NCBI GenBank assembly: GCA_050952625.1
Contig: JBMNLH010000004.1
Location: forward strand, 128,001-192,000
DNA: 64,000 nt
DNA from: Bacillota bacterium
GTDB lineage: Bacteria > Bacillota > Ch66 > Ch109
Reading direction: 5' to 3'
The translations under genes were made by a program, and so were the position numbers. Below, one piece after another: positions 1 to 64,000 of the stretch. A model generated the notes under the pieces. It ran no database searches, had not been told where the DNA came from, and saw nothing but the letters and a program-made list of their open reading frames with translations. The number at the start of each line of letters is the position of its first letter. Within the stretch, counting starts at the first letter, position 1.

Positions 1-1061
1 GGGACCGCCAGTTCCCGCGCCAGGGCTTTTAAAGATCTGGAAATCTCGGAAATCTCCTGGGTTCGATTTTCAGACCGGCGGATAGTCTGAATCAATTGGA
101 GATAATCAACCACTAATAAGCCCAGTCCCTTTTCCGCTTTCAGGCGTCGGGCCTTAGACCGCATTTCGTTAACGCTGATGGCCGGGGTATCGTCAATATA
201 AATCGGGGCCTCCGCCAGCAGACCCATGGCTCGCGTCAGGGAAACCCATTCATCTTCAGCCAAACGGCCGGTGCGAAAACGTCCCTGATCAAGCCGCGCC
301 TCGGCGCAGAGCATCCGCTGCACTAATTGCTCCTTGGCCATTTCCAAACTGAAAACAGCTACCGGCAACTTGGCCCGCAGGGCGACATTTTGGGCAATGT
401 TTAGCGATAAACTAGTTTTGCCCATCGCTGGACGAGCAGCTAGTAAGATCAACTCCCCGGGTTGTAAGCCTCCCAAAAGCCGGTCCAAATCCGGGTAATA
501 GGTCGGCAGGCCGGTAGCCCGATTCCCTTGTTCCTGCAATTGTTGCAGGCGATCATACGTTTCCAGTAAAATATCCTGCAGCGAGGCAAATGACTGCATC
601 ACTCCCCGCTGAGAGATTTCGGTGATTCGCTGTTCTGCCTCATCCAGTAATACTTGGATGTCCTCGCGTCCTTCATAGCTCCGATTAACCAGCCGGTTAG
701 ACAGATTAATTAAGGCCCGCAGCAGGGCCTTTTCTTTGACGATCGAGGCATGGTGTTCGACACTAACCGAGGTGGGCACACTGGTAAAAAGGAAAGCCAA
801 GTAGGGCAGACCTCCCACCCGATCAAGTTCATCCAGCCGCCTTAACTCTTCGGCGAGTGTCACCAAATCCACCGGGTCGCCTCGCTCAAAAAGACCAGTG
901 ATCGCGGGATAAATTAACCGGTGGCCCTCTCGAAAAAAGTCATCCGCCTGCAGAATGCCCATTACCACCGGAATACTCTCCCGGTCAATCAGCATTGCCC
1001 CGAGAACTAGCTGTTCGGCCTCGATATTCTGGGGCGGAACCTTGTCAAAATAAATACTCAT
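1..1061 (-). CDS. dnaB: Replicative DNA helicase DnaB/DnaC (3' end runs off the window)
   Basis: Missing from the ORF track. Manual translation from ATG at 1061 gives MSIYFDKVPPQNIEAEQLVLGAMLID, later LLAARPAMGKTSL (Walker A) and FSLEMAKEQL. Syntenic with rplI-lonC. Confidence 0.95.
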   Translation of the reverse strand, partial: MSIYFDKVPPQNIEAEQLVLGAMLIDRESIPVVMGILQADDFFREGHRLIYPAITGLFERGDPVDLVTLAEELRRLDELDRVGGLPYLAFLFTSVPTSVSVEHHASIVKEKALLRALINLSNRLVNRSYEGREDIQVLLDEAEQRITEISQRGVMQSFASLQDILLETYDRLQQLQEQGNRATGLPTYYPDLDRLLGGLQPGELILLAARPAMGKTSLSLNIAQNVALRAKLPVAVFSLEMAKEQLVQRMLCAEARLDQGRFRTGRLAEDEWVSLTRAMGLLAEAPIYIDDTPAISVNEMRSKARRLKAEKGLGLLVVDYLQLIQTIRRSENRTQEISEISRSLKALARELAV

Positions 1062-1086
1062 GGGCCTTCTTTCCTTATGTAGTTAG

Positions 1087-1257
1087 GCTTGTGTATAACT
1101 CAGTCAGCAGACCAAGCTCGGAACAAACGTCGTCGGCTTCCGGCAGGCTCCAAACTGGCCCTGCAGGCTCAGACAGTGATGCCTGCTGTTCCTCCAGCCG
1201 CCTCCGTTCTCTAATGCAGATCGTCAATCGCTGATCTTCATTATAACACTGCGCAAT
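1087..1257. repeat. Diverged copy of the 170-bp hairpin element (family A)
   Basis: Aligns along its length with 10696-10865 and with the reverse complement of the 19441-20560 array unit. Confidence 0.85.
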
Positions 1258-1265
1258 CAAGCTAA

Positions 1266-3368
1266 TTAACCAATCTGAGCTTCCCGTTCAGTCAAATACT
1301 CAGCCATAACCAAGGGTAGGGCTTCTTCAATAGTCTTAATCGGGATAACCCTGATTCCTTGAAGGTCTACCGGTACATCCTTGATGTTTTCATGGGGGAC
1401 CACAACTGTTCTTACCCCGGCCTGTTTAGCCCCGTAAATCTTTTCGATTATCCCGCCCACGGGTTTAACTTTTCCCTGTAACGAGATTTCGCCAGTCACA
1501 GCGACATCCTGGTAAATGCCCCAGCCTTTAATGGCACTCAAAATGGCCAGGGTAATCGCCAGTCCGGCCGAAGGCCCATCTATCTTCCCGCCTCCGACCA
1601 CATTAATGTGCAGGTCATAATCAGCGATCTCCTCGCCGGTAATTCGACGCAACAAAGAGGTGGCATTAAAGACAGAATCTTTAGCCATGCTGCCCGCCGC
1701 ATCATTAAATCGGACATACCCTTTTCCTTTATCCCGGGTCGGAAAAGCGACAGCCTCAATTTCTAAAACTGAGCCTAAAAAACCAAGGACCCCCAGACCC
1801 AAAATACGACCAACCTCCGAGGTGGCTGAGGCTTTATAAATGATGTACGGGGATAGTCGTGAAGTCTGAAGCACTTCATAAAGGTGGCGTTTCCCCAAAA
1901 TTATGGGGATCCCAGTCATAGACTCGGACTCGCTGGTTTGAGTGGCTGCTGCTTCTAAGAAACTGAGGTCAGCCGACCTGGTTTTCCTTAGTTCCCGGCC
2001 TTCGTGCAAGGCTAAGCCATAGGCATCGGCGATCAGATTAGTCGCCTTCCGGCCTTCGATCGTATACTCGCTGATCAATTCCGGCACCCCGGCCTCTAGC
2101 TGCACCTTTAGTTTTAAGGCGGCATTGCGGACAATTTCCTGAATATGGACGGGACTAAGCGGTTCAAAATAGATTTCCGCGCAACGCGAGCGGATAGCCG
2201 GGTTAATATCGCCTGGATCTCGGGTAGTGGCCCCGATCAAGACAAAATCTGCCGGTGCGCCTTCATCAAAAAGTTTTTTAATGTATTTGGGGATATGCGG
2301 ATCGTCCGGATCATAATAAGATGATTCAAAGGTAACTTTTTTATCTTCCAGGACCTTAAGGAGCTTGCTTTGGAGAATTAAATCCATTTCCCCAATCTCA
2401 TCAATAAATAGGATCCCACCGTGGGCTTCACTGGCCAATCCCAGCTTCGGTTCGGGGATGCCGACCTCCGCTAGTTCACGTTTCGCTCCCTGGTAAATAG
2501 GATCATGCACTGAGCCTAGTAACGGATTGGTAACCTCCCTCGGGTCCCAACGCAAGGTAGTTCCATCGACCTCGACAAAGGGGGCGTCTTTCGCAAAGAT
2601 TGAACCGGGGACTGTTTTAATCGCCTCCAAGGCTAACCGGGCCGACGTCGTCTTGCCTATCCCCGGCGGACCATAGAAAAGAATATGCTGGGGGAAAGGA
2701 GCGGCCAGCTTTGACACGAGGGCCCTGATGGCTCTTTCTTGACCAACGATTTCCTCCAGACAACTCGGACGCAACAGCTCAATCACGGAACGCGTTAACC
2801 GGGTCTGATTCATTTTTTCTAAAACTGCCAAACGCTTAAGGGTCTGGGCATTTTCCGAACCGGCGTGTTCTTTAACGAGTTGGGCTTTGATATCTTTTAG
2901 GTATTCATTGTATCGCTGTTGCATCCGTTCTTTGATTTTTCGATCAATCTTATCTTCCACGGAACGCCGCGCTAGCAGGTCAGCAATGGCTTCTTCAATC
3001 TGCGCCACAATTGACTGAAGTTGGGCGTACCGGGGCAAATCATCTAGGGTGGGGTCGCCGGTCACCAATTTTTGCAAGCCCAGTACTCGCTTCAATAAAT
3101 CATCCGAGCGCATCAGCTCTAAGGCCTCTACTTTGGTAGCCCGAAGAACCAATTTATCTGAACCATAAATATCCCCTAAAGTCTCGTACAAGGCATTAAC
3201 CTGCCGCTGAATCTGGTCATAGTGGCTAAATTTTTTTTCAATTCGATTTCTGGTACCAATGAAACGCTGATATAATGCCTTTAGCAAGATTGGCACCCTG
3301 GTTTCTAAAAACGATCGGACCGTTAAAACGGGCCAAATCATATTTCCGGGAAACCAGGATAGCACCAC
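1266..3368 (-). CDS. lonC: Lon-family ATP-dependent protease LonC (start codon uncertain)
   Basis: AAA+ Walker A GPPGIGKTT, Walker B ILFIDE, Lon catalytic motif IDGPSAG...KIYGA. Typical position between rplI and dnaB in Clostridia. Confidence 0.9.
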   Translation of the reverse strand: MVLSWFPGNMIWPVLTVRSFLETRVPILLKALYQRFIGTRNRIEKKFSHYDQIQRQVNALYETLGDIYGSDKLVLRATKVEALELMRSDDLLKRVLGLQKLVTGDPTLDDLPRYAQLQSIVAQIEEAIADLLARRSVEDKIDRKIKERMQQRYNEYLKDIKAQLVKEHAGSENAQTLKRLAVLEKMNQTRLTRSVIELLRPSCLEEIVGQERAIRALVSKLAAPFPQHILFYGPPGIGKTTSARLALEAIKTVPGSIFAKDAPFVEVDGTTLRWDPREVTNPLLGSVHDPIYQGAKRELAEVGIPEPKLGLASEAHGGILFIDEIGEMDLILQSKLLKVLEDKKVTFESSYYDPDDPHIPKYIKKLFDEGAPADFVLIGATTRDPGDINPAIRSRCAEIYFEPLSPVHIQEIVRNAALKLKVQLEAGVPELISEYTIEGRKATNLIADAYGLALHEGRELRKTRSADLSFLEAAATQTSESESMTGIPIILGKRHLYEVLQTSRLSPYIIYKASATSEVGRILGLGVLGFLGSVLEIEAVAFPTRDKGKGYVRFNDAAGSMAKDSVFNATSLLRRITGEEIADYDLHINVVGGGKIDGPSAGLAITLAILSAIKGWGIYQDVAVTGEISLQGKVKPVGGIIEKIYGAKQAGVRTVVVPHENIKDVPVDLQGIRVIPIKTIEEALPLVMAEYLTEREAQIG

Positions 3369-3520
3369 CTTTCCGTTTGTTTTTCAGATTATGGATTTTT
3401 TGCTCGCGCTCCACTGTTGCCAGTTGTTTAAGTGCATGTTTAAGTGCAAATTATTTAAGGGCTGAAAATTTGTTTACTTCTGATCAAGGGTCTTGATGTT
3501 TATGTATTTATCTGAATCAA

Positions 3521-3627
3521 AAGACGGCTGCTTCTATAAGTGGGGGTTACCTTTGTTTAAACTTTAAGTGAAAGCAGAGTTTTTTTCATTTGAAGCCTCG
3601 ATGTTCAGCGAAGCTGAACAAGTTCAC
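3521..3627. repeat. Family B repeat (IS200/IS605-end-like hairpin element)
   Basis: cttctataagtggggg...gaagcctcgatgttcagcgaagctgaacaagttcac is the reverse complement of the 62931-63032 copy. Confidence 0.7.
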
Positions 3628-4070
3628 TCAGCGACGACGACTAAAGTAAACTTGGCCTGAATCCCGGGATATAGCCGGGCAGTGAGGGAATATCGTCCTA
3701 AGGCTTTGATGGTCTCTTTTAATTCCAGTTGCTTTCGATCAAGCTTAATCCCATAATCCTTAGCCAGCACCTCAGCCACTTCCCGAGTGGTGACTGAGCC
3801 AAACAGCTTTCCTCCCTCTCCGGAGCGCATCGCGACTTGAACTTCTTTGCCCTCTAACCTTTCTGCTAGATTAAGGGCCTCGGCCTTAGCCCGCTCTTTT
3901 TTATTTTTCTCGACCTGTTGCCGAAGGTTTAGATCACGCAGTCGCCCGGCCGAAGCCTCAACCGCTAAGCCTCGAGGAATCAGAAAATTCCTGGCATATC
4001 CCTCCGCTACCTCTACCGTTGATTCTTTGGAGCCCAAGCCCTTAACATCCTGTAATAGGATAACTTTCAA
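3624..4070 (-). CDS. rplI: 50S ribosomal protein L9
   Basis: MKVILLQDVKGLG...GYARNFLIP...GKLFGSVT signature. Confidence 0.98.
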   Translation of the reverse strand: MKVILLQDVKGLGSKESTVEVAEGYARNFLIPRGLAVEASAGRLRDLNLRQQVEKNKKERAKAEALNLAERLEGKEVQVAMRSGEGGKLFGSVTTREVAEVLAKDYGIKLDRKQLELKETIKALGRYSLTARLYPGIQAKFTLVVVAE

Positions 4071-5062
4071 TCTCTCATTCCCTCCTTACTTCCCAATTTG
4101 CGATAGTTGAATAAAGGATCAAATAGACCAACCGACATGATCAAAACTACAGTTATTGAAATATAAAAACAGCTAAAAATAATTAGACTGGCCTTAAACC
4201 ACCGCGGCAGTTTGGATTTTTGGTAATAATAGCTGACAACGGCAATCCCAAAAATAATCAAAAAGGGAGCGTACAGGACCAGCAGGTTTTGGCCTCCGAT
4301 CATCAGCCAGCTCAATCCAAAGTAATCCCCGGCCAGCAAAGCGGCAAAAGCCACAACCACTCCCCAGGTCAGATACCAAGGCATCTGCCACTCTCGAAAA
4401 GGCGGCAGGGATACGACCGGGATCTGCAAACGACGGGCGACTAACTGGACGATTAAATAGTTAAGACTAGCGGTAATCGCTGCCCCGACTGCCAGCAGGC
4501 CCGGCAGAATTCGTTGGAAAAATAATACTATTTGGGTCGCCGCCTCCCGCAGGGCCTCTTCGGTAATTCCCTGGGCCTGATAATCTTCAAGAACCCCGGC
4601 GCGGCGGTAAAACTCCACTATCGAATCAACAGAAGATTGAAGCTGTTGGCCTAAATCGCTAAATGTTATACCCATGATTTGAAGACTAGCCAGGGTAATA
4701 ATGACCGTAGAAATAATCGAGATTCCTACCCCGCCTAGAATACTAGAGCCGGCGGAAAACTGACGCTTCAAAGCCAGTCCGTAAAAAAGGCCGACTACCC
4801 CAAATTGAGCCACATACAAGACAGCCGTGAGCGGATTGGACAGGATAATAACCAATACCATAGTGACAATTACGGCTAACAGACCATCACGCAGAGAGTA
4901 ACGCGCCACCATCAGGGTAATCGGTATGGTCCAGACTATAGTAGCAAGACTCGACAATATGGGAATGTACAATCCGACTAATGCCAAAATTGCTGCCAAG
5001 GCTGCTGCTAGAGCCCCCTCAACCAAGGGCTTTGTCCCGGATATTGGCTGCAATTTCGTCAC
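4067..5062 (-). CDS. yybS: YybS/DUF2232 family membrane protein
   Basis: Multi-TM protein, LVEGAL start, LPPFREWQMP and GLFDPLFNYRK motifs, synteny with rplI. Confidence 0.85.
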   Translation of the reverse strand: MTKLQPISGTKPLVEGALAAALAAILALVGLYIPILSSLATIVWTIPITLMVARYSLRDGLLAVIVTMVLVIILSNPLTAVLYVAQFGVVGLFYGLALKRQFSAGSSILGGVGISIISTVIITLASLQIMGITFSDLGQQLQSSVDSIVEFYRRAGVLEDYQAQGITEEALREAATQIVLFFQRILPGLLAVGAAITASLNYLIVQLVARRLQIPVVSLPPFREWQMPWYLTWGVVVAFAALLAGDYFGLSWLMIGGQNLLVLYAPFLIIFGIAVVSYYYQKSKLPRWFKASLIIFSCFYISITVVLIMSVGLFDPLFNYRKLGSKEGMRD

Positions 5063-5379
5063 AATCCTTTCTTTCTATTCTCAAGATGTTTCTTTAAGGC
5101 AGACAGGTCCCCATACCACTCTTCCACTTCGTGTTTCTCGTCTATATGTCGGCGAACCAGTGCTTCGAGTTGCAAATCGACCTGGGCAAAGTTTACCCCA
5201 ACTCTTTGTCCTAATAAATAGGCAGTCAACTGCACGCGGGCTAAACCCTGCCGTATTAGTTCCTCCTGATTCTGTAATAAAGCCCGGAAAAGCTGACTGA
5301 CTGACTCAAGCAACTCAGCCTTTAGCCATTCAATAAGCTTGACATTACGGGCAATATCCAGGTCCCGGCTGCGGGGCAT
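5059..5379 (-). CDS. MazG-like family protein
   Basis: MPRSRDLDIARNVKLIEWLKAELL...HEVEEWYGDLSAL. ATG at 5379 has an RBS. Usual position downstream of rpsR in Clostridia. Confidence 0.8.
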   Translation of the reverse strand: MPRSRDLDIARNVKLIEWLKAELLESVSQLFRALLQNQEELIRQGLARVQLTAYLLGQRVGVNFAQVDLQLEALVRRHIDEKHEVEEWYGDLSALKKHLENRKKGL

Positions 5380-5545
5380 ACTTCCCTCTCCTATCCAATT
5401 GAACTTTAGAATCGCCTGTAAGGGGCCTTGATTGAGAAGATAATTCGTCAATAAATAAAGATTTCCTGCTTCAATAAGTATTTCTGGCTGCTCTTTTTTC
5501 TTCCGTTGCATGCAGAATATCCCTTGCCCGTTAACTCATTAACAC

Positions 5546-5570
5546 AAAAGGGAGCGATTAACGCTCCCTC
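5546..5570 (-). terminator. Intrinsic terminator after rpsR
   Basis: gggagcg-attaa-cgctccc hairpin followed by a T-run on the minus strand. Confidence 0.6.
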
Positions 5571-5591
5571 ACTCTACTAGCCAACTAACCG

Positions 5592-5825
5592 TTATTCAGC
5601 CGTAAACGGCAGCAGGGCTATATTTCTCGCCCGTTTGATCGCCAAGGTTGCCTGGCGTTGATGCTTCGCACAGTTGCCCGATATCCTTCGAGGCAGAATC
5701 TTTCCTCGTTCGGTAATAAACTTTCTCAGCTTGTTAATGTCTTTGTAGTCGACTTCTTGCACCTTCTCGACGCAAAAGGTGCAAACCCTTTTCCGCGGTC
5801 TTCGTCCACGTTCACGTCGCATCAA
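5592..5825 (-). CDS. rpsR: 30S ribosomal protein S18 (Zn-binding type)
   Basis: CTFC...DYKD...[19 protein letters not shown]. Confidence 0.98.
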
Positions 5826-5857
5826 GCCACCTCCTCCATAGTTATTTGATCAGTCCA

Positions 5858-6262
5858 TTAAAACGGTATTTCTTCCCCCTGAATATCCACTTCTGATCCA
5901 AGGTCGTCCACTGAAGAACTGCCCTTGTAACCGGCACCCGAATCTTTAGGACTCAGGAATTGGACATTTTGCGCTACTACCCGGGCGACCCGTCTTTTTT
6001 GACCGTCTTGGGTTTCATAAGATTGAATCTCCAAGCGTCCTTCTACAGCGGCCAGCCGGCCCTTGCTCAGATAATTGGCGCACAGCTCGCCTAACTGTCT
6101 CCAGGCCACTATATCGATAAAATCGGTCTCCCGCTCCCCCTGTTTATTAGTGTAGGAACGATCTACCGCTAAAGAAAAGGTCGTGACCGGTATTCCGCTA
6201 GTAGTAAAACGCATCTCGGGATCTCTGGTAAGTCGACCAATCAGGATAACTCGATTCAGCAA
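5858..6262 (-). CDS. ssb: Single-stranded DNA-binding protein
   Basis: MLNRVILIGRLTRDPE start and acidic C-terminal EEIPF tail. Confidence 0.98.
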   Translation of the reverse strand: MLNRVILIGRLTRDPEMRFTTSGIPVTTFSLAVDRSYTNKQGERETDFIDIVAWRQLGELCANYLSKGRLAAVEGRLEIQSYETQDGQKRRVARVVAQNVQFLSPKDSGAGYKGSSSVDDLGSEVDIQGEEIPF

Positions 6263-6306
6263 TCCTGCCGCCCCCTTAAAATATCCTCTTAAATAAATAA
6301 AATAAT

Positions 6307-6536
6307 ATACGACGCTCCCGTCTATCTAAATAGTCGCGTCTCTTTCCTTTTGGACAGTTGCTGCGGTGCTAGAGTTCTACTCTTGTTCAAGCAGTACTTT
6401 CCTGTGTCCTTAGATACGACGCTCCTCTCTATCTGACTAGTCGCGTCTCTTTCCTTTTGGACAGTTGCTGCGGTGCTAGAGTTCTACTCTTGTTCAAGCA
6501 GTACTTTCCTGTGTCCTTAGATACGACGCTCCTCTT
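6307..6536. repeat. 107-bp tandem repeat (about 2.1 copies) between rpsF and ssb
   Basis: atacgacgctcc recurs at 6307, 6414 and 6521, and the units are nearly identical. Confidence 0.95.
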
Positions 6537-6537
6537 C

Positions 6538-6822
6538 CTACCCCTTTTTAGTAATCAGGTATCGGATGACGGTGTCGGTTATTTTAAAGACCCGTTCTAG
6601 TTCCTGTTCTGTTGCCGGCTCGCCGTTGAAGTGCTCCAATACATAGTAGCCTTCTCGGTAATCGTTAATCTCATAAGCCAGCCGACGTTTGCCCCAACGA
6701 TTAATATTGACTACTTCCCCGCCATTGTCAGCAATCAATTGGTCGAACTTTTCAATAACGTCATTAATCGCCTCTTCGTCAAGATCGGGACGAATAATAT
6801 ACATAAGCTCATACGCCCGCAC
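6538..6822 (-). CDS. rpsF: 30S ribosomal protein S6
   Basis: RAYELMYIIRPDL...WGKRRLAYEI. GTG start at 6822 follows AGGAGG. Confidence 0.98.
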   Translation of the reverse strand: MRAYELMYIIRPDLDEEAINDVIEKFDQLIADNGGEVVNINRWGKRRLAYEINDYREGYYVLEHFNGEPATEQELERVFKITDTVIRYLITKKG

Positions 6823-6825
6823 AAT

Positions 6826-6895
6826 CTTCACCTCCTCCCCACGGACTATGGCCCTACCACGAAGATAGAGCAGGGATGGAATTGCGGTCGACTCG
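6826..6895 (-). promoter_or_regulatory. Putative S6:S18 ribosomal-protein leader RNA
   Basis: The rpsF leader reads ...tccctgctctatcttcgtggtagggccatagtccgtggggaggaggtg: pyrimidine/CCC tract, internal hairpin and RBS, as in Firmicute S6:S18 leaders. Confidence 0.55.
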
Positions 6896-7118
6896 TTTAT
6901 TGATTATATCATTTAACAATATAATACACAAGTTGGCAAAACTAATCCTTGTGCTGAAGCAGCAAAAAGTTTAAGTTGTTCTGTCAGTATGCTACTGTTG
7001 TTCGCTATACGATAGATTTCGGGAAGAGACGGATCCGTCTGGCAGGGCTTTACGGCATGTTTCGGCAAACACGAAGGGAAGACATTAACAATGCGGAGTC
7101 TTTTAATTCAAATAAATT

Positions 7119-7145
7119 GGGACAGTGAATCTGTCCCCCTGTCCC
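7119..7145. repeat. Family C REP-like GGGACA/TGTCCC hairpin
   Basis: gggacagtgaatctgtccccctgtccc. Related copies at 24291, 31918, 34289 and 60196. Confidence 0.7.
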
Positions 7146-7146
7146 A

Positions 7147-7365
7147 TTACAGCTTTCCTCTGACCAGCAAATTGTTTAAATCAGCCAGGGGGGCCTCGAC
7201 GACTGAAGTATTATTAAAGAGCGATTTGAGGACTGCCACCCTCTCACCTTTTTCTCTAACTTTAAAGCCAATAATGCAATAATGAATTGCTGCTTGTTCT
7301 GATTTCCGAGATACTAAATCACCAATCTGAAAACGAAGATTGGTTAATTCCCTGACCTTTCCCAC
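7147..7365 (-). CDS. Small hypothetical protein (possibly SH3-like)
   Basis: GTG start after a GGGGTGG RBS. FQIGDLVSRK motif. Confidence 0.6.
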   Translation of the reverse strand: MGKVRELTNLRFQIGDLVSRKSEQAAIHYCIIGFKVREKGERVAVLKSLFNNTSVVEAPLADLNNLLVRGKL

Positions 7366-7420
7366 GGCACACCACCCCTTTATAGGATATGCCGGCAAAG
7401 GGTTAAAGGTGCTGAAGATT

Positions 7421-7633
7421 TCACGGAGAATTCTCTTGATGCCGCACAATCGTCTTAACGCTTTTTTCAAACTTAACTCTAGGTAACATCACTTGGTGAC
7501 CACAGCCGAGACACTTGATCCGGATATCCATCCCGGTCCTGGTTATCTCCCACTCATAACTGCCACAGGGATGAGATTTACGCAAACGTACGACATCACC
7601 CAAGTTAAATCTAGGTATCTGTGAACTGCCCAA
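7421..7633 (-). CDS. DUF951 (YyzM-like) protein
   Basis: LGDVVRLRKSHPCGSYEWEITRTGMDIRIKCLGCGH signature. Confidence 0.9.
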   Translation of the reverse strand: MGSSQIPRFNLGDVVRLRKSHPCGSYEWEITRTGMDIRIKCLGCGHQVMLPRVKFEKSVKTIVRHQENSP

Positions 7634-7681
7634 AGAACTTAACCCTACCCTTCTGTTATCCGTGTTGCAAACCGGAGCTTA

Positions 7682-7765
7682 GTGAACTCATTCAGCTTCG
7701 CCAAACATCAAGGCCCAGATGGAGACTCTAGTCCACCTGAAGTTTTCAGCAAGGGCCCCCCTTAT
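7682..7765. repeat. Family B repeat copy
   Basis: gtgaactcattcagcttcgccaaacatc...cagatggagactctagtccacctga matches 62931-63032. Confidence 0.7.
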
Positions 7766-7816
7766 GCCTCTTATCTCAACTAATGTCTTAGGTCAAAATG
7801 ACTTGCGTCTAATATC

Positions 7817-8785
7817 TCAGGTCTCACGCCCGGGGCTGTTCTGATTTTTTTTGCCGGTTAGAGCGGCTAAGGCCTGATTGGCACTAACCCGGACCAACCA
7901 ATCACGGTCCTTCCGGGCTTCATTAAGGGCTGATAACGCTCCCCACCACTCCAGGCATCCGAGAGCTTGAGCTGCTCTGGCTCGAACCTCTGGGACCGGA
8001 TCCTGCAAGACGTCGACTAATTGAGGTCCGGCTTCGATAACCCTCATTTCTCCCAACGCTTGGACAGCCTTGCTGCGGACCCAGGGAGATTCATCTCTAA
8101 TTCCATTGATCAGGCTCTCAACTGCTCGATTATCCCCGATCTGCCCCAGGATCTCCAAGCAAATCCCCCGCGCCTTTTCTTCCATATGCGGATAAGCATC
8201 CAGCAAGGGTTTCACCGCGTGTGACCCCATTGAGATAAGGACATCAGCCACCCTAGCAGGAGTAACCTCAGTCGGCTCTTCTAGTGCCTTAAGCAAAGGC
8301 TCAATCACTGATGGTTCCTGAATTCGACATAGAGCGGCGGAGGCAGCCCAGCGAACCTCTTCTTCAGGATCACTGAGTAAATCTATAAGCGGCATCACCC
8401 CATTGGGAGATTGTAAAATGCCTAGCATTTCTACGGCCTGCGCTCGTTTCTGATGATTCTGACTGCTGATCTGGTCCAAGGCGAGGTCAACATACCCCAA
8501 ACGCGCCAAGAGATTAACTACTGCGCCCTGACGTTCTCTTGACCATTCAAAGAAATCGCTTTGAATGACCCGCATGACCATGGAGGGTTCGGCTTTTTCT
8601 ATTAAATGGATTTGTTTATAGGAAAGGGCTCCACTCCCACGAGATAAGGCATTGCTTAATCTAGCTATTTCCGCCACCTGTTTGTCTGGAACTGCTCTAG
8701 GGCGCAGTTTGCCGACTAAAAAGATTGACGGTAATAAGGCCAGGACAATACCCGCCAAGGCAGCCACCCACCAAGGTATCTCCAT
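7817..8785 (-). CDS. Membrane-anchored HEAT-repeat protein
   Basis: ATG at 8785 with RBS. N-terminal TM (WWVAALAGIVLALL) and repeated DPEEEVRWAASAAL / DESPWVRSKAVQALG motifs. Confidence 0.85.
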   Translation of the reverse strand: MEIPWWVAALAGIVLALLPSIFLVGKLRPRAVPDKQVAEIARLSNALSRGSGALSYKQIHLIEKAEPSMVMRVIQSDFFEWSRERQGAVVNLLARLGYVDLALDQISSQNHQKRAQAVEMLGILQSPNGVMPLIDLLSDPEEEVRWAASAALCRIQEPSVIEPLLKALEEPTEVTPARVADVLISMGSHAVKPLLDAYPHMEEKARGICLEILGQIGDNRAVESLINGIRDESPWVRSKAVQALGEMRVIEAGPQLVDVLQDPVPEVRARAAQALGCLEWWGALSALNEARKDRDWLVRVSANQALAALTGKKNQNSPGRET

Positions 8786-8816
8786 GATACGTCCCCTTTC
8801 CTTAATCACTCGAGGA

Positions 8817-9860
8817 TTAACGACCGCAAACCAGAATGGAAAACGATTCTGGTTCTCGCACCCGCCCCACAACCCAACCGGATTGTCCTTGGGCGTGCAG
8901 TTGGCGCAACAGGCCGTCGGCTTGGTCCTCCGCAAGGGAGATCAGTAAACCGCCGGACGTCTGCGGATCAAAAAGGCCGTCTTTGGCGTCTTCTTCAACC
9001 AGGCCGTTAAAGCCTACCCGGTCTTTCAGATAATGCTGGTTAGTGTAGGCCCCGGCCGGAATTAAACCCATTTTGGCCATGTCCCGGGCCTGAGGCAACC
9101 AGGGAATACTCTCAACCCAGATCTCCAGGGTGCATCGACTGGCGGTGGCCAGTTCATAAGCATGCCCTAATAAACCAAAGCCGGTAATATCCGTGGCGGC
9201 TCGGACGCTAAATTCTTGCATTGTCTCCGCGGCCACCTTATTTAACAGAACCATTGAGTCAATGGCCGGTTGAATATCTGCCTCATTTAAAACTTCCCCC
9301 TTAAGGGCTGTCACCAGAATGCCAGTCCCCAGGGGCTTGGTTAACACTAGGAGTTCACCAGGCTGAGCTCCCTGATTAGTTACTATTTGATTCGGATGAA
9401 CTACTCCAGTAACGGCCAGCCCGTACTTCGGTTCCGGGTCCTCAATGGTATGGCCGCCGAGAATAACGGCCCCCGCCTGGCGGACCTTATCGGCCCCGCC
9501 GGCCAGGATCTGTCCCAGGATTTGAAGATCCAGACAGTTGACCGGAAAGCAGACAATATTCATCGCGGTCAGCGGCTTGCCTCCCATCGCGTAAATATCG
9601 CTCAAAGCATTAGCCGCCGCGATTTGCCCAAAGACAAAGGGATCGTCAATCACCGGGGTGAAAAAGTCAACAGTTTGCACTAAAGCAGTCTCTTGATTAA
9701 GCTGATATACCCCAGCGTCGTCTGGGGTTTCTAGTCCTACCAACACCTCCGGGTAATTAAAGCCCGGTAAATTGCTTAGAATACTGGCCAGGGTCCCCGG
9801 ACCCACCTTGGCCGCTCAGCCGGCTGCAGTGACTAATTCAGTTAGTCTTTTAGCTGTCAT
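8817..9860 (-). CDS. selD: Selenophosphate synthetase, selenoprotein (UGA-Sec at 9816-9818)
   Basis: True start is ATG 9860: MTAKRLTELVTAAG-U-AAKVGPGTL. Also DDAGVY, TVDFFTP, TDITGFGLLGH and DPQTSGGLL motifs. Confidence 0.97.
9785..9815 (-). promoter_or_regulatory. Bacterial SECIS hairpin in selD
   Basis: Just 3' of the UGA: GGCCA...GGGUC-CGGG-GACCC-UGGCC stem-loop with a G-rich apical loop. Confidence 0.75.
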
Positions 9861-9947
9861 AACCCTGGTGTCACCACCTTCGATTAACACACATATATAC
9901 AATAAAACTGATCATTATTACGAGTATAGCTCAAAAACCAGCCGGCT

Positions 9948-10679
9948 TCAAACAAGATTTGTCCCTAACTTGCCATAAGGACAAACTGCCAAACATTTCC
10001 CGCAGACTCTTTTGCCAAACTGGGCCCGCACCTGATTCTGATATTGGTCACAAAGTTCCGGTTTTAACCGCACAGCCAGTTCTTCTGCCGGATTAAAGGC
10101 CCGTCCGGCAATGGCTCCAGCCGGACAGACATCAAAGCACAACTGACAGTTTCCACATCGATCAGCAATAGGCTGGTCCGCCGACAACGGCGCATCAGTT
10201 AGGACCGTAACCAACCGAAGCCGCGGACCAAAAACTGGGTTAACCAAGGACCCGCTTTTCCCGATCCAACCTAGTCCCGCCAGCCTAGCTGCCAAGCGGT
10301 GGGGAAAAATACCGGCTAATCGATCCCGGGAAACCCGTTGGGAGGCGGGAATTGGAAAAGCCCGAAACCCCTGACGCTGCAGATAACTGGTTAACCTTAG
10401 AGCCAGATCATCCAACCGAACATTAACCACCCGGTAATAATGCAGGTAGGTATGCGTAGGTCCTTGCAGCAATTCTTCAATTACTTCTCGCGGAAAGCTA
10501 ACGGCCAGCGAAACCGCCCGATTCAGGCCAGTAAAACTACGGCCAAATTCTTGTTCTAGATAGTTGCTGGCCTCCGATAAGTCAGCCACCCCGAACAAAT
10601 CTGCTCCCCAGGCTATAGCCAGTCTATTTAGGGTGTCCTTGAGTTTTTGATAATTAGCTGATTTTTGTTTATCGTTCAT
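9948..10679 (-). CDS. QueG / reductive-dehalogenase-like 4Fe-4S protein
   Basis: AARLAGLGWIGKS...FGPRLRLVTVLTD, CGNCQLCFDVCP and CGKCLAVCP ferredoxin motifs. Confidence 0.75.
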   Translation of the reverse strand: MNDKQKSANYQKLKDTLNRLAIAWGADLFGVADLSEASNYLEQEFGRSFTGLNRAVSLAVSFPREVIEELLQGPTHTYLHYYRVVNVRLDDLALRLTSYLQRQGFRAFPIPASQRVSRDRLAGIFPHRLAARLAGLGWIGKSGSLVNPVFGPRLRLVTVLTDAPLSADQPIADRCGNCQLCFDVCPAGAIAGRAFNPAEELAVRLKPELCDQYQNQVRAQFGKRVCGKCLAVCPYGKLGTNLV

Positions 10680-10695
10680 AATTCCTACCTTATAT

Positions 10696-10865
10696 ACGCT
10701 TGTGTTTTAACTCGGTCAGCAGACTAAACTGGGAATGAACTTCGTCGGCTTCGGGCAGGCATCAAACTCGCCTTGCAGGCTCAAACAGTGATGCCTGCTG
10801 ATCCTCAGCTGCCTCAGTTCTCTAATGTAAAACGTCAATCGCTGACCGAGTTAAAACACAAGCGT
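10696..10865. mobile_element. 170-bp MITE-like element (family A) with perfect 25-bp terminal inverted repeats
   Basis: acgcttgtgttttaactcggtcagc ... gctgaccgagttaaaacacaagcgt, with internal hairpin caggcatca...tgatgcctg. Confidence 0.8.
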
Positions 10866-10877
10866 TAGATTTTTTTC

Positions 10878-11006
10878 TGAACTCAGTCAGCAGGCTAGAC
10901 TGGGAACGAAAAAATAATATAAATCGCCAATCGCTGACCTTCGTTAAAACACGGCGCGTTAGAATTTTTTTCTGAACTCGGTCAGCAGGCTAGACTGGTA
11001 ACGAAC
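10878..11006. repeat. Internally deleted family A copies (one full short form plus a partial)
   Basis: Same ends as family A, but the central part is replaced by aaaataat. Confidence 0.8.
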
Positions 11007-11015
11007 CTTAATAAC

Positions 11016-11753
11016 CTAATACTTAAACAACCACTGGGTTATTTGCACAAAAAGACTGCCGAAATGTGGAGCTAGCTGTGAAGTTTCTAAGGCCGATCCC
11101 AAGCCCTTGATTATCCCAGAATTAATTTGATTGCCTAGGAGGCCTAAGACCGGCCAGATTAGCATAAACAAACCGAAGAGCAAGGTAAATATTAACCCCT
11201 GGGAGGTTAATGAAAAAAGAGTTCCCGCCAGCCGGTCGATGAGCCCCACTCTACCCTGTCGCCAAAAAATCAGTAATGAACCAATTAAGCGGAGTCCAAG
11301 GGTTATCCCAACCGCTAGAATTAAAAAAATCAACCCATCCTTGATTAGGCTGGCCAAGGCCTGCGAGAGCAGACTGCCCACGGTCGCAAAAACCATTTGA
11401 TTTGAATAACTAGCAATATCCACCATACAAAAACTCAGCAGGTCCTGATAATACTCGGGGAGGGGAACCTCTTGAGCCACCGCTGGCAAAAACTGAGCCG
11501 GAAAGTCTTGCAGGTCTATTCCAGCGGCCGGATGCGTCCAGTTTAAGTGTTCCCCTATCCAGTTTCCTAGACGCTGACTAAAGTCAAATTTCTGATCTAA
11601 AAACTGTCCGCAGGGTTCACAGTACCGAGCAGCGGTCCAAAACCCAACGGCCAAAGATAACAAGCCCAAAGATGTTCGCAAGAAGCCGCGGTGATAACCA
11701 ATGGCAGCGGCCCGTAAAAAAAGTACCAGAAGGAGAAGATCTAACCAATTCAA
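11016..11753 (-). CDS. CvpA (colicin V production) family membrane protein
   Basis: MNWLDLLLL...GYHRGF start and DRLAGTLF motif. Confidence 0.85.
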   Translation of the reverse strand: MNWLDLLLLVLFLRAAAIGYHRGFLRTSLGLLSLAVGFWTAARYCEPCGQFLDQKFDFSQRLGNWIGEHLNWTHPAAGIDLQDFPAQFLPAVAQEVPLPEYYQDLLSFCMVDIASYSNQMVFATVGSLLSQALASLIKDGLIFLILAVGITLGLRLIGSLLIFWRQGRVGLIDRLAGTLFSLTSQGLIFTLLFGLFMLIWPVLGLLGNQINSGIIKGLGSALETSQLAPHFGSLFVQITQWLFKY

Positions 11754-11774
11754 TTAATTCATCACTCCTTCGTT

Positions 11775-11910
11775 GCTTGTGTTTTAACTCGGTCAGCAGG
11801 CTAGACAGGGAACGAAAAAATAATGTAAATCGCCAATCGCTGACCTCCGTTAAAACACGGCGCGTTAGAATTTTTCTGAACTCGGCTAGCAGATTAGGCC
11901 GGGAACGAAA
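11775..11910. repeat. Internally deleted family A copies upstream of the cvpA-like gene
   Basis: gcttgtgttttaactcggtcagc...gctgacctccgttaaaacacggcgc followed by a partial second copy. Confidence 0.8.
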
Positions 11911-12044
11911 ATAAATAAGATGAAAATAAATAATGTTATAGATTTGACGCGACTCCTCTAAATTCCTGCATTGAGCAAAACAAACCCGACAGAAGGGCGT
12001 ATGATGTGGAACATTCGTTTCGCTTAGAGGTGAGGGTCTTTCTG

Positions 12045-12093
12045 GCGTACAGAAAAAAAGGAAGCCACCTAGACTTCCGTTTTTTCTGTACGC
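12045..12093. terminator. Long hairpin downstream of the KaiC/V4R operon
   Basis: gcgtacagaaaaaa-aggaag-ccacctaga-cttccg-ttttttctgtacgc. Confidence 0.6.
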
Positions 12094-12140
12094 TGCTGAA
12101 GGAAATTTGACGCGAATATTGACTTTTCGCTATTCCCGAC

Positions 12141-13922
12141 TTATTTAATCAAAAGATCGTTCAGGGCAATTTTTTCCCTTAGTTGCCCCATTTCTAATAA
12201 GGCTTCTTGTACCTCGTTCAACTCCGACAAATTCGGTTTGAGGTTAGTATAAATGATTCTTTGCTTATCTTCTAACAAACAGTTACGGGCAATATCTTCC
12301 GCAACATTGAAATACTTGGCCGCAATACTAGCTGCCCATAACCGATCATTCTCAATGATGCTGCCGGCAGTGATGAGTTCGTTTCTTAACTCTCGCACAA
12401 TATCCGGGTGCCGATTATAAAAACCTTGATTGACCACCATGGCACAACACAAATGCTCCGGCCAGATCTCTCGTGAGGAAACCAGGATCCGGCCGACGCC
12501 AGCTCGTTCCACCTGAGAAATAAAGGGCTCTGAACAAAAGAACCCGTCAATCTCCTCATTTTCTAGATTCAAAATCATATTAGGCGAGGGGACCGAAACG
12601 GTTCGGTAGGTTAGCCCCGAATTTTTCATCCACTTGTGCAACAGCAAACCTTCAGTGCCCAGTTTACTGGGAATAGCAATCAACAGAGGACTCTGATTTT
12701 CCCGCAAAAGAACCTGCCGGTCAGTAAAGTTTGGCTCGACCACCAAACAACCGCCATTACGGTGTCCGAAGCAAACCAGCTTAAGCAGCACACCCTGCTG
12801 GCGATAATTCAACACCGCTGGAAGCATCATAAAACCGGCGTCAACCTGACCCTCCACCACAGCCTGGTTAAGCTCGCGCCAGTAGATATAAGGTGTAAGC
12901 TCAACTTTTAAGCGGGGATTTTTGCAAAAAAGCAATTCCTGCGCCACCGGCAGGGTTAGGTGGTCCATACTTGGTATGTAGCCTATGCGGATGGAAACGG
13001 TTTTTAATTGTTTAAAATCAATTGGATTATTAAGGTGCGCCGGGGAAACCACAAAACGACAGGCACTATCCCCTTTGGCCACACAATCGGTTTCTTCACA
13101 ATTCACTTCCGCCTGGCACAAACGAGAAACTAAGCCGGCCAAAAAGCCTCGGGTAAACTCATCCATTGCCTGGAGGGAACTGGCCTCCGTTCCCTGAAGC
13201 AACTCGTTCCCCTTAAAGTAAACCTCTTGATTTTCTTCATCTAGTTTTTCTAATTCAATTTTACCTAGTCCGCCAGCGGCAAATTGTTCGAGACAGTCCT
13301 GAAGATCCCCGGTTAACCCCCGGGCAAAACGCCGGCCGGTTTTCTCCACAGAACCTTCCTGCAACCGCTCCATCTGCTCAGTAAAAATCCGCAGCAGTCT
13401 CAGAACCTGGGACTTGGTAAACAGTTGCGCTCGCGGTTTAGAGGTGGGAAACAATTCGCAGGCACATTTAACCGCTGGATTAGTCTCAATTATGGTGTAA
13501 TCGAATTCTTGACCTAAACACTCTCGAATAATCCCGACGAAAGTGAGGACGCGGATGCAAATCGCCCGTTTTTTAGCTCGCAATTGACAGGTAATCGCAT
13601 AGGGGCAGTTAGGACCCACGACCATGCGAATTCGCCCGGCTGGCAACCGGGAGAAAGAGACATTAGCCTCCTCCAGCAAACCCTCTTTTTCTAAAAGGTC
13701 CCGGTACCAGCGCATTATATCCAATGGTTTTCGAATCTCCCCACTGTTGGCTTCCAACCGGTTGATTAATTGATTGGCCGCCATCTCAGAAGCCATGGCC
13801 AGTACAGAGTGGGGTTCTCCTAAATCGTCACCAATACATCCCAGAGCGTTTACCCAGTAGTTCATTCTAGCATTTTCGGATTTTAGCTGATGCAGCAACC
13901 TTTTCGTTAAGTCCTCAGTCAC
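12141..13922 (-). CDS. V4R-like + V4R + NrtA/CmpA (NMT1-like) ligand-binding fusion protein, no signal peptide
   Basis: CPY..C..C..C V4R/MetOD-like domain, GLGKI...GFLAG...EETDCVAKGDSACRF V4R domain, and IRIGYIPSMDH...GHRNG...EPF...SREIWPEHLCC solute-binding fold. Confidence 0.75.
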   Translation of the reverse strand: MTEDLTKRLLHQLKSENARMNYWVNALGCIGDDLGEPHSVLAMASEMAANQLINRLEANSGEIRKPLDIMRWYRDLLEKEGLLEEANVSFSRLPAGRIRMVVGPNCPYAITCQLRAKKRAICIRVLTFVGIIRECLGQEFDYTIIETNPAVKCACELFPTSKPRAQLFTKSQVLRLLRIFTEQMERLQEGSVEKTGRRFARGLTGDLQDCLEQFAAGGLGKIELEKLDEENQEVYFKGNELLQGTEASSLQAMDEFTRGFLAGLVSRLCQAEVNCEETDCVAKGDSACRFVVSPAHLNNPIDFKQLKTVSIRIGYIPSMDHLTLPVAQELLFCKNPRLKVELTPYIYWRELNQAVVEGQVDAGFMMLPAVLNYRQQGVLLKLVCFGHRNGGCLVVEPNFTDRQVLLRENQSPLLIAIPSKLGTEGLLLHKWMKNSGLTYRTVSVPSPNMILNLENEEIDGFFCSEPFISQVERAGVGRILVSSREIWPEHLCCAMVVNQGFYNRHPDIVRELRNELITAGSIIENDRLWAASIAAKYFNVAEDIARNCLLEDKQRIIYTNLKPNLSELNEVQEALLEMGQLREKIALNDLLIK

Positions 13923-13933
13923 AGGCTCACTTC

Positions 13934-14653
13934 CTATCTAAAGTAGAAATCCTTATCCACAACTAAGCCTACCCCCCGTTTAATACAACACGGGAACGGA
14001 CGAGGATCATAGCCGGCGGTCCGCAACTTATGCAGCCGTAAATTACGTTGCGGAACTCCTCCCCTTTCATCCGGGAAGAATAGGTCAAGACAAACATCAT
14101 AAGCATTAGTTAAGGCGTACATCCCCGCTTCTTCCAGGGTCCCCTTTAGATACATATCCATAATTACCACATCGGGTTCGCGCAGGAGCCGATTCTTATC
14201 CTGAACCAAGGCTAAAAACTCTTTGGTTGAATAAACAGCCGATATAGAGGTTAAGGAATCTAGAACGACCCGGCAAGGCTTTTTCATTTGCCTGACGACC
14301 CGGGTAATAACATACAGAAATTCCTGCGCATCGCCTCGGTCTTTGATACAGACCACGCGTGGATCGGAAGATTCATAGGTATCTATAAAGATTAGCCGGC
14401 CCTCTCTCTCGTAGGGATCAGAGACAAAACCAAAAAAATTTAAATCTTCCCGCACCCGAGCGGCTGGCTCGTCGCAGGCGACATACACCGCCGATTCCCC
14501 TTGCCTGAGGCCTTGTACCATAAACTGGAATCCAAGCGTGCTCTTGCCCGCTCCGGACTCCCCTCGTACCTGCCAGATAGTGCCAAATGGAATCTTACCC
14601 CGAACAATTCCCTCAAGAGGAGAAAAACAAACCCCTTGATTGAGTTCACCCAT
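13934..14653 (-). CDS. Single-domain KaiC/RAD55-like RecA-superfamily ATPase
   Basis: GESGAGKST Walker A, YVACDEP, RVVLDSLT Walker B, HKLR motif. Confidence 0.88.
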   Translation of the reverse strand: MGELNQGVCFSPLEGIVRGKIPFGTIWQVRGESGAGKSTLGFQFMVQGLRQGESAVYVACDEPAARVREDLNFFGFVSDPYEREGRLIFIDTYESSDPRVVCIKDRGDAQEFLYVITRVVRQMKKPCRVVLDSLTSISAVYSTKEFLALVQDKNRLLREPDVVIMDMYLKGTLEEAGMYALTNAYDVCLDLFFPDERGGVPQRNLRLHKLRTAGYDPRPFPCCIKRGVGLVVDKDFYFR

Positions 14654-14681
14654 AAGAATCTACCCCTTTTCCTCTTTTCCC

Positions 14682-16070
14682 TTACTTGACGTAAAAGATA
14701 CGGATACCTTCTTCGGTAATTTCCATCCGGTATCGGCCGGTTACATGCTTTTGATTCCTAAGCTTATAAACCTCAATGTACCGCTTCCGGGAGCCCTGAA
14801 TCGACTCGGTCCCCAGAATAATCACACCATCACAAAGTGATTCCTCTACGCCAAAACGACCAATCTGATTTGATCCATACAGAGAGGGACTAATCAAAAA
14901 TGAGTTGCAACCATGATACTTAATAATCCGGGTTAACCGGGCAATCTTTTCCGAAACCAGACGCAAGTCATGACTCACCGTATGCATTAGCGTCGGCAAG
15001 GTATCGACCACCACGATTGAGGGAGAATGCGTCTGCATTAATTCATTAATCCGAAAAAGGTACTCTTCGATATCAACTCGGGCAAAATCTTCGTAGCTAA
15101 CAATTAACTGCCCTTTGGCAGTAAGTTCCCGAAAATTCCAGCCATAGCTCTCTGTCCGCTCAAAAATATGCTCGGGTGACTCTTCATGGAGAAATAAGAC
15201 AGCTTTGCGTCTAGAATCCTGCAGAACATTATTAATCGTTTGTAAAGATAAAGTAGTCTTCCCTACCCCGGCTGGACCGCAGAGCAAAACATTGCTGCCC
15301 AAGGGCATACCGTCTCCCAATAGGTCATCCAGTCCTTCGATCCCGGTTTTTAAAACCCCTTGAAAGAGTTGGAATTCAGGCAAGACCGGGGCCTGCCTCG
15401 GAAAGACCTGCAAGCCATCCGACGCAAAACGAAAGCCATGTTTCCCCGGCAGATGCTCATGGCCTCTGCTTTTGAGTACTTCAATCAAGCGGCGCCGGCC
15501 TTCGGTCGGGGTTTCCTGATAAGAAAGAGTAATAATTGTGTCCACCAAATACTCTTCGAAGCCGGTCGCTCCTTTGACAGACATTTCCTTTGTAAAAATG
15601 ACGGTTAAGCCCATTCGCTTCAAAGAATTGATCATACTAAACATTAATTCACGGAGGCTGGTTTCTTCAACGGTTATCCTCTGAAAGTGGGTGAAACTAT
15701 CGATCAGAATTCTTTTGATTCCCAGGCGTTCAATCAACTGGTAGATCGGCCCGCTAGGCTGCAATAACTGATCACTAATAACCTGCGGCGAGGTACAAAT
15801 TACCCGCAGCCGGTTTTCCCGCTCCATCGCTCGTAGATCCCAACCAAACCGGGCCGCATCGCGGTAGATCTGTTCCGGAAATTGCTCAAATGTAAGAATC
15901 ATTCCGGGTTCGCCCGAAAGAATCCCTTCGACAATGGTCTGCACTCCCAGGGTTGTCTTGCCGCAACCAGGGGAACCCTCGATCAGGATTGAGCTACCGG
16001 CGATAAAACCACCACAGAGAATCCTATCCAATCCTTTAATCCCTGTTGAAATTTGCAGCATAAACGTCAC
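14682..16070 (-). CDS. Double-domain KaiC-like ATPase
   Basis: Two TGI.GLD..L.GG-type domains with Walker A GSPGCGKTT and GPAGVGKTT, and KSRG / KLRN motifs. Confidence 0.92.
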   Translation of the reverse strand: MTFMLQISTGIKGLDRILCGGFIAGSSILIEGSPGCGKTTLGVQTIVEGILSGEPGMILTFEQFPEQIYRDAARFGWDLRAMERENRLRVICTSPQVISDQLLQPSGPIYQLIERLGIKRILIDSFTHFQRITVEETSLRELMFSMINSLKRMGLTVIFTKEMSVKGATGFEEYLVDTIITLSYQETPTEGRRRLIEVLKSRGHEHLPGKHGFRFASDGLQVFPRQAPVLPEFQLFQGVLKTGIEGLDDLLGDGMPLGSNVLLCGPAGVGKTTLSLQTINNVLQDSRRKAVLFLHEESPEHIFERTESYGWNFRELTAKGQLIVSYEDFARVDIEEYLFRINELMQTHSPSIVVVDTLPTLMHTVSHDLRLVSEKIARLTRIIKYHGCNSFLISPSLYGSNQIGRFGVEESLCDGVIILGTESIQGSRKRYIEVYKLRNQKHVTGRYRMEITEEGIRIFYVK

Positions 16071-16402
16071 CCCCTTTGGCCCCTATCCACTTCTTTGGAA
16101 TACTCTGGCATGGCGGTTAGCTGCGCCACCAATTCATCCATAATCTCCAAAACCGATTCCTCAGGAGAATAGGTATAAATCGCTAACAAGTCATTCCCCA
16201 TCTTCTTAACTATGCCGGTTTTATTAAGTTCTTCAAGAGCTGGCTCAACTTCATACTGATTAATTCCTACCCACCGGGCCAACCCTTCGGTAGTATCAAA
16301 CGCGCCGGGATTTCGATAAAAGAAAACAACCAGACTGCTTTGTACTACAGAACTACCTATAGAGTCAAGAAGTTGTTGAACCCTATCCTCAATAAGGTCC
16401 AT
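16067..16402 (-). CDS. Small winged-HTH-like protein, translationally coupled to the kaiC-like gene
   Basis: DTTEGLARWVG...VEPALEELNKTGIVKK..IY wHTH pattern. Its stop overlaps the next start (GTGA). Confidence 0.7.
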   Translation of the reverse strand: MDLIEDRVQQLLDSIGSSVVQSSLVVFFYRNPGAFDTTEGLARWVGINQYEVEPALEELNKTGIVKKMGNDLLAIYTYSPEESVLEIMDELVAQLTAMPEYSKEVDRGQRG

Positions 16403-16434
16403 GCATCAATCCCTCCTGCTCCCAGATAGAAGGT

Positions 16435-16469
16435 ATTCGACACAAGCCATAAAACTCCTTCTTTCGACA
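16435..16469 (-). promoter_or_regulatory. Putative sigma-H promoter with two Spo0A-box matches
   Basis: GAAGGAG-N-GTCGAAT on the minus strand (AGGA-17 nt-GAAT). TTCGACA at 16436-16442 and 16463-16469. Confidence 0.55.
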
Positions 16470-16545
16470 AACTCTGACACTAAAAAAGTTTGGCTTATTA
16501 TTATCATCGCTTAGCCTTGGTCAAAACATAAGGCTAGAGTTAATT

Positions 16546-18891
16546 TCATTTATCATAGCTGTTTGTGATATGAGGGTCCCCGGTGGTTTTGGAGTTCGTG
16601 GCTTGCTGTATCTGCTGTACCTTATTTCTTAGCTGCTGAATCAGTCGGTTTAGACCCTCAAGTCTTCCCTGCTTAATAGCTTGATTAATCTCAGCCCCTA
16701 TTTGGGAAATATCTTTTAAACCATATAAACCAGCTGAACCTTTAATATCGTGACTAACACTGAGTACGGTTTCTAGGTCACCCCCGGTCAGGGCTTGATC
16801 TATTTGCTTAACCATATCGTCCAATGAAGTTAAAAACTCCGGTAAAAGTGCTTGAATCACTCGATCCGATCCGGCAACTTTAGCCTCCTTTGGCTGCTGC
16901 CCGGCTTGAACTCGCCTCAAGGCCTCCAATAATTGCCCTCGGGTAAAGGGCTTGGCCAAGTAATCAGTACACCCGGCAGCCAGACACTTTTCCGCATCCC
17001 CTTTCATGGCGTGAGCAGTCAAGGCAATAATCGGCAGGTTTTGCCAGCGGGATGATTGGCGAATTCTTTTAGTCGTCTCGTAACCATCCAAAATGGGCAT
17101 CTGCATATCCATTAGCAACAAATCAAACTCTTCCTGCTCCAGGATCTGCAGACACTGCTGGCCATTCTCGGCTACTCGGACCGAATGCCCCTCAGCCTGC
17201 AGTATGTAAGTTATTAGACGCCGGTTAGCCTCGTTATCCTCAGTTACCAGGATGGAACAGAAAGCTGACCCGCCGGCCGAAGCAGCCGGCACCGGTCGGG
17301 AACGTGGCTGGTTCCGCTTGACTACTTTAGACAATGGCTGCTCTAGCGGTACACAGAAATGAAAAGTGGAGCCCCGTCCTTCTTCACTATCAACCCAGAT
17401 GCGTCCACCCATCAATTCAATTAGTTGTCGACAAATGGCTAGACCAAGGCCGGTCCCACCGTACTTGCGTGCCGGTGATCCATCCACCTGAGTAAAGGCT
17501 TGAAAAATATTATCCCGAGCATGATGAGGAATACCGATCCCAGTATCTCTAACCGAAATGTGTAATGGGAATTGAGAAGAAGGCAGCCTTTTGTTGCCTC
17601 GACTGGCCCGAACCTCAATCTCCCCTCGTTCGGTAAATTTAACGGCATTGCCCAGTAGATTAGTCAGCACCTGACTAATTCGCCCAACATCACCGCTAAG
17701 GATCGGTGGAACTTGCGAACTGATAAAGGTTTTGAGTACGATAGTGGTATCTTCCAGGTGCGGTTGAATGGCTGCGGTACACTCATTTATCAGGGTGCTA
17801 ACTTCAAAATTGGCATTTTGTAGTTCAATTCGATCCGCTTCAATTTTGGATAGATCCAGGATATTATCAACTAAATGAGAAAGTTGTTGGCCACAACGTT
17901 GAATTGTCGTTACAAACTCCATTAAACGGGGGGATAGATTTTCCCGAGACAGGAGTTCGGCAAATCCCAGGATCCCTCCCAGCGGTGTCCGAATCTCGTG
18001 ACTCATATTGGCTAGAAACTCAGTTTTGGCCCGATTAGCAGCCTCCGCCTGGCGGTGAGATTCAATTAAATGGGCAATATCTGCGACTATGCCAACGGCT
18101 CCTTTGATGTCGCCATTTTCATCCCGGATCGAGGTAACTGACAACCAAACAGGCCGTGCGGTTTTGGCTTTATTCATGGTTTCTACTTGACCGCGCCAAG
18201 TTCCCCCTGCCTTAATCGTCGTCAAAATTTCCCGCAACCGAGCTAACTCGGTTAAGGGAAACATTAAGGAAATCTGCTGGCCGACCGCCTCTTCTTGGCT
18301 CCAACCGTATAGTTTTTCAGCTCCCCTATTCCAGGACCGAATACGCCCATCCAGATCAAAAACAATGATGCAATCGTTCACGTTGGCCAGTAGATTTGCC
18401 TGAAAGCGTATTTCCGCTTCCGCCCGGCGTTGGTCAGAAACATCTGTATAAATACCAAATGTCCCCTGAACCCGGCCTTGATTATCGATAAAAGGAGCCG
18501 CACCTACTATCACCGGCACTTTTCGCCCGGAACGAGTGACCAAACAAGTTTCATAGGTACTCCGTTCCCCGTGAAGTTGGCGCCAAAATTTGTCGAGCGA
18601 GACAGAAACTTGAGACCTGTCAATAATATCTAAATAAGATCGGCCAAGGATTTCTTCTTCTGAATACTCAAGCATTCGACACAAGGCCTGGTTAACCTGG
18701 GTTATTTTCATTAAGGGATCCAGGCAAACTAATCCTTCCGTCATGGTCTCAATCAGAGTCCGATATCGGCTTTCGGAGGCAGTCAACTGGGCCACGCTGT
18801 CCTTAAGGAAGGTGGATAACTCGGACCTATCAAGCTCATCTAAGGCATCCACCATCTTCAAAAACTTTTCGACGTGATTAGTCTGACTCAT
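16546..18891 (-). CDS. Soluble PAS-PAS-HisKA-HATPase-REC-Hpt hybrid histidine kinase
   Basis: [45 protein letters not shown] and SHDIKGSAG motifs. No TM segment. Confidence 0.93.
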
Positions 18892-19146
18892 TTGCTGCCA
18901 CCCCCCTTACCGTCAAGCTAAAAAGCAAAAATTTCGACACTAATTTAGACCAAAATATGCATCCTATCAAAATTCTACATGAAAAGCTACGGTTAGGCCA
19001 TACCTTTAATTAAGATTAAGTTTATAGAATATACCGTTAATTTTTTTGGAAAATTAACAAACCCCTCAAGTTAAAAACTAGAGGGGCTGGGTCTTTTGAT
19101 TCTGATTAATTGATGAGCAACTTTTGATAAACTGATCGCCACAAGT

Positions 19147-19368
19147 CTATTCATGCGGTTCAATTGTATACCCATCTGATTCATAGTGGTCATCTAAATC
19201 CGCTAGCGCAATGCGGCATTGTCTGGTACTACCATCCACTAAAAGCAAGGCCTGGGTCAATTCGGTTAAGGCTTCGCCATTACGGACAACACCCATTGAA
19301 TTCCGGATTTCTTGGGCCGAACCGTATAGATGACTGATGGCTGACTGAACTGCCTCTTTTTCGTTCAC
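19147..19368 (-). CDS. Small hypothetical protein
   Basis: Strong AGGAGGTG RBS, downstream hairpin at 19059-19090, upstream sigma-F-like promoter. Confidence 0.7.
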   Translation of the reverse strand: MNEKEAVQSAISHLYGSAQEIRNSMGVVRNGEALTELTQALLLVDGSTRQCRIALADLDDHYESDGYTIEPHE

Positions 19369-19386
19369 ATTAACACCTCCTGCGGA

Positions 19387-19416
19387 TAGTTTCTCCGCCG
19401 GTCAGGTGCGATATGC
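19387..19416 (-). promoter_or_regulatory. Putative sigma-F/G promoter
   Basis: GCATA-15 nt-GGAGAAACTA. Confidence 0.5.
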
Positions 19417-19419
19417 GTG

Positions 19420-20560
19420 TCAGAACAAGAAAACCCAATTGCGCCGTGTTTTAACGCAGGTCAGCGATTGGCGATTTACATCAAAGAACTGAGGCGGCTG
19501 AGGAGCAGCAGGCATCACTGTTTGGGCCCAAAGGGCGAGTTTGATGCCTGCCCGAAGCCGACGAAGTTCGTTCCCAGTCTAGCTTGCTGACCGAAATTAA
19601 AACACAAGCATCAGAACATAAAAACCAATTGCGCCGTGTTTTAACGTAGGTCAGCGATTGGCGTCTTACATCAGAGAACTGAGGCGGCTGAGGAGCAGCA
19701 GGCATCACTGTTTGAGCCTGAAAGGCGAGTTTGATGCCTGCCCGAAGCCGACGAAGTTCGTTCCCAGTCTAGCTTGCTGACCGAAATTAAAACACAAGCA
19801 TCAGAACATAAAAACCAATTGCGCCGTGTTTTAACGTAGGTCAGCGATTGGCGTCTTACATCAGAGAACTGAGGCGGCTGAGGAGCAGCAGGCATCACTG
19901 TTTGAGCCTGAAAGGCGAGTTTGATGCCTGCCCGAAGCCGACGAAGTTCGTTCCCAGTCTAGCTTGCTGACCGAAGTTAAAACACAAGCATCAGAACATA
20001 AAAACCAATTGCGCCGTGTTTTAACGTAGGTCAGCGATTGGCGTCTTACATCAGAGAACTGAGGCGGCTGAGGAGCAGCAGGCATCACTGTTTGAGCCTG
20101 AAAGGCGAGTTTGATGCCTGCCCGAAGCCGACGAAGTTCGTTCCCAGTCTAGCTTGCTGACCGAAATTAAAACACAAGCATCAGAACATAAAAACCAATT
20201 GCGCCGTGTTTTAACGTAGGTCAGCGATTGGCGTCTTACATCAGAGAACTGAGGCGGCTGAGGAGCAGCAGGCATCACTGTTTGAGCCTGAAAGGCGAGT
20301 TTGATGCCTGCCCGAAGCCGACGAAGTTCGTTCCCAGTCTAGCTTGCTGACCGAAGTTAAAACACAAGCATCAGAACATAAAAACCAATTGCGCCGTGTT
20401 TTAACGTAGGTCAGCGATTGGCGTCTTACATCAGAGAACTGAGGCGGCTGAGGAGCAGCAGGCATCACTGTTTGAGCCTGAAAGGCGAGTTTGATGCCTG
20501 CCCGAAGCCGACGAAGTTCGTTCCCAGTCTAGCTTGCTGACCGAAGTTAAAACACAAGCA
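19420..20560. repeat. Tandem array of six 190-bp units (170-bp family A element + constant 20-bp linker)
   Basis: gcgccgtgttttaac starts at 19441, 19631, 19821, 20011, 20201 and 20391. Linker tcagaacataaaaaccaatt. Confidence 0.97.
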
Positions 20561-20566
20561 AAGCTA

Positions 20567-21850
20567 TTACCAAATTAACTGAATGATCGAACCCAAGTTA
20601 TACGTTACGATACCTAGTAGAAGGCCCACCAGCAGACTGACCACCACGGTCGCCAGGGTAAACAGCCGGCTTTGGCTTTCCTTATAGATACAGGTTAAAG
20701 TAGCGACACAGGGAATATAAAACATATAAACCACTAAGAAGGTAAGCCCGGCTAAAGGAGTAATATTCTGGATTAGGATTGATCCTAGATCACCCAAACC
20801 TTCCGAGGCATGGTAGAGAACTCCCAGGGTTGAAAGAGTCGTTTCCTTAGCAAAAAAGCCAAAAATAAGCGCGACCAGTAAACGCCAATTTAAACCCATC
20901 AATTCCCCAATTGGTTCCAAGACTTGGCCGATCCGGGCCGCGAAAGACGCTTCGAAAGGCGCATTCAAGGGGAAACTAGACAAAAACCAAATTAGTACCG
21001 AGGAGATAATAACCACATTTTTGATGCGGTTTAAAAAATCCAAGGTCCGGTAGAGGGTGGCTTTAAGCACATTCTTTAACTTAGGCCAGCGGTAGCAGGA
21101 TAGGGGCAACGATTCTGGCGGCTGATACTCGGCGGTAAACCGGGTCTTAATCAGATAAGAAACCAGAGCCGTGACGACCCAACTCAAGACAACCAGGACC
21201 GACATGATCAAAGTAGCGGTCACTGGGGCAAAGAAAGCCGCTGCAATGTACAAAATCACCGCGAACCGGGCTGAACAAGGGATAAATGAGCTGATCAGCA
21301 TCATAATCAAGCGATCCAGCGGATTAGGAATGCTCCGAGCACTGATTATCGATGAAACATTGCAGCTATAGCCGAGAATAAGCGGGGTGAAGGTCTGACC
21401 AGCCATCTTTAGCCGGGCCATCGGCCGGTGCATAATAAAGGCAATGCGATCCGCATAACCGGTTTCGGTGATTACGGTGAAGAAAGCGAAAAACAACAGC
21501 ATTTGCGGAAAGAAAGCCAAGGCCGAACCAATTCCCCGAAAAACCCCATCGGCAATCATACTCATTAGTAATGGCGGAAGATAATAGCTAAAGACAGATT
21601 GTTGAAACAGCTCGGCAAAACGGTCCAACATTAACCCTAGTAATTCAGAAATCGGTGCCCCAATCGTAAAACTAGCTAAAAACAAAAGACTAAAACAAAC
21701 GACCATGATCGGGAAACCCCAGTATTTGTGAATCAACACCTTATCTAAACGGGCGGTTAACTCCTCCTGGTGCTCGGCGTGCTCTTTTAAACTATCACTA
21801 AGCCCCGGGCTCAAAACCTCAGGAATAATTTTAAAGGCTGGTTTTTTCAT
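20567..21850 (-). CDS. FeoB-like membrane (Gate) domain protein lacking the N-terminal GTPase
   Basis: RLDKVLIHKYWGFPI, ETGYADRIAF, PLILGYSCNV, FIPCSARF, GFFAKE and YIPCVAT FeoB motifs. No GxxxxGK(S/T). Confidence 0.85.
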   Translation of the reverse strand: MKKPAFKIIPEVLSPGLSDSLKEHAEHQEELTARLDKVLIHKYWGFPIMVVCFSLLFLASFTIGAPISELLGLMLDRFAELFQQSVFSYYLPPLLMSMIADGVFRGIGSALAFFPQMLLFFAFFTVITETGYADRIAFIMHRPMARLKMAGQTFTPLILGYSCNVSSIISARSIPNPLDRLIMMLISSFIPCSARFAVILYIAAAFFAPVTATLIMSVLVVLSWVVTALVSYLIKTRFTAEYQPPESLPLSCYRWPKLKNVLKATLYRTLDFLNRIKNVVIISSVLIWFLSSFPLNAPFEASFAARIGQVLEPIGELMGLNWRLLVALIFGFFAKETTLSTLGVLYHASEGLGDLGSILIQNITPLAGLTFLVVYMFYIPCVATLTCIYKESQSRLFTLATVVVSLLVGLLLGIVTYNLGSIIQLIW

Positions 21851-21998
21851 TGATTCCTCCCCCCTATGGCTTATTCCACATCTTATTTTCCTACTAACCG
21901 CCCATGCTCGCTAGGCACAACCACGGATGAAAATAACACAAACTACGAGGAACGTGTTATTTTTTTGTTAATAGCGGCGATTTAATCTGAATAAAACT

Positions 21999-22412
21999 TT
22001 AAAATATCTCTGAATTTATCTTTTTTAGAATTAGTTCAAATTGCTTCGCTTCTTCCTCGGACAGACAGGATAAAATCTCCCGGGTCAGTTCACGGTGAAA
22101 GTGATGGTGTTCTTTGAAGGCATCAATCCCTTTTTCTGTCAAGCTAATGAGGTAAACCCGACGATCAGCCTGGGTCATATGCCGCCGGGCGTATTCTTTT
22201 TTTTCCAGCCGATCAACCGTAACGGTGGTGGTTCCGGTAGTAACCCCTAATCTTTGAGCCAGATTCTTCATATTCATCTCACCATACTGACCCAGAATCT
22301 CCATCGCGTGCACTTCGGAAACAGATAGGTCACCGGAACGGATCACGGTTGATTCCCATGACGTAAAGCTGCTGATAAAACGAATAAGTTCATTGGTTAA
22401 TTCATCAATCAA
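21999..22412 (-). CDS. MarR-family regulator with His-rich motif (AdcR/ZitR-like)
   Basis: LSVSEVHAME...LAQRLGVTTGT...DRR...EHHHFH. TTG start at 22412 with RBS. Confidence 0.85.
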   Translation of the reverse strand: MIDELTNELIRFISSFTSWESTVIRSGDLSVSEVHAMEILGQYGEMNMKNLAQRLGVTTGTTTVTVDRLEKKEYARRHMTQADRRVYLISLTEKGIDAFKEHHHFHRELTREILSCLSEEEAKQFELILKKINSEIF

Positions 22413-22462
22413 AATATGCCCTCCCTCAAACAATAAGTTAATATAAAAATACAAATCTCTTA

Positions 22463-22510
22463 TAGTTTGAATCCCAAACTAAATATACCCTGCCGGGGTA
22501 ATCCTGTCAA
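22463..22510 (-). promoter_or_regulatory. Sigma-A promoter with adjacent palindromic operator
   Basis: TTGACA-17-TATATT on the minus strand, immediately followed by TAGTTTG-n5-CAAACTA. Confidence 0.65.
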
Positions 22511-22673
22511 GTCTATCAACTCTTCCCAAAACTCGATTTTATCCCATACTTGTTTTATAGATTTTGATTATTCCGGCTAAATTATTTATAAATCAAGAAA
22601 GCAGCCAATATAAACCAAGATAGCTGCAATCAAAAAAGAATAATCCCGCTTTAGAAACAGGGTTTTCAAGAAT

Positions 22674-22997
22674 TTAAGATTCTTTATTATTCATTGGTCT
22701 TACCCGAAATAACCCACAGGCCTGAGCCCCGGGATGATGGTGCTCAACCAGCTTCATTAGTCCCGCCGCTCCGACCAGTTTAATAATCTCTCGAGCGTCG
22801 ATCCTCCTGGGAACCCGTTTCTCCAAGTTGCCGTATTTTTTCAGACCCACCACACAGCCCCAGCGAATTTCTTCCCGGCCCTGAATCTCCACCAGAAAAC
22901 AGCACTCCCCACAGGTATTTACGGCCTTCTCCCGCATCTCCGGCAAAATAACCCGGTGGCCGGCCCAGAGCTTGTTGTCAAAAAGATTACCGGCCAT
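22674..22997 (-). CDS. YolD-like accessory protein with Cys motifs
   Basis: NKLWAGHRVILPE YolD-like N-terminal motif, CGECC, overlap with the Pol IV stop. Confidence 0.6.
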   Translation of the reverse strand: MAGNLFDNKLWAGHRVILPEMREKAVNTCGECCFLVEIQGREEIRWGCVVGLKKYGNLEKRVPRRIDAREIIKLVGAAGLMKLVEHHHPGAQACGLFRVRPMNNKES

Positions 22998-24171
22998 ACC
23001 AAGCACCCGCCTTAGTTAAAGAAACGGCCCGAAAGAGGGCCTGCTCCCCAAACCGATTCCGAATAGCATCCCCGGCTACCTCCAGCTTTTTTAACTTGTC
23101 CCGATCAACGAACAGAGTTAACTGTTCTGGCGATTCTCTTGCCAAATTGGAAAGTGCCAGGCCGACCAAGCGGACCGGCCAGTCTGGGGACCAGTGCCGC
23201 TGCAACAACTCCCTCGCCCCCTGGTAGATATCGAGGGTCAAATCCGTCGGTCCCGGCAAGGTCTTCATCCGGGATAACCAAGCTAATTCTGGATTCCGCA
23301 GGATCAGGGTAACTGTTCTCCCTTTATATCCCTTGGCCCGGACCCGTCGGGCTACCACCTCCGCTAGTTCCAGCAGAACCACCTTAACTTCTTCCCCCAC
23401 GTAATCCCGGGGCAGGGTAAGCTGATGGCCGATACTCTTATATTCCTCTAGCGAACCGGGATCCACCGGGCTATAATCAATCCCATTGGCACATTGCCAT
23501 AAGACCTCGCCCACCACGCCAAACCTTTTTCTTAAGGTCTCGACCGGACATTTGGCCAGGCCGCCGATCGTCCAAATCCCCATGCGGTGCAGGTGCTGTT
23601 CGTAGCGTCGGCCCACGCCGAATAATTCTCTAACCGGCAAGGGCCAGAGCCGTTTGGGGACGTCTGCTTGAGCCAGCACGGTTAGTCCGTCCGGCTTTTG
23701 CAGCCCGGCAGCCATTTTCGCCAGCAGCTTATTCGGGCCGATCCCGACGCTGCAGGTGAGCTGCAGTTCCTGACGGATTTGTTCTTTCAATTTATTGGCT
23801 AACTCAACGGGTGGCCCAAACAACCCTTCACAATTGGTGACATCCAAAAAAGCCTCGTCGATCGAAAATGGCTCGACCAGAGGCGTAAAGTTTCGCATGA
23901 TCGCCAGGAAGCGGCTGGAGTAATGGACATAGTGGTGGTACTGGGAAGTAATAAAGATCCCTTGAGGACATAGGGCCCTAGCTTCGCCCACCAGCATCCC
24001 GGTCTTGATGCCCAAGGCTTTGGCTTCGTAGCTGGCCGCCACCACAATGCCTCTTCGTTTTTGGGGATCACCGGTCACAATGACCGGCTTCCCCCGGAAA
24101 CTAGGTTCGAGAGCCTGGTGAACGCTGGCAAAAAAAGAGTTCATATCAGCCAAGAGAATAGTTCGGGACAT
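22987..24171 (-). CDS. dinB: Y-family DNA polymerase IV (DinB/UvrX type)
   Basis: DMNSFFASV, SYEAK, SIDEAFLD and KPDGL motifs. Confidence 0.93.
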   Translation of the reverse strand: MSRTILLADMNSFFASVHQALEPSFRGKPVIVTGDPQKRRGIVVAASYEAKALGIKTGMLVGEARALCPQGIFITSQYHHYVHYSSRFLAIMRNFTPLVEPFSIDEAFLDVTNCEGLFGPPVELANKLKEQIRQELQLTCSVGIGPNKLLAKMAAGLQKPDGLTVLAQADVPKRLWPLPVRELFGVGRRYEQHLHRMGIWTIGGLAKCPVETLRKRFGVVGEVLWQCANGIDYSPVDPGSLEEYKSIGHQLTLPRDYVGEEVKVVLLELAEVVARRVRAKGYKGRTVTLILRNPELAWLSRMKTLPGPTDLTLDIYQGARELLQRHWSPDWPVRLVGLALSNLARESPEQLTLFVDRDKLKKLEVAGDAIRNRFGEQALFRAVSLTKAGAWYGR

Positions 24172-24188
24172 AACAAAACCCTCTTTCC

Positions 24189-24260
24189 CGAATAAATGTT
24201 CTGGTTATATTATACCCAGAACTGCCGTTCGAAAAAAGGGGGTGACGAAACTTGTGTTCG
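24189..24260. promoter_or_regulatory. Three LexA/DinR SOS boxes upstream of dinB
   Basis: CGAATAAATGTTCT (24189), AGAACTGCCGTTCG (24218) and GAAACTTGTGTTCG (24247) against the GAAC-N4-GTTC consensus. Confidence 0.75.
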
Positions 24261-24290
24261 GTAAATATTGGTAATGCTTGACGCTTGTAC

Positions 24291-24318
24291 GGGACAGTGG
24301 GACAGGTTGACTGTCCCG
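24291..24318. repeat. Family C REP-like hairpin
   Basis: gggacagtgggacaggttgactgtcccg. Confidence 0.7.
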
Positions 24319-24409
24319 GTTGGGTAACAACGAAAGGTAAGGATAAAGGTAAGGATAGAGCTGGTTATTCACAAGAAGTTTTCTAAATGAAGCGAGTTTC
24401 TAATGATGG

Positions 24410-24850
24410 TCATTGTAAACCCTTTAGTTTTTTAATAGACTTTCTATCCTTATGCAGTATTTCACCTGCGATATCTCTTGATCTTTCGTCCAGGTCCCCT
24501 CTTAGAACTTTTTCAGCCATATTAACGCCTTGGGTTTCTCCTTTTATCGCTTTTTCTATAATTTCAGCTGTATCCGCATCCGAACCTAAATCCATGTTAA
24601 TTTTAATATCTCCCATTTTTCCCTTCATTCCAAGATTCTCTTCCGGCCGCCCACCTATATTTTGGATATAACTTGCTAGTTTATCAATATTTTCTCTATG
24701 TTGTTTCTGAACTTCTTGAAAAGCTTGCTTCACATGATCATCTTCTAACTTAGATATAAAGTTATTGAAACTCTCAACTGCCATATATTCTCCCTGTAAA
24801 AGCTGATTAAGAGATTGTATTGTTTCCTTATTATCTGCATTATCTGCCAC
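24410..24850 (-). CDS. Ferritin-like (DUF2383-type) protein
   Basis: LNQLLQGEYMA...H...I..IGGRP...KGE four-helix ferritin-like pattern. Confidence 0.75.
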   Translation of the reverse strand: MADNADNKETIQSLNQLLQGEYMAVESFNNFISKLEDDHVKQAFQEVQKQHRENIDKLASYIQNIGGRPEENLGMKGKMGDIKINMDLGSDADTAEIIEKAIKGETQGVNMAEKVLRGDLDERSRDIAGEILHKDRKSIKKLKGLQ

Positions 24851-24995
24851 CTTTTTTAGCCTCCTTCATGATGGATTCCTTTTTGCTTGCAACAATCTTA
24901 TTTTTCCACCTATCCAGAGAAAAATACTTGTGCCCCCTTTTTATTGGTAAACACAAAATCCGCCTCAATCCCAAAAACAAAGCCATGGGAAGGGT

Positions 24996-25667
24996 TCAGT
25001 CAACCTCAGCAATACATTCTGGGCTGTCATTAGCCGGGTTATTAACCAACGTGGACACCCGGTAGGCTTCTAGTTCTTCGACCGGTTTTAGGTGGGAAAG
25101 GAGAGCAGCGATTGCGTCAGGCGAGTTAAAGGCATTACTCAGCCAGAGCTGCTCGTTTTCTGGTGGTAAGATGACGGGCATTCGGTTATGAATCGCCCGA
25201 ACCGAACTGGCCGGTTCGGTGGTCAGGATCGTAAAGGTGAATAACTGCTCTCCCTCAGGTGATTGCCAGACATCCCATAAACCGGCTAGGGCAAAAAGTT
25301 CTCTTGAGGGAAGGACAATACGCATCGGTAGCTTTGATCTGCCAACCTTTGGCCATTCGTAATAGCCGTCAGCCGGTACAAGGCAACGCCGCCGGCTAAG
25401 CGAGCTTCTAAAAGCCGGCTTTTCCGCCACTGTTTCCAGCCGGGCATTGATCAACCGGCTGCCGATACTTTTATCTTTAGCCCAATAAGGAACTAATCCC
25501 CACTGCATCATTTTTAGCCGGTTGCTTCCGTCCGCCTTAAGGACGACCGGTACCGACTGAGTGGGGGCAACATTATACCGGGGCGAAAACTCAATCTGCC
25601 CGGTTAGACAACCGAACCTCTCCGCTACGGCCACTGGTCCGGCAGTCAGGGTAAATCTTCCGCACAT
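24996..25667 (-). CDS. SOS response-associated peptidase (SRAP/YedK/HMCES family)
   Basis: MCGRF N-terminus, PRYNVAP, WGLVP, INAR.E, ADGYYEW and IHNRMPVIL motifs. Confidence 0.95.
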   Translation of the reverse strand: MCGRFTLTAGPVAVAERFGCLTGQIEFSPRYNVAPTQSVPVVLKADGSNRLKMMQWGLVPYWAKDKSIGSRLINARLETVAEKPAFRSSLSRRRCLVPADGYYEWPKVGRSKLPMRIVLPSRELFALAGLWDVWQSPEGEQLFTFTILTTEPASSVRAIHNRMPVILPPENEQLWLSNAFNSPDAIAALLSHLKPVEELEAYRVSTLVNNPANDSPECIAEVD

Positions 25668-25994
25668 GAATATCCCCCCTTTTACTAACGATCATTAAAC
25701 GAGTTAACGGATTTAAAACGGCTAAAATCAAGAACCTTCTCCCGTCTCTTTTGTTGGTGCAGATATAAACGTTTAGACGTTTTTTGACACTTATTTTAGA
25801 CATAAAAACACGCCCCCTTCGTTTAACTGTCACCGGAAAAGTAGTCTTACGAAGTGAACGTGTTTTCTTTGTTCTTCTTTGTACCGTTTTCTTGCTTATT
25901 ATTTGTGATACAACCACCGCATTATATTAACGCACTAGATTTTTTAACGTCGCTTTAAGTGCTTTTAGCCTCTGTTAAACGCTGTAAGCCTTAT

Positions 25995-26092
25995 TGGCGG
26001 GAGTGTGTGGGAATCGAACCCACCCACGACAGGATCGCTGCCGCGCGACTGGATTTGAAGTCCAGGAGAGCCACCAGGCCCAAGCCACCCCC
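25995..26092 (-). tRNA. selC: tRNA-Sec (UCA)
   Basis: GGGGGTGG...CTGGACT-TCA-AATCCAG, long variable arm, GGTTCGATTCC and encoded CCA. Anticodon at 26056-26058. Confidence 0.95.
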
Positions 26093-26221
26093 GTAAAATC
26101 AAGGGTTTACCCCTTTTTATAGTTTTTAGGCTACTGGACTAATACCTTGAACTAAAACTTCTTTAGGCAAATTACAGTCTACCTAAAATAACGCCTCATG
26201 TCAAACCCTATTCCTGTTCAC

Positions 26222-26872
26222 CTAATATATAACTTCACTATTTGCGGTTGCTGCCTCAAAGCCGGCCTCCTTTAAGACTTTGAGCACCACCTCTTCTTCA
26301 AAGGTATCCAGCTTTAAGAGCAGGTTGCCTTTATCGCCGCCTGGGGAATAAACCGTATGGGTAATATTAACCCCCAGGTCTTTCATGAGCTGAGAGATCT
26401 CGGCTAAAACTCCCACCCGGTTTTCCACCTCCAGATGAATTCGCAAACCGGATTGCCTTACCCCCATAATTTCGATAAAGGCATCAAAAATATCACTCTC
26501 CGTAATAATCCCGACTAATTGACCCTGTTCTATTACCGGGATACCCCCCACGGCATTTTCGCGCATCAAGAGAGCCGCCTGTTCCAGGTAATCGTCCGGG
26601 CTGACAGTCACCACCTTCTGATTCCGCGGTAAGATATCGCCGATTTTGGTTTTCGCCAGGAGGTAATTCAACTCAAAAATGCTCAAGGTTGTCGCCGGCG
26701 ATGGTGAGACCTGGCTAAGATCACGATCCGTCACAATCCCAATCAACTTACCCCGATCAACAACAGGCAGTCGGCGGATTTTGTTATCCTTTATCAGTTC
26801 CAAAGCCTCGGCAATAGTTGTTTTTTTACTAACCGTTATTGGGTTAGGTGTCATTCGACTCCTGACGAGCAT
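26222..26872 (-). CDS. AcuB-like CBS-pair + ACT domain protein
   Basis: IRRLPVV...GIVTDRDL...PSPATTLSIFEL CBS pair and ENRVGVLAEI ACT domain. Confidence 0.88.
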   Translation of the reverse strand: MLVRSRMTPNPITVSKKTTIAEALELIKDNKIRRLPVVDRGKLIGIVTDRDLSQVSPSPATTLSIFELNYLLAKTKIGDILPRNQKVVTVSPDDYLEQAALLMRENAVGGIPVIEQGQLVGIITESDIFDAFIEIMGVRQSGLRIHLEVENRVGVLAEISQLMKDLGVNITHTVYSPGGDKGNLLLKLDTFEEEVVLKVLKEAGFEAATANSEVIY

Positions 26873-27002
26873 TTTGCAGCCCCCCCTTTGTTTTAGCCTA
26901 ATGAAATGACTAACTTCTTGTCATTTTGCATCAAAGTGAAGAATCCGTTGCTCTCCATCAACCCTTAGGAGGAAGGTGAATGCTATAAACTATATCACCC
27001 CT

Positions 27003-27719
27003 TTAGCCCCGACCGCCGCCGAGATACGCTTCTTTGACCTCCTCGCTTTGGGCCAGCTCCTGGGCCGGCCCTTCTAAAACAATTCTGCCGGTCTCCAGGA
27101 CGTAGGCATAGTCAGCAATCGACAGGGCCATATGGGCATTCTGTTCCACTAAGAGAATAGTGGTTCCGGTGCGGTTGATTTCCTGGATAATCTCAAAAAT
27201 TTCCCGGACCAGCAGGGGAGCTAAGCCCATCGACGGTTCGTCCAGCAGCATCAACCGCGGCCGAGCCATTAAAGCTCGTCCAATCGCCAGCATCTGCTGT
27301 TCTCCTCCACTCAGAGTACCGGCCATTTGGCTGCGCCGCTCCTGAAGCCGGGGAAACCGCGTAAAGACCTGATTTAGGTCTTCTTTGATTCCGGCTCGGT
27401 CTTTGCGCAGATAGGCACCTAGTTCTAAATTCTCCATGACCGACATATTCGGAAACACCCGGCGGCCTTCCGGAACTTGAACTACACCCAAGGCCACTAT
27501 GTCTTGGGCTGGTTTACCGTTGATGTTAACATCATGAAACACAATACTCCCGGATTTAGGTTTTAACAGACCGGAGATAGTCCGGAGCGTCGTGCTTTTA
27601 CCGGCCCCATTCGCGCCAATGAGGGTGACAATCTTGCCGGCACCGACTTCCAGGCTTAGATCTTTTAGAGCATGAATTGCGCCATAATAAACGTTGATAT
27701 TAGAAATCTTGAGCAGCAT
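27003..27719 (-). CDS. livF: Branched-chain amino acid ABC transporter ATPase
   Basis: GANGAGKST, VPEGRRVF, LSGGEQQMLAIGRAL, DEPSMGLAP. Confidence 0.95.
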   Translation of the reverse strand: MLLKISNINVYYGAIHALKDLSLEVGAGKIVTLIGANGAGKSTTLRTISGLLKPKSGSIVFHDVNINGKPAQDIVALGVVQVPEGRRVFPNMSVMENLELGAYLRKDRAGIKEDLNQVFTRFPRLQERRSQMAGTLSGGEQQMLAIGRALMARPRLMLLDEPSMGLAPLLVREIFEIIQEINRTGTTILLVEQNAHMALSIADYAYVLETGRIVLEGPAQELAQSEEVKEAYLGGGRG

Positions 27720-27722
27720 CGC

Positions 27723-28499
27723 TCATAATACCTCCTCGCCCAGGTAAGCCTCAATCACCCGGGGGTTATGTTTGATTCCTTCGGGATCTCCCTGAGCGAT
27801 CAACATCCCATAATCAAGAACATAAATCCGTTCACAGACTCCCATAACTAGAGACATATCATGTTCGATTAAAAAAATGGTTAAGGAAAACTCCTCTCTG
27901 ACCCAGCGGATTAGCTGCATCAAATCCTGGGTCTCCTGGGGATTCATGCCGGCAGCCGGTTCATCCAGCAACAGAAGCTGCGGCTTAGTAGCCAAGGCCC
28001 GGGCAATTTCCAAACGGCGTTGTTCCCCATACGGCAGATTCCGGGCTAACTCATCTCTTTTGTTATCCAACTTAAAAATTTTTAATACTTCTAACGCCTG
28101 TCGGGTGATCTTTTCCTCGCCGCGCTTAAAGATACCCAGTCTGAAAATAGCACTACTCACTCCATAGGTAGCATGACGGTGAAGAGCAATCCGGACATTG
28201 TCCAGAACAGACAAATTGGCAAAAAGACGAATATTTTGGAAGGTCCGCGCGATTCCCTGGCGGGTGATCTGATAAGGTTTACAGCCTACCAGACTGCTGC
28301 CTTGAAACTCAATCTCTCCCCGGCTAGGCAAGAATACGCCGGTTAAGAGATTAAACACGGTGGTTTTCCCGGCCCCGTTAGGACCAATCAAGCCTACTAA
28401 TTCTCCCGCTTCGATCTCGAGGCTCAGATTATTGACCGCGTTTAACCCGCCAAAAGATTTAGATAGTTTTCTGATGCTGAGGAAGCTTATCCTGATCAC
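27723..28499 (-). CDS. livG: Branched-chain amino acid ABC transporter ATPase
   Basis: GPNGAGKTT, ARTFQN, LPYGEQRRLEIARALA, EAYLG. Confidence 0.95.
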   Translation of the reverse strand: MIRISFLSIRKLSKSFGGLNAVNNLSLEIEAGELVGLIGPNGAGKTTVFNLLTGVFLPSRGEIEFQGSSLVGCKPYQITRQGIARTFQNIRLFANLSVLDNVRIALHRHATYGVSSAIFRLGIFKRGEEKITRQALEVLKIFKLDNKRDELARNLPYGEQRRLEIARALATKPQLLLLDEPAAGMNPQETQDLMQLIRWVREEFSLTIFLIEHDMSLVMGVCERIYVLDYGMLIAQGDPEGIKHNPRVIEAYLGEEVL

Positions 28500-29511
28500 C
28501 CCGCTTTCTTCGGAAGAGATCGGTCACCTCCCGGGTACCGAGCAGCCCCTGAGGTCGGATCAGCATGACAATTATTAAAATCAAAGAAAAAATGATGACC
28601 CTGAGCTCCACAAATTGACGCAACATTTCGGTTACCAGCGTAACGAAGACGGCGGCGGTAATCGAACCGGTAATACTTCCCAGGCCCCCTAATACTACCA
28701 TCACTAGAATATCAATTGACCGGAGAAAGTCAAAAATTTGCGGGCTGATATAAACAAATAAGTGCGCAAACAGGGCACCGGATAATCCCGCAAAAAAGGC
28801 CCCAATTGAAAAGGCCAGCACCTTGTACCGGGTAGTATTGATTCCCATTGCCTCCGCGGCGATCTCGTCTTCGCGGACCGAGATAAAGGCCCGGCCATGG
28901 GTGGAATTGATTAAGTTCGCGATAATTAGGACCGCGAAAACCATTAAGACAAACGCCCAGGTAAAGTTGGTATACTTTGGCACAGCATAGCCCCGGGCCC
29001 CTCCCACCACGTCCAGGTTGATCAAGATAATTCGAATGATTTCACCAAGGCCAAGAGTGGCAATCGCCAGATAATCCCCCCGCAATCTTAAGGTAGGTAA
29101 GCCAACTAAAAAACCCAATATGGCGGCAGCTACCGCCCCAGCTAGAATCACCAAAAGAAACAAGCCAATCCGAACTAAAAAATCCAGCCACTCTATCCCG
29201 GGCAAGGACATAGGATTAACGACATTCCGGCTTAAAAAGGCACTTACGTACGCTCCTACGGCCATAAAGCCGGCATGGCCTAAAGAAAACTGACCAGTAA
29301 AGCCGTTGATTAAGTTTAAGCTGACCGCCAGCACAATGTTGATGCAAACGAGGGACAGAATCTGCATATGGTAGGGATTTAAGTTCCCGGCTCCCTCCAG
29401 ACCTAATACCGTTAGGTAAAAGGCTAAGGCCAAACCTAAGAAGAGCCAGCGTAAACCGCGGGGAGTTTTCCCCGGATCAGAACCCGAATTGTTTTTAGTT
29501 ATCTCAGCCAT
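28459..29511 (-). CDS. livM: Branched-chain amino acid ABC permease
   Basis: GQFSLGHAGF and LRLRGDYLAIATLG motifs. Confidence 0.93.
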   Translation of the reverse strand: MAEITKNNSGSDPGKTPRGLRWLFLGLALAFYLTVLGLEGAGNLNPYHMQILSLVCINIVLAVSLNLINGFTGQFSLGHAGFMAVGAYVSAFLSRNVVNPMSLPGIEWLDFLVRIGLFLLVILAGAVAAAILGFLVGLPTLRLRGDYLAIATLGLGEIIRIILINLDVVGGARGYAVPKYTNFTWAFVLMVFAVLIIANLINSTHGRAFISVREDEIAAEAMGINTTRYKVLAFSIGAFFAGLSGALFAHLFVYISPQIFDFLRSIDILVMVVLGGLGSITGSITAAVFVTLVTEMLRQFVELRVIIFSLILIIVMLIRPQGLLGTREVTDLFRRKRGDQDKLPQHQKTI

Positions 29512-29605
29512 CCTTTGTCACCAACTTTCCAACACGCAGAGGCCATTGCCTTGAACCAACATTGCCTTGAACCAAAACAAAAGCCTAAATATATTTTACC
29601 ACTCG

Positions 29606-30493
29606 CTACACTTTCTCGCTTTGGTTTTTGCCTAAAATACCAGTTGGCTTGATCAGCAGAATAATAATCAAGATAGCAAAAGCAATAGCATCGCGATAAT
29701 CCGAGGACCAGAAGCCGACTACCAGTAACTCAGCCACTCCCATGACTAATCCGCCCAGCATTGCCCCGGGAATTATCCCGATTCCTCCCAAGACCGCCGC
29801 GACAAAGGCTTTAAGCCCGGGCAGGATGCCCATATAAGGGTCAATGCGCGGATAAGCAATGCCGACCAAAATACCGGCGGCCGCAGCCAAGGCGGAACCA
29901 ATCGCGAAAGTTACGGAAATTGTGCGATCCACATTAATGCCCATTAACCGGGCCGCATCCCGATCTTGAGAAACCGCCCGCATGGCCTTGCCGGTCCGAG
30001 TGCGGTAGATAATAAATTGCAGGATAATAATCAAAGCCAGGGATACCCCAAAAATCAGCAATTGCACGTTGCTGACCTGCACCCCGCCTAGATCAAACAC
30101 CTTAATGGCGAAAAGCTCCGGGAAGGGCCGTGGATCCGGGCCAACCCGCCAGCGCATCATATTTTCTAAAAATAACGAAACCCCGATCGCCGTAATTAAC
30201 GCGGTAATCCGGGGGGAATCGCGCAGTGGCCGATAAGCTACCTTTTCGATAATTACCCCTAGGATAGAACAGACCGCCATTGCCACCAACAGGGTTGGCA
30301 GGAAGGGCAGTCCATAGTTAGCCACCGCAAAGAAACCCACAAACGCTCCCACCATGTAGATGTCTCCATGGGCAAAGTTAATCAGTTGGACAATTCCGTA
30401 AACCATGGTGTAGCCGATGGCGATTAGCGCATAGATGCTGCCCAGGGCCAGTCCATTAACCAATTGTTGAATAAATTCCAAAATATTCCTCAC
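29606..30493 (-). CDS. livH: Branched-chain amino acid ABC permease
   Basis: GSIYALIAIGYTMVYG...INFAHG motif. Confidence 0.95.
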   Translation of the reverse strand: MRNILEFIQQLVNGLALGSIYALIAIGYTMVYGIVQLINFAHGDIYMVGAFVGFFAVANYGLPFLPTLLVAMAVCSILGVIIEKVAYRPLRDSPRITALITAIGVSLFLENMMRWRVGPDPRPFPELFAIKVFDLGGVQVSNVQLLIFGVSLALIIILQFIIYRTRTGKAMRAVSQDRDAARLMGINVDRTISVTFAIGSALAAAAGILVGIAYPRIDPYMGILPGLKAFVAAVLGGIGIIPGAMLGGLVMGVAELLVVGFWSSDYRDAIAFAILIIILLIKPTGILGKNQSEKV

Positions 30494-30518
30494 CCCTGTC
30501 AGCCATAATTGGCAACAA

Positions 30519-30546
30519 GAGTAGGGGAACCGAGTTCCCCTACTCC
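30519..30546. terminator. Intercistronic hairpin between livK and livH
   Basis: gagtaggggaac-cga-gttcccctactc perfect stem. Confidence 0.65.
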
Positions 30547-30650
30547 GTAACCTTAGACGTCTCTTATTTGTTTAAGGCTATCGTGTTTAAGGCTAGCGTA
30601 TTAAATTGCGGGGTTTGAAAATATCTTAATCCGTTATTGGTTAGACATGG

Positions 30651-31826
30651 TTAAGGTAAAAATCTGGTTAGGAATTGCTGCTTACCCTCTTTTACCTCAA
30701 CGAAAGTAACCGACTTAATCGGGTTGCGGTTTTCATCCAGACTAATCGTGCCGGTAATTCCCTCGAAATCTTTCAGGCCATTAAGGGCATCCTTGATTTT
30801 CGCCTTATCTAATCCACCGGCCGCGTTGATGGCGTTCATTAAGGCATTCGCCGCGTCGTATCCCAGAGCAGCAAATGAATCTGGTTCTTTACCTTGATAC
30901 TTGTTTTTATAGGCTTCCACAAACGCTTTGGTCGCCGGGTCGGCAGCCGAGTAATGACAGCTGAAGATAGCTCCCTCAACTGCGTCGCCGCCAATTTCGA
31001 ACAATTGTGGTGAATCCCAACCATCCGCTCCCATCAATCTGGCGGTTAGACCTTGTTGCTTGGCCTGTTTGGCGATTAGGCCGACTGTATTATAGTAGTC
31101 GGGTAAGAACAAGATATCCGGATTGGTGCCCTTGATCTTGGTTAACTGACCATTGAAGTCCTGCTCACCTTTGCCATAGGTCTGTTCCTCAACAATGGTC
31201 CCGCCTAATTTAGTAAACTCTTCCCGGAACGAAGTCGCCAGACCGGTTGAGTAATCGTCCTGTTTATTATAAAGGATCGCTGCACTTTTAACTTTCAAGG
31301 TCTCAATGGCATACTTAGCCACTGCTTTACTCTGGTAAGGATCCAAGAAACAGATCCGAGAGATGTAGTCTCCGTTTTCGGTCACGTTCGTTGCCGTAGA
31401 GGTAGGGGTAATCATCGGCACCTGAGATGCCTGCGCTGAAGGAGCGGCGGCATTACTGCAGGAGCTGATAGTCGCACCAATGATCGCCGCTACGCCGTCC
31501 TGGTTAATCAGTTTCTGGGCCGCATTGCTGGCGTCATCAATCTTGCCTCGATCGTCCTCAACGATCGCCTTCACCTGACGACCACCGAGAATGCCACCTT
31601 TTTGGTTCATCTCCTCAATCGCCAAGAGAATTCCGTTATTAGCCGAGGTTCCATAGGTCGATACTTCCCCGCTCAGTGAATTAATAACGCCAATTTTAAC
31701 TTCTTCTGGAGGAGCCTGTCCAGCTGGAGGGGTTAGTTCGGTCTTACCCCCACAACCGGCGATAATGCTTAAGCTAAACATAAGAACCAAAAACAGGGCT
31801 AGTGTCTTTTGTCTCTTCATGACCAT
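30651..31826 (-). CDS. livK: Branched-chain amino acid binding lipoprotein
   Basis: Lipobox IIAGC and LivJ/K-type periplasmic-binding fold motifs (GADGWD, ALGYDA). Confidence 0.9.
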   Translation of the reverse strand: MVMKRQKTLALFLVLMFSLSIIAGCGGKTELTPPAGQAPPEEVKIGVINSLSGEVSTYGTSANNGILLAIEEMNQKGGILGGRQVKAIVEDDRGKIDDASNAAQKLINQDGVAAIIGATISSCSNAAAPSAQASQVPMITPTSTATNVTENGDYISRICFLDPYQSKAVAKYAIETLKVKSAAILYNKQDDYSTGLATSFREEFTKLGGTIVEEQTYGKGEQDFNGQLTKIKGTNPDILFLPDYYNTVGLIAKQAKQQGLTARLMGADGWDSPQLFEIGGDAVEGAIFSCHYSAADPATKAFVEAYKNKYQGKEPDSFAALGYDAANALMNAINAAGGLDKAKIKDALNGLKDFEGITGTISLDENRNPIKSVTFVEVKEGKQQFLTRFLP

Positions 31827-32331
31827 TCCACCTTTCTGGCTAGATTTGCGGAATTTTAATTACTCCCATTAAGCTGCGGTTTTCACCCCCCTAAAACAAA
31901 GATCCTGCAGGGGATCAGGAAGACAGGTTTGCTGTCCCGATTTCACTGTCCCAATAAGCAATACTTATATTTTAATCGGTCAGCCGGTTACACTGGGCAT
32001 TAATTGTCGATTACTTTAATCTTAATCGTCGATCACATTAATCGTCGATCCTCGAGCCTGGGTGTCAAACTAGCCCTTAGACTTAGACAGGCTGCCGGCC
32101 TATCTTCAGGTCGCTGACCTCTGTAAAATTAGACGATCTTGGTTTTTTATTGAGGCACTGCTAACAGAATGGGAATTAAGCTAAAGAAAGGTGCAAAGAA
32201 ATAATTGTCATTTAGCGAATGGCTAAAAACAATTGACTAATCATAAAATTATTACTCAATGAAAACAATATACACTTATTTACAGGCCATGTCAACCATT
32301 TCTAGTCTGGGTTGTCAAGGACTGTCATACC

Positions 32332-34266
32332 TTAATACAGTACGCGTTTGTCGCCACTGCGGCGAGTCAGCTTTTCTCGGTCAAAGTATTCCAGCAAAGG
32401 TAAGATATATTTACGCGATCCACCCAGCAGTTCTCGGGCTTCGCTAATGGTTAGGGAGGGATTATGCTTTAAATAATTGATTATGGTCTCCCGGGCTTCT
32501 GTTATCTCTTCTGCGCGGAAGTAAAGGTCGTCGGCTACCTTAACTAGTAACTTCTGGTTAAGGCAGTAGTTTAGGATCTCATCATATTCATTTTCCTTTA
32601 AGGATAATGTTTGGGATAGTGTCTGGCGCAACTCTCCCCAGGCCGGCGGCTGAAACCGGGCTGTTTGATAATGGCGAAGGATTTCCGCCACTACCGAACG
32701 GTAGTGTTCCGTAAGCTGAGGACGATGTCCGTGCTGGGCCACGCTTTGGCCAATTAGCGAAATTAATCGGCCTTCCTCCCAGTGCTGCAACAGGGCGTTC
32801 AATAGTTTAACCGAAAAATAATTGAACTTACGCGAGCGCAGCTCCTCTTTACTCAGACCAGGGCGCAACGGAAACTCACGATGGTAATCACCCAACACTT
32901 CACGAACATCTTCCTGGAGATCAGCATAGACCTGAGGATGAATCAAGTAGTCTGACCCTTCTAAACTCAGGAACACGACGCGGCCCTCTTCCTGCAGGCG
33001 TTCGAGTCCTGAGGCAATTTCCTCCTTAGTCAGTCCAAGCCGATTGCTCAGGTCACCATGGGCAACAAAGGGCGGATGGGCGTGCAACAAATCCTGGAGA
33101 ATCAGTTCCTCTGGGGTTCCCTTTTCTTTAATCGTCAAGGCTTGGATGACTTCCGGCCGAAACCGTTTCTGTTTGGGAGGATTGGGGTCAATCACGGTCC
33201 CCCCGCCAATCGTGAACATTGGTGAATAAGAACGCAGGACAAATCGATCCCGACGGGCCGCGACCACTGGTTCTTCCATCACCAATTGGGCAAAGGCACG
33301 ATTACCGGGGGCAAGCTCTTCATCTTCCAGCAACACAACGCGACCCAAGGCTTCGCGGGTCCCCAGATGAAACCGGATGCGTGTCCAGTTTTTAATCGCC
33401 CGCTCAGCCGAAGCTAGGAGCTCAAGTTGAACATCCAGCCGGTAAGTCGAACTCAGGTACCCCGGGGCCAGCAGGACGCTGCCGCGCCGAATATCCCGGG
33501 TCTCCAAACCCGTCAAATTTATCGCTACCCGTTGGCCGGCTTTCGCCTCGTCTACCTTCTGGCCGTGGACTTGAAGACCGCGCACCCGGGTAGAGTAACC
33601 TTCCGGGAGAATCTCCACCGTGTCGCCGGCCTTTAACCGACCGGAAAACAGAGTGCCGGTGACGACGGTCCCAAAACCGGTAATGGAAAAGACGCGGTCG
33701 ATGGGGAGGCGGACCTTGCCGGTGACCTCTTTTTCAACGACCTCCGCTGCCATTCGATCCAAAAGTTCTAGCAGTTCAGCCATTCCTTCCCCTGTCTTAG
33801 AGGATACGGCCACTATTTCCGCTTCAGCTAAGACAGTCCCCTTCACGGTCTCCCGAATGTCTTCTTCGACTAAGAGCAGCCAGTCTTGATCGACCAGATC
33901 TTTCTTAGTCAACACTATTAAACCTTTTTTTATTTCCAGCAGATTGATGATATCCAAGTGTTCCCGGGTTTGCGGCATCACGCCTTCATCAGCGGCGACA
34001 ACCAACAGCACTAGATCAATCCCGGTTGCTCCAGCCAGCATGTGTTTGATAAATCGTTCGTGCCCGGGGACATCCACAATCCCGGCCTGCAGACCGCTGG
34101 GCAGCGTCAAGGGGGCAAACCCTAGTTCAATTGAGATTCCTCTCTCCTTCTCCTCTTTTAAGCGATCAGTATCTATCCCGGTAATCCGTTTAACCAACTG
34201 GGTCTTTCCGTGATCGACATGACCCGCGGTCCCAATGATAATATGCTTGCCTTGACCTGGTATCAT
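32332..34266 (-). CDS. selB: Selenocysteine-specific elongation factor
   Basis: [17 protein letters not shown] and C-terminal WH domains ([13 protein letters not shown]). Confidence 0.97.
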
Positions 34267-34288
34267 TTAATTACTGCTCCTTCCCATA

Positions 34289-34463
34289 GGACAGGGGGAC
34301 AGGTTCGCTGTCCCGGTTTAGCTTACCGACTATTCAACGCGCGTGTATATAAATAATAGCATCCGCAGTCAGCCATGGCGGGCTCAAACAGTGATGCCGG
34401 CTGATCCTCAGTCGCTTCTGTTCTCTGATGTAAATCGCCAATCGCTAAACTTCTAAAAACGCG
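34289..34463. repeat. Family C hairpin (34289-34315) and partial family A copy (about 34380-34463) in the selA-selB spacer
   Basis: ggacagggggacaggttcgctgtcccg, and ggctcaaacagtgatgcc...aaatcgccaatcgct. Confidence 0.75.
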
Positions 34464-34492
34464 AGGTTTCTTCATGATGTTACTGTAAATGG

Positions 34493-35965
34493 CTATGGAT
34501 CTATAATAACATCGTTATTCGGTGTGGTTCCCTCTTCCAAACTGGCGGCTATCGCCGCAACCAGCCGGTCATACTCGGCTTCGTTAATCGTGCGGACATC
34601 CAAAATAACCTGTTCATCATGAATCCGAACCAGGACCGGGTCTGGCTGGCAGCGCAACGCTTTCGCCAGAGCAGCGGCGGAGATTGCCTTGGCCCTCACC
34701 GTAACTAACCAGGTCGGCAGCTCCTGACCCGGCATTGATCCGCCGCCAACGACTGATTGACCCGGAAGTACGTTTAATTCTAGTCTCCCCTCCCCGATCG
34801 ACTCCCTAATCCGGACAAGTAACTGATCGGCTTTTTGCCTTAGCTGCTCCTGGGAAATCGTCAGCATCCGCAACGTGGGAATGGTTTCTAAGGCCCGGTT
34901 TGGATTAAGGTACTCGCGTAAGGTAGCCTCCAAGGCGGCTAAGGTTAATTTATCAATCCGCAGGGCACGCAGCAGGGGATTTTTTTTCATCTGATCAAGG
35001 TACTGCTTTTTGCCGACGATAATCCCGGCCTGGGGGCCGCCGAGCAGCTTATCACCACTAAAAGTAACAATATCCGCTCCCACCCGAATACTATCCTGAA
35101 TTAAAGGCTCCGCCGGCAACCCCCAATTTTGCAAATCTAACAACAAGCCGCTGCCCAGATCCTCCATAACCGGCAGCCCTCTTTCTCGGCCAAGGGAGAC
35201 TATTTCTTCCAGAGCGGTCTCCTGGGTAAAACCGATAATTCGGTAGTTGCTGGTGTGCACCTTTAATAATAAAGCAGTCTGGTCGTTTATTGCTTGCGCA
35301 TAATCCCGGCGGTAAGTCTTGTTGGTTGTCCCCACCTCCCGCAAGACAGCCCCGCTCTGGCTCATTACCTCCGGCACGCGGAAAGATCCCCCGATTTCCA
35401 CCAGCTGTCCCCGGGAGACAATCACCTCACGGTCCCGGGCTAGCGTATTCAGGGCTAACAGTACCGCTGCCGCGTTATTGTTCACCACCAAACTAGCCTC
35501 CGCCCCGGTCAACTGCCGTAATAACCATTCCGTATGGGCGTAACGCGATCCGCGTTCCCCGGTCACTAGATCCAGCTCTAAGTTACTATAGTTGCCCCCT
35601 ACCTGCTGCAGGACCGTCCGGGCCCCCTCTCCTAAACAGGCTCGGCCCAGATTAGTATGCAGAACCACGCCGGTCGCATTAATTACTGGTCGCAGACTAA
35701 ACTGAGTTTTCTGCCGAACCCCGATGGTTACCTCGTCTACTACCCGGTTGAGGATGGTCCGGCGTTCCCCGGTGCCACCTGGATCCTGGCTCTGAATTGG
35801 CACCTGAACTAACTCGGTTCGCAGCCGGTCCAAGACTTCCCGGATTGTATCCGTTACCAAAACCCGGGCATACCAGGATAACAAAGTTTGGATCCGATCA
35901 TCACGCAAAACCATATCGACCGCCGGTAAATGCCGGAGGGAATTATCCTGAAGTTTTTCACGCAT
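34493..35965 (-). CDS. selA: L-seryl-tRNA(Sec) selenium transferase
   Basis: VINATGVVLHTNLGRA, VEIGGSFR and FSGDKLLGGPQAG motifs. Confidence 0.97.
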   Translation of the reverse strand: MREKLQDNSLRHLPAVDMVLRDDRIQTLLSWYARVLVTDTIREVLDRLRTELVQVPIQSQDPGGTGERRTILNRVVDEVTIGVRQKTQFSLRPVINATGVVLHTNLGRACLGEGARTVLQQVGGNYSNLELDLVTGERGSRYAHTEWLLRQLTGAEASLVVNNNAAAVLLALNTLARDREVIVSRGQLVEIGGSFRVPEVMSQSGAVLREVGTTNKTYRRDYAQAINDQTALLLKVHTSNYRIIGFTQETALEEIVSLGRERGLPVMEDLGSGLLLDLQNWGLPAEPLIQDSIRVGADIVTFSGDKLLGGPQAGIIVGKKQYLDQMKKNPLLRALRIDKLTLAALEATLREYLNPNRALETIPTLRMLTISQEQLRQKADQLLVRIRESIGEGRLELNVLPGQSVVGGGSMPGQELPTWLVTVRAKAISAAALAKALRCQPDPVLVRIHDEQVILDVRTINEAEYDRLVAAIAASLEEGTTPNNDVIIDP

Positions 35966-36030
35966 AGACTATGTTATTTACTCCTATTCTCACCTTTAAT
36001 CTAACAATCTTTTCCCTATTGTACCAAAGT

Positions 36031-37110
36031 TCAGTGCAGGTTGCCAGACTCGGACAGGGATTCCAAAGCCCGCCAGGTTAGGCCAACCAGCAGCACCAGA
36101 CCGACATAGCCGAAAACCGGGTAGATCAGCCGAACCAGTTGCCCAAACCCCAACTGAGCCAGGGGGGCGGCTAAAACTAAAATCACCAGCAGCATAGGGA
36201 AATAAGGAATTTTCAGGGTCCGCGCCAGCCGCAGGGTCAGGGTATAGGCACAGGCAACAGCGGTGGTCAGAATGCCCATGCCTAATACCAGAGTATACAA
36301 CAGTTTAACGCCTGGATGAATCTGACCGGCCAAGTATAACATAGGAACCTGATACCCAGCTATTTGGGGCCAGTTGCTCGCCAGGGCCCCCACAATAACA
36401 CCGGCAAATATCCCCAGGCCAAGGCCACCCCAGATTCCGGCCATATTTAAGTTCGGACCAAAGTTGGGACCCGCTAAAGAAACCAAGATAGTTAGGCCAA
36501 GAATTAGATTATAAGAGACATACAATACCCCGGCCAGGACCCAGGAATGGGTAATTGGCTCCATTGACAAAACTGCCGCATCGGGGATGATCGGAGTATA
36601 AGGTGAGGTAAAGATAATCAGACCAGAAACCAGGATAACTAGCAGGAATTTGGCCGGCATCAAAACTGTATTCAGCCATAAAACTCCCTGAACATTGGCA
36701 AATAAAACAGCCGCTACTCCCAGACCGAGTAAAAACACCCCCCAATTAAAAGGCAGCCCCAAATGCTCGTCAAACACCGCCCCGGCTGCGGACAACATAA
36801 TCCCCAGCCCGCTAAATAGGAAAATCCCGATCATCAAATCAAACAGCCCGGCCGCCCTGATTCCTAACAGACGCTTGAGAAAACTGCCGTAATCCGAACT
36901 CTGATAGAGCTGACTCAGAGATAACGTAATCCAGCCATACACCGCAAAAAGCACCGCCACGATAATCAGGGCCGGGACTTTTTTTCCCTCCAAACTAACA
37001 AAAAACTGCATTAACTCCTGGCCCGAGGTAAAGCCAGCCCCCACAATTGCCCCGATATAGCAAAACGCTACTTTAAAGACGATCGCCTGATAACCGCCAG
37101 GACCATTCAA
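36031..37110 (-). CDS. YkvI-family membrane protein
   Basis: YIGAIVGAGFTSGQE...F motif, next to yyaC, with a sigma-E-like promoter TCATAC-14-CATAAAT at 37157-37185. Confidence 0.8.
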   Translation of the reverse strand: MNGPGGYQAIVFKVAFCYIGAIVGAGFTSGQELMQFFVSLEGKKVPALIIVAVLFAVYGWITLSLSQLYQSSDYGSFLKRLLGIRAAGLFDLMIGIFLFSGLGIMLSAAGAVFDEHLGLPFNWGVFLLGLGVAAVLFANVQGVLWLNTVLMPAKFLLVILVSGLIIFTSPYTPIIPDAAVLSMEPITHSWVLAGVLYVSYNLILGLTILVSLAGPNFGPNLNMAGIWGGLGLGIFAGVIVGALASNWPQIAGYQVPMLYLAGQIHPGVKLLYTLVLGMGILTTAVACAYTLTLRLARTLKIPYFPMLLVILVLAAPLAQLGFGQLVRLIYPVFGYVGLVLLVGLTWRALESLSESGNLH

Positions 37111-37251
37111 CAGATCCCCTCCCCAATCCCACTTATCTATTAACTTAAGGCATTAGATATTTATGCTGCTTAATTCGAAGTATGAACATATTCTATTGGC
37201 TGGAAAGTCTTAGGGTGTGATAGAGGCAGGGGATCTATTTCAAAAAAAAGT

Positions 37252-37281
37252 GTATGAAGTTAAGTCGGTTGGGCAAGGTTA
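37252..37281 (+). promoter_or_regulatory. Putative sigma-F promoter of yyaC
   Basis: GTATG-15-GGCAAGGTTA. Confidence 0.5.
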
Positions 37282-37465
37282 TATAACAGCTAAAGAGAGC
37301 TGCCGCCACGGGCACAGTGGGATCCATTTTCATAAAGACATAGAACAAGTATTTCAGCAAAGTATCAAAAAGTATCAATAAGAAAGGTGGTGCCGATCCG
37401 GTTTCTGACTGCAGGGCAAAAAAGCTTTTCAGTAAATTTTGCGTAAGGATTAGGAACCGGGTACT

Positions 37466-38095
37466 ATGAATCTGACCGACAGCTCACGTATCCGCGTACA
37501 TATGGATGATCCCCTAGTATTAACGCGTATCACTGACACCCTATGTAGTCATTTTGCGCAAATGAATCCCGGTTGGCTAAACCCCACCCTAGTTGTTTGT
37601 ATCGGAACTGATCGATCTACCGGGGACAGTCTCGGGCCGCTGGTTGGAACCCGCCTCCATAATTTAAGATCTAATCTTTTTGAGATTTATGGCACTCTCG
37701 AGGCGCCCGTCCATGCCAGCAACCTGGTAGAAACGATGGAAAAATTTAGAAAGTATCCCTCACCCTTTATTCTGGCTGTGGATGCCTGTTTGGGAAGACT
37801 AGATAGCGTCGGCTATATTTCGATTGGTCGCGGCCCCCTCCGTCCCGGGGCTGGGGTGAGTAAAGAGTTGCCTCCGATCGGTGACATGAATATTTCCGGA
37901 ATCGTCAATGTCGGCGGTTACCTGGAATTTATGGTCTTACAGAATACCCGGCTGAGCCTGGTAATGAAAATGGCTGACTTGATTGCTAGCAGTATTTACT
38001 ATGCGATCAGGAAATTTACTAAATCAGTATCCTGGCAGCCATCCCCGTCAACCGCCGCCGTAAACCCCTACGCAAAACAAATCCAAATTAGTTGA
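37466..38095 (+). CDS. yyaC: Spore protease YyaC
   Basis: CIGTDRSTGDSLGPLVG, VDACLG and LQNTRLSLV motifs. Confidence 0.95.
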   Translation: MNLTDSSRIRVHMDDPLVLTRITDTLCSHFAQMNPGWLNPTLVVCIGTDRSTGDSLGPLVGTRLHNLRSNLFEIYGTLEAPVHASNLVETMEKFRKYPSPFILAVDACLGRLDSVGYISIGRGPLRPGAGVSKELPPIGDMNISGIVNVGGYLEFMVLQNTRLSLVMKMADLIASSIYYAIRKFTKSVSWQPSPSTAAVNPYAKQIQIS

Positions 38096-38162
38096 CCGCT
38101 GCTATATATAAAACAATGCCCTAGACCGGGTTATCTGGCCATAGGGCATCAGTTTTTTCAAT

Positions 38163-38564
38163 TCACTTCTGCTCAACTTCCCCGATTGTATCCGTTTCCT
38201 GAGCAGCAGCTTCTTGACCGGGTGACCCCATCAGGCAGCGGCCTCGGTACTGAGCACCTTCCGCAATCACCAAGGTCTGTGTTTCCAAATCACCCTCCAA
38301 TCGCCCGGTTTGGGTGATTTCTAATCTGCCAAAGGCCCGAATGTTACCAATAACCTCGCCGGCTACCAGGAGGTTATTTACCACCAGGTTCCCCTGGATC
38401 TTTCCGGTTTCGCCAACAAAAACATCACCTTTGGCTTCTATTTCTCCGCGGAGGGTTCCTTCTATCCGTAAAGAACCCTCGGTAATGATTAACCCCTCGA
38501 TCATAATATCTTTTCCTATTAGGCTGCCAATCTTGTTAGATTTAATCCTCCTTTTTCGTAACAA
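38163..38564 (-). CDS. Bactofilin (polymer-forming cytoskeletal protein)
   Basis: Repeating beta-helix pattern (LRIEG...GEV.GNI...LVIAEGA). Typical partner of an M23 peptidase. Confidence 0.9.
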   Translation of the reverse strand: MLRKRRIKSNKIGSLIGKDIMIEGLIITEGSLRIEGTLRGEIEAKGDVFVGETGKIQGNLVVNNLLVAGEVIGNIRAFGRLEITQTGRLEGDLETQTLVIAEGAQYRGRCLMGSPGQEAAAQETDTIGEVEQK

Positions 38565-38668
38565 AGGCTGATGGCTCCTTTCAATTATTTAATTAATATT
38601 AGTAAGTAACACGTATATTGTTGTTTGTGTTATTTTCGTTGGTGGTTGTGCCTAACGGACATGAGCGG

Positions 38669-39688
38669 TTAATATGGTAATAATAAGGCCGGATTAATAA
38701 ACTCGCCATTATATTCCAAGGCAAAATGAACATGGGGACCGGTACTACGGCCAGAACTTCCCATAAGGGCTATGATATCCCCTTTCTGCACCTGCTCCCC
38801 CTCTTCTACCAGTAATTAACTATTATGTCCATAGTGCGTTATCATCCCACTGCCGTGATCAATTATCACGGTCCGGCCATAGACCGGTTTAGTATCCGCA
38901 AAAACTACTCTTCCATCACCAGCCGCCTTAATTGGTGTCCCATAAGGTGCAGCCAAGTCAATTCCGGTATGCATTTCCTGCTTTCTCCCAAAAGGTGAGG
39001 TTCTTAAGCCAAAGGCTGAGGTTAACCGTCCTTCTACCGGAGCTTGATTCGGTAATGATCGATAGTACTCTGGATCAGCCTTTACCTGTTGTGTCAACCG
39101 GTCCAAATTGTTTTGGTAGCTTTTTAGGATTTGCGTTAGCTTAGCAAGCTCTTCTTTGATATCCTGACTGACAGCAATATCTCTCTTCTGGTCCAAGGCA
39201 CTGAATTCTAAAGAAGCAACCGGCTCTATAGAATCTGTTCCCCCTCCTTGGCCATATGAAGCAGCCTCTCCTTGTTCTTCGGCTATGCGACTAATCTGAG
39301 ACCCACTCGCTGAATCTGACTCCACTTCCAAACCCATTAGACGTCTTATTTCCTTTTCCTGTTCACCCATTTTCTGAAAACCATCCTTTAATTCCAAGAT
39401 GAACTGCTTAATCGCTTCAGCCTCCTTGATTTGCTCCTGCTGTTCTTGTTTAGCCGCTGCTAGCATTTGATAGTCATCCTGTTTATTCAAAACATAAACC
39501 GACAGACTAAAGATCGCGAAAAGGAGAAAACAAAAGCCGACTCCACTGGCAATGAGGGCCCAAAAAGGTAACCGTAGGCTTTTCGGTGAATCAGCTGTAT
39601 GGGGAATTAACCAAAGGGTTACGTGTTGGGGCCATTTTCTTCTTAAAGGCAAAAAAATCACCACCGTAAAGTATCTTAAGCTTAGCAA
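38669..39688 (-). pseudogene. M23 metallopeptidase with an in-frame TAA at 38816-38818
   Basis: HTGID...[36 protein letters not shown]...INP. The same frame continues to a TAA at 38669. Confidence 0.85.
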
Positions 39689-39932
39689 TGTAATATCTAG
39701 TCAGTATTCACAAAGCACTTGTTGCGAAGGATCTTGATGCGCAATATTCTACATTACCCATAAGTACTCCTTCTTTTGGGCTAATTCCTAGGTAGAAGAA
39801 AAATTGACTTAATTGATCTACTTGTTAATTATTATCATAACTTATTTATTAACTCATGAGAGACCATAAAGCAACAAAATATTCCTCAATAGTTTGAATA
39901 ATGGATAATTTGAGAAAAAAATCCTAGGACTT

Positions 39933-39962
39933 TAAAGGATTTTTCAGCATAGTGTCGAAATT
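39933..39962 (+). promoter_or_regulatory. Putative sigma-H-like promoter / Spo0A box upstream of the riboswitch
   Basis: AAAGGAT...TGTCGAAA (AGGA-17-GAA). Confidence 0.45.
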
Positions 39963-40017
39963 CTAAAATGATACATTTTAATAACAGTCTCGTAAATTAT
40001 CAAAATCAAAATGCTGA

Positions 40018-40107
40018 ATAATGGGCAAGGCATTCGAAAGAATGCTCACGCAAAGCTACGGGTCTAAGGTATTAGTCTCCGCTAATACTATGATAGCCGG
40101 GTTGCCA
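40018..40107 (+). ncRNA. c-di-GMP-I (GEMM) riboswitch
   Basis: GGGCAA-gcattc-GAAA-gaatgc-ACGCAAAGCTACGGGTCTAA...ATGATAGCCGGGTTGCC matches the GEMM consensus. Confidence 0.9.
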
Positions 40108-40136
40108 TGAAGTCAGATCGGTTTCATGAAATCCAA

Positions 40137-40168
40137 GGTCTGCAAATTGGCAGGCCTATATTTTTTTA
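40137..40168 (+). terminator. Riboswitch expression-platform terminator
   Basis: ggtctgc-aaattg-gcaggcc followed by tatattttttt. Confidence 0.75.
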
Positions 40169-40309
40169 TAAAAATATAAAAAGTTAAAAAACAGAGAGGG
40201 GTGATATTGTATTGACCCTTTGTATTCCTTTAGGTTTTCTAGGTTTTTTTATGGGTTTAAAACGTACATATTTAATCAAACCAAAAATCAATGACTGGGG
40301 GTTTGGATA

Positions 40310-41443
40310 ATGAATATCATGGAAGCCTTTCGACATTACGCTGAGTTTTTAGTTCAGACCTACGAGCAAGAGTGCATTTACTTTACCGCGGACCTAGAGA
40401 AGTACACATTTGTGGCTGATCGTAACTTCGACCTTGAAGGGGTTAAAGAAGGGGAACGCCTGATTGAAGGCGGTATCTTTCAAAAGGCCATGCAGGAAAA
40501 ACGAGAGATGACCGGTACAGTGGAGCGAAACGTATATGGCAAACGTTTTAAATATTGGGTTAAGCCTTTCATTGAAGATGGAGAGGTCAAGGGATGTTAT
40601 GGGGTAATGGTGCATAAACTGCATCGAGTCGCTCGCGCCTTTCCTGATTTTGCAGAACCATTAGCCGAGGCTTTTCCAGAAGGGGCTTTCTTTACTGTTA
40701 CCGATTTGGAAAAGATAATTCTCCGCCAAGGCTCGAAGAAATTTGATATCCCCACCCTTCAAGTAGGCGACAAGTTCGATCAAAATGGTATTGCTGCTGA
40801 ATGCATTAGAACCGGCAAAGCATTAGCTAAGGATATTGATGCTAGTGTCTACGGCGTAGCTTTAAGAGGAATCTGCGTCCCGCTAATTGACCCGGACGAT
40901 AAGCAAATCGTCGGTACTTTTGGTCTAAATATACCGGTTGCCCTCTCGCAGAATTTACAGGACCTGTCTGTAAACCTGAGTTCCACTATCCAACAAGTTG
41001 CTTCCGCCATGGAGGAGATGGCTGCTTCAGCTAACGACATCTCGCTTAATGAAAGCCGGTTAGCTGAACGAATTAGTGAAGTAGCTAATATATCGGTTGA
41101 GATTAATGAAGTGTTGGACTTTATTAAGAACGTAGCGGATCAGACTAAAATGCTCGGTTTAAATGCCGCTATCGAAGCGGCTCGAGCTGGTGAGCACGGA
41201 CGCGGCTTTGGGGTGGTAGCGGAAGAGATCCGTAAATTAAGTGACCAGTCCAAAGAGACTGCGGACCAGATACGTCAGTTAATCAGAGAAATAGATAATA
41301 AAATTGGCTTCATTAAAGAGGCTTCTCAAGGTACATTCAAACAAAGCCAGGAGCAGGCTGCTGCCACCGAAGAGGTTACTGCTTCGGCCAATGAAATTAC
41401 ATACATAGTTGAAAAATTAGCGGAAACAGCCCGTTCGCTGTAG
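40310..41443 (+). CDS. Soluble methyl-accepting chemotaxis protein with duplicated N-terminal sensor
   Basis: [33 protein letters not shown] signalling tip, no TM, repeated TADLEKY / VTDLEKI modules. Confidence 0.9.
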
Positions 41444-41487
41444 ACTGCCATCTGCTTATCAGTACCAGCGGAACGGGAAAAATCGAT

Positions 41488-41577
41488 CGCGTCTGTTTAA
41501 CGAGGGTCAGCGATTGGCGATTTACATTATTTTTTCGTTCCCAGTCGTGCCGGCTGACCGAGTTAACCCATAAGCGT
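41488..41577. repeat. Short (internally deleted) family A copy
   Basis: tgtttaacgagggtcagcgattggcgatttacattattttttcgttcccagtc...gctgaccgagttaa. Confidence 0.8.
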
Positions 41578-41716
41578 ACAACTTCAAAGATTAGGCAGGA
41601 GGGGGGCAACACCCCCCTTTATTTCATCCTTGTTTCCCGGACAATATTGAACCCGGTTAAAGTTTTGCCTATAGTTAGAGCAAGACAGCCGCATTTATAG
41701 CTAAGGAGATTTTGAT

Positions 41717-43090
41717 ATGCGCATTGCCTACTTTGATTGCTTTGGCGGGATCAGCGGTGACATGTGCCTCGGGGCTTTAGTTGATTTGGGAATTGATTTA
41801 AAGGAATTGGAACACCTGCTCAAGCAGGCCGGGCTTACCGGCTTTCGTCTGGATGCTCATTCAGTGCAACGTCAAGGAATCGGTGCCACCCAGGTAATCG
41901 TTGAACAGCAAGAACTTTCACCGCCAGCCCGAGGGTTAAGTCAGATTCAAAGAATAATTACTGACAGCCTATTCCCCCAGCGGGTTAAGGACCTATCTCT
42001 GAGGGTTTTTCAGCGTCTGGCTGAGGCTGAAGGCCAAGTCCACCGAGTTCCGCCAGAAAAGGTTCATTTCCACGAAGTTGGAGCAATTGATGCAATAGTC
42101 GATATCGTCGGGACTGTCTACGGCCTTGAGTTATTAGGGATTGAAAAAATATACGCCTCTGCTCTACCCATGGGAAAGGGACCGATCATCTGTCAACATG
42201 GGATTTTGCCTAACCCCGCCCCGGCGACTTTGGATCTTTGTCAAGGCATCCCCTTATATGATGCCGGGGTAGAGGGGGAATTAGTGACCCCGACCGGAGC
42301 AGCCTTGATTACTACACTGACTGGTCAATTCGGCCACTTTCCCGAAGTCAAAGTAACGAAGGTTGGCTACGGAGCTGGCAGTAAAGAACTTCCTTTAGCT
42401 AATGTCTTACGTCTTTGGATTGGGGATTTGGTAGAAAACGAAAACAACGGAATTAACCGAGATTACCACAAACCAAGTCAACCAGGTAGTCTGCAACTAG
42501 ACCTGCTGCTTGAAAAAATAGGACAAGAAAACCTCGAGGGGCATAGGTCCTCCACTCCCTTTTCCCTCGAGATAAATAATACCCAAGCTGTTCCTTCCCA
42601 CCCCAGCTTCCAGATTGAAGATGTTTGTCTGCTGGAATGCGCCATTGACGATATGAATCCGGAGTGGTACACCCATCTCCGACCACGCTTAGAGCAAGCT
42701 GGAGCCTTAGATGTTGTGTTTCGACAAGTCCACATGAAAAAAGGCCGCCCTGGTTTGGAGTTGTGTGTCCTAGCCAAGGAGGCCGCTGTCCCTCGAATTG
42801 TCCAGATTGTTTTGGGTGAAACCACTACCCTGGGAATTAGGTTGCGCAATGAAAAAAGACTGTCTATCCCGCGAGAATCAGTTAAACTAGATACACCATG
42901 GGGACCGATTGAAGTCAAATGGACCTGGGCACCAAGCGAAAGTGGAGAGTGGTATCGACGTGGTAAACTAGAGTTTGAATCGTGCCGGCACTTAGCTAAA
43001 AAGCTCAATCTTCCCTTGCCAGATCTGTACGCCCGATTAACTGGTTACCTAATGTCTGCCTATAAGATTACTCCGACGCCACAACCCTAA
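41717..43090 (+). CDS. larC: Nickel-pincer cofactor biosynthesis protein LarC
   Basis: YFDCFGGISGDM, VHFHEVGAIDAIVDI, ELVTPTGAA, IDDMNPE, MKKGRPG and ETTTLGIR motifs. Confidence 0.92.
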   Translation: MRIAYFDCFGGISGDMCLGALVDLGIDLKELEHLLKQAGLTGFRLDAHSVQRQGIGATQVIVEQQELSPPARGLSQIQRIITDSLFPQRVKDLSLRVFQRLAEAEGQVHRVPPEKVHFHEVGAIDAIVDIVGTVYGLELLGIEKIYASALPMGKGPIICQHGILPNPAPATLDLCQGIPLYDAGVEGELVTPTGAALITTLTGQFGHFPEVKVTKVGYGAGSKELPLANVLRLWIGDLVENENNGINRDYHKPSQPGSLQLDLLLEKIGQENLEGHRSSTPFSLEINNTQAVPSHPSFQIEDVCLLECAIDDMNPEWYTHLRPRLEQAGALDVVFRQVHMKKGRPGLELCVLAKEAAVPRIVQIVLGETTTLGIRLRNEKRLSIPRESVKLDTPWGPIEVKWTWAPSESGEWYRRGKLEFESCRHLAKKLNLPLPDLYARLTGYLMSAYKITPTPQP

Positions 43091-43227
43091 TCTTGGCCCT
43101 TTCCGGCACTGATGCCACTTTAGCATCAGCATATTCAGACAGCCGTCAAGCCTGGCCTTCACGGCGACTATCAAGGTATCCGGTAAACAGCATCAGTATA
43201 TTCAGGCAGCACCTAGGGTGGCGTTGA

Positions 43228-43425
43228 CTATTTCGTTGGTGCGGCATCTTCCTCGCTCGACAGCGATTTCTTGGCTCCCGGCAAACGCCCGGCCCGTTGG
43301 GCTGCCTCACGCAGCAAAAACTCAATCTGGGCATTAACACTGCGAAACTCATCGGCGGCCCAACGTTCCAAGACTTCATACAGTTTAGGATTAACCCTGA
43401 GCAGGAAACTCTTCTTGTTACTCAT
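43228..43425 (-). CDS. Arc/ribbon-helix-helix DNA-binding protein
   Basis: KKSFLLRVNPKLY...WAADEFRSVNAQIEFLL. Common partner of SPFH genes. Confidence 0.85.
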   Translation of the reverse strand: MSNKKSFLLRVNPKLYEVLERWAADEFRSVNAQIEFLLREAAQRAGRLPGAKKSLSSEEDAAPTK

Positions 43426-43440
43426 GGCAGCCCTTCACCA

Positions 43441-44283
43441 TTAATACAAACTGCCGGTATTAATTACCGGTTGCGCCGCTCGATCTGAAACTATCGCCAC
43501 CATCAGATTATTGATCATGGCCACCTTACGTTCCTCATCTAATTCTACAATCCCTTCCTGCTGCAATTGAGCAATGGCCATTTGCGCCATACCTACTGCC
43601 CCTTCAACAATAATCTGTCGGGCTGCTAGAATTGCTGAGGCCTGCTGCCGTTGGAGCATGGCACTGGCAATCTCAGTGGCATAGGCGAGATGAGTTAAAC
43701 GTGCTTCAACTACCTCGACCCCGGCAACAGCAAGACGGCTCTGGAGTTCGCGAGCCAACTCAGCGGCCACTTCTTCCGCATTTCCCCGCAACGAATAACC
43801 GGCTGTCTCAAAGTTGTCGTAGGGGTACTTAGTTGCGACATGCCGCAAAGCGGTCTCACTTTGAATTTCCACAAACTTTTCGTAATCATCAACATCGAAT
43901 ACGGCCTTAGCTGAATCAATTACTCGAAAAACGACTACCGCGGCAATCTCGATCGGATTTCCGGCAACGTCATTTACTTTCAACATCTTGCTATTGAAAT
44001 TTCGCACCCGTAAGGATACTTTTTTATGAACGGTAAAAGGTACCGTCAGCCAGACCCCACTTTCCCGGACACTGCCGATATAACGGCCAAAGAAGGTCAC
44101 TACCTTAGCTTGGTTTGGCTGAACAATAACAAATCCACTGGATAATACGATGATGGGCACTAACAGAATAACTCCCGTCACGATTTCTTTAGTGCTGAAA
44201 CAATAGATATCCAGCCCTAATAAAATCAAGCCCAGGACAATCGATAAAAATCCATTTACCTTCCAAGCCTTTTGTTCGACCAT
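43441..44283 (-). CDS. SPFH/band-7 domain membrane protein
   Basis: Two TMs, KVND..GNPIEIAAVVV and LAYATEIA.AML.RQQA motifs. Confidence 0.92.
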   Translation of the reverse strand: MVEQKAWKVNGFLSIVLGLILLGLDIYCFSTKEIVTGVILLVPIIVLSSGFVIVQPNQAKVVTFFGRYIGSVRESGVWLTVPFTVHKKVSLRVRNFNSKMLKVNDVAGNPIEIAAVVVFRVIDSAKAVFDVDDYEKFVEIQSETALRHVATKYPYDNFETAGYSLRGNAEEVAAELARELQSRLAVAGVEVVEARLTHLAYATEIASAMLQRQQASAILAARQIIVEGAVGMAQMAIAQLQQEGIVELDEERKVAMINNLMVAIVSDRAAQPVINTGSLY

Positions 44284-44373
44284 GATTCAACCCCCCTTAA
44301 ATATTTCTAAGATATTAATATGATATCAATTATGTTTAAAACTGTAAAAGGTAAATTAAGGATAGTTTGGAAT

Positions 44374-44445
44374 TGAACTTTGTTATGCTTTGACTTTGGG
44401 TGCTTGAGGCTTCAGATAGAGACTCTGCTCTAGCTGAAGCTTTCA
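44374..44445. repeat. Degenerate family B copy
   Basis: ttgaac...gaggcttcagatagagactctgctctagctgaag. Confidence 0.6.
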
Positions 44446-44516
44446 ACAATGACTTCGCCATTGTCCTGGTCGGAATACGATTGTTCGTGTTTTCCTACCC
44501 ACTGCATATTGCTAAA

Positions 44517-44532
44517 TGTTCCACGTGGAACA
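44517..44532. promoter_or_regulatory. parS centromere site
   Basis: Perfect TGTTCCACGTGGAACA. Confidence 0.95.
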
Positions 44533-44639
44533 TTTTGTATAGATTAATTTAGAATATTTTAAACCTAGACAAACATTATAGAGAACAAAAAACTTGTTAT
44601 GGTTGCGCCAAAGGTTATGGCGTATCATAAAAAAGGCAA

Positions 44640-44655
44640 TGTTCCACGTGGAACA
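44640..44655. promoter_or_regulatory. parS centromere site inside a 26-bp palindrome (44635-44660)
   Basis: GGCAA-TGTTCCACGTGGAACA-TTGCC. Confidence 0.95.
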
Positions 44656-44678
44656 TTGCCCTCGCAATTGGCTTCTCT

Positions 44679-45593
44679 CTATTTAATGTCCAGAAGTTCT
44701 CGAATTCGCTCTAAATCTTCTAGATCATAAAATTCAATTTCAATAAGTCCTCGGCCTTCGCCTGACCATTTTAATTTAACTCGGGTGCCTAATTTATCCC
44801 GAAGCTTATCTTCAAAAAAAGTCATTTCTGGTGTTATTTTTTCTGGCTCCACATTCCCTGATTGAGTAGATTTTCGCTTGCGTGAATTGCCCTTGCCCTC
44901 ATTTCTTTGTTGCTCCGCTGATTGAGGTATCAATTCAGGCTGTGGTCGTTGCACCAATTTTTCAGTTTCCCTGACCGTCAATCCCTTTTCAACTATCTCA
45001 TTACCCATCCGCTCTCTTTCTTGGACATCGCTTACCCCCAACAAAACCTTGGCATGGCCTATGGTTAAAACCCCTTGTTTAATGCGTTCCTTTAATTGAT
45101 CAGATAAGCCAAGCAAACGCATAGCATTAGCAATATACGACCGGCTTTTGCCCATTCGCTTAGCTAAGCTTTCCTGAGTAAACCCATATTCCTGAATCAA
45201 CTGGCGGTAAGCTTCGGCTTCTTCCAATGGGTTTAATTCCTCACGCTGGAGGTTCTCGACCAAAGATATTTCTCTGGCCTCCACTTCCTTCACTTCTTTA
45301 ATGACCGCGGGAATCTTGTCCAAACCCAGCATCATACAGGCCCGCCAGCGCCGTTCACCAGCAATTAATTGGTAACGCTCTTTATCGAGCGGTCTAACCA
45401 CAATCGGTTGAACTATCCCGTGTTCGCGAATTGAGGCGGCTAATTCTGATAATTTCTCATCCTCAAAAAATTTCCGAGGTTGATAAGCACTAGCTTCAAT
45501 ATTGTTAACCGGCAGCTCTGTCACTAAATCCTCGCTTTTGCTTGCCCCGGGCAGTAAAGCCTCAAGACCTCTACCTAAAGCACGTTTAACCAT
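44679..45593 (-). CDS. parB: ParB/Spo0J chromosome partitioning protein
   Basis: ALGRGLEAL, QPRK.F, IAGERRWRA and ENLQRE motifs. Confidence 0.97.
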   Translation of the reverse strand: MVKRALGRGLEALLPGASKSEDLVTELPVNNIEASAYQPRKFFEDEKLSELAASIREHGIVQPIVVRPLDKERYQLIAGERRWRACMMLGLDKIPAVIKEVKEVEAREISLVENLQREELNPLEEAEAYRQLIQEYGFTQESLAKRMGKSRSYIANAMRLLGLSDQLKERIKQGVLTIGHAKVLLGVSDVQERERMGNEIVEKGLTVRETEKLVQRPQPELIPQSAEQQRNEGKGNSRKRKSTQSGNVEPEKITPEMTFFEDKLRDKLGTRVKLKWSGEGRGLIEIEFYDLEDLERIRELLDIK

Positions 45594-46347
45594 TGCGAAT
45601 CACTTCCCCTGCTAGTTCATTATACATTTCCGCCCCCCGGGATCGGCCATCATATAAGATAATCGGTTGTCCGTAACTGGGGGCCTCACTCAATCGAACA
45701 TTTCGAGGAATAACACTACTAAATACCTTATCCTTAAAAAACTCCTTGACTTCTTCCACTACTTGAATACTGAGATTCGTTCGAGCATCAAACATAGTTA
45801 ACAATACTCCCTCTAAATCCAGGTTGGGATTTAAATGTTTACGTACTAATTGAACTGTGTGCATTAATTGGCCAAGTCCCTCTAAAGCGTAATACTCACA
45901 TTGAATAGGGATTAACAACCGGTCTGAAGCAGCTAAAGCATTTAGGGTTAGGAGCCCTAAAGATGGTGGACAATCAATTAAAATGTAGTCATATTTGTCT
46001 TTGACCTTTTCTAAAGCGCGCTTCAGTTTACCTTCCCGGGCAATTAAGGAAACCAGTTCAATCTCCGCCCCGGCAAGTTGCAAGGTGGCTGGTACAATTT
46101 GCAGATTGTTAACGTTAGTGGAAAACATAACTTCCTCAATGCCAATGCCGTTAATTAAAACATCATAAATACAGTGTTCGAGCGTCTTGCGATTAATCCC
46201 TAAACCGCTGGTAGCATTACCCTGGGGATCAATATCAATTATCAGCACCTTTTTTCCCGCTTGAGCCAAGCAAGCACCTAGGTTAACCGCAGTCGTTGTC
46301 TTCCCAACGCCTCCCTTTTGGTTGGCAATAGCTATTACCCGCCCCAT
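45586..46347 (-). CDS. parA: ParA/Soj ATPase
   Basis: NQKGGVGKTTT, DPQGNA and DCPPSLG motifs. Confidence 0.97.
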   Translation of the reverse strand: MGRVIAIANQKGGVGKTTTAVNLGACLAQAGKKVLIIDIDPQGNATSGLGINRKTLEHCIYDVLINGIGIEEVMFSTNVNNLQIVPATLQLAGAEIELVSLIAREGKLKRALEKVKDKYDYILIDCPPSLGLLTLNALAASDRLLIPIQCEYYALEGLGQLMHTVQLVRKHLNPNLDLEGVLLTMFDARTNLSIQVVEEVKEFFKDKVFSSVIPRNVRLSEAPSYGQPIILYDGRSRGAEMYNELAGEVIRNG

Positions 46348-46607
46348 AACTTATTCCTCACCTTCCTGATCAAACCATGACTCTGCATCCTTCATTCGAC
46401 ATCTATTTTGAACAACCACCCGTATCAAAGATTTTAAGATTGAAACAACTGTATATTAATAACAAATATTAAAAGACCGGTACCTACCGGCTATATAATT
46501 AACTGAATAGGCATCCGGCTTCCAGTCAACTTAATAATATAGTGTATCGTTTAATCTGACTAGTCATCCTGATGAAAAAGTTAGCTATCAATATAACTTG
46601 TTCCGCT

Positions 46608-46718
46608 TTTTGTTCAGCTTTGCTGACATCGAGACTTCAGATAAAGGCTCTTCTTCAAGACAAAGGCTCCTCCTCATCTGAAGTTTAAGTTAACCCACGT
46701 ATAGAAGCGAGAGTCTGA
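46608..46718. repeat. Degenerate family B copy
   Basis: tgttcagctttgctgacatcgagacttcagat...ctcatctgaag...acccacgtatagaagcgagagtct. Confidence 0.6.
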
Positions 46719-46722
46719 TAAT

Positions 46723-47439
46723 TCAAATTAAAGGCCTTTTAGCCGGTATGCCGACGCGTCTGGGAAAACGAGCCGGCGTATCTTTTATTTTCCGAATCAG
46801 CACTAAACAACGGCCTGGGATTTCTTTTAAGGAGATCCATTCAATTCCTTCGATTCGACCCCCTAATTCCCGAACCCCGTTACTAGCCTCCTTAACCTCT
46901 GCCTCCCCCTCTCTTCCCTTTTGCGCAATAAGCAAACCTCCGCGCTTTAAAAGGGGCAGACAGTATTCAGAAATAATCGCTAGATGCCCAACCGCCCGGC
47001 AAGTAGCATAATCATATGTTTCCCGCCAGCCCGTCATCTTTCCTAATTCTTCAGCCCGACCTACTTTTGCCTGAATTTCGGTTAAGTTTAAACCTTCAAT
47101 ACATTCAGCAATAAACCTCGCCTTTTTACCAACTGTCTCCACTAAGGTGACTTCTAAGTCTGGTCGCACAATTTTCAGGGCCAGTCCTGGGTAACCGGCC
47201 CCGGCCCCGACATCAACCAAGCGACCCGGCCGCTTAATCGCTGAACAACATGTCCAGGAATCAAAAAAGTGCTTAACTAAAATCTCTTCCTCTGTTTTAA
47301 ATGCAGTCAGATTAAATTGTTGATTGGTCTTGATTAAGTTGGTAATAAGCCAATCAATTTGGCTAATTTTATGGTTATCTAGTTCAATTTGTAATTGGTT
47401 CGCCCCCGCCAGCAACATTTCCTTTAGGCGACTATTCAT
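46723..47439 (-). CDS. rsmG: 16S rRNA m7G527 methyltransferase
   Basis: [20 protein letters not shown] and RAEE motifs. ATG at 47439. Confidence 0.95.
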
Positions 47440-49336
47440 CTTCTTTCCCTTTTCCCCGCCTTCGTTGTTCCAAATGGACCAGTAAGATCGACAAATCAGC
47501 TGGTGATACTCCGCCAATCCGACCGGCCTGTCCCAAAGTTTCCGGTCTAACTCTAGCTAGTTTAAGTCTCCCTTCGGTCGAAAGACCGCTAACTGCCTCA
47601 AAATTAAAATCTCGCGGTATTTTCTTCCCTTCTAGTTTAAGAAATCTTTCTGCTTGATCTCGCTGTTTTTTAATATAACCAGCATATTTTATTTCTAACT
47701 CTACCTCTTCGCGCACGTCATCCGGGATTACCCCACTTCGGTTATAAAGTATCTCTAGTTCCGCCAGGGTAACTTCCGGCCGACGCAACAATTCCAGCAA
47801 GGTAGTCCCTTGCTTTAACTCGGCACTGCCAATTGCTTGCAACCATTCCTGCATTTCTGCATCCCGAGGAGAAACAACGGTCTGTTGCAACCATTCCTTT
47901 TCTTCAGTCATTTGAGCCAGTTTGCGCTCAAATATTCGCCAGCGTTCATCCGTGACTAAACCAACCTTGCGCCCAATCTCGGTTAAGCGTAAATCAGCAT
48001 TTCCCTCCCGCAGTAATAGGCGATACTCGGCCCGGGCGGTCATAATCCGATAAGGCTCCCAGTTGTCTTTGGTTATGAGGTCATCCACCAATACCCCAAT
48101 ATAACCATCTGATCTTTTTAAGATCAAAGGTTCTTGTTCTTTAACCATTAGAGCAGCATTAATGCCAGCTAAGATCCCCTGGGCAGCCGCCTCTTCATAC
48201 CCGGAACTGCCGTTGATCTGGCCAGCGGAAAACAATCCCTTGATCTTTTTGGTTTCCAGGGTTAATTTCAACTGATCACCCTTGATATAATCGTACTCAA
48301 TGGCGTAGGCTGGTCGAATAATCTCAGCTCGTTCCATTCCCCGAACCGAACGGATCATTTCTATTTGCACATCCTCCGGCAAACTGGTAGATAACCCCTG
48401 GATGTACATTTCGTTAGTCTTACGACCTTCCGGTTCAATAAATACCTGATGTCCCTCTTTACCTTTAAACCGCACGACTTTATCTTCAATTGACGGACAG
48501 TAACGCGGACCAATCCCTTTAATAAAACCGCTGTACATAGGGGCCCGGTCCAGATTATTCATAATTATTTCATGCGTTCTGGGGTTAGTATAGGTTAACC
48601 AACAAGAAACTTGTTCCCTTTGAATCCGGTCATTTAAAAACGAAAAATTCCATCCTTCAGCATCACCGGGCTGTTCAATCATCTTACTAAAATCAAGGGT
48701 TTTTCGGTTAACCCGGGCTGGGGTCCCGGTTTTATATCGACCTAGTTCAAAACCCAGTTCGGTCAGCGAATCAGTCAAGGTGATTGAAGGAAATTGACCA
48801 TGGGGACCGCTGTCATAGGCAACCTCCCCAATAATTATGCGGCCTCGCAGATAGGTCCCGGTAGTGATAACGACTGCTCGGCAATTATAAACCGCCCCAT
48901 TCCGCGTAATTACCCCGGTCACCCGGTCTCCCTTGACTAAAATTCGTTCGACCATGGCCTGTTTTACATCTAGATTTTCCTGCTGCAGCAAGGTCATTAG
49001 CATTTCTTTTTGGTATTCCTGTTTATCCGCTTGCGCTCGCAAGGCTCTGACTGCCGGTCCTTTCCCGGTGTTTAGCCGCCTAATCTGAATAAAAGTTTTA
49101 TCCAGGTTGATCCCCATTTCTCCGCCCAGGGCGTCAACCTCTCGGACTAAATGGCCTTTACCGGGACCGCCAATCGACGGATTACACGGCATGAGTGCTA
49201 TCCCTTCCACACTAATGGTAAAAACAACGGTCCGGCAACCCATCCGCGCTGCGGCTAAAGCTGCCTCACAACCAGCATGTCCTGCCCCAATGACTACGAC
49301 ATCATAATCACCGACTTTGAATTGCAAAAACCCCAT
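47432..49336 (-). CDS. mnmG: tRNA uridine-5-carboxymethylaminomethyl synthesis enzyme MnmG
   Basis: [20 protein letters not shown] and [14 protein letters not shown] motifs. Confidence 0.98.
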
Positions 49337-49341
49337 CCCCT

Positions 49342-50724
49342 CTACTTCCCGATACAGAACTCGGAAAAAATGCGATCTAAAACTTGGTCACTAATTGACT
49401 CCCCAGTAATCTCCCCTAAACTTTCTAAAGCTTCATTAAGATCGATGAGGACAAATTCGCTGGGCAATTGTTCCTCCATCGCCATCAGACTCGCCCGACA
49501 GGCCCTTAAACATCGGTTAAGGGCTTCTTCCTGCCGGACACTCCCGAGCAGCCACTCCTCTCCATGATCACTCGTATTTCCGACCACCTTACTCAGAATT
49601 GCTTCTTTGATTTCTTCGATCCCCCACTTCTCTTTCATCGAAGCCCAAATTACTGTTTCTTGCGGAAACAAATGATTAATTGCTGCACTATCAATTTTTT
49701 GTTCAGCTAAGTCGGATTTATTTACGATTACTAAAAGAGGCATTCCTGAAACTAATTCTACCACCTTTTGATCATCTACTCCAATTCCTTCTCCAGCATC
49801 AAAAACCACCAAAATGACCTGACCGCGCCGGAGCATTTCCCGGGCTTTGGCAACACCAATCCGTTCGACCAGGTCCACGGTTTCTCTAATTCCAGCCGTA
49901 TCAACCAGGCGAATGGGCACCCCGCGTACGACGACCTCTTCTTCTATTACATCACGCGTCGTCCCGGCAATCTCGGTGACAATGGCTCTTTCTTCACCGA
50001 TTAATTCATTCCATAAACTAGATTTACCAACATTAGGTTTGCCGATGATCACTACTCTAATCCCTTCTCTGGCAGCCCGGCCTCCCCTAGCCCCTTCCAG
50101 AATTTTTTCCAGTTCTTGAATCACGGTCCGCATCTCATCAGTACTGCTAGTTTCGACTTCGATTCCTTCTTCCGGAAAATCCAAGACCGCCTCCAGATTA
50201 GCCGCAATGCCAATCAGTTTTTCTTTAATCAGCTTGATGCGCCCCGAAAGACGACCTTCAAGCTGTCGCATGGCTAACCGTCGTGCTGCTTCACTCCGCG
50301 CCCTGATCAAATCAATGACTGCTTCAGCCTGAGCTAGATCCAACCGGCCATTCATAAAAGCGCGACGCGTAAACTCACCCGGCTCGGCTAATCTGGCTCC
50401 GGCTCGTAATACAGCCTCTAGTACTTCTCTCAGAATTAGCCGACCGCCATGCCCCTGAAATTCAATCACGTCTTCACCGGTATAGCTATGTGGTCCCCAC
50501 ATCACCGCGACCAATACTTCATCAATTGCTTCCTGAGTCCGCGGATCTTGGACAGTGGCCAAATGCAAGGTATGTGATGGCCAATGACGAACACTTTGCT
50601 TGGATTCGTCCCGTCTCTTGAGCACCCGGTCCGCAATTCTCACTGCCTGCGGACCGGAAATCCTGACTATTCCTATAGCAGCTTCACCATAAGCTGTGGT
50701 AATCGCCGCGATGGTATCTTCCAT
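49342..50724 (-). CDS. mnmE: tRNA modification GTPase MnmE
   Basis: [20 protein letters not shown] and FCIGK motifs. Confidence 0.98.
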
Positions 50725-50900
50725 AACATCTTCACCTCGTTAAGCAAGAAAACTTGATTTATGCCGGCGCCAAAGGCTTGGCGGAAGCCCTAGTTGCCCT
50801 TACTTATAATCAGAAATTCCACTGATACTTTCTGATTGTGCAATAGGAAAGGCCGCCGGGGATTGTTACCCCAACGGCCCTATTTTTCATGTCTAAGTAC

Positions 50901-51533
50901 TTATTTCTTCGGTGAAATAACAACTTTACGAAATGGTTCGTTACCCTGACTAAAGGTATAAACCGAAGCATCATTCTGAAGCGCGGTGTGAATCACTCTT
51001 CGTTCTTGGGGGTTCATTGGTTCCAATACCACGTGTTTTCGGGTACGTTTTACTTTTTCTGATAACCGTTGGGCTAATCGGATTAGGGTTTCTTCCCTTC
51101 TCCGCCGATATTCTTCTACATCTAGGACTATTCTTACTCTTTTTTCAACCTGTCGATTAACGACCAGGTTTACCAGGTATTGGAGAGCATCAAGTGTATC
51201 TCCTCTTCGTCCAATCAAAATGCCCAATTCTTTCCCCTGAAAACTGACGTAATACTGCTCACCATCAAACTGCAGATCAGTTTTGGCTTCGATATGCATG
51301 GCCTGAAAAATTTTTTCCAAGAAACTCTGGATAATTTTTTCCGGCCGCTTTTTTTCTTTAACCTTAACCCGGGCAGCTCGAGATCCAATAATCCCAAATA
51401 GCCCTTTATTTCCTTCCTCCAAAATTTCTATTTCCGCGTCTTCTTTGCCAATGCCTAACTCTGCCAGTGCGAACTCAACTGCTTCTTCAACTGTTTTTCC
51501 CGTTTTCTCTGCTTGCCTTATTTCACCTGGCAT
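50901..51533 (-). CDS. jag: Jag/EloR RNA-binding protein
   Basis: GKTVEEA Jag-N, LIGRRG KH domain, ERRVIH R3H domain. Confidence 0.95.
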   Translation of the reverse strand: MPGEIRQAEKTGKTVEEAVEFALAELGIGKEDAEIEILEEGNKGLFGIIGSRAARVKVKEKKRPEKIIQSFLEKIFQAMHIEAKTDLQFDGEQYYVSFQGKELGILIGRRGDTLDALQYLVNLVVNRQVEKRVRIVLDVEEYRRRREETLIRLAQRLSEKVKRTRKHVVLEPMNPQERRVIHTALQNDASVYTFSQGNEPFRKVVISPKK

Positions 51534-52257
51534 GTTTTCTTTTGACCCCCTTTTTTGCCTTCGCTGAGGGCTTGGTTACGGGCTTTTCAGTTACTATTTC
51601 AACCTCAACCTCGGCTCCGCCCTTCCTTCCCTTGCGATTTACATAGATTTGCTGCAATGCTCCAAGAACGCTAAAAACTACCCAATATAAAGCCAAGCCA
51701 GCCGGGAACCTATATGAAATATACCCAATAAACAACGGCATAAAATATAGCATATACTTTTGGGTTTGATCCATAGCTGCTGGAGTAGTTACTTTTTGTT
51801 GCCAAAAAGTACTGGCAGCTGCCAGAATCGGCAAAACAAGCATCCGATCGGGTTCGCTCAAATTTGGGATCCAAAAAAACCCGGCATGAGCTGGTTCTAA
51901 ATATTCAATGTGCAGCAATGCCTGATAAAAAGCAATCAGGATAGGCATTTGAATCAATAAAGGCAGACAGCCGGCCAAAGGATTAACTTTATTTTTCTGG
52001 TAAAGTTCCATGACCGCCTGTTGGGCCCTCTCCGGTTGCTTCTTAAATTTTTCTTGCAGTTCTTTTACTTTAGGTTGTATCTCCTGCATCGCTCGCATTG
52101 ATTCCATTTGTTTGGCGCTCAGGGGATATATAATTATTTTTAATAATATGGTAATTAAAATAATAGCCAACCCATAGCTGCCGACACCAAAATCAACTGT
52201 CAAGCTATAAACAAATTGAATTAACTGTGAAAAACCATTAACGAAGCTCTGCCACAA
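51523..52257 (-). CDS. yidC: Membrane protein insertase YidC/SpoIIIJ
   Basis: NPLAGCLPLLIQMPI and PAGLALYW motifs. Confidence 0.95.
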   Translation of the reverse strand: MWQSFVNGFSQLIQFVYSLTVDFGVGSYGLAIILITILLKIIIYPLSAKQMESMRAMQEIQPKVKELQEKFKKQPERAQQAVMELYQKNKVNPLAGCLPLLIQMPILIAFYQALLHIEYLEPAHAGFFWIPNLSEPDRMLVLPILAAASTFWQQKVTTPAAMDQTQKYMLYFMPLFIGYISYRFPAGLALYWVVFSVLGALQQIYVNRKGRKGGAEVEVEIVTEKPVTKPSAKAKKGVKRKHAR

Positions 52258-52499
52258 CAGTCACTCCTGCCCAAATAACCTCTACTTTCTCGAGGCTCAG
52301 TCGCAGGATCCACCTCCTTCGCACCAACTCCCCCATAATTCCCTGATGTTTAATTACCTTTTATCGTATCACTATTGTTAATAATAAAAGCCTTAATTAA
52401 AACAAGAAAGCAAAAAACATAATTAAACATCACAGGCGGGATGTATGGGTACAACTTAACCAAAATCCTGGTAAATACAGATAAATACAAAAAAAATAT

Positions 52500-52742
52500 T
52501 TATCTTGGCCCCTTTTGGTGCTGCATTAAACTTTCCGGCACTGGATCATAACCATACTTACCCCATGGATGACACCTTAGAATCCGCCTCATACTTAACC
52601 AAAGACCTTGTAATATTCCGTGCTTTTCAATTGCTTCAATAGCATACATTGAACAAGTTGGAATAAAGCGGCATCTTGGTGGTAACCAGGAAGATAACAG
52701 GACACGGTACAATACGATTAGATTAATTAGGGTTTTACTCAA
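52500..52742 (-). CDS. yidD: Membrane protein insertion efficiency factor YidD
   Basis: CRFIPTCS...[14 protein letters not shown]. Confidence 0.95.
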
Positions 52743-52749
52743 GAGTTTC

Positions 52750-53115
52750 TTAATTTTTTCTATTCTTTTTCGCGACCCCCTCTTCGATTAATTTAGCCCG
52801 CCGGCATACCTGCTCCAAATCGTTCTTTAAATCCCAATAATTTACTTTTTCTATACCTTTTCGACCAACAACTACTAGGTCTACTTTCTTAATTAAGGCG
52901 GCATCTAAGTTAGCACAAATCTCTCGCAGTCTTCTCCGCACCTTATTCCGAACTACAGCACCGCCAATCCGTTTGGAAGTGACAATACCCCAACGACTTC
53001 GTTTTCCTTCACCGTTTCGGTAGTGAATGGTAGCCCAGCGACCGCTAACCCAGCGGGCGGTCTTAAAAATTCGTTGAAACTCGTCATTCTTCCTGATTCT
53101 ACTTTCTTTATTCAT
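52750..53115 (-). CDS. rnpA: RNase P protein component
   Basis: [19 protein letters not shown] motif. Confidence 0.95.
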
Positions 53116-53215
53116 GAGCTTAGCTTCCTCACAAGGTACCCGGCGAGAATCAGTTATTCTCTTATTATAACTTTAATATAACTCATATAGAAACAAAAGG
53201 CCACATACAGCGGCC

Positions 53216-53350
53216 TTAGGCAGATAATCTTTTTCTTTCTTTTCTACGTCTTCGGGCCAATACGTTTCTTCCACCCGGTGTTTTCATTCTACTTAAAAAT
53301 CCATGCACCTTTTTATGTTTTCGCCGCTTTGGCTGGTATGTCCGTTTCAA
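53216..53350 (-). CDS. rpmH: 50S ribosomal protein L34
   Basis: Below the ORF-track length cutoff. TTG start gives [44 protein letters not shown]. Confidence 0.97.
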
Positions 53351-53569
53351 ACCAGTGCCCACCTCCTTAATATTACTAAATCTTTACTGCACTCCAGACC
53401 TTATTATATCTAAGCCTCCTCCTGCTTGTCAACTCAGCGTGGGAGGATTCTTCACTTCGCTTATAATTAACACGCGTTGCCCGCACCACGATAAAGGAAT
53501 AAATGTTAATATTCATCGTAATGACAACCGAAGTTAGGTTTTATTCTTTATTAAAAAATAGGATTTAAC

Positions 53570-53790
53570 TTTGTGTATATCCAAAAATACCATCCTGTTG
53601 ATAAACCTAAAAACTTCTGTTATCATAATCGTACATTAGCGTTAGATTCTTAGTTTCTTTTCCCTTCTATAATTATACACAAATTGTGGATAAACATGTG
53701 TATAACTTATTTTTATCAAAATTCCTCCAGGTTATAACAGACATCCGAAGGGTTTTATTATCCTTTTTATTCACTATTTTATCCACATAA
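53570..53790. other. oriC, upstream DnaA-box cluster
   Basis: TTATACACA 53673, TGTGGATAA 53685, TGTGTATAA 53697, TTATCCACA 53779, TGTTGATAA 53596. Confidence 0.85.
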
Positions 53791-53854
53791 ACCCGGTTTC
53801 CTTCTTAATACTTTGGCTATTTTTTTTTGGTTATTTTTTGGGAGGTTCAGTTGA

Positions 53855-55177
53855 ATGTTTAAACCTAATCTTGCCCACCTTTGGAAACAAACTATTGTCC
53901 TCGCTCAAGAAGAATTGAGTCAGCCTAGTCTTGATGCCTGGCTGAAATCTATTTATCCAACTAGTTTTCAAGATGACACCATTACCTTGAGCGTTCCGAA
54001 TATTTTTGCCAAAGATTGGATTGAAAACCGGTATATTGGATTATTGCAAGAGAAAATTGAGTTTTTACTTGGCCGGAAAGTTTATCTTCGTTTAACTACA
54101 TCTAATGCGACTGATATTGAATGGACTCCACCGCGGCTAGAAGAATTACCAATATCCACGCTTAATCCGAAATATGTCTTTGATACTTTTGTGGTCGGCA
54201 ATAGTAACCGCTTTGCCCATGCCGCAGCCCTAGCTGTATCAGAGGTACCGGCTAAAGCTTATAATCCTCTTTTTATCTATGGTGGTGTTGGCCTGGGTAA
54301 AACTCATTTGATGCATGCGATCGGACATTATATATTAGCCCAATCTACCGGCTTAAAAGTTGTTTATGTTACGTCGGAAACCTTTACGAATGATTTAATT
54401 AATGCCATAAAAGATGACAAAACCCCCGAATTTAGAATGACTTATCGCAACGCTGACGTTCTTTTAATAGACGATATTCAATTTCTCAAAGAAAAAGAGC
54501 GGACTCAAGAAGAATTTTTCCATACCTTCAATGCTTTACATCAAGCTGATAAACAGGTCGTTATTTCAAGTGACCGTCCCCCTAAAGATCTTTCTACCCT
54601 CGAAGACCGGCTGCGTTCACGCTTTGAGTGGGGGCTAATCACCGATATTCAGCCACCTGATCTCGAGACCCGGATTGCGATACTACGTAAAAAGGCGCAA
54701 TTGGAAAATCTTCAATTACCGGATGAAGTTAATGTTTATATTGCTCATCTTATTCAAGCCAACATCAGAGAACTTGAGGGAGCCCTTACCCGCGTAGTTG
54801 CTTATGCTGCTGTTCATGGACTGCCCATTACCGAAGAACTAGCCACGCAATGCTTAAAGGATATTGTCTCCCCGGTTCGGCCAAAACCGATAACGGTACC
54901 CTTAATCATTGAGACAGTAGCTAATTACTATAATCTGCGCATTGATGATCTAACTTCGAAAAAAAGAACTAGAGAATTATCCTTTCCCCGCCAAATTGCC
55001 ATGTATCTAGCTCGTGAACTAACATCGCAATCCCTCCCGCAAATTGGGGAGGCTTTTGGCGGAAGAGATCACACCACGATAATGCATGGTTACGATAAAA
55101 TATCTCAACAAATAAAAAACGATGTAAATTTAAAAACAATAATTAATGAACTGACATCTATGCTGCGTTCATCATAA
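53855..55177 (+). CDS. dnaA: Chromosomal replication initiator DnaA
   Basis: YNPLFIYGGVGLGKTHL, DDIQF and GGRDHTT motifs. Confidence 0.99.
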   Translation: MFKPNLAHLWKQTIVLAQEELSQPSLDAWLKSIYPTSFQDDTITLSVPNIFAKDWIENRYIGLLQEKIEFLLGRKVYLRLTTSNATDIEWTPPRLEELPISTLNPKYVFDTFVVGNSNRFAHAAALAVSEVPAKAYNPLFIYGGVGLGKTHLMHAIGHYILAQSTGLKVVYVTSETFTNDLINAIKDDKTPEFRMTYRNADVLLIDDIQFLKEKERTQEEFFHTFNALHQADKQVVISSDRPPKDLSTLEDRLRSRFEWGLITDIQPPDLETRIAILRKKAQLENLQLPDEVNVYIAHLIQANIRELEGALTRVVAYAAVHGLPITEELATQCLKDIVSPVRPKPITVPLIIETVANYYNLRIDDLTSKKRTRELSFPRQIAMYLARELTSQSLPQIGEAFGGRDHTTIMHGYDKISQQIKNDVNLKTIINELTSMLRSS

Positions 55178-55204
55178 ACAAGATAAACAAGCCCTAATTA
55201 TAGA

Positions 55205-55345
55205 TTAATTGTCCACATGATTAAGAGAATAGATTTTATAATGAAATCGCTGTTTCAAGCGACTTTTAAACATATTCACAGCCCCTACTACTACTACTGT
55301 TAATAATCTACTATATATATAAATAAATCTTCTTCTTAATGCATG
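55205..55345. other. oriC unwinding region: DnaA boxes, DnaA-trios and AT-rich DUE
   Basis: TTGTCCACA 55209, then ATATTCACA-GCCC-CTACTACTACTACT (55272-55298), then an AT-rich tract. Confidence 0.85.
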
Positions 55346-55416
55346 GTGTAAATTTATTGCCCTACGGAAAAATAAGGAAAATTGAGTGTAAAGAGGTGGA
55401 CCGATCTCGGACGACC

Positions 55417-56529
55417 ATGAAAGTAATATGCTCCAAAGATAACCTGCTCCAGGGAACGCAAATAGCACAACGTTGCGTTTCCCCAAGAGCTCCTTTACCA
55501 ATTTTGAATGGTATCTTGCTTTCAGCCAGTAATAATGGCTTAATCTTTCAAGCGACTGATTTAGATCTCGCCATTGAGTGTACCCTGCCAGCTGAAGTCA
55601 TGACGGAAGGGACCGTGGTGGTCCCGGCCAGACATTTTTCGGACATCGTTCGACGGCTGCCGGATCAAAATATAACCTTAGATTACGAACCAGAGCACCG
55701 TTTATTAACTTTGACCTATGGATCAGCTCAATTTAATATTCATACCCTGAATGCCGAAGAATTCCCTCTATTACCAGCACGGCCGGATACACCAACTCTT
55801 GAAATAGACCAAATAACCTTTAAAGATATGATTCGCCAAGTAGCCTTTGCGGCTGCGACCGATCCCATCCGGCCAATTTTTACCGGCGTATTATTGGAAA
55901 TAGCACCTGATTATTTAATGCTTGTGGCGACTGATACCCATCGTTTAGCGAAAAATAAGCTGGTTAAACCAAATACTGGTTTTTGTGAAATTTCTCGAAC
56001 GATAATCCCGGCCCGTGCTTTAAACGAATTAAATCGTTTACTTAAAGAGGAACAAAGTTCATTAAGTATTGCCTTATCCTCCAGTCAAATTGTTCTTTAT
56101 ACAGAAGAATTTCTATTTTATTCTAAACCAATTAAGGGTATTTTTCCGGATCACCAAAAGGTAATCCCACCTAAAATTCAAACCAAACTCAGTGTAACCA
56201 TCGCTGATCTCCTGCCGGCTATTGAACGGGCTTCCTTACTGATCTCGACTAAAGACGGCAATAGCATTGTTCATTTGTCAATTAAGCAACATTGCTTAAC
56301 GATAAATTCCAACTCTGTCAATCTAGGATCAGTTCATGAAGAAATTCCGGTAAATGTTGAAGGCCAAGAGCTTGAGATATCGTTTAATGCTCGATACCTG
56401 CTTGATGCCTTAAAAATTATCAATGCGGAACAGATTTCTATTGAATTTGCCGGTCATCTTAGCCCTTGTGTTATTCGTCCAGTTAGTGAAGAAGATTATT
56501 TATATCTGCTTCTGCCTATAAGAACATAA
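55417..56529 (+). CDS. dnaN: DNA polymerase III beta clamp
   Basis: MKVICSK start after GAGGTG, with ATDL, ATDTHRL, FNARYL and LLLPIR motifs. Confidence 0.97.
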   Translation: MKVICSKDNLLQGTQIAQRCVSPRAPLPILNGILLSASNNGLIFQATDLDLAIECTLPAEVMTEGTVVVPARHFSDIVRRLPDQNITLDYEPEHRLLTLTYGSAQFNIHTLNAEEFPLLPARPDTPTLEIDQITFKDMIRQVAFAAATDPIRPIFTGVLLEIAPDYLMLVATDTHRLAKNKLVKPNTGFCEISRTIIPARALNELNRLLKEEQSSLSIALSSSQIVLYTEEFLFYSKPIKGIFPDHQKVIPPKIQTKLSVTIADLLPAIERASLLISTKDGNSIVHLSIKQHCLTINSNSVNLGSVHEEIPVNVEGQELEISFNARYLLDALKIINAEQISIEFAGHLSPCVIRPVSEEDYLYLLLPIRT

Positions 56530-56640
56530 AATTTACCAAAGTAATTATAAAATTGAGTGTTACAATAAGGTGAGTACTTGTTTATTAAGGTATATTAACA
56601 AGGTCTGCATCTTATTCCCATTTTAGGAGGAAAATATTCC

Positions 56641-57774
56641 TTGCTCCTGAAAAATTTGGTCCTAAAACATTTTCGCAATTATACCGATATAGAACTTGAA
56701 TGTTCGACTCGGCTTAATATTTTCTGGGGCGCTAATGCTCAAGGTAAAAGTAATCTACTTGAAGCTATTTATTACTTAGGTTACGGACGATCTTATCGGT
56801 TAGCACCCGACGAACAGGTGCTGCAATGGGATCGTCCTTCATTTGTAATTCGGGCGACAGTGCTTCAAGATTTTAATCTGTCGTCGATTGATATTACCTA
56901 TGTTCGGGACGCTAAGAAAAAAGTAACTAGATTTAACGGTAAGAAAATCAGCCGTTTAGCAGAGCTTGGACGGATTTTTCCGGTCGTTCTTTTTTCCCCG
57001 GATGACCTTCAGTTAACTAAAGGGGCACCGAATTTTCGACGGCATTATTTAGACTCTCTCTTAAGCCGTCTTTATCCGGAATATGAGGTAACTTATCAAC
57101 GGTATCAACAAGTTTTATCTCAAAGAAACTATTTACTCCGTTTACGCGATACGACCAGTAATCGCAGCCTCTTAGAAACCTATGATCAACAATTAAGCCA
57201 ACAGGGAGCCAAGATTTTAACATTTCGGTTTAATCTGCTACCGCTTTTGAGCCATAACTTAAAAAATTATTATCGAGAAATTGCTGGTAAAGATGAGGAA
57301 TTGAGTCTCTTTTACTCTTCTTCACTGAATAATTCTTTTACTACTGAACCAAATATAGATTCTCTAACGCTTAATATCCTAGACAAACTAAGTCAGTTAA
57401 GGAGTCTTGACTATCAAAAAGGGGCTACGAGCATAGGCCCCCATCGCGATGATCTTATTTTTCGAATTAAAGGAAAAAACTTACGCCATTATGGTTCACA
57501 AGGACAACACCGCAGTCTAGTCCTAGCTCTTCGTTTAAGTGAATTAACGATTATGGATGAACATTTGGCAAATCGACCAGTCCTCCTGTTAGATGATGTC
57601 TTATCTGAATTAGATGATAATCGGTGTTATTCTTTAATTAAAATGTTAGAATCAGAAAGACAGGTTTTTTTAACTACGACTAGTCCAGATAATATTCCAG
57701 AGGACTTAATTCATCATGCAGCCAATTACCAGGTTTCAGCCGGGTTTATAAAACCAAATTTCTGGAAAAGATAA
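56641..57774 (+). CDS. recF: DNA replication/repair protein RecF
   Basis: FRNY, GANAQGKSN, GPHRDD, SQGQ and LLLDDVLSELD motifs. Confidence 0.97.
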   Translation: MLLKNLVLKHFRNYTDIELECSTRLNIFWGANAQGKSNLLEAIYYLGYGRSYRLAPDEQVLQWDRPSFVIRATVLQDFNLSSIDITYVRDAKKKVTRFNGKKISRLAELGRIFPVVLFSPDDLQLTKGAPNFRRHYLDSLLSRLYPEYEVTYQRYQQVLSQRNYLLRLRDTTSNRSLLETYDQQLSQQGAKILTFRFNLLPLLSHNLKNYYREIAGKDEELSLFYSSSLNNSFTTEPNIDSLTLNILDKLSQLRSLDYQKGATSIGPHRDDLIFRIKGKNLRHYGSQGQHRSLVLALRLSELTIMDEHLANRPVLLLDDVLSELDDNRCYSLIKMLESERQVFLTTTSPDNIPEDLIHHAANYQVSAGFIKPNFWKR

Positions 57775-57794
57775 GTATTGAGGGGGAATTTGTA

Positions 57795-58061
57795 GTGTTC
57801 TTGCATCTAGGAGGAAATACTGTGATACCGGTTAAAGATCTGGTAGCTATCTTAAGTCTGGAAACTACTAAACAGGGTGCAGCGACTCGAGAATTTCTAC
57901 AGGTTGTGCAAGATGAAGGGTTTATCTATCGAATAGTTGAACCAGGTAAAGAAAAATCATTTGTTATTACTAGCGACACTATCTATCTTTCCCCTATCTC
58001 CGCCGCCACACTAACCAAACGAGCCGTTTCGTTTAAGAATATTATAGAAGAAGAAATATAG
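57795..58061 (+). CDS. remB: RemB/YaaB (DUF370) family protein
   Basis: MFLHLG...KSFVIT...YLSPIS..TL.KR, between recF and gyrB. Confidence 0.88.
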   Translation: MFLHLGGNTVIPVKDLVAILSLETTKQGAATREFLQVVQDEGFIYRIVEPGKEKSFVITSDTIYLSPISAATLTKRAVSFKNIIEEEI

Positions 58062-58126
58062 AATTAAACCAAACGAATAATATTTAAGCTATTACTTAAT
58101 GGATAAATTATGTGGTATAATTGTAG

Positions 58127-60082
<1,956 letters not shown>

Positions 60083-60195
60083 ACAATCCCAATATATCAG
60101 GAATTAAGAGATGAACAAATAAGACAGCAGCTGAGCTATATTTTCTCAAGGGGTTGTTAATCAAAGCGTGTTAACAACCCTGTTTTATGCAACAC

Positions 60196-60224
60196 CGGGA
60201 CACCGGGACAAATGTGCTGTCCCG
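60196..60224. repeat. Family C REP-like hairpin
   Basis: cgggacaccgggacaaatgtgctgtcccg. Confidence 0.7.
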
Positions 60225-60364
60225 TTTTAGAAATAGCCTTGTTGTTGCTTAACCACCAGATTAAGCTGAGAAAGAACGCGAGGCTAATAATAGATAATAG
60301 CCCTAAAATTAATTTTAGGAAGTAAATCCCTTATTTAGGGTTTAAAAGGTAAGGTGGAAAATTA

Positions 60365-62806
60365 GTGGAATCTCCAACAACCTCCAAAATAATTCCGATC
60401 GATATCAACAAGGAAATGCGTCGGTCTTTTCTTGATTACTCTATGAGTGTCATTGTGAGCCGGGCCTTGCCGGATGTCCGGGATGGTCTTAAACCGGTCC
60501 ATCGCCGAATCCTTTATGCCCTGCATGATTTAGGCATAACCCCGGATAAGCCACATCGCAAATCAGCCTACTTAGTCGGGGAAGTCTTAGGTAAGTACCA
60601 CCCGCACGGTGATAGTGCGGTCTATGATGCCATGGTTCGCTTAGCCCAAGATTTTTCAACCCGTTATCCGTTGGTCGATGGTCACGGCAACTTTGGTTCA
60701 ATTGACGGCGATTCAGCTGCCGCCATGCGGTATACTGAAGTAAGAATGGCGCGGATTACTCAGGAGATGCTGGCGGATATTGAAAAAGAAACTGTTGATT
60801 TTCGCCCAAACTACGACGAAACTCGTGAAGAACCGACAGTACTGCCTTCCCGGATCCCCAACCTTTTGGTTAATGGGTCAGCCGGGATTGCGGTGGGGAT
60901 GGCGACCAATATCCCACCCCACAACCTGGGTGAAGTAGTCGATAGTTTAGTTCACTTGATTGATCGTCCAGAAGCAGAGATAAAGGACCTGGTTCAATTT
61001 ATTAAGGGACCTGATTTTCCCACTGGCGGTGTCATTATGGGTCGAGAAGGGATTAAATCTGCCTACATCAGCGGTCGGGGATCAATTCGGGTGCGGGCTT
61101 GTGCGACTCTTGAAGAGCTGCCGGGAAATAAAACAGCCATTATTGTGACTGAATTGCCTTACCAGGTGAATAAAGCCCGTTTGGTAGAAAAAATTGCCGA
61201 ACTGGTCAGAGATAAAAAAATCGAAGGGATTACTGAGCTGCGGGATGAATCGGACCGAAGCGGTATGCGGATTGTTATTGAATTGCGTCGGGATGTTACT
61301 CCCCGCGTGGTGCTTAATCATTTATACAAGCATACCCAAATGGAGGATACCTTCGGGGTCATCATGCTCGCCCTGGTTAATGGAAAACCCCGGATCCTAA
61401 ATCTGAAAGAGGTTTTAACTTATTACCTGGAACACCGAAAAGATGTGATTACCCGCAAAACCCGTTATGAATTACGCAAAGCAGAAGAGCGGCTGCATAT
61501 CGTTGAAGGATTACGGGTTGCTCTGCAATACCTGGATGAAGTAATTCGCACTATTCGTCAATCTCGGTCACCAGACATCGCTCGGAAAGCCCTGGTGGAT
61601 AAATTTGACCTGTCAACCATCCAGGCTCAAGCGATCCTGGATATGCGGCTGCAAAGATTAACCGGGCTCGAAAGACAAAAATTAGAAGAAGAATATAATC
61701 AACTAATTAAACTAATTGAGGAATTAAATTCGATTTTAGCCGACGAACATAAAATCATGCTGATTGTCCGTGGAGAGCTGCTGGAAGCTAAAAAACAATA
61801 TGCTGATCCTAGGCGGACTCAAATCAGTCAAGATGATGAGGTAATTGATATTGAGGACTTAATTCCGGATGAAGAAGTAGTGATCACCACGACCCACCAG
61901 GGATATATCAAACGTTTACCCCTTTCTACTTACCGCAGCCAGCGGCGGGGGGGTAGAGGCGTAACTGGCATAACCACGAAAAACGAAGATTTTGTTGATC
62001 AATTGTTTATTACAACTACCCACCATTATATGTTATTTTTTACCAATTTGGGCCGGATTTACCGGCTTAAGGTTTATGAGATCCCGGAGGCTGGCCGACA
62101 GGCTAAGGGAACTTCGGCGATTAATTTACTAAACCTAGATGGAAACGAATACATTAATGCAATCATCCCGGTGCGGGAGTTTTTTGAGGACCAATTCCTG
62201 ATCATGGGAACCAAAAAAGGGATTATTAAAAAAACGCAGCTTAGTCAATACCGTTTTACCCGACGGGATGGAATTATCGCTATCCAACTTGACGAGGGTG
62301 ACGAACTAATTGGCGTAAAATTAACTAATGGCCGGGAAGAAATCATTCTGTCGACCTGGAAGGGAATGGCCATCCGATTTTCGGAAAAAGAGGTCCGGAG
62401 TATGGGTCGCGTCGCCCGGGGGGTTAAAGGAATTACACTTAAGGAAGATGACGTCGTCGTTAGTATGGATGTTGTTCGCGATGATGCGCAGGTTCTAACA
62501 GTGACGGAAAAAGGTTTTGGCAAACGAACCCCGGTAGAACAGTACCGTTCTCAAAAAAGAGGGGGAACCGGGGTTAAGGTCATGAAGTTATCCCCGCGTA
62601 ATGGTCACCTGGCGGCGATTAAACTAGTCCATCCGGAAGATGAACTAATCCTTATTAGTCATGAAGGGATTGTTATTAGAATGCAGGTGAACGAGATATC
62701 CGAGCAGCACCGAGATACTCAGGGAGTAACTTTAATGAAACTTGACCCGGGAGATAAAGTGGTTGCCGTAGCCAAGGTAGTATCCCGTGAGGATGAGAAT
62801 AATTAA
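60365..62806 (+). CDS. gyrA: DNA gyrase subunit A
   Basis: [26 protein letters not shown] and GyrA-box QRRGGRG. Confidence 0.99.
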
Positions 62807-62823
62807 ATCATAGAAAATCCTAA

Positions 62824-62863
62824 TAACAAGACAGCAACCAAGTTGTGAGTTGCTGTCTTGTTA
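62824..62863 (+). terminator. Terminator after gyrA
   Basis: taacaagacagcaac-loop-gttgctgtcttgtta. Confidence 0.75.
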
Positions 62864-62930
62864 TTATAATTATGTTAATATAATTAAACCTAAATTTTAG
62901 ATAAATACTACAGGGTGATATTATCATAGA

Positions 62931-63032
62931 ATGAACTGGTTCTGCTTCGCTGAACATCGAGGCTTCAGATGGAGACTCTACTCCACCTGATGATTAAACA
63001 AGGCAACCCCCACTTAGAGGAGTGAGGGTCTT
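62931..63032. repeat. Family B repeat (most intact copy) upstream of the rrn promoters
   Basis: atgaac...gctgaacatcgaggcttcagatggagactctactccacctga...acccccacttagaggagtgagggtctt. Confidence 0.7.
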
Positions 63033-63067
63033 TTGATTGAGATAAATACATGTTTTTTAAAAACAGC

Positions 63068-63280
63068 TTGACATTAAATAACTGAATGTGCTAAGATAAC
63101 CATCGTTGTGGGCAATGACTTTAACCGGAAATGCGCTAAATCAAACTCGTCAGATATAGATTCTGTAGTTTTAATAAATTAAGTATTGACGGCAAATAAG
63201 AAATATGCTATAATAAAATTCCGCCAAGGGCAAAAAGCAAAAGCGAACGCCTGAAGCGAAAGACTGATCCCTGAAAACTG
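63068..63280 (+). promoter_or_regulatory. rrn tandem promoters P1/P2 and boxA-like antiterminator
   Basis: TTGACA...TAAGAT (63068), TTGACG...TATAAT (63186), TGATCCCTGAAAAC (about 63265). Confidence 0.8.
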
Positions 63281-63411
63281 AACAGTTGTCAAAATGTGCG
63301 AAGCCTGATGCAAAAGTCAAGGACCTCGATCAACGAGAGTTTCAAGACAAAGCAAGGCTAGCGACAAGCTAGCGAGATAGTAAATAAGAGCAAGATAAGC
63401 TCTTCGATATT

Positions 63412-64000
<589 letters not shown>

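Follow-up and report, generated by a model that had tools for sequence, protein, structure and literature searches.

A predicted KaiB-less, KaiC-centred sensory cassette with a winged-helix protein as candidate docking adaptor in a Bacillota bacterium

Gene content and distribution of the cassette

We analysed a stretch of 64,000 nucleotides (the window) from an uncultured Bacillota bacterium that originates from dark anaerobic digesters. Five co-oriented genes encode a hybrid histidine kinase, a small winged helix-turn-helix (wHTH) protein, a double-domain and a single-domain KaiC-like protein (KaiC2 and KaiC1) and a sensor fusion protein (Table 1). This arrangement had been read from the sequence in an earlier annotation (the original prediction), and the ORF positions bear it out, including the tight packing of the last four genes with spacings of -4, 28 and 11 nt. 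The first of these spacings reflects the 4 nt that the wHTH stop and the KaiC2 start have in common. Within the five proteins no membrane-like segment was detected (highest 19-residue Kyte-Doolittle mean 1.37). The idea of a conserved, self-contained cytoplasmic cassette is supported.

The kinase gene is set apart from the wHTH gene by 143 nt that contain a promoter-like site, an observation that counts against the module proposed below. This site is weak, since promoter-like sites are not in excess in the region (7 versus a shuffle mean of 10.7), and the terminator-like hairpin behind the last gene is equally of a kind that is no commoner there than in shuffles. Parts of each of the five genes are represented in contigs from four metatranscriptome runs, which belong to four studies; these contigs are of low depth, might include DNA and do not demonstrate a single transcript.

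Table 1. Features of the cassette and its flanks (positions within the window)
Feature	Position	Strand	Size or basis
Small acidic ORF	19147..19368	-	73 aa; directly upstream of kinase gene
Hybrid histidine kinase gene	16546-18891	-	781 aa
Promoter-like site	16497..16524	-	Consensus scan, 10/12 matches; between kinase and wHTH genes
wHTH gene	16067-16402	-	111 aa
KaiC2 (double-domain KaiC-like) gene	14682-16070	-	462 aa
KaiC1 (single-domain KaiC-like) gene	13934-14653	-	239 aa
Sensor fusion gene	12141-13922	-	593 aa
Cys-rich domain, fusion residues 1-168	13419..13922	-	Alignments; family unproven
V4R domain, fusion residues 169-300	13023..13418	-	Pfam V4R, profile and fold matches
Solute-binding domain, fusion residues 301-593	12141..13022	-	NMT1/SsuA-type; NMT1_2, 115 bits
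Terminator-like hairpin and T run	12060..12078	-	Consensus scan; 63 nt past last gene

A Pfam search covered 47 ORFs of the window; of the 54 ORFs with a length of at least 100 aa, it took in all except seven. None of the scanned ORFs is an archaellum or gas-vesicle gene, as had been stated before, and neither the cassette nor its immediate flanks contain a nuclease, helicase, permease or ABC ATPase. The closest ABC genes belong to a branched-chain amino-acid type system at 27003-31826. No linked response regulator gene was found at the cassette.

Rather than being confined to this genome, the set of components reappears in three families of the phylum. Of the 401 sampled genomes of the phylum, 13 encode a full-length sensor, distributed over these families; within family f31 it is present in 19 of 30 genomes and in 8 of the 9 genera. 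KaiC1 is adjacent at all 13 sensor loci and KaiC2 at 12 of them. In the other two families (10 loci), the genes are closely packed or overlapping, usually in the order KaiC2-KaiC1-sensor-wHTH-kinase, with the wHTH gene following in 9/10 and a PAS-HisKA-HATPase kinase in 8/10 cases. The window's own family (G000, G001 and G004) shows the order kinase-wHTH-KaiC2-KaiC1-sensor. Two genomes of one genus (G193 and G278) have no kinase beside the cassette. Starting from the wHTH family (E <= 1e-15, n=17 loci), we detected a KaiC, sensor or kinase match no more than 1.5 kb from the wHTH gene in 15 of the 17 loci; pairs of wHTH and KaiC2 genes without the remaining cassette genes occur in G023, G188 and G156. 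A literature search found no description of the cassette, in agreement with the original prediction, which did not recognise it as characterised in Firmicutes.

The KaiC-like ATPases

As predicted, a double-domain KaiC is followed by a single-domain one: PF06745 matches KaiC2 in two stretches (319 bits) and KaiC1 in one (94 bits). KaiC2 retrieved solved KaiC structures from the PDB with E values of 2.9e-61 to 1e-50, and its Walker A motifs begin at residues 32 and 265. KaiC1 and the CII domain of KaiC2 retain both Walker motifs (A and B) as well as the acidic residues of the catalytic site; in KaiC1, Walker A, the two acidic residues D61-E62 and Asp132 of Walker B are invariant among 7 orthologs. 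KaiC1 forms a separate, long-diverged lineage in the domain tree. KaiC2 is probably a hexameric ATPase and autokinase.

Like the KaiC of the cyanobacterial KaiABC system, KaiC2 is an ATPase of CI-CII architecture, but it differs in its active sites. The catalytic acidic pair of CI is E-Q where KaiC has E-E, while CII keeps E-E. Ser411 occupies the position of KaiC T432 and Glu that of S431, so that the phosphosite pair is E-S instead of S-T, and the C-terminal tail is missing. The Ser is conserved in all five cassette KaiC2 orthologs. The cassette furthermore differs from KaiABC in that it adds a single-domain KaiC and a V4R sensor, and in that it lacks matches to KaiA and KaiB in the genomes searched. 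In detail, a search of the window's genome (95.9% complete) with the profiles of KaiB (PF07689) and KaiA (PF07688) returned 0 matches, and in 5 other cassette-bearing genomes no KaiB match exceeded the Pfam cut-off. The absence of both genes from the window, noted originally, is in line with this genome-wide result, in which a kaiB-like partner encoded elsewhere was looked for with 0 matches.

The label 'archaeal-style', which had been attached to the system, is not supported. Makarova, Galperin and Koonin (2017) reportedly called archaeal KaiC-like ATPases 'signal transduction hubs'. Unlike in those hubs, both KaiC proteins of the cassette score under the cut-offs of archaeal KaiC models, and the clusters nearest to the wHTH protein are bacterial. 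The best model for KaiC2 is the bacterial KaiC PRK09302 (278 bits), although under its cut-off of 408. What the cassette does share with the archaeal hubs is the setting, as KaiC-family ATPases, including single-domain ones, are described in sensory neighbourhoods with two-component parts (PMC5847659).

KaiB-less double-domain KaiC genes are also found in Pseudomonas, where they lie beside histidine or hybrid kinases (preprint 10.1101/2022.01.26.477890). According to the accessible part of that report, their neighbours comprise kinases, single-domain response regulators, an EPS sortase and CsrA/RsmA, and KaiC is proposed to modulate a two-component pathway, an idea that fits the cassette as well. 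Unlike in the cassette, the neighbours listed there include no wHTH protein, second KaiC or V4R sensor, whereas the cassette lacks a separate response regulator and stems from another phylum and habitat.

In the same report, phosphorylation of a Pseudomonas KaiB-less KaiC follows culture age (10.1101/2022.01.26.477890). By analogy, the cassette could be a timer of the hourglass or ageing-clock kind that works independently of KaiA and KaiB. Slow KaiC2 autophosphorylation would then represent energy charge or the time elapsed, and the role of the sensor would be limited to entrainment. The full CI-CII architecture with its strong matches to solved KaiC structures and the conserved Ser next to a Glu at the S431 position would suit such a device. 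However, of the two clock phosphosites no more than one can be phosphorylated, the tail is missing, and the close and conserved association with a dedicated sensor of ligand type speaks for state sensing over time-keeping; the dark habitat of the organism also argues against a timer, which we hold to be quite improbable.

The sensor fusion protein and the hybrid kinase

The sensor had been described as a V4R-V4R-solute-binding fusion. Its second-half V4R and its solute-binding domain stood up to analysis, whereas the first half gave no sequence evidence for V4R. Pfam assigns a single V4R (residues 255-294, 40 bits) and NMT1_2 (residues 306-526). When residues 1-168 were aligned against the second half, hhalign returned a probability of 0.2%, and a search of the PDB yielded no sequence match for them. 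This Cys-rich domain, in which C106, C112, C122 and C153 are invariant, resembles the V4R half in the order of its secondary structure, with nothing more than weak hints from the ESM Atlas.

The V4R half (about residues 161-300) matches MopR at profile level (E 3.9e-5), and its model (residues 163-296) superimposes on MJ1460 (2oso) with a VIA Z of 13.3. It has its fold in common with the V4R domains of MopR/PoxR/DmpR and MJ1460 (Z 11.3-13.3). Its shared pattern C...EE..C.......C, with C275, E276, E277, C280 and C288 invariant in the alignment, resembles the zinc site of the phenol sensors. In contrast to these known sensors, the V4R domain of the cassette is not fused to an AAA+ transcription activator; it is preceded by the Cys-rich domain and, in the window's family, followed by a solute-binding-type domain.

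The solute-binding domain lacks a signal peptide. Its use as a cytoplasmic sensor would parallel the C-terminal regulatory domains of NrtC and CmpC, which are NrtA-like solute-binding domains (E 1e-8 to 3.5e-8), yet the match to the uncharacterised ABC binding protein 3un6 is stronger (E 4.2e-19), and unlike NrtC and CmpC the cassette comprises no transporter. Only the window's own family has this domain fused to the sensor, whose counterparts in the other two families do without it. Among 5.8 billion proteins, only 5 clusters combine the sensor with an NMT1-type domain.

Similarity to ABC-transporter binding proteins and to the regulatory domains of NrtC/CmpC raises a further possibility, namely that the KaiC-like ATPases act in transporter regulation or else in DNA repair/recombination or defence, with an incidental signalling neighbourhood. 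KaiC belongs to the RecA/RadA/DnaB superfamily, and weak matches to those models were obtained, as were weak PADLOC matches to mad8 at P-loop level. But the PADLOC matches span just 55-130 residues round the P-loop, the cassette and its surroundings are free of nuclease, helicase, permease and ABC ATPase genes, and the solute-binding domain is not part of it in two of three families. Since the five components are moreover conserved together in three families and two gene orders, we give this explanation very little credence.

The kinase, predicted as a soluble PAS-PAS hybrid kinase, indeed comprises two PAS domains, HisKA, HATPase_c and Response_reg (REC) and in addition an Hpt domain (Pfam), without a transmembrane segment. 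The H-box His motif (residue 297), the REC Asp motif (591) and the Hpt His motif (713) are present, and identity to the ortholog in G004 amounts to 56%. In the other two families, this role falls to a PAS-HisKA-HATPase kinase that is shorter (~350 aa). Judged by the kept KaiC catalytic residues, the conserved Ser and these kinase motifs, the parts of the cassette look functional.

The wHTH protein as a candidate docking adaptor

The wHTH protein has no match in Pfam or NCBIfam. It is predicted to form a winged helix (AF2 pLDDT 86.7) with 3r0a and MarR/ArsR proteins as best Foldseek matches, and its profile retrieved 3r0a from the PDB (E 1.9e-5), such that its identity and the overlap with the following gene were both as predicted. 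Its closest clusters in the ESM Atlas are exclusively bacterial, with Chloroflexota as the most frequent source, and bear the names 'MarR family' or 'transcriptional regulator'.

The family comprises 457 representatives, some of which are fused to signalling enzymes. We scanned 18 long proteins from among the best 150 family matches, and in 11 of these 18 the wHTH domain is N-terminal to a histidine-kinase core, which mostly comprises PAS with HisKA and, with a single exception, HATPase_c. Other fusions occurred once each: to GAF-GGDEF, to GAF-PAS-cyclase and inside a REC-x-GAF-SpoIIE protein (PP2C phosphatase). Conservation in the family (80 rows) peaks at N31 (75/80), P32 (71/80) and D36 (71/80), and the 14 fused copies keep Asn/His at 31 and Asp/Glu at 36 throughout (14/14 each) and Pro32 in 11/14. 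These residues lie on a surface formed by helix 2 and strand 1, off the recognition helix.

Complex prediction for wHTH and KaiC2 gave a score of 0.67 (median of three runs) versus 0.00 for the best of 3 controls; KaiC2 was modelled as a monomer rather than a hexamer and with a 9-row alignment, and such a pass is support for binding rather than a demonstration. In the tool's calibration, 116 of 157 solved complexes attained this mark, compared with 2 of 215 mismatched pairs, counts that are rough because own alignments were used. All runs agreed in 100% of contacts (partner pLDDT 81). On the wHTH side, the predicted interface consists of residues 30-37, 39-40 and 43-44, the most conserved columns of the family; on the CI domain of KaiC2, it consists of residues 64-66, 83, 89-94, 97-98 and 108-109. 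The segment around residues 89-95 is conserved in seven KaiC2 proteins encoded beside members of the wHTH family and deleted in two KaiC2 paralogs beside other small proteins. The modelling, which the original prediction had proposed, thus supports docking of the family-conserved wHTH motif on the CI domain. From the PDB alignment and the position of the loop, the contact region may correspond to the KaiB/SasA binding loop of cyanobacterial KaiC.

The fold itself suggests a different role. The wHTH protein could be an ordinary MarR/ArsR-like transcription factor, that is, the output of the module under KaiC and the sensor, with the kinase as a parallel input or an unrelated neighbour. Fold matches and cluster names fit such a regulator, as do the two cassette loci without a kinase, and DNA binding is still conceivable because winged helices are the classic fold for binding DNA and 27 of the 80 family members carry a net positive charge. 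It nevertheless looks unlikely, because 58 of the 80 members have a recognition helix of net negative charge and the window's acidic protein carries a net charge of -10. No Pfam HTH model matches, the conserved surface that coincides with the predicted KaiC2 interface is not the recognition helix, and DNA binding would make little sense in fusions to kinases, GGDEF, cyclase or phosphatase domains. The transcription-factor explanation appears rather unlikely to us.

On balance, we lean towards a KaiB-less, KaiC-centred cytoplasmic sensory module of five components, with the wHTH protein primarily as docking adaptor rather than DNA-binding regulator, a putative role supported by genomics and the controlled model. 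In cyanobacteria, KaiB and the KaiB-like N-terminal domain of SasA act as KaiC partners. KaiB resembles this SasA domain, that is, the partner domain exists both free and fused to a kinase. The wHTH domain, likewise small and also found N-terminal on kinases, with a predicted docking site on CI, would fill their role with an unrelated fold, a predicted winged helix instead of a thioredoxin-like one, and looks like a new kind of adaptor joining KaiC to a histidine kinase.

In the proposed module, the Cys-rich/V4R sensor would signal a small ligand, redox or metal state to the ATPases, of which KaiC2 might be the hub that holds the state and KaiC1 serve as a dedicated partner ATPase. Through its N-P...D-T surface the wHTH protein would sit on KaiC2 CI and make the PAS histidine kinase responsive to the state of KaiC. 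An output of this kind, by way of a histidine kinase, would be similar to KaiABC with SasA/CikA. The REC and Hpt domains of the hybrid kinase itself may then relay phosphate to a response regulator whose gene lies elsewhere. In the window's family, the cytoplasmic solute-binding-type domain would extend the input. The small ORF upstream of the kinase is a possible accessory gene of this family's cassette version: it shares 60% identity with an ORF at the same position in G004, matches no family in Pfam or PADLOC, has its own ribosome-binding site, and its stop is followed by a hairpin and T run.

Gene organisation and recurrence of the cassette

The cassette lies in an origin-proximal region of the chromosome (dnaA, parAB, rsmG, mnmGE, yidC, dnaB, ssb, rplI). 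Five co-oriented ORFs were located as the original prediction had described them, with intergenic distances, from kinase to sensor, of 143, -4, 28 and 11 nt; the last four genes are thus packed as tightly as claimed. Pfam confirmed the domains of the PAS-PAS hybrid kinase and additionally detected an Hpt domain. The kinase had also been called soluble, and a membrane-like segment was found in none of the five proteins. NCBIfam concurred with Pfam on the cassette proteins, none of which reached an equivalog cut-off. Among the 47 ORFs of the window scanned with Pfam (including all but seven of the 54 ORFs of at least 100 aa), there was no archaellum or gas-vesicle gene, again in agreement with the prediction. 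Promoter and terminator scans of the cassette region gave site numbers not above those of shuffled sequences, and PADLOC assigned the cassette to no defence system.

Features of the cassette region and of the remaining window (window positions)
Feature	Position	Strand	Description
Hybrid histidine kinase	16546-18891	minus	781 aa, PAS-PAS-HisKA-HATPase_c-REC-Hpt (Pfam)
wHTH protein	16067-16402	minus	111 aa, winged-helix fold
KaiC2	14682-16070	minus	462 aa, KaiC match in two stretches (Pfam)
KaiC1	13934-14653	minus	239 aa, KaiC match in one stretch (Pfam)
Sensor fusion	12141-13922	minus	593 aa, one V4R (residues 255-294) and NMT1_2 (residues 306-526) (Pfam)
Small acidic ORF	19147-19368	minus	73 aa, between repeat array and kinase gene
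Repeat array	19420-20560		190-bp unit, six tandem copies, 98% identity
Further copies of the 190-bp unit	~10698-10957, 11775-11863, 1087-1257, 34381-34463		
tRNA-Sec gene	25999-26092	minus	
selB and selA	32332-35965	minus	
c-di-GMP-I riboswitch	40014-40109	plus	
Gene downstream of riboswitch	40310-41443	plus	methyl-accepting chemotaxis signalling domain

The cassette is conserved in other genomes and recurs in the family of the window's own genome (f1) as well as in two further families of the phylum (f2 and f31). All five genes, together with downstream CvpA and HEAT genes, are also present in G001, a genome of the same genus, and in G004, a genome of the same family, to which the cassette proteins show 55-80% identity. 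A profile of the sensor found full-length matches in 13 of 401 sampled phylum genomes (three in f1, one in f2 and nine in f31); within f31, sensor matches occurred in 19 of 30 genomes and in 8 of 9 genera. KaiC1 adjoins the sensor in all 13 loci and KaiC2 in 12 of them. At the f2 and f31 loci, a wHTH gene follows in 9 of 10 cases, and 8 of 10 have a kinase of roughly 350 aa with PAS-HisKA-HATPase architecture. The usual order there is KaiC2-KaiC1-sensor-wHTH-kinase, with genes that overlap or nearly touch. In f1 the kinase likewise adjoins the other genes, as seen in the window and in both G001 and G004. The f1 cassette has a rearranged and elaborated layout, with wHTH and kinase in front, the kinase enlarged by REC and Hpt, and the sensor fused to a solute-binding domain. 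This fusion was represented by only 5 clusters among 5.8 billion proteins in a word-indexed search, a type of search that is insensitive here (1 cluster for the wHTH protein, 5 for the fusion, 12 for the sensor profile).

REC occurs in the cassette only inside the hybrid kinase: no separate REC gene was found in or beside it in the window, nor in the one-contig genome G120, where argS and cobalamin-related genes flank the cassette, which comes without a response regulator. Minimal loci built on a wHTH and KaiC2 pair occur in G023, G188 and G156, and the one in G023 has a REC gene. A profile search of genome contigs (alignment A2) returned only two close relatives, both titled Syntrophomonadaceae MAGs. 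A metagenome scan with the KaiC1 alignment gave at least three loci, with the cassette in none among the matches listed; at one of the metagenome loci, L101, a KaiC2-like gene lies beside a HisKA-HATPase-REC kinase.

In two genomes KaiC2 was read as two ORFs, of 168 and 288 aa in G006 (L030, 6982-8370) and of 262 and 144 aa in G193 (L050, 6040-7204); the split could be real or stem from a frameshift or a misassembly. We also observed a second type of KaiC2 locus, in which an unrelated small protein of 103 or 138 aa precedes KaiC2, followed by a PAS-HisKA kinase (L033, G002:C113) or by a PocR-GGDEF protein (L034, G006:C54). HD-GYP and GGDEF proteins flank the G006 locus. KaiC-to-output modules seem to exist with several kinds of adaptor within the window's taxonomic order.

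The 73-aa ORF has its own ribosome-binding site and, as read from the sequence, a hairpin and T run after its stop codon. It shares 60% identity with an ORF at the same position in G004, had no family match in Pfam or PADLOC, and may be an accessory part of the f1 version of the cassette. Directly upstream of the cassette lies the array of 190-bp units, and with the further copies the KaiC cassette is flanked on both sides. The unit is one of a dispersed family with 64 matches in its own genome, frequently arranged as short tandem arrays. It carries inverted repeats at its termini, and its predicted fold is a long hairpin (z -3.35 versus shuffles). It matched no Rfam family and looks like a MITE- or REP-like element.

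Two KaiC-type ATPases and a putative composite sensor

The original prediction of one double-domain and one single-domain KaiC held, PF06745 matching in two stretches and in one stretch, respectively. KaiC2 is a double-domain CI-CII KaiC with intact Walker A motifs at residues 32 and 265, and both domains aligned with solved KaiCs in the PDB (E 2.9e-61 to 1e-50). Its scores stayed below the NCBIfam KaiC cut-offs (278 versus 408; 209 versus 546). CII retains the E-E pair; CI has E-Q, which is conserved among cassette orthologs. Residues Glu410-Ser411 align with S431/T432 of KaiC, so that the Ser-Thr phosphosite pair is not present; of the two residues only the serine is conserved (5 of 5 cassette orthologs). 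Solved KaiCs run about 40-60 residues further than KaiC2, which stops at residue 462, right after CII. The C-terminal tail of KaiC is the target of KaiA, and KaiC2 therefore has no tail for KaiA to use. In KaiC1, the Walker A motif, an acidic D-E pair and the Walker B Asp are kept in 7 of 7 orthologs. In a tree of KaiC domains, used only for the two points that follow because of long-branch problems (CII of G188), KaiC1 forms a lineage apart from both halves of KaiC2, and the KaiC2 domains of f1 and f31 cluster (clade support 96/91 for CII and 87/90 for CI).

The system had been described as lacking KaiA and KaiB, and genome-wide searches bore this out: neither KaiB (PF07689) nor KaiA (PF07688) gave a match in the window's own genome, which is 95.9% complete, so that PF07689 matched no KaiB-like partner elsewhere in it either. 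None of five other cassette-bearing genomes had a KaiB match above cut-off, and the same search detected KaiB in the control, Synechococcus elongatus. PF06745 revealed no other KaiC in the genome; its remaining matches were weaker and lay in larger ORFs, one of them being the DnaB gene at the window start. The label 'archaeal' was not supported by the comparisons made. Both KaiCs fell below the cut-offs of the archaeal models TIGR03877, TIGR03880 and TIGR03881 (KaiC2: 210.5 versus 249.45, 177.8 versus 307.25 and 136.2 versus 247.8; KaiC1: 68.8 versus 307.25, 51.8 versus 247.8 and 45.3 versus 249.45), and the neighbours of the wHTH protein in the ESM Atlas are all bacterial, most often from Chloroflexota.

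The sensor had been read as two V4R domains followed by a solute-binding domain; the second V4R was confirmed, and the first may be a V4R or another Cys-rich domain. Residues ~161-300 are V4R by Pfam (PF02830, 40.1 bits versus a cut-off of 31), by a MopR profile (E 3.9e-5) and by fold, with MJ1460 (2oso) matching at Z 13.3 and rmsd 2.8 over 126 aligned residues, using a model of moderate confidence (pLDDT 66). C275, E276, E277, C280 and C288 of this second domain are invariant. Residues 1-168 are conserved and contain four invariant cysteines, but aligned with the V4R half at an hhalign probability of only 0.2% and had no PDB sequence match. All fold-search rows fell on residues 161-300, and the V4R likeness of residues 1-168 consists of secondary-structure order and weak ESM Atlas hints. 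An internal repeat at the sequence level was likewise not supported by the hhalign comparison of the halves.

The C-terminal domain matched the NMT1/SsuA profile (PF13379, 115 bits versus a cut-off of 24.7) and the ABC binding protein 3un6 (E 4.2e-19). We rejected a role in transport because permease and ATPase genes are absent nearby, no transporter gene being adjacent to the cassette in the window. An N-terminal export signal is also missing from the solute-binding domain, which forms the C-terminal part of a soluble fusion. The domain shares the solute-binding fold and is probably not a transport component. As an intracellular sensor it would have a precedent in the cytoplasmic regulatory domains of NrtC/CmpC, with which it aligned (E ~1e-8).

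A candidate KaiC-docking winged-helix family

The 111-aa protein matched no Pfam or NCBIfam model, including any HTH model. Its predicted structure, based on an 80-row alignment, is confident (pLDDT 86.7, pTM 0.76; helix-helix-strand-helix-helix-wing-helix), and Foldseek and a PDB profile search both placed 3r0a and MarR/ArsR proteins at the top. The label 'wHTH' is therefore right as a fold. Its likeness to MarR/ArsR is a fold match alone, with no family profile and no basic DNA-reading helix; in 58 of 80 family members, the helix that would read DNA carries a net negative charge. The most conserved columns (F27, F28, N31, P32, D36, T37, G40 and A42) sit before the HTH, off the recognition helix.

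Structure prediction of the wHTH protein with KaiC2 gave a complex score of 0.67 (runs 0.70, 0.67 and 0.67), versus 0.00 for the highest-scoring of three controls. In calibration, 116 of 157 solved complexes attained the mark for this score, as did 2 of 215 mismatched pairs, a yardstick that applies only roughly here since our own alignments were used. Contacts agreed to 100% between runs, with a partner pLDDT of 81, and involve residues 30-37, 39-40, 43-44, 68, 75 and 77 of the wHTH protein and residues 64-66, 83, 89-94, 97-98 and 108-109 of KaiC2. Since the wHTH contact residues overlap the conserved columns, the conserved surface corresponds to the predicted KaiC2 interface. On the other side, the seven KaiC2s whose genes neighbour a member of this wHTH family conserve the contact segment; two paralogs (G002 and G006:C54) have a deletion there. 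These paralogs adjoin other small proteins, which did not align with the wHTH family. By alignment to solved KaiCs, we take the CI segment to correspond to the strand-loop region of cyanobacterial KaiC that KaiB and SasA bind. We know of no solved KaiC-wHTH complex, so that it seems unlikely that the prediction reproduced a known structure. Taken as a model, the complex supports rather than demonstrates binding of the wHTH protein to KaiC2.

A profile of three orthologs recovered 457 family representatives (E <= 1e-3) among 1.84 billion proteins. In the phylum sample, a match to KaiC, the sensor or the kinase lies within 1.5 kb at 15 of the 17 strong wHTH loci. From this count, 13 weaker matches (E 1e-10 to 4e-6) were excluded as other HTH families; their listed ORFs measure about 180-205 aa, and at 11 of the weaker loci (L073-L085) no KaiC, sensor or kinase neighbour was found. 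The domain also occurs in fusions. Among the 18 long proteins scanned from the best 150 family matches, it precedes a histidine-kinase core in 11; the others comprise one GAF-GGDEF, one GAF-PAS-cyclase and one REC-x-GAF-SpoIIE protein, three multi-HTH proteins and one without a family. The family motif is retained in substance by the 14 copies fused to signalling enzymes.

We tentatively propose, as a reading that may well prove wrong, that the 111-aa protein founds an unnamed family of KaiC-docking winged-helix domains, an independently arisen structural analogue of KaiB and the SasA N-domain. Free, or N-terminal on histidine kinases, diguanylate cyclases, nucleotide cyclases and PP2C phosphatases, such domains would wire KaiC-type ATPases into many bacterial outputs. 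If so, KaiC 'hub' signalling with dedicated adaptors would be a widespread bacterial mechanism, peculiar neither to cyanobacteria nor to archaea, and an example of convergent solutions for reading the state of the KaiC ring. As the domain recurs on several kinds of signalling enzymes, it would offer a handle on KaiC-dependent pathways in many bacteria. The predicted interface is specific and mutable (the N31-T37 surface of the wHTH protein versus residues 89-98 of KaiC2), and the value of the cassette lies mainly in this candidate adaptor family and its testable interface.

Relation to known KaiC systems and occurrence

KaiC homologues are common outside cyanobacteria, and their inputs and outputs in the absence of KaiA and KaiB are largely unknown. 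The cassette is a complete and compact candidate pathway, in which a sensor for a ligand or redox state, an adaptor and a kinase would be joined to two KaiC ATPases, and it would work like a KaiC-to-kinase output pathway. With the cyanobacterial KaiABC clock it shares a double-domain CI-CII KaiC whose halves each carry Walker A, but it is no member of that class, having neither KaiA nor KaiB, nor the S-T pair, nor the C-terminal tail. The nearest described kind are the KaiB-less KaiC-kinase operons of Pseudomonas (10.1101/2022.01.26.477890). There too, kaiC lies beside a histidine or hybrid kinase; the Pseudomonas operon includes a single-domain response regulator, which the cassette lacks, whereas the cassette has an additional second KaiC, a Cys-rich/V4R sensor and a wHTH adaptor. 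Literature searches on KaiC with V4R, winged helix or Firmicutes found no description of the cassette, although supplements or papers outside the searched set could include one; KaiC is touched on only briefly in two articles (PMC6393860 and PMC5852551).

The host is an uncultured anaerobic-digester bacterium. Fourteen metagenomic DNA runs (bioreactor, biogas and anaerobic digester) contained at least half of the stretch; three of these runs may be the source sample. In four metatranscriptome runs, each from a different study, low-depth contigs cover parts of every one of the five genes. Other parts of the stretch are uncovered, among them the gene junctions and the greater part of the wHTH gene, and no contig in these libraries bridged two cassette genes by a 31-letter rule. 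The coverage is consistent with cassette expression, bearing in mind that RNA libraries may hold DNA. Elsewhere in the window, the tRNA-Sec gene lies near selB and selA; the host has the parts for selenocysteine decoding. A c-di-GMP-I riboswitch precedes a gene whose product has a methyl-accepting chemotaxis signalling domain.
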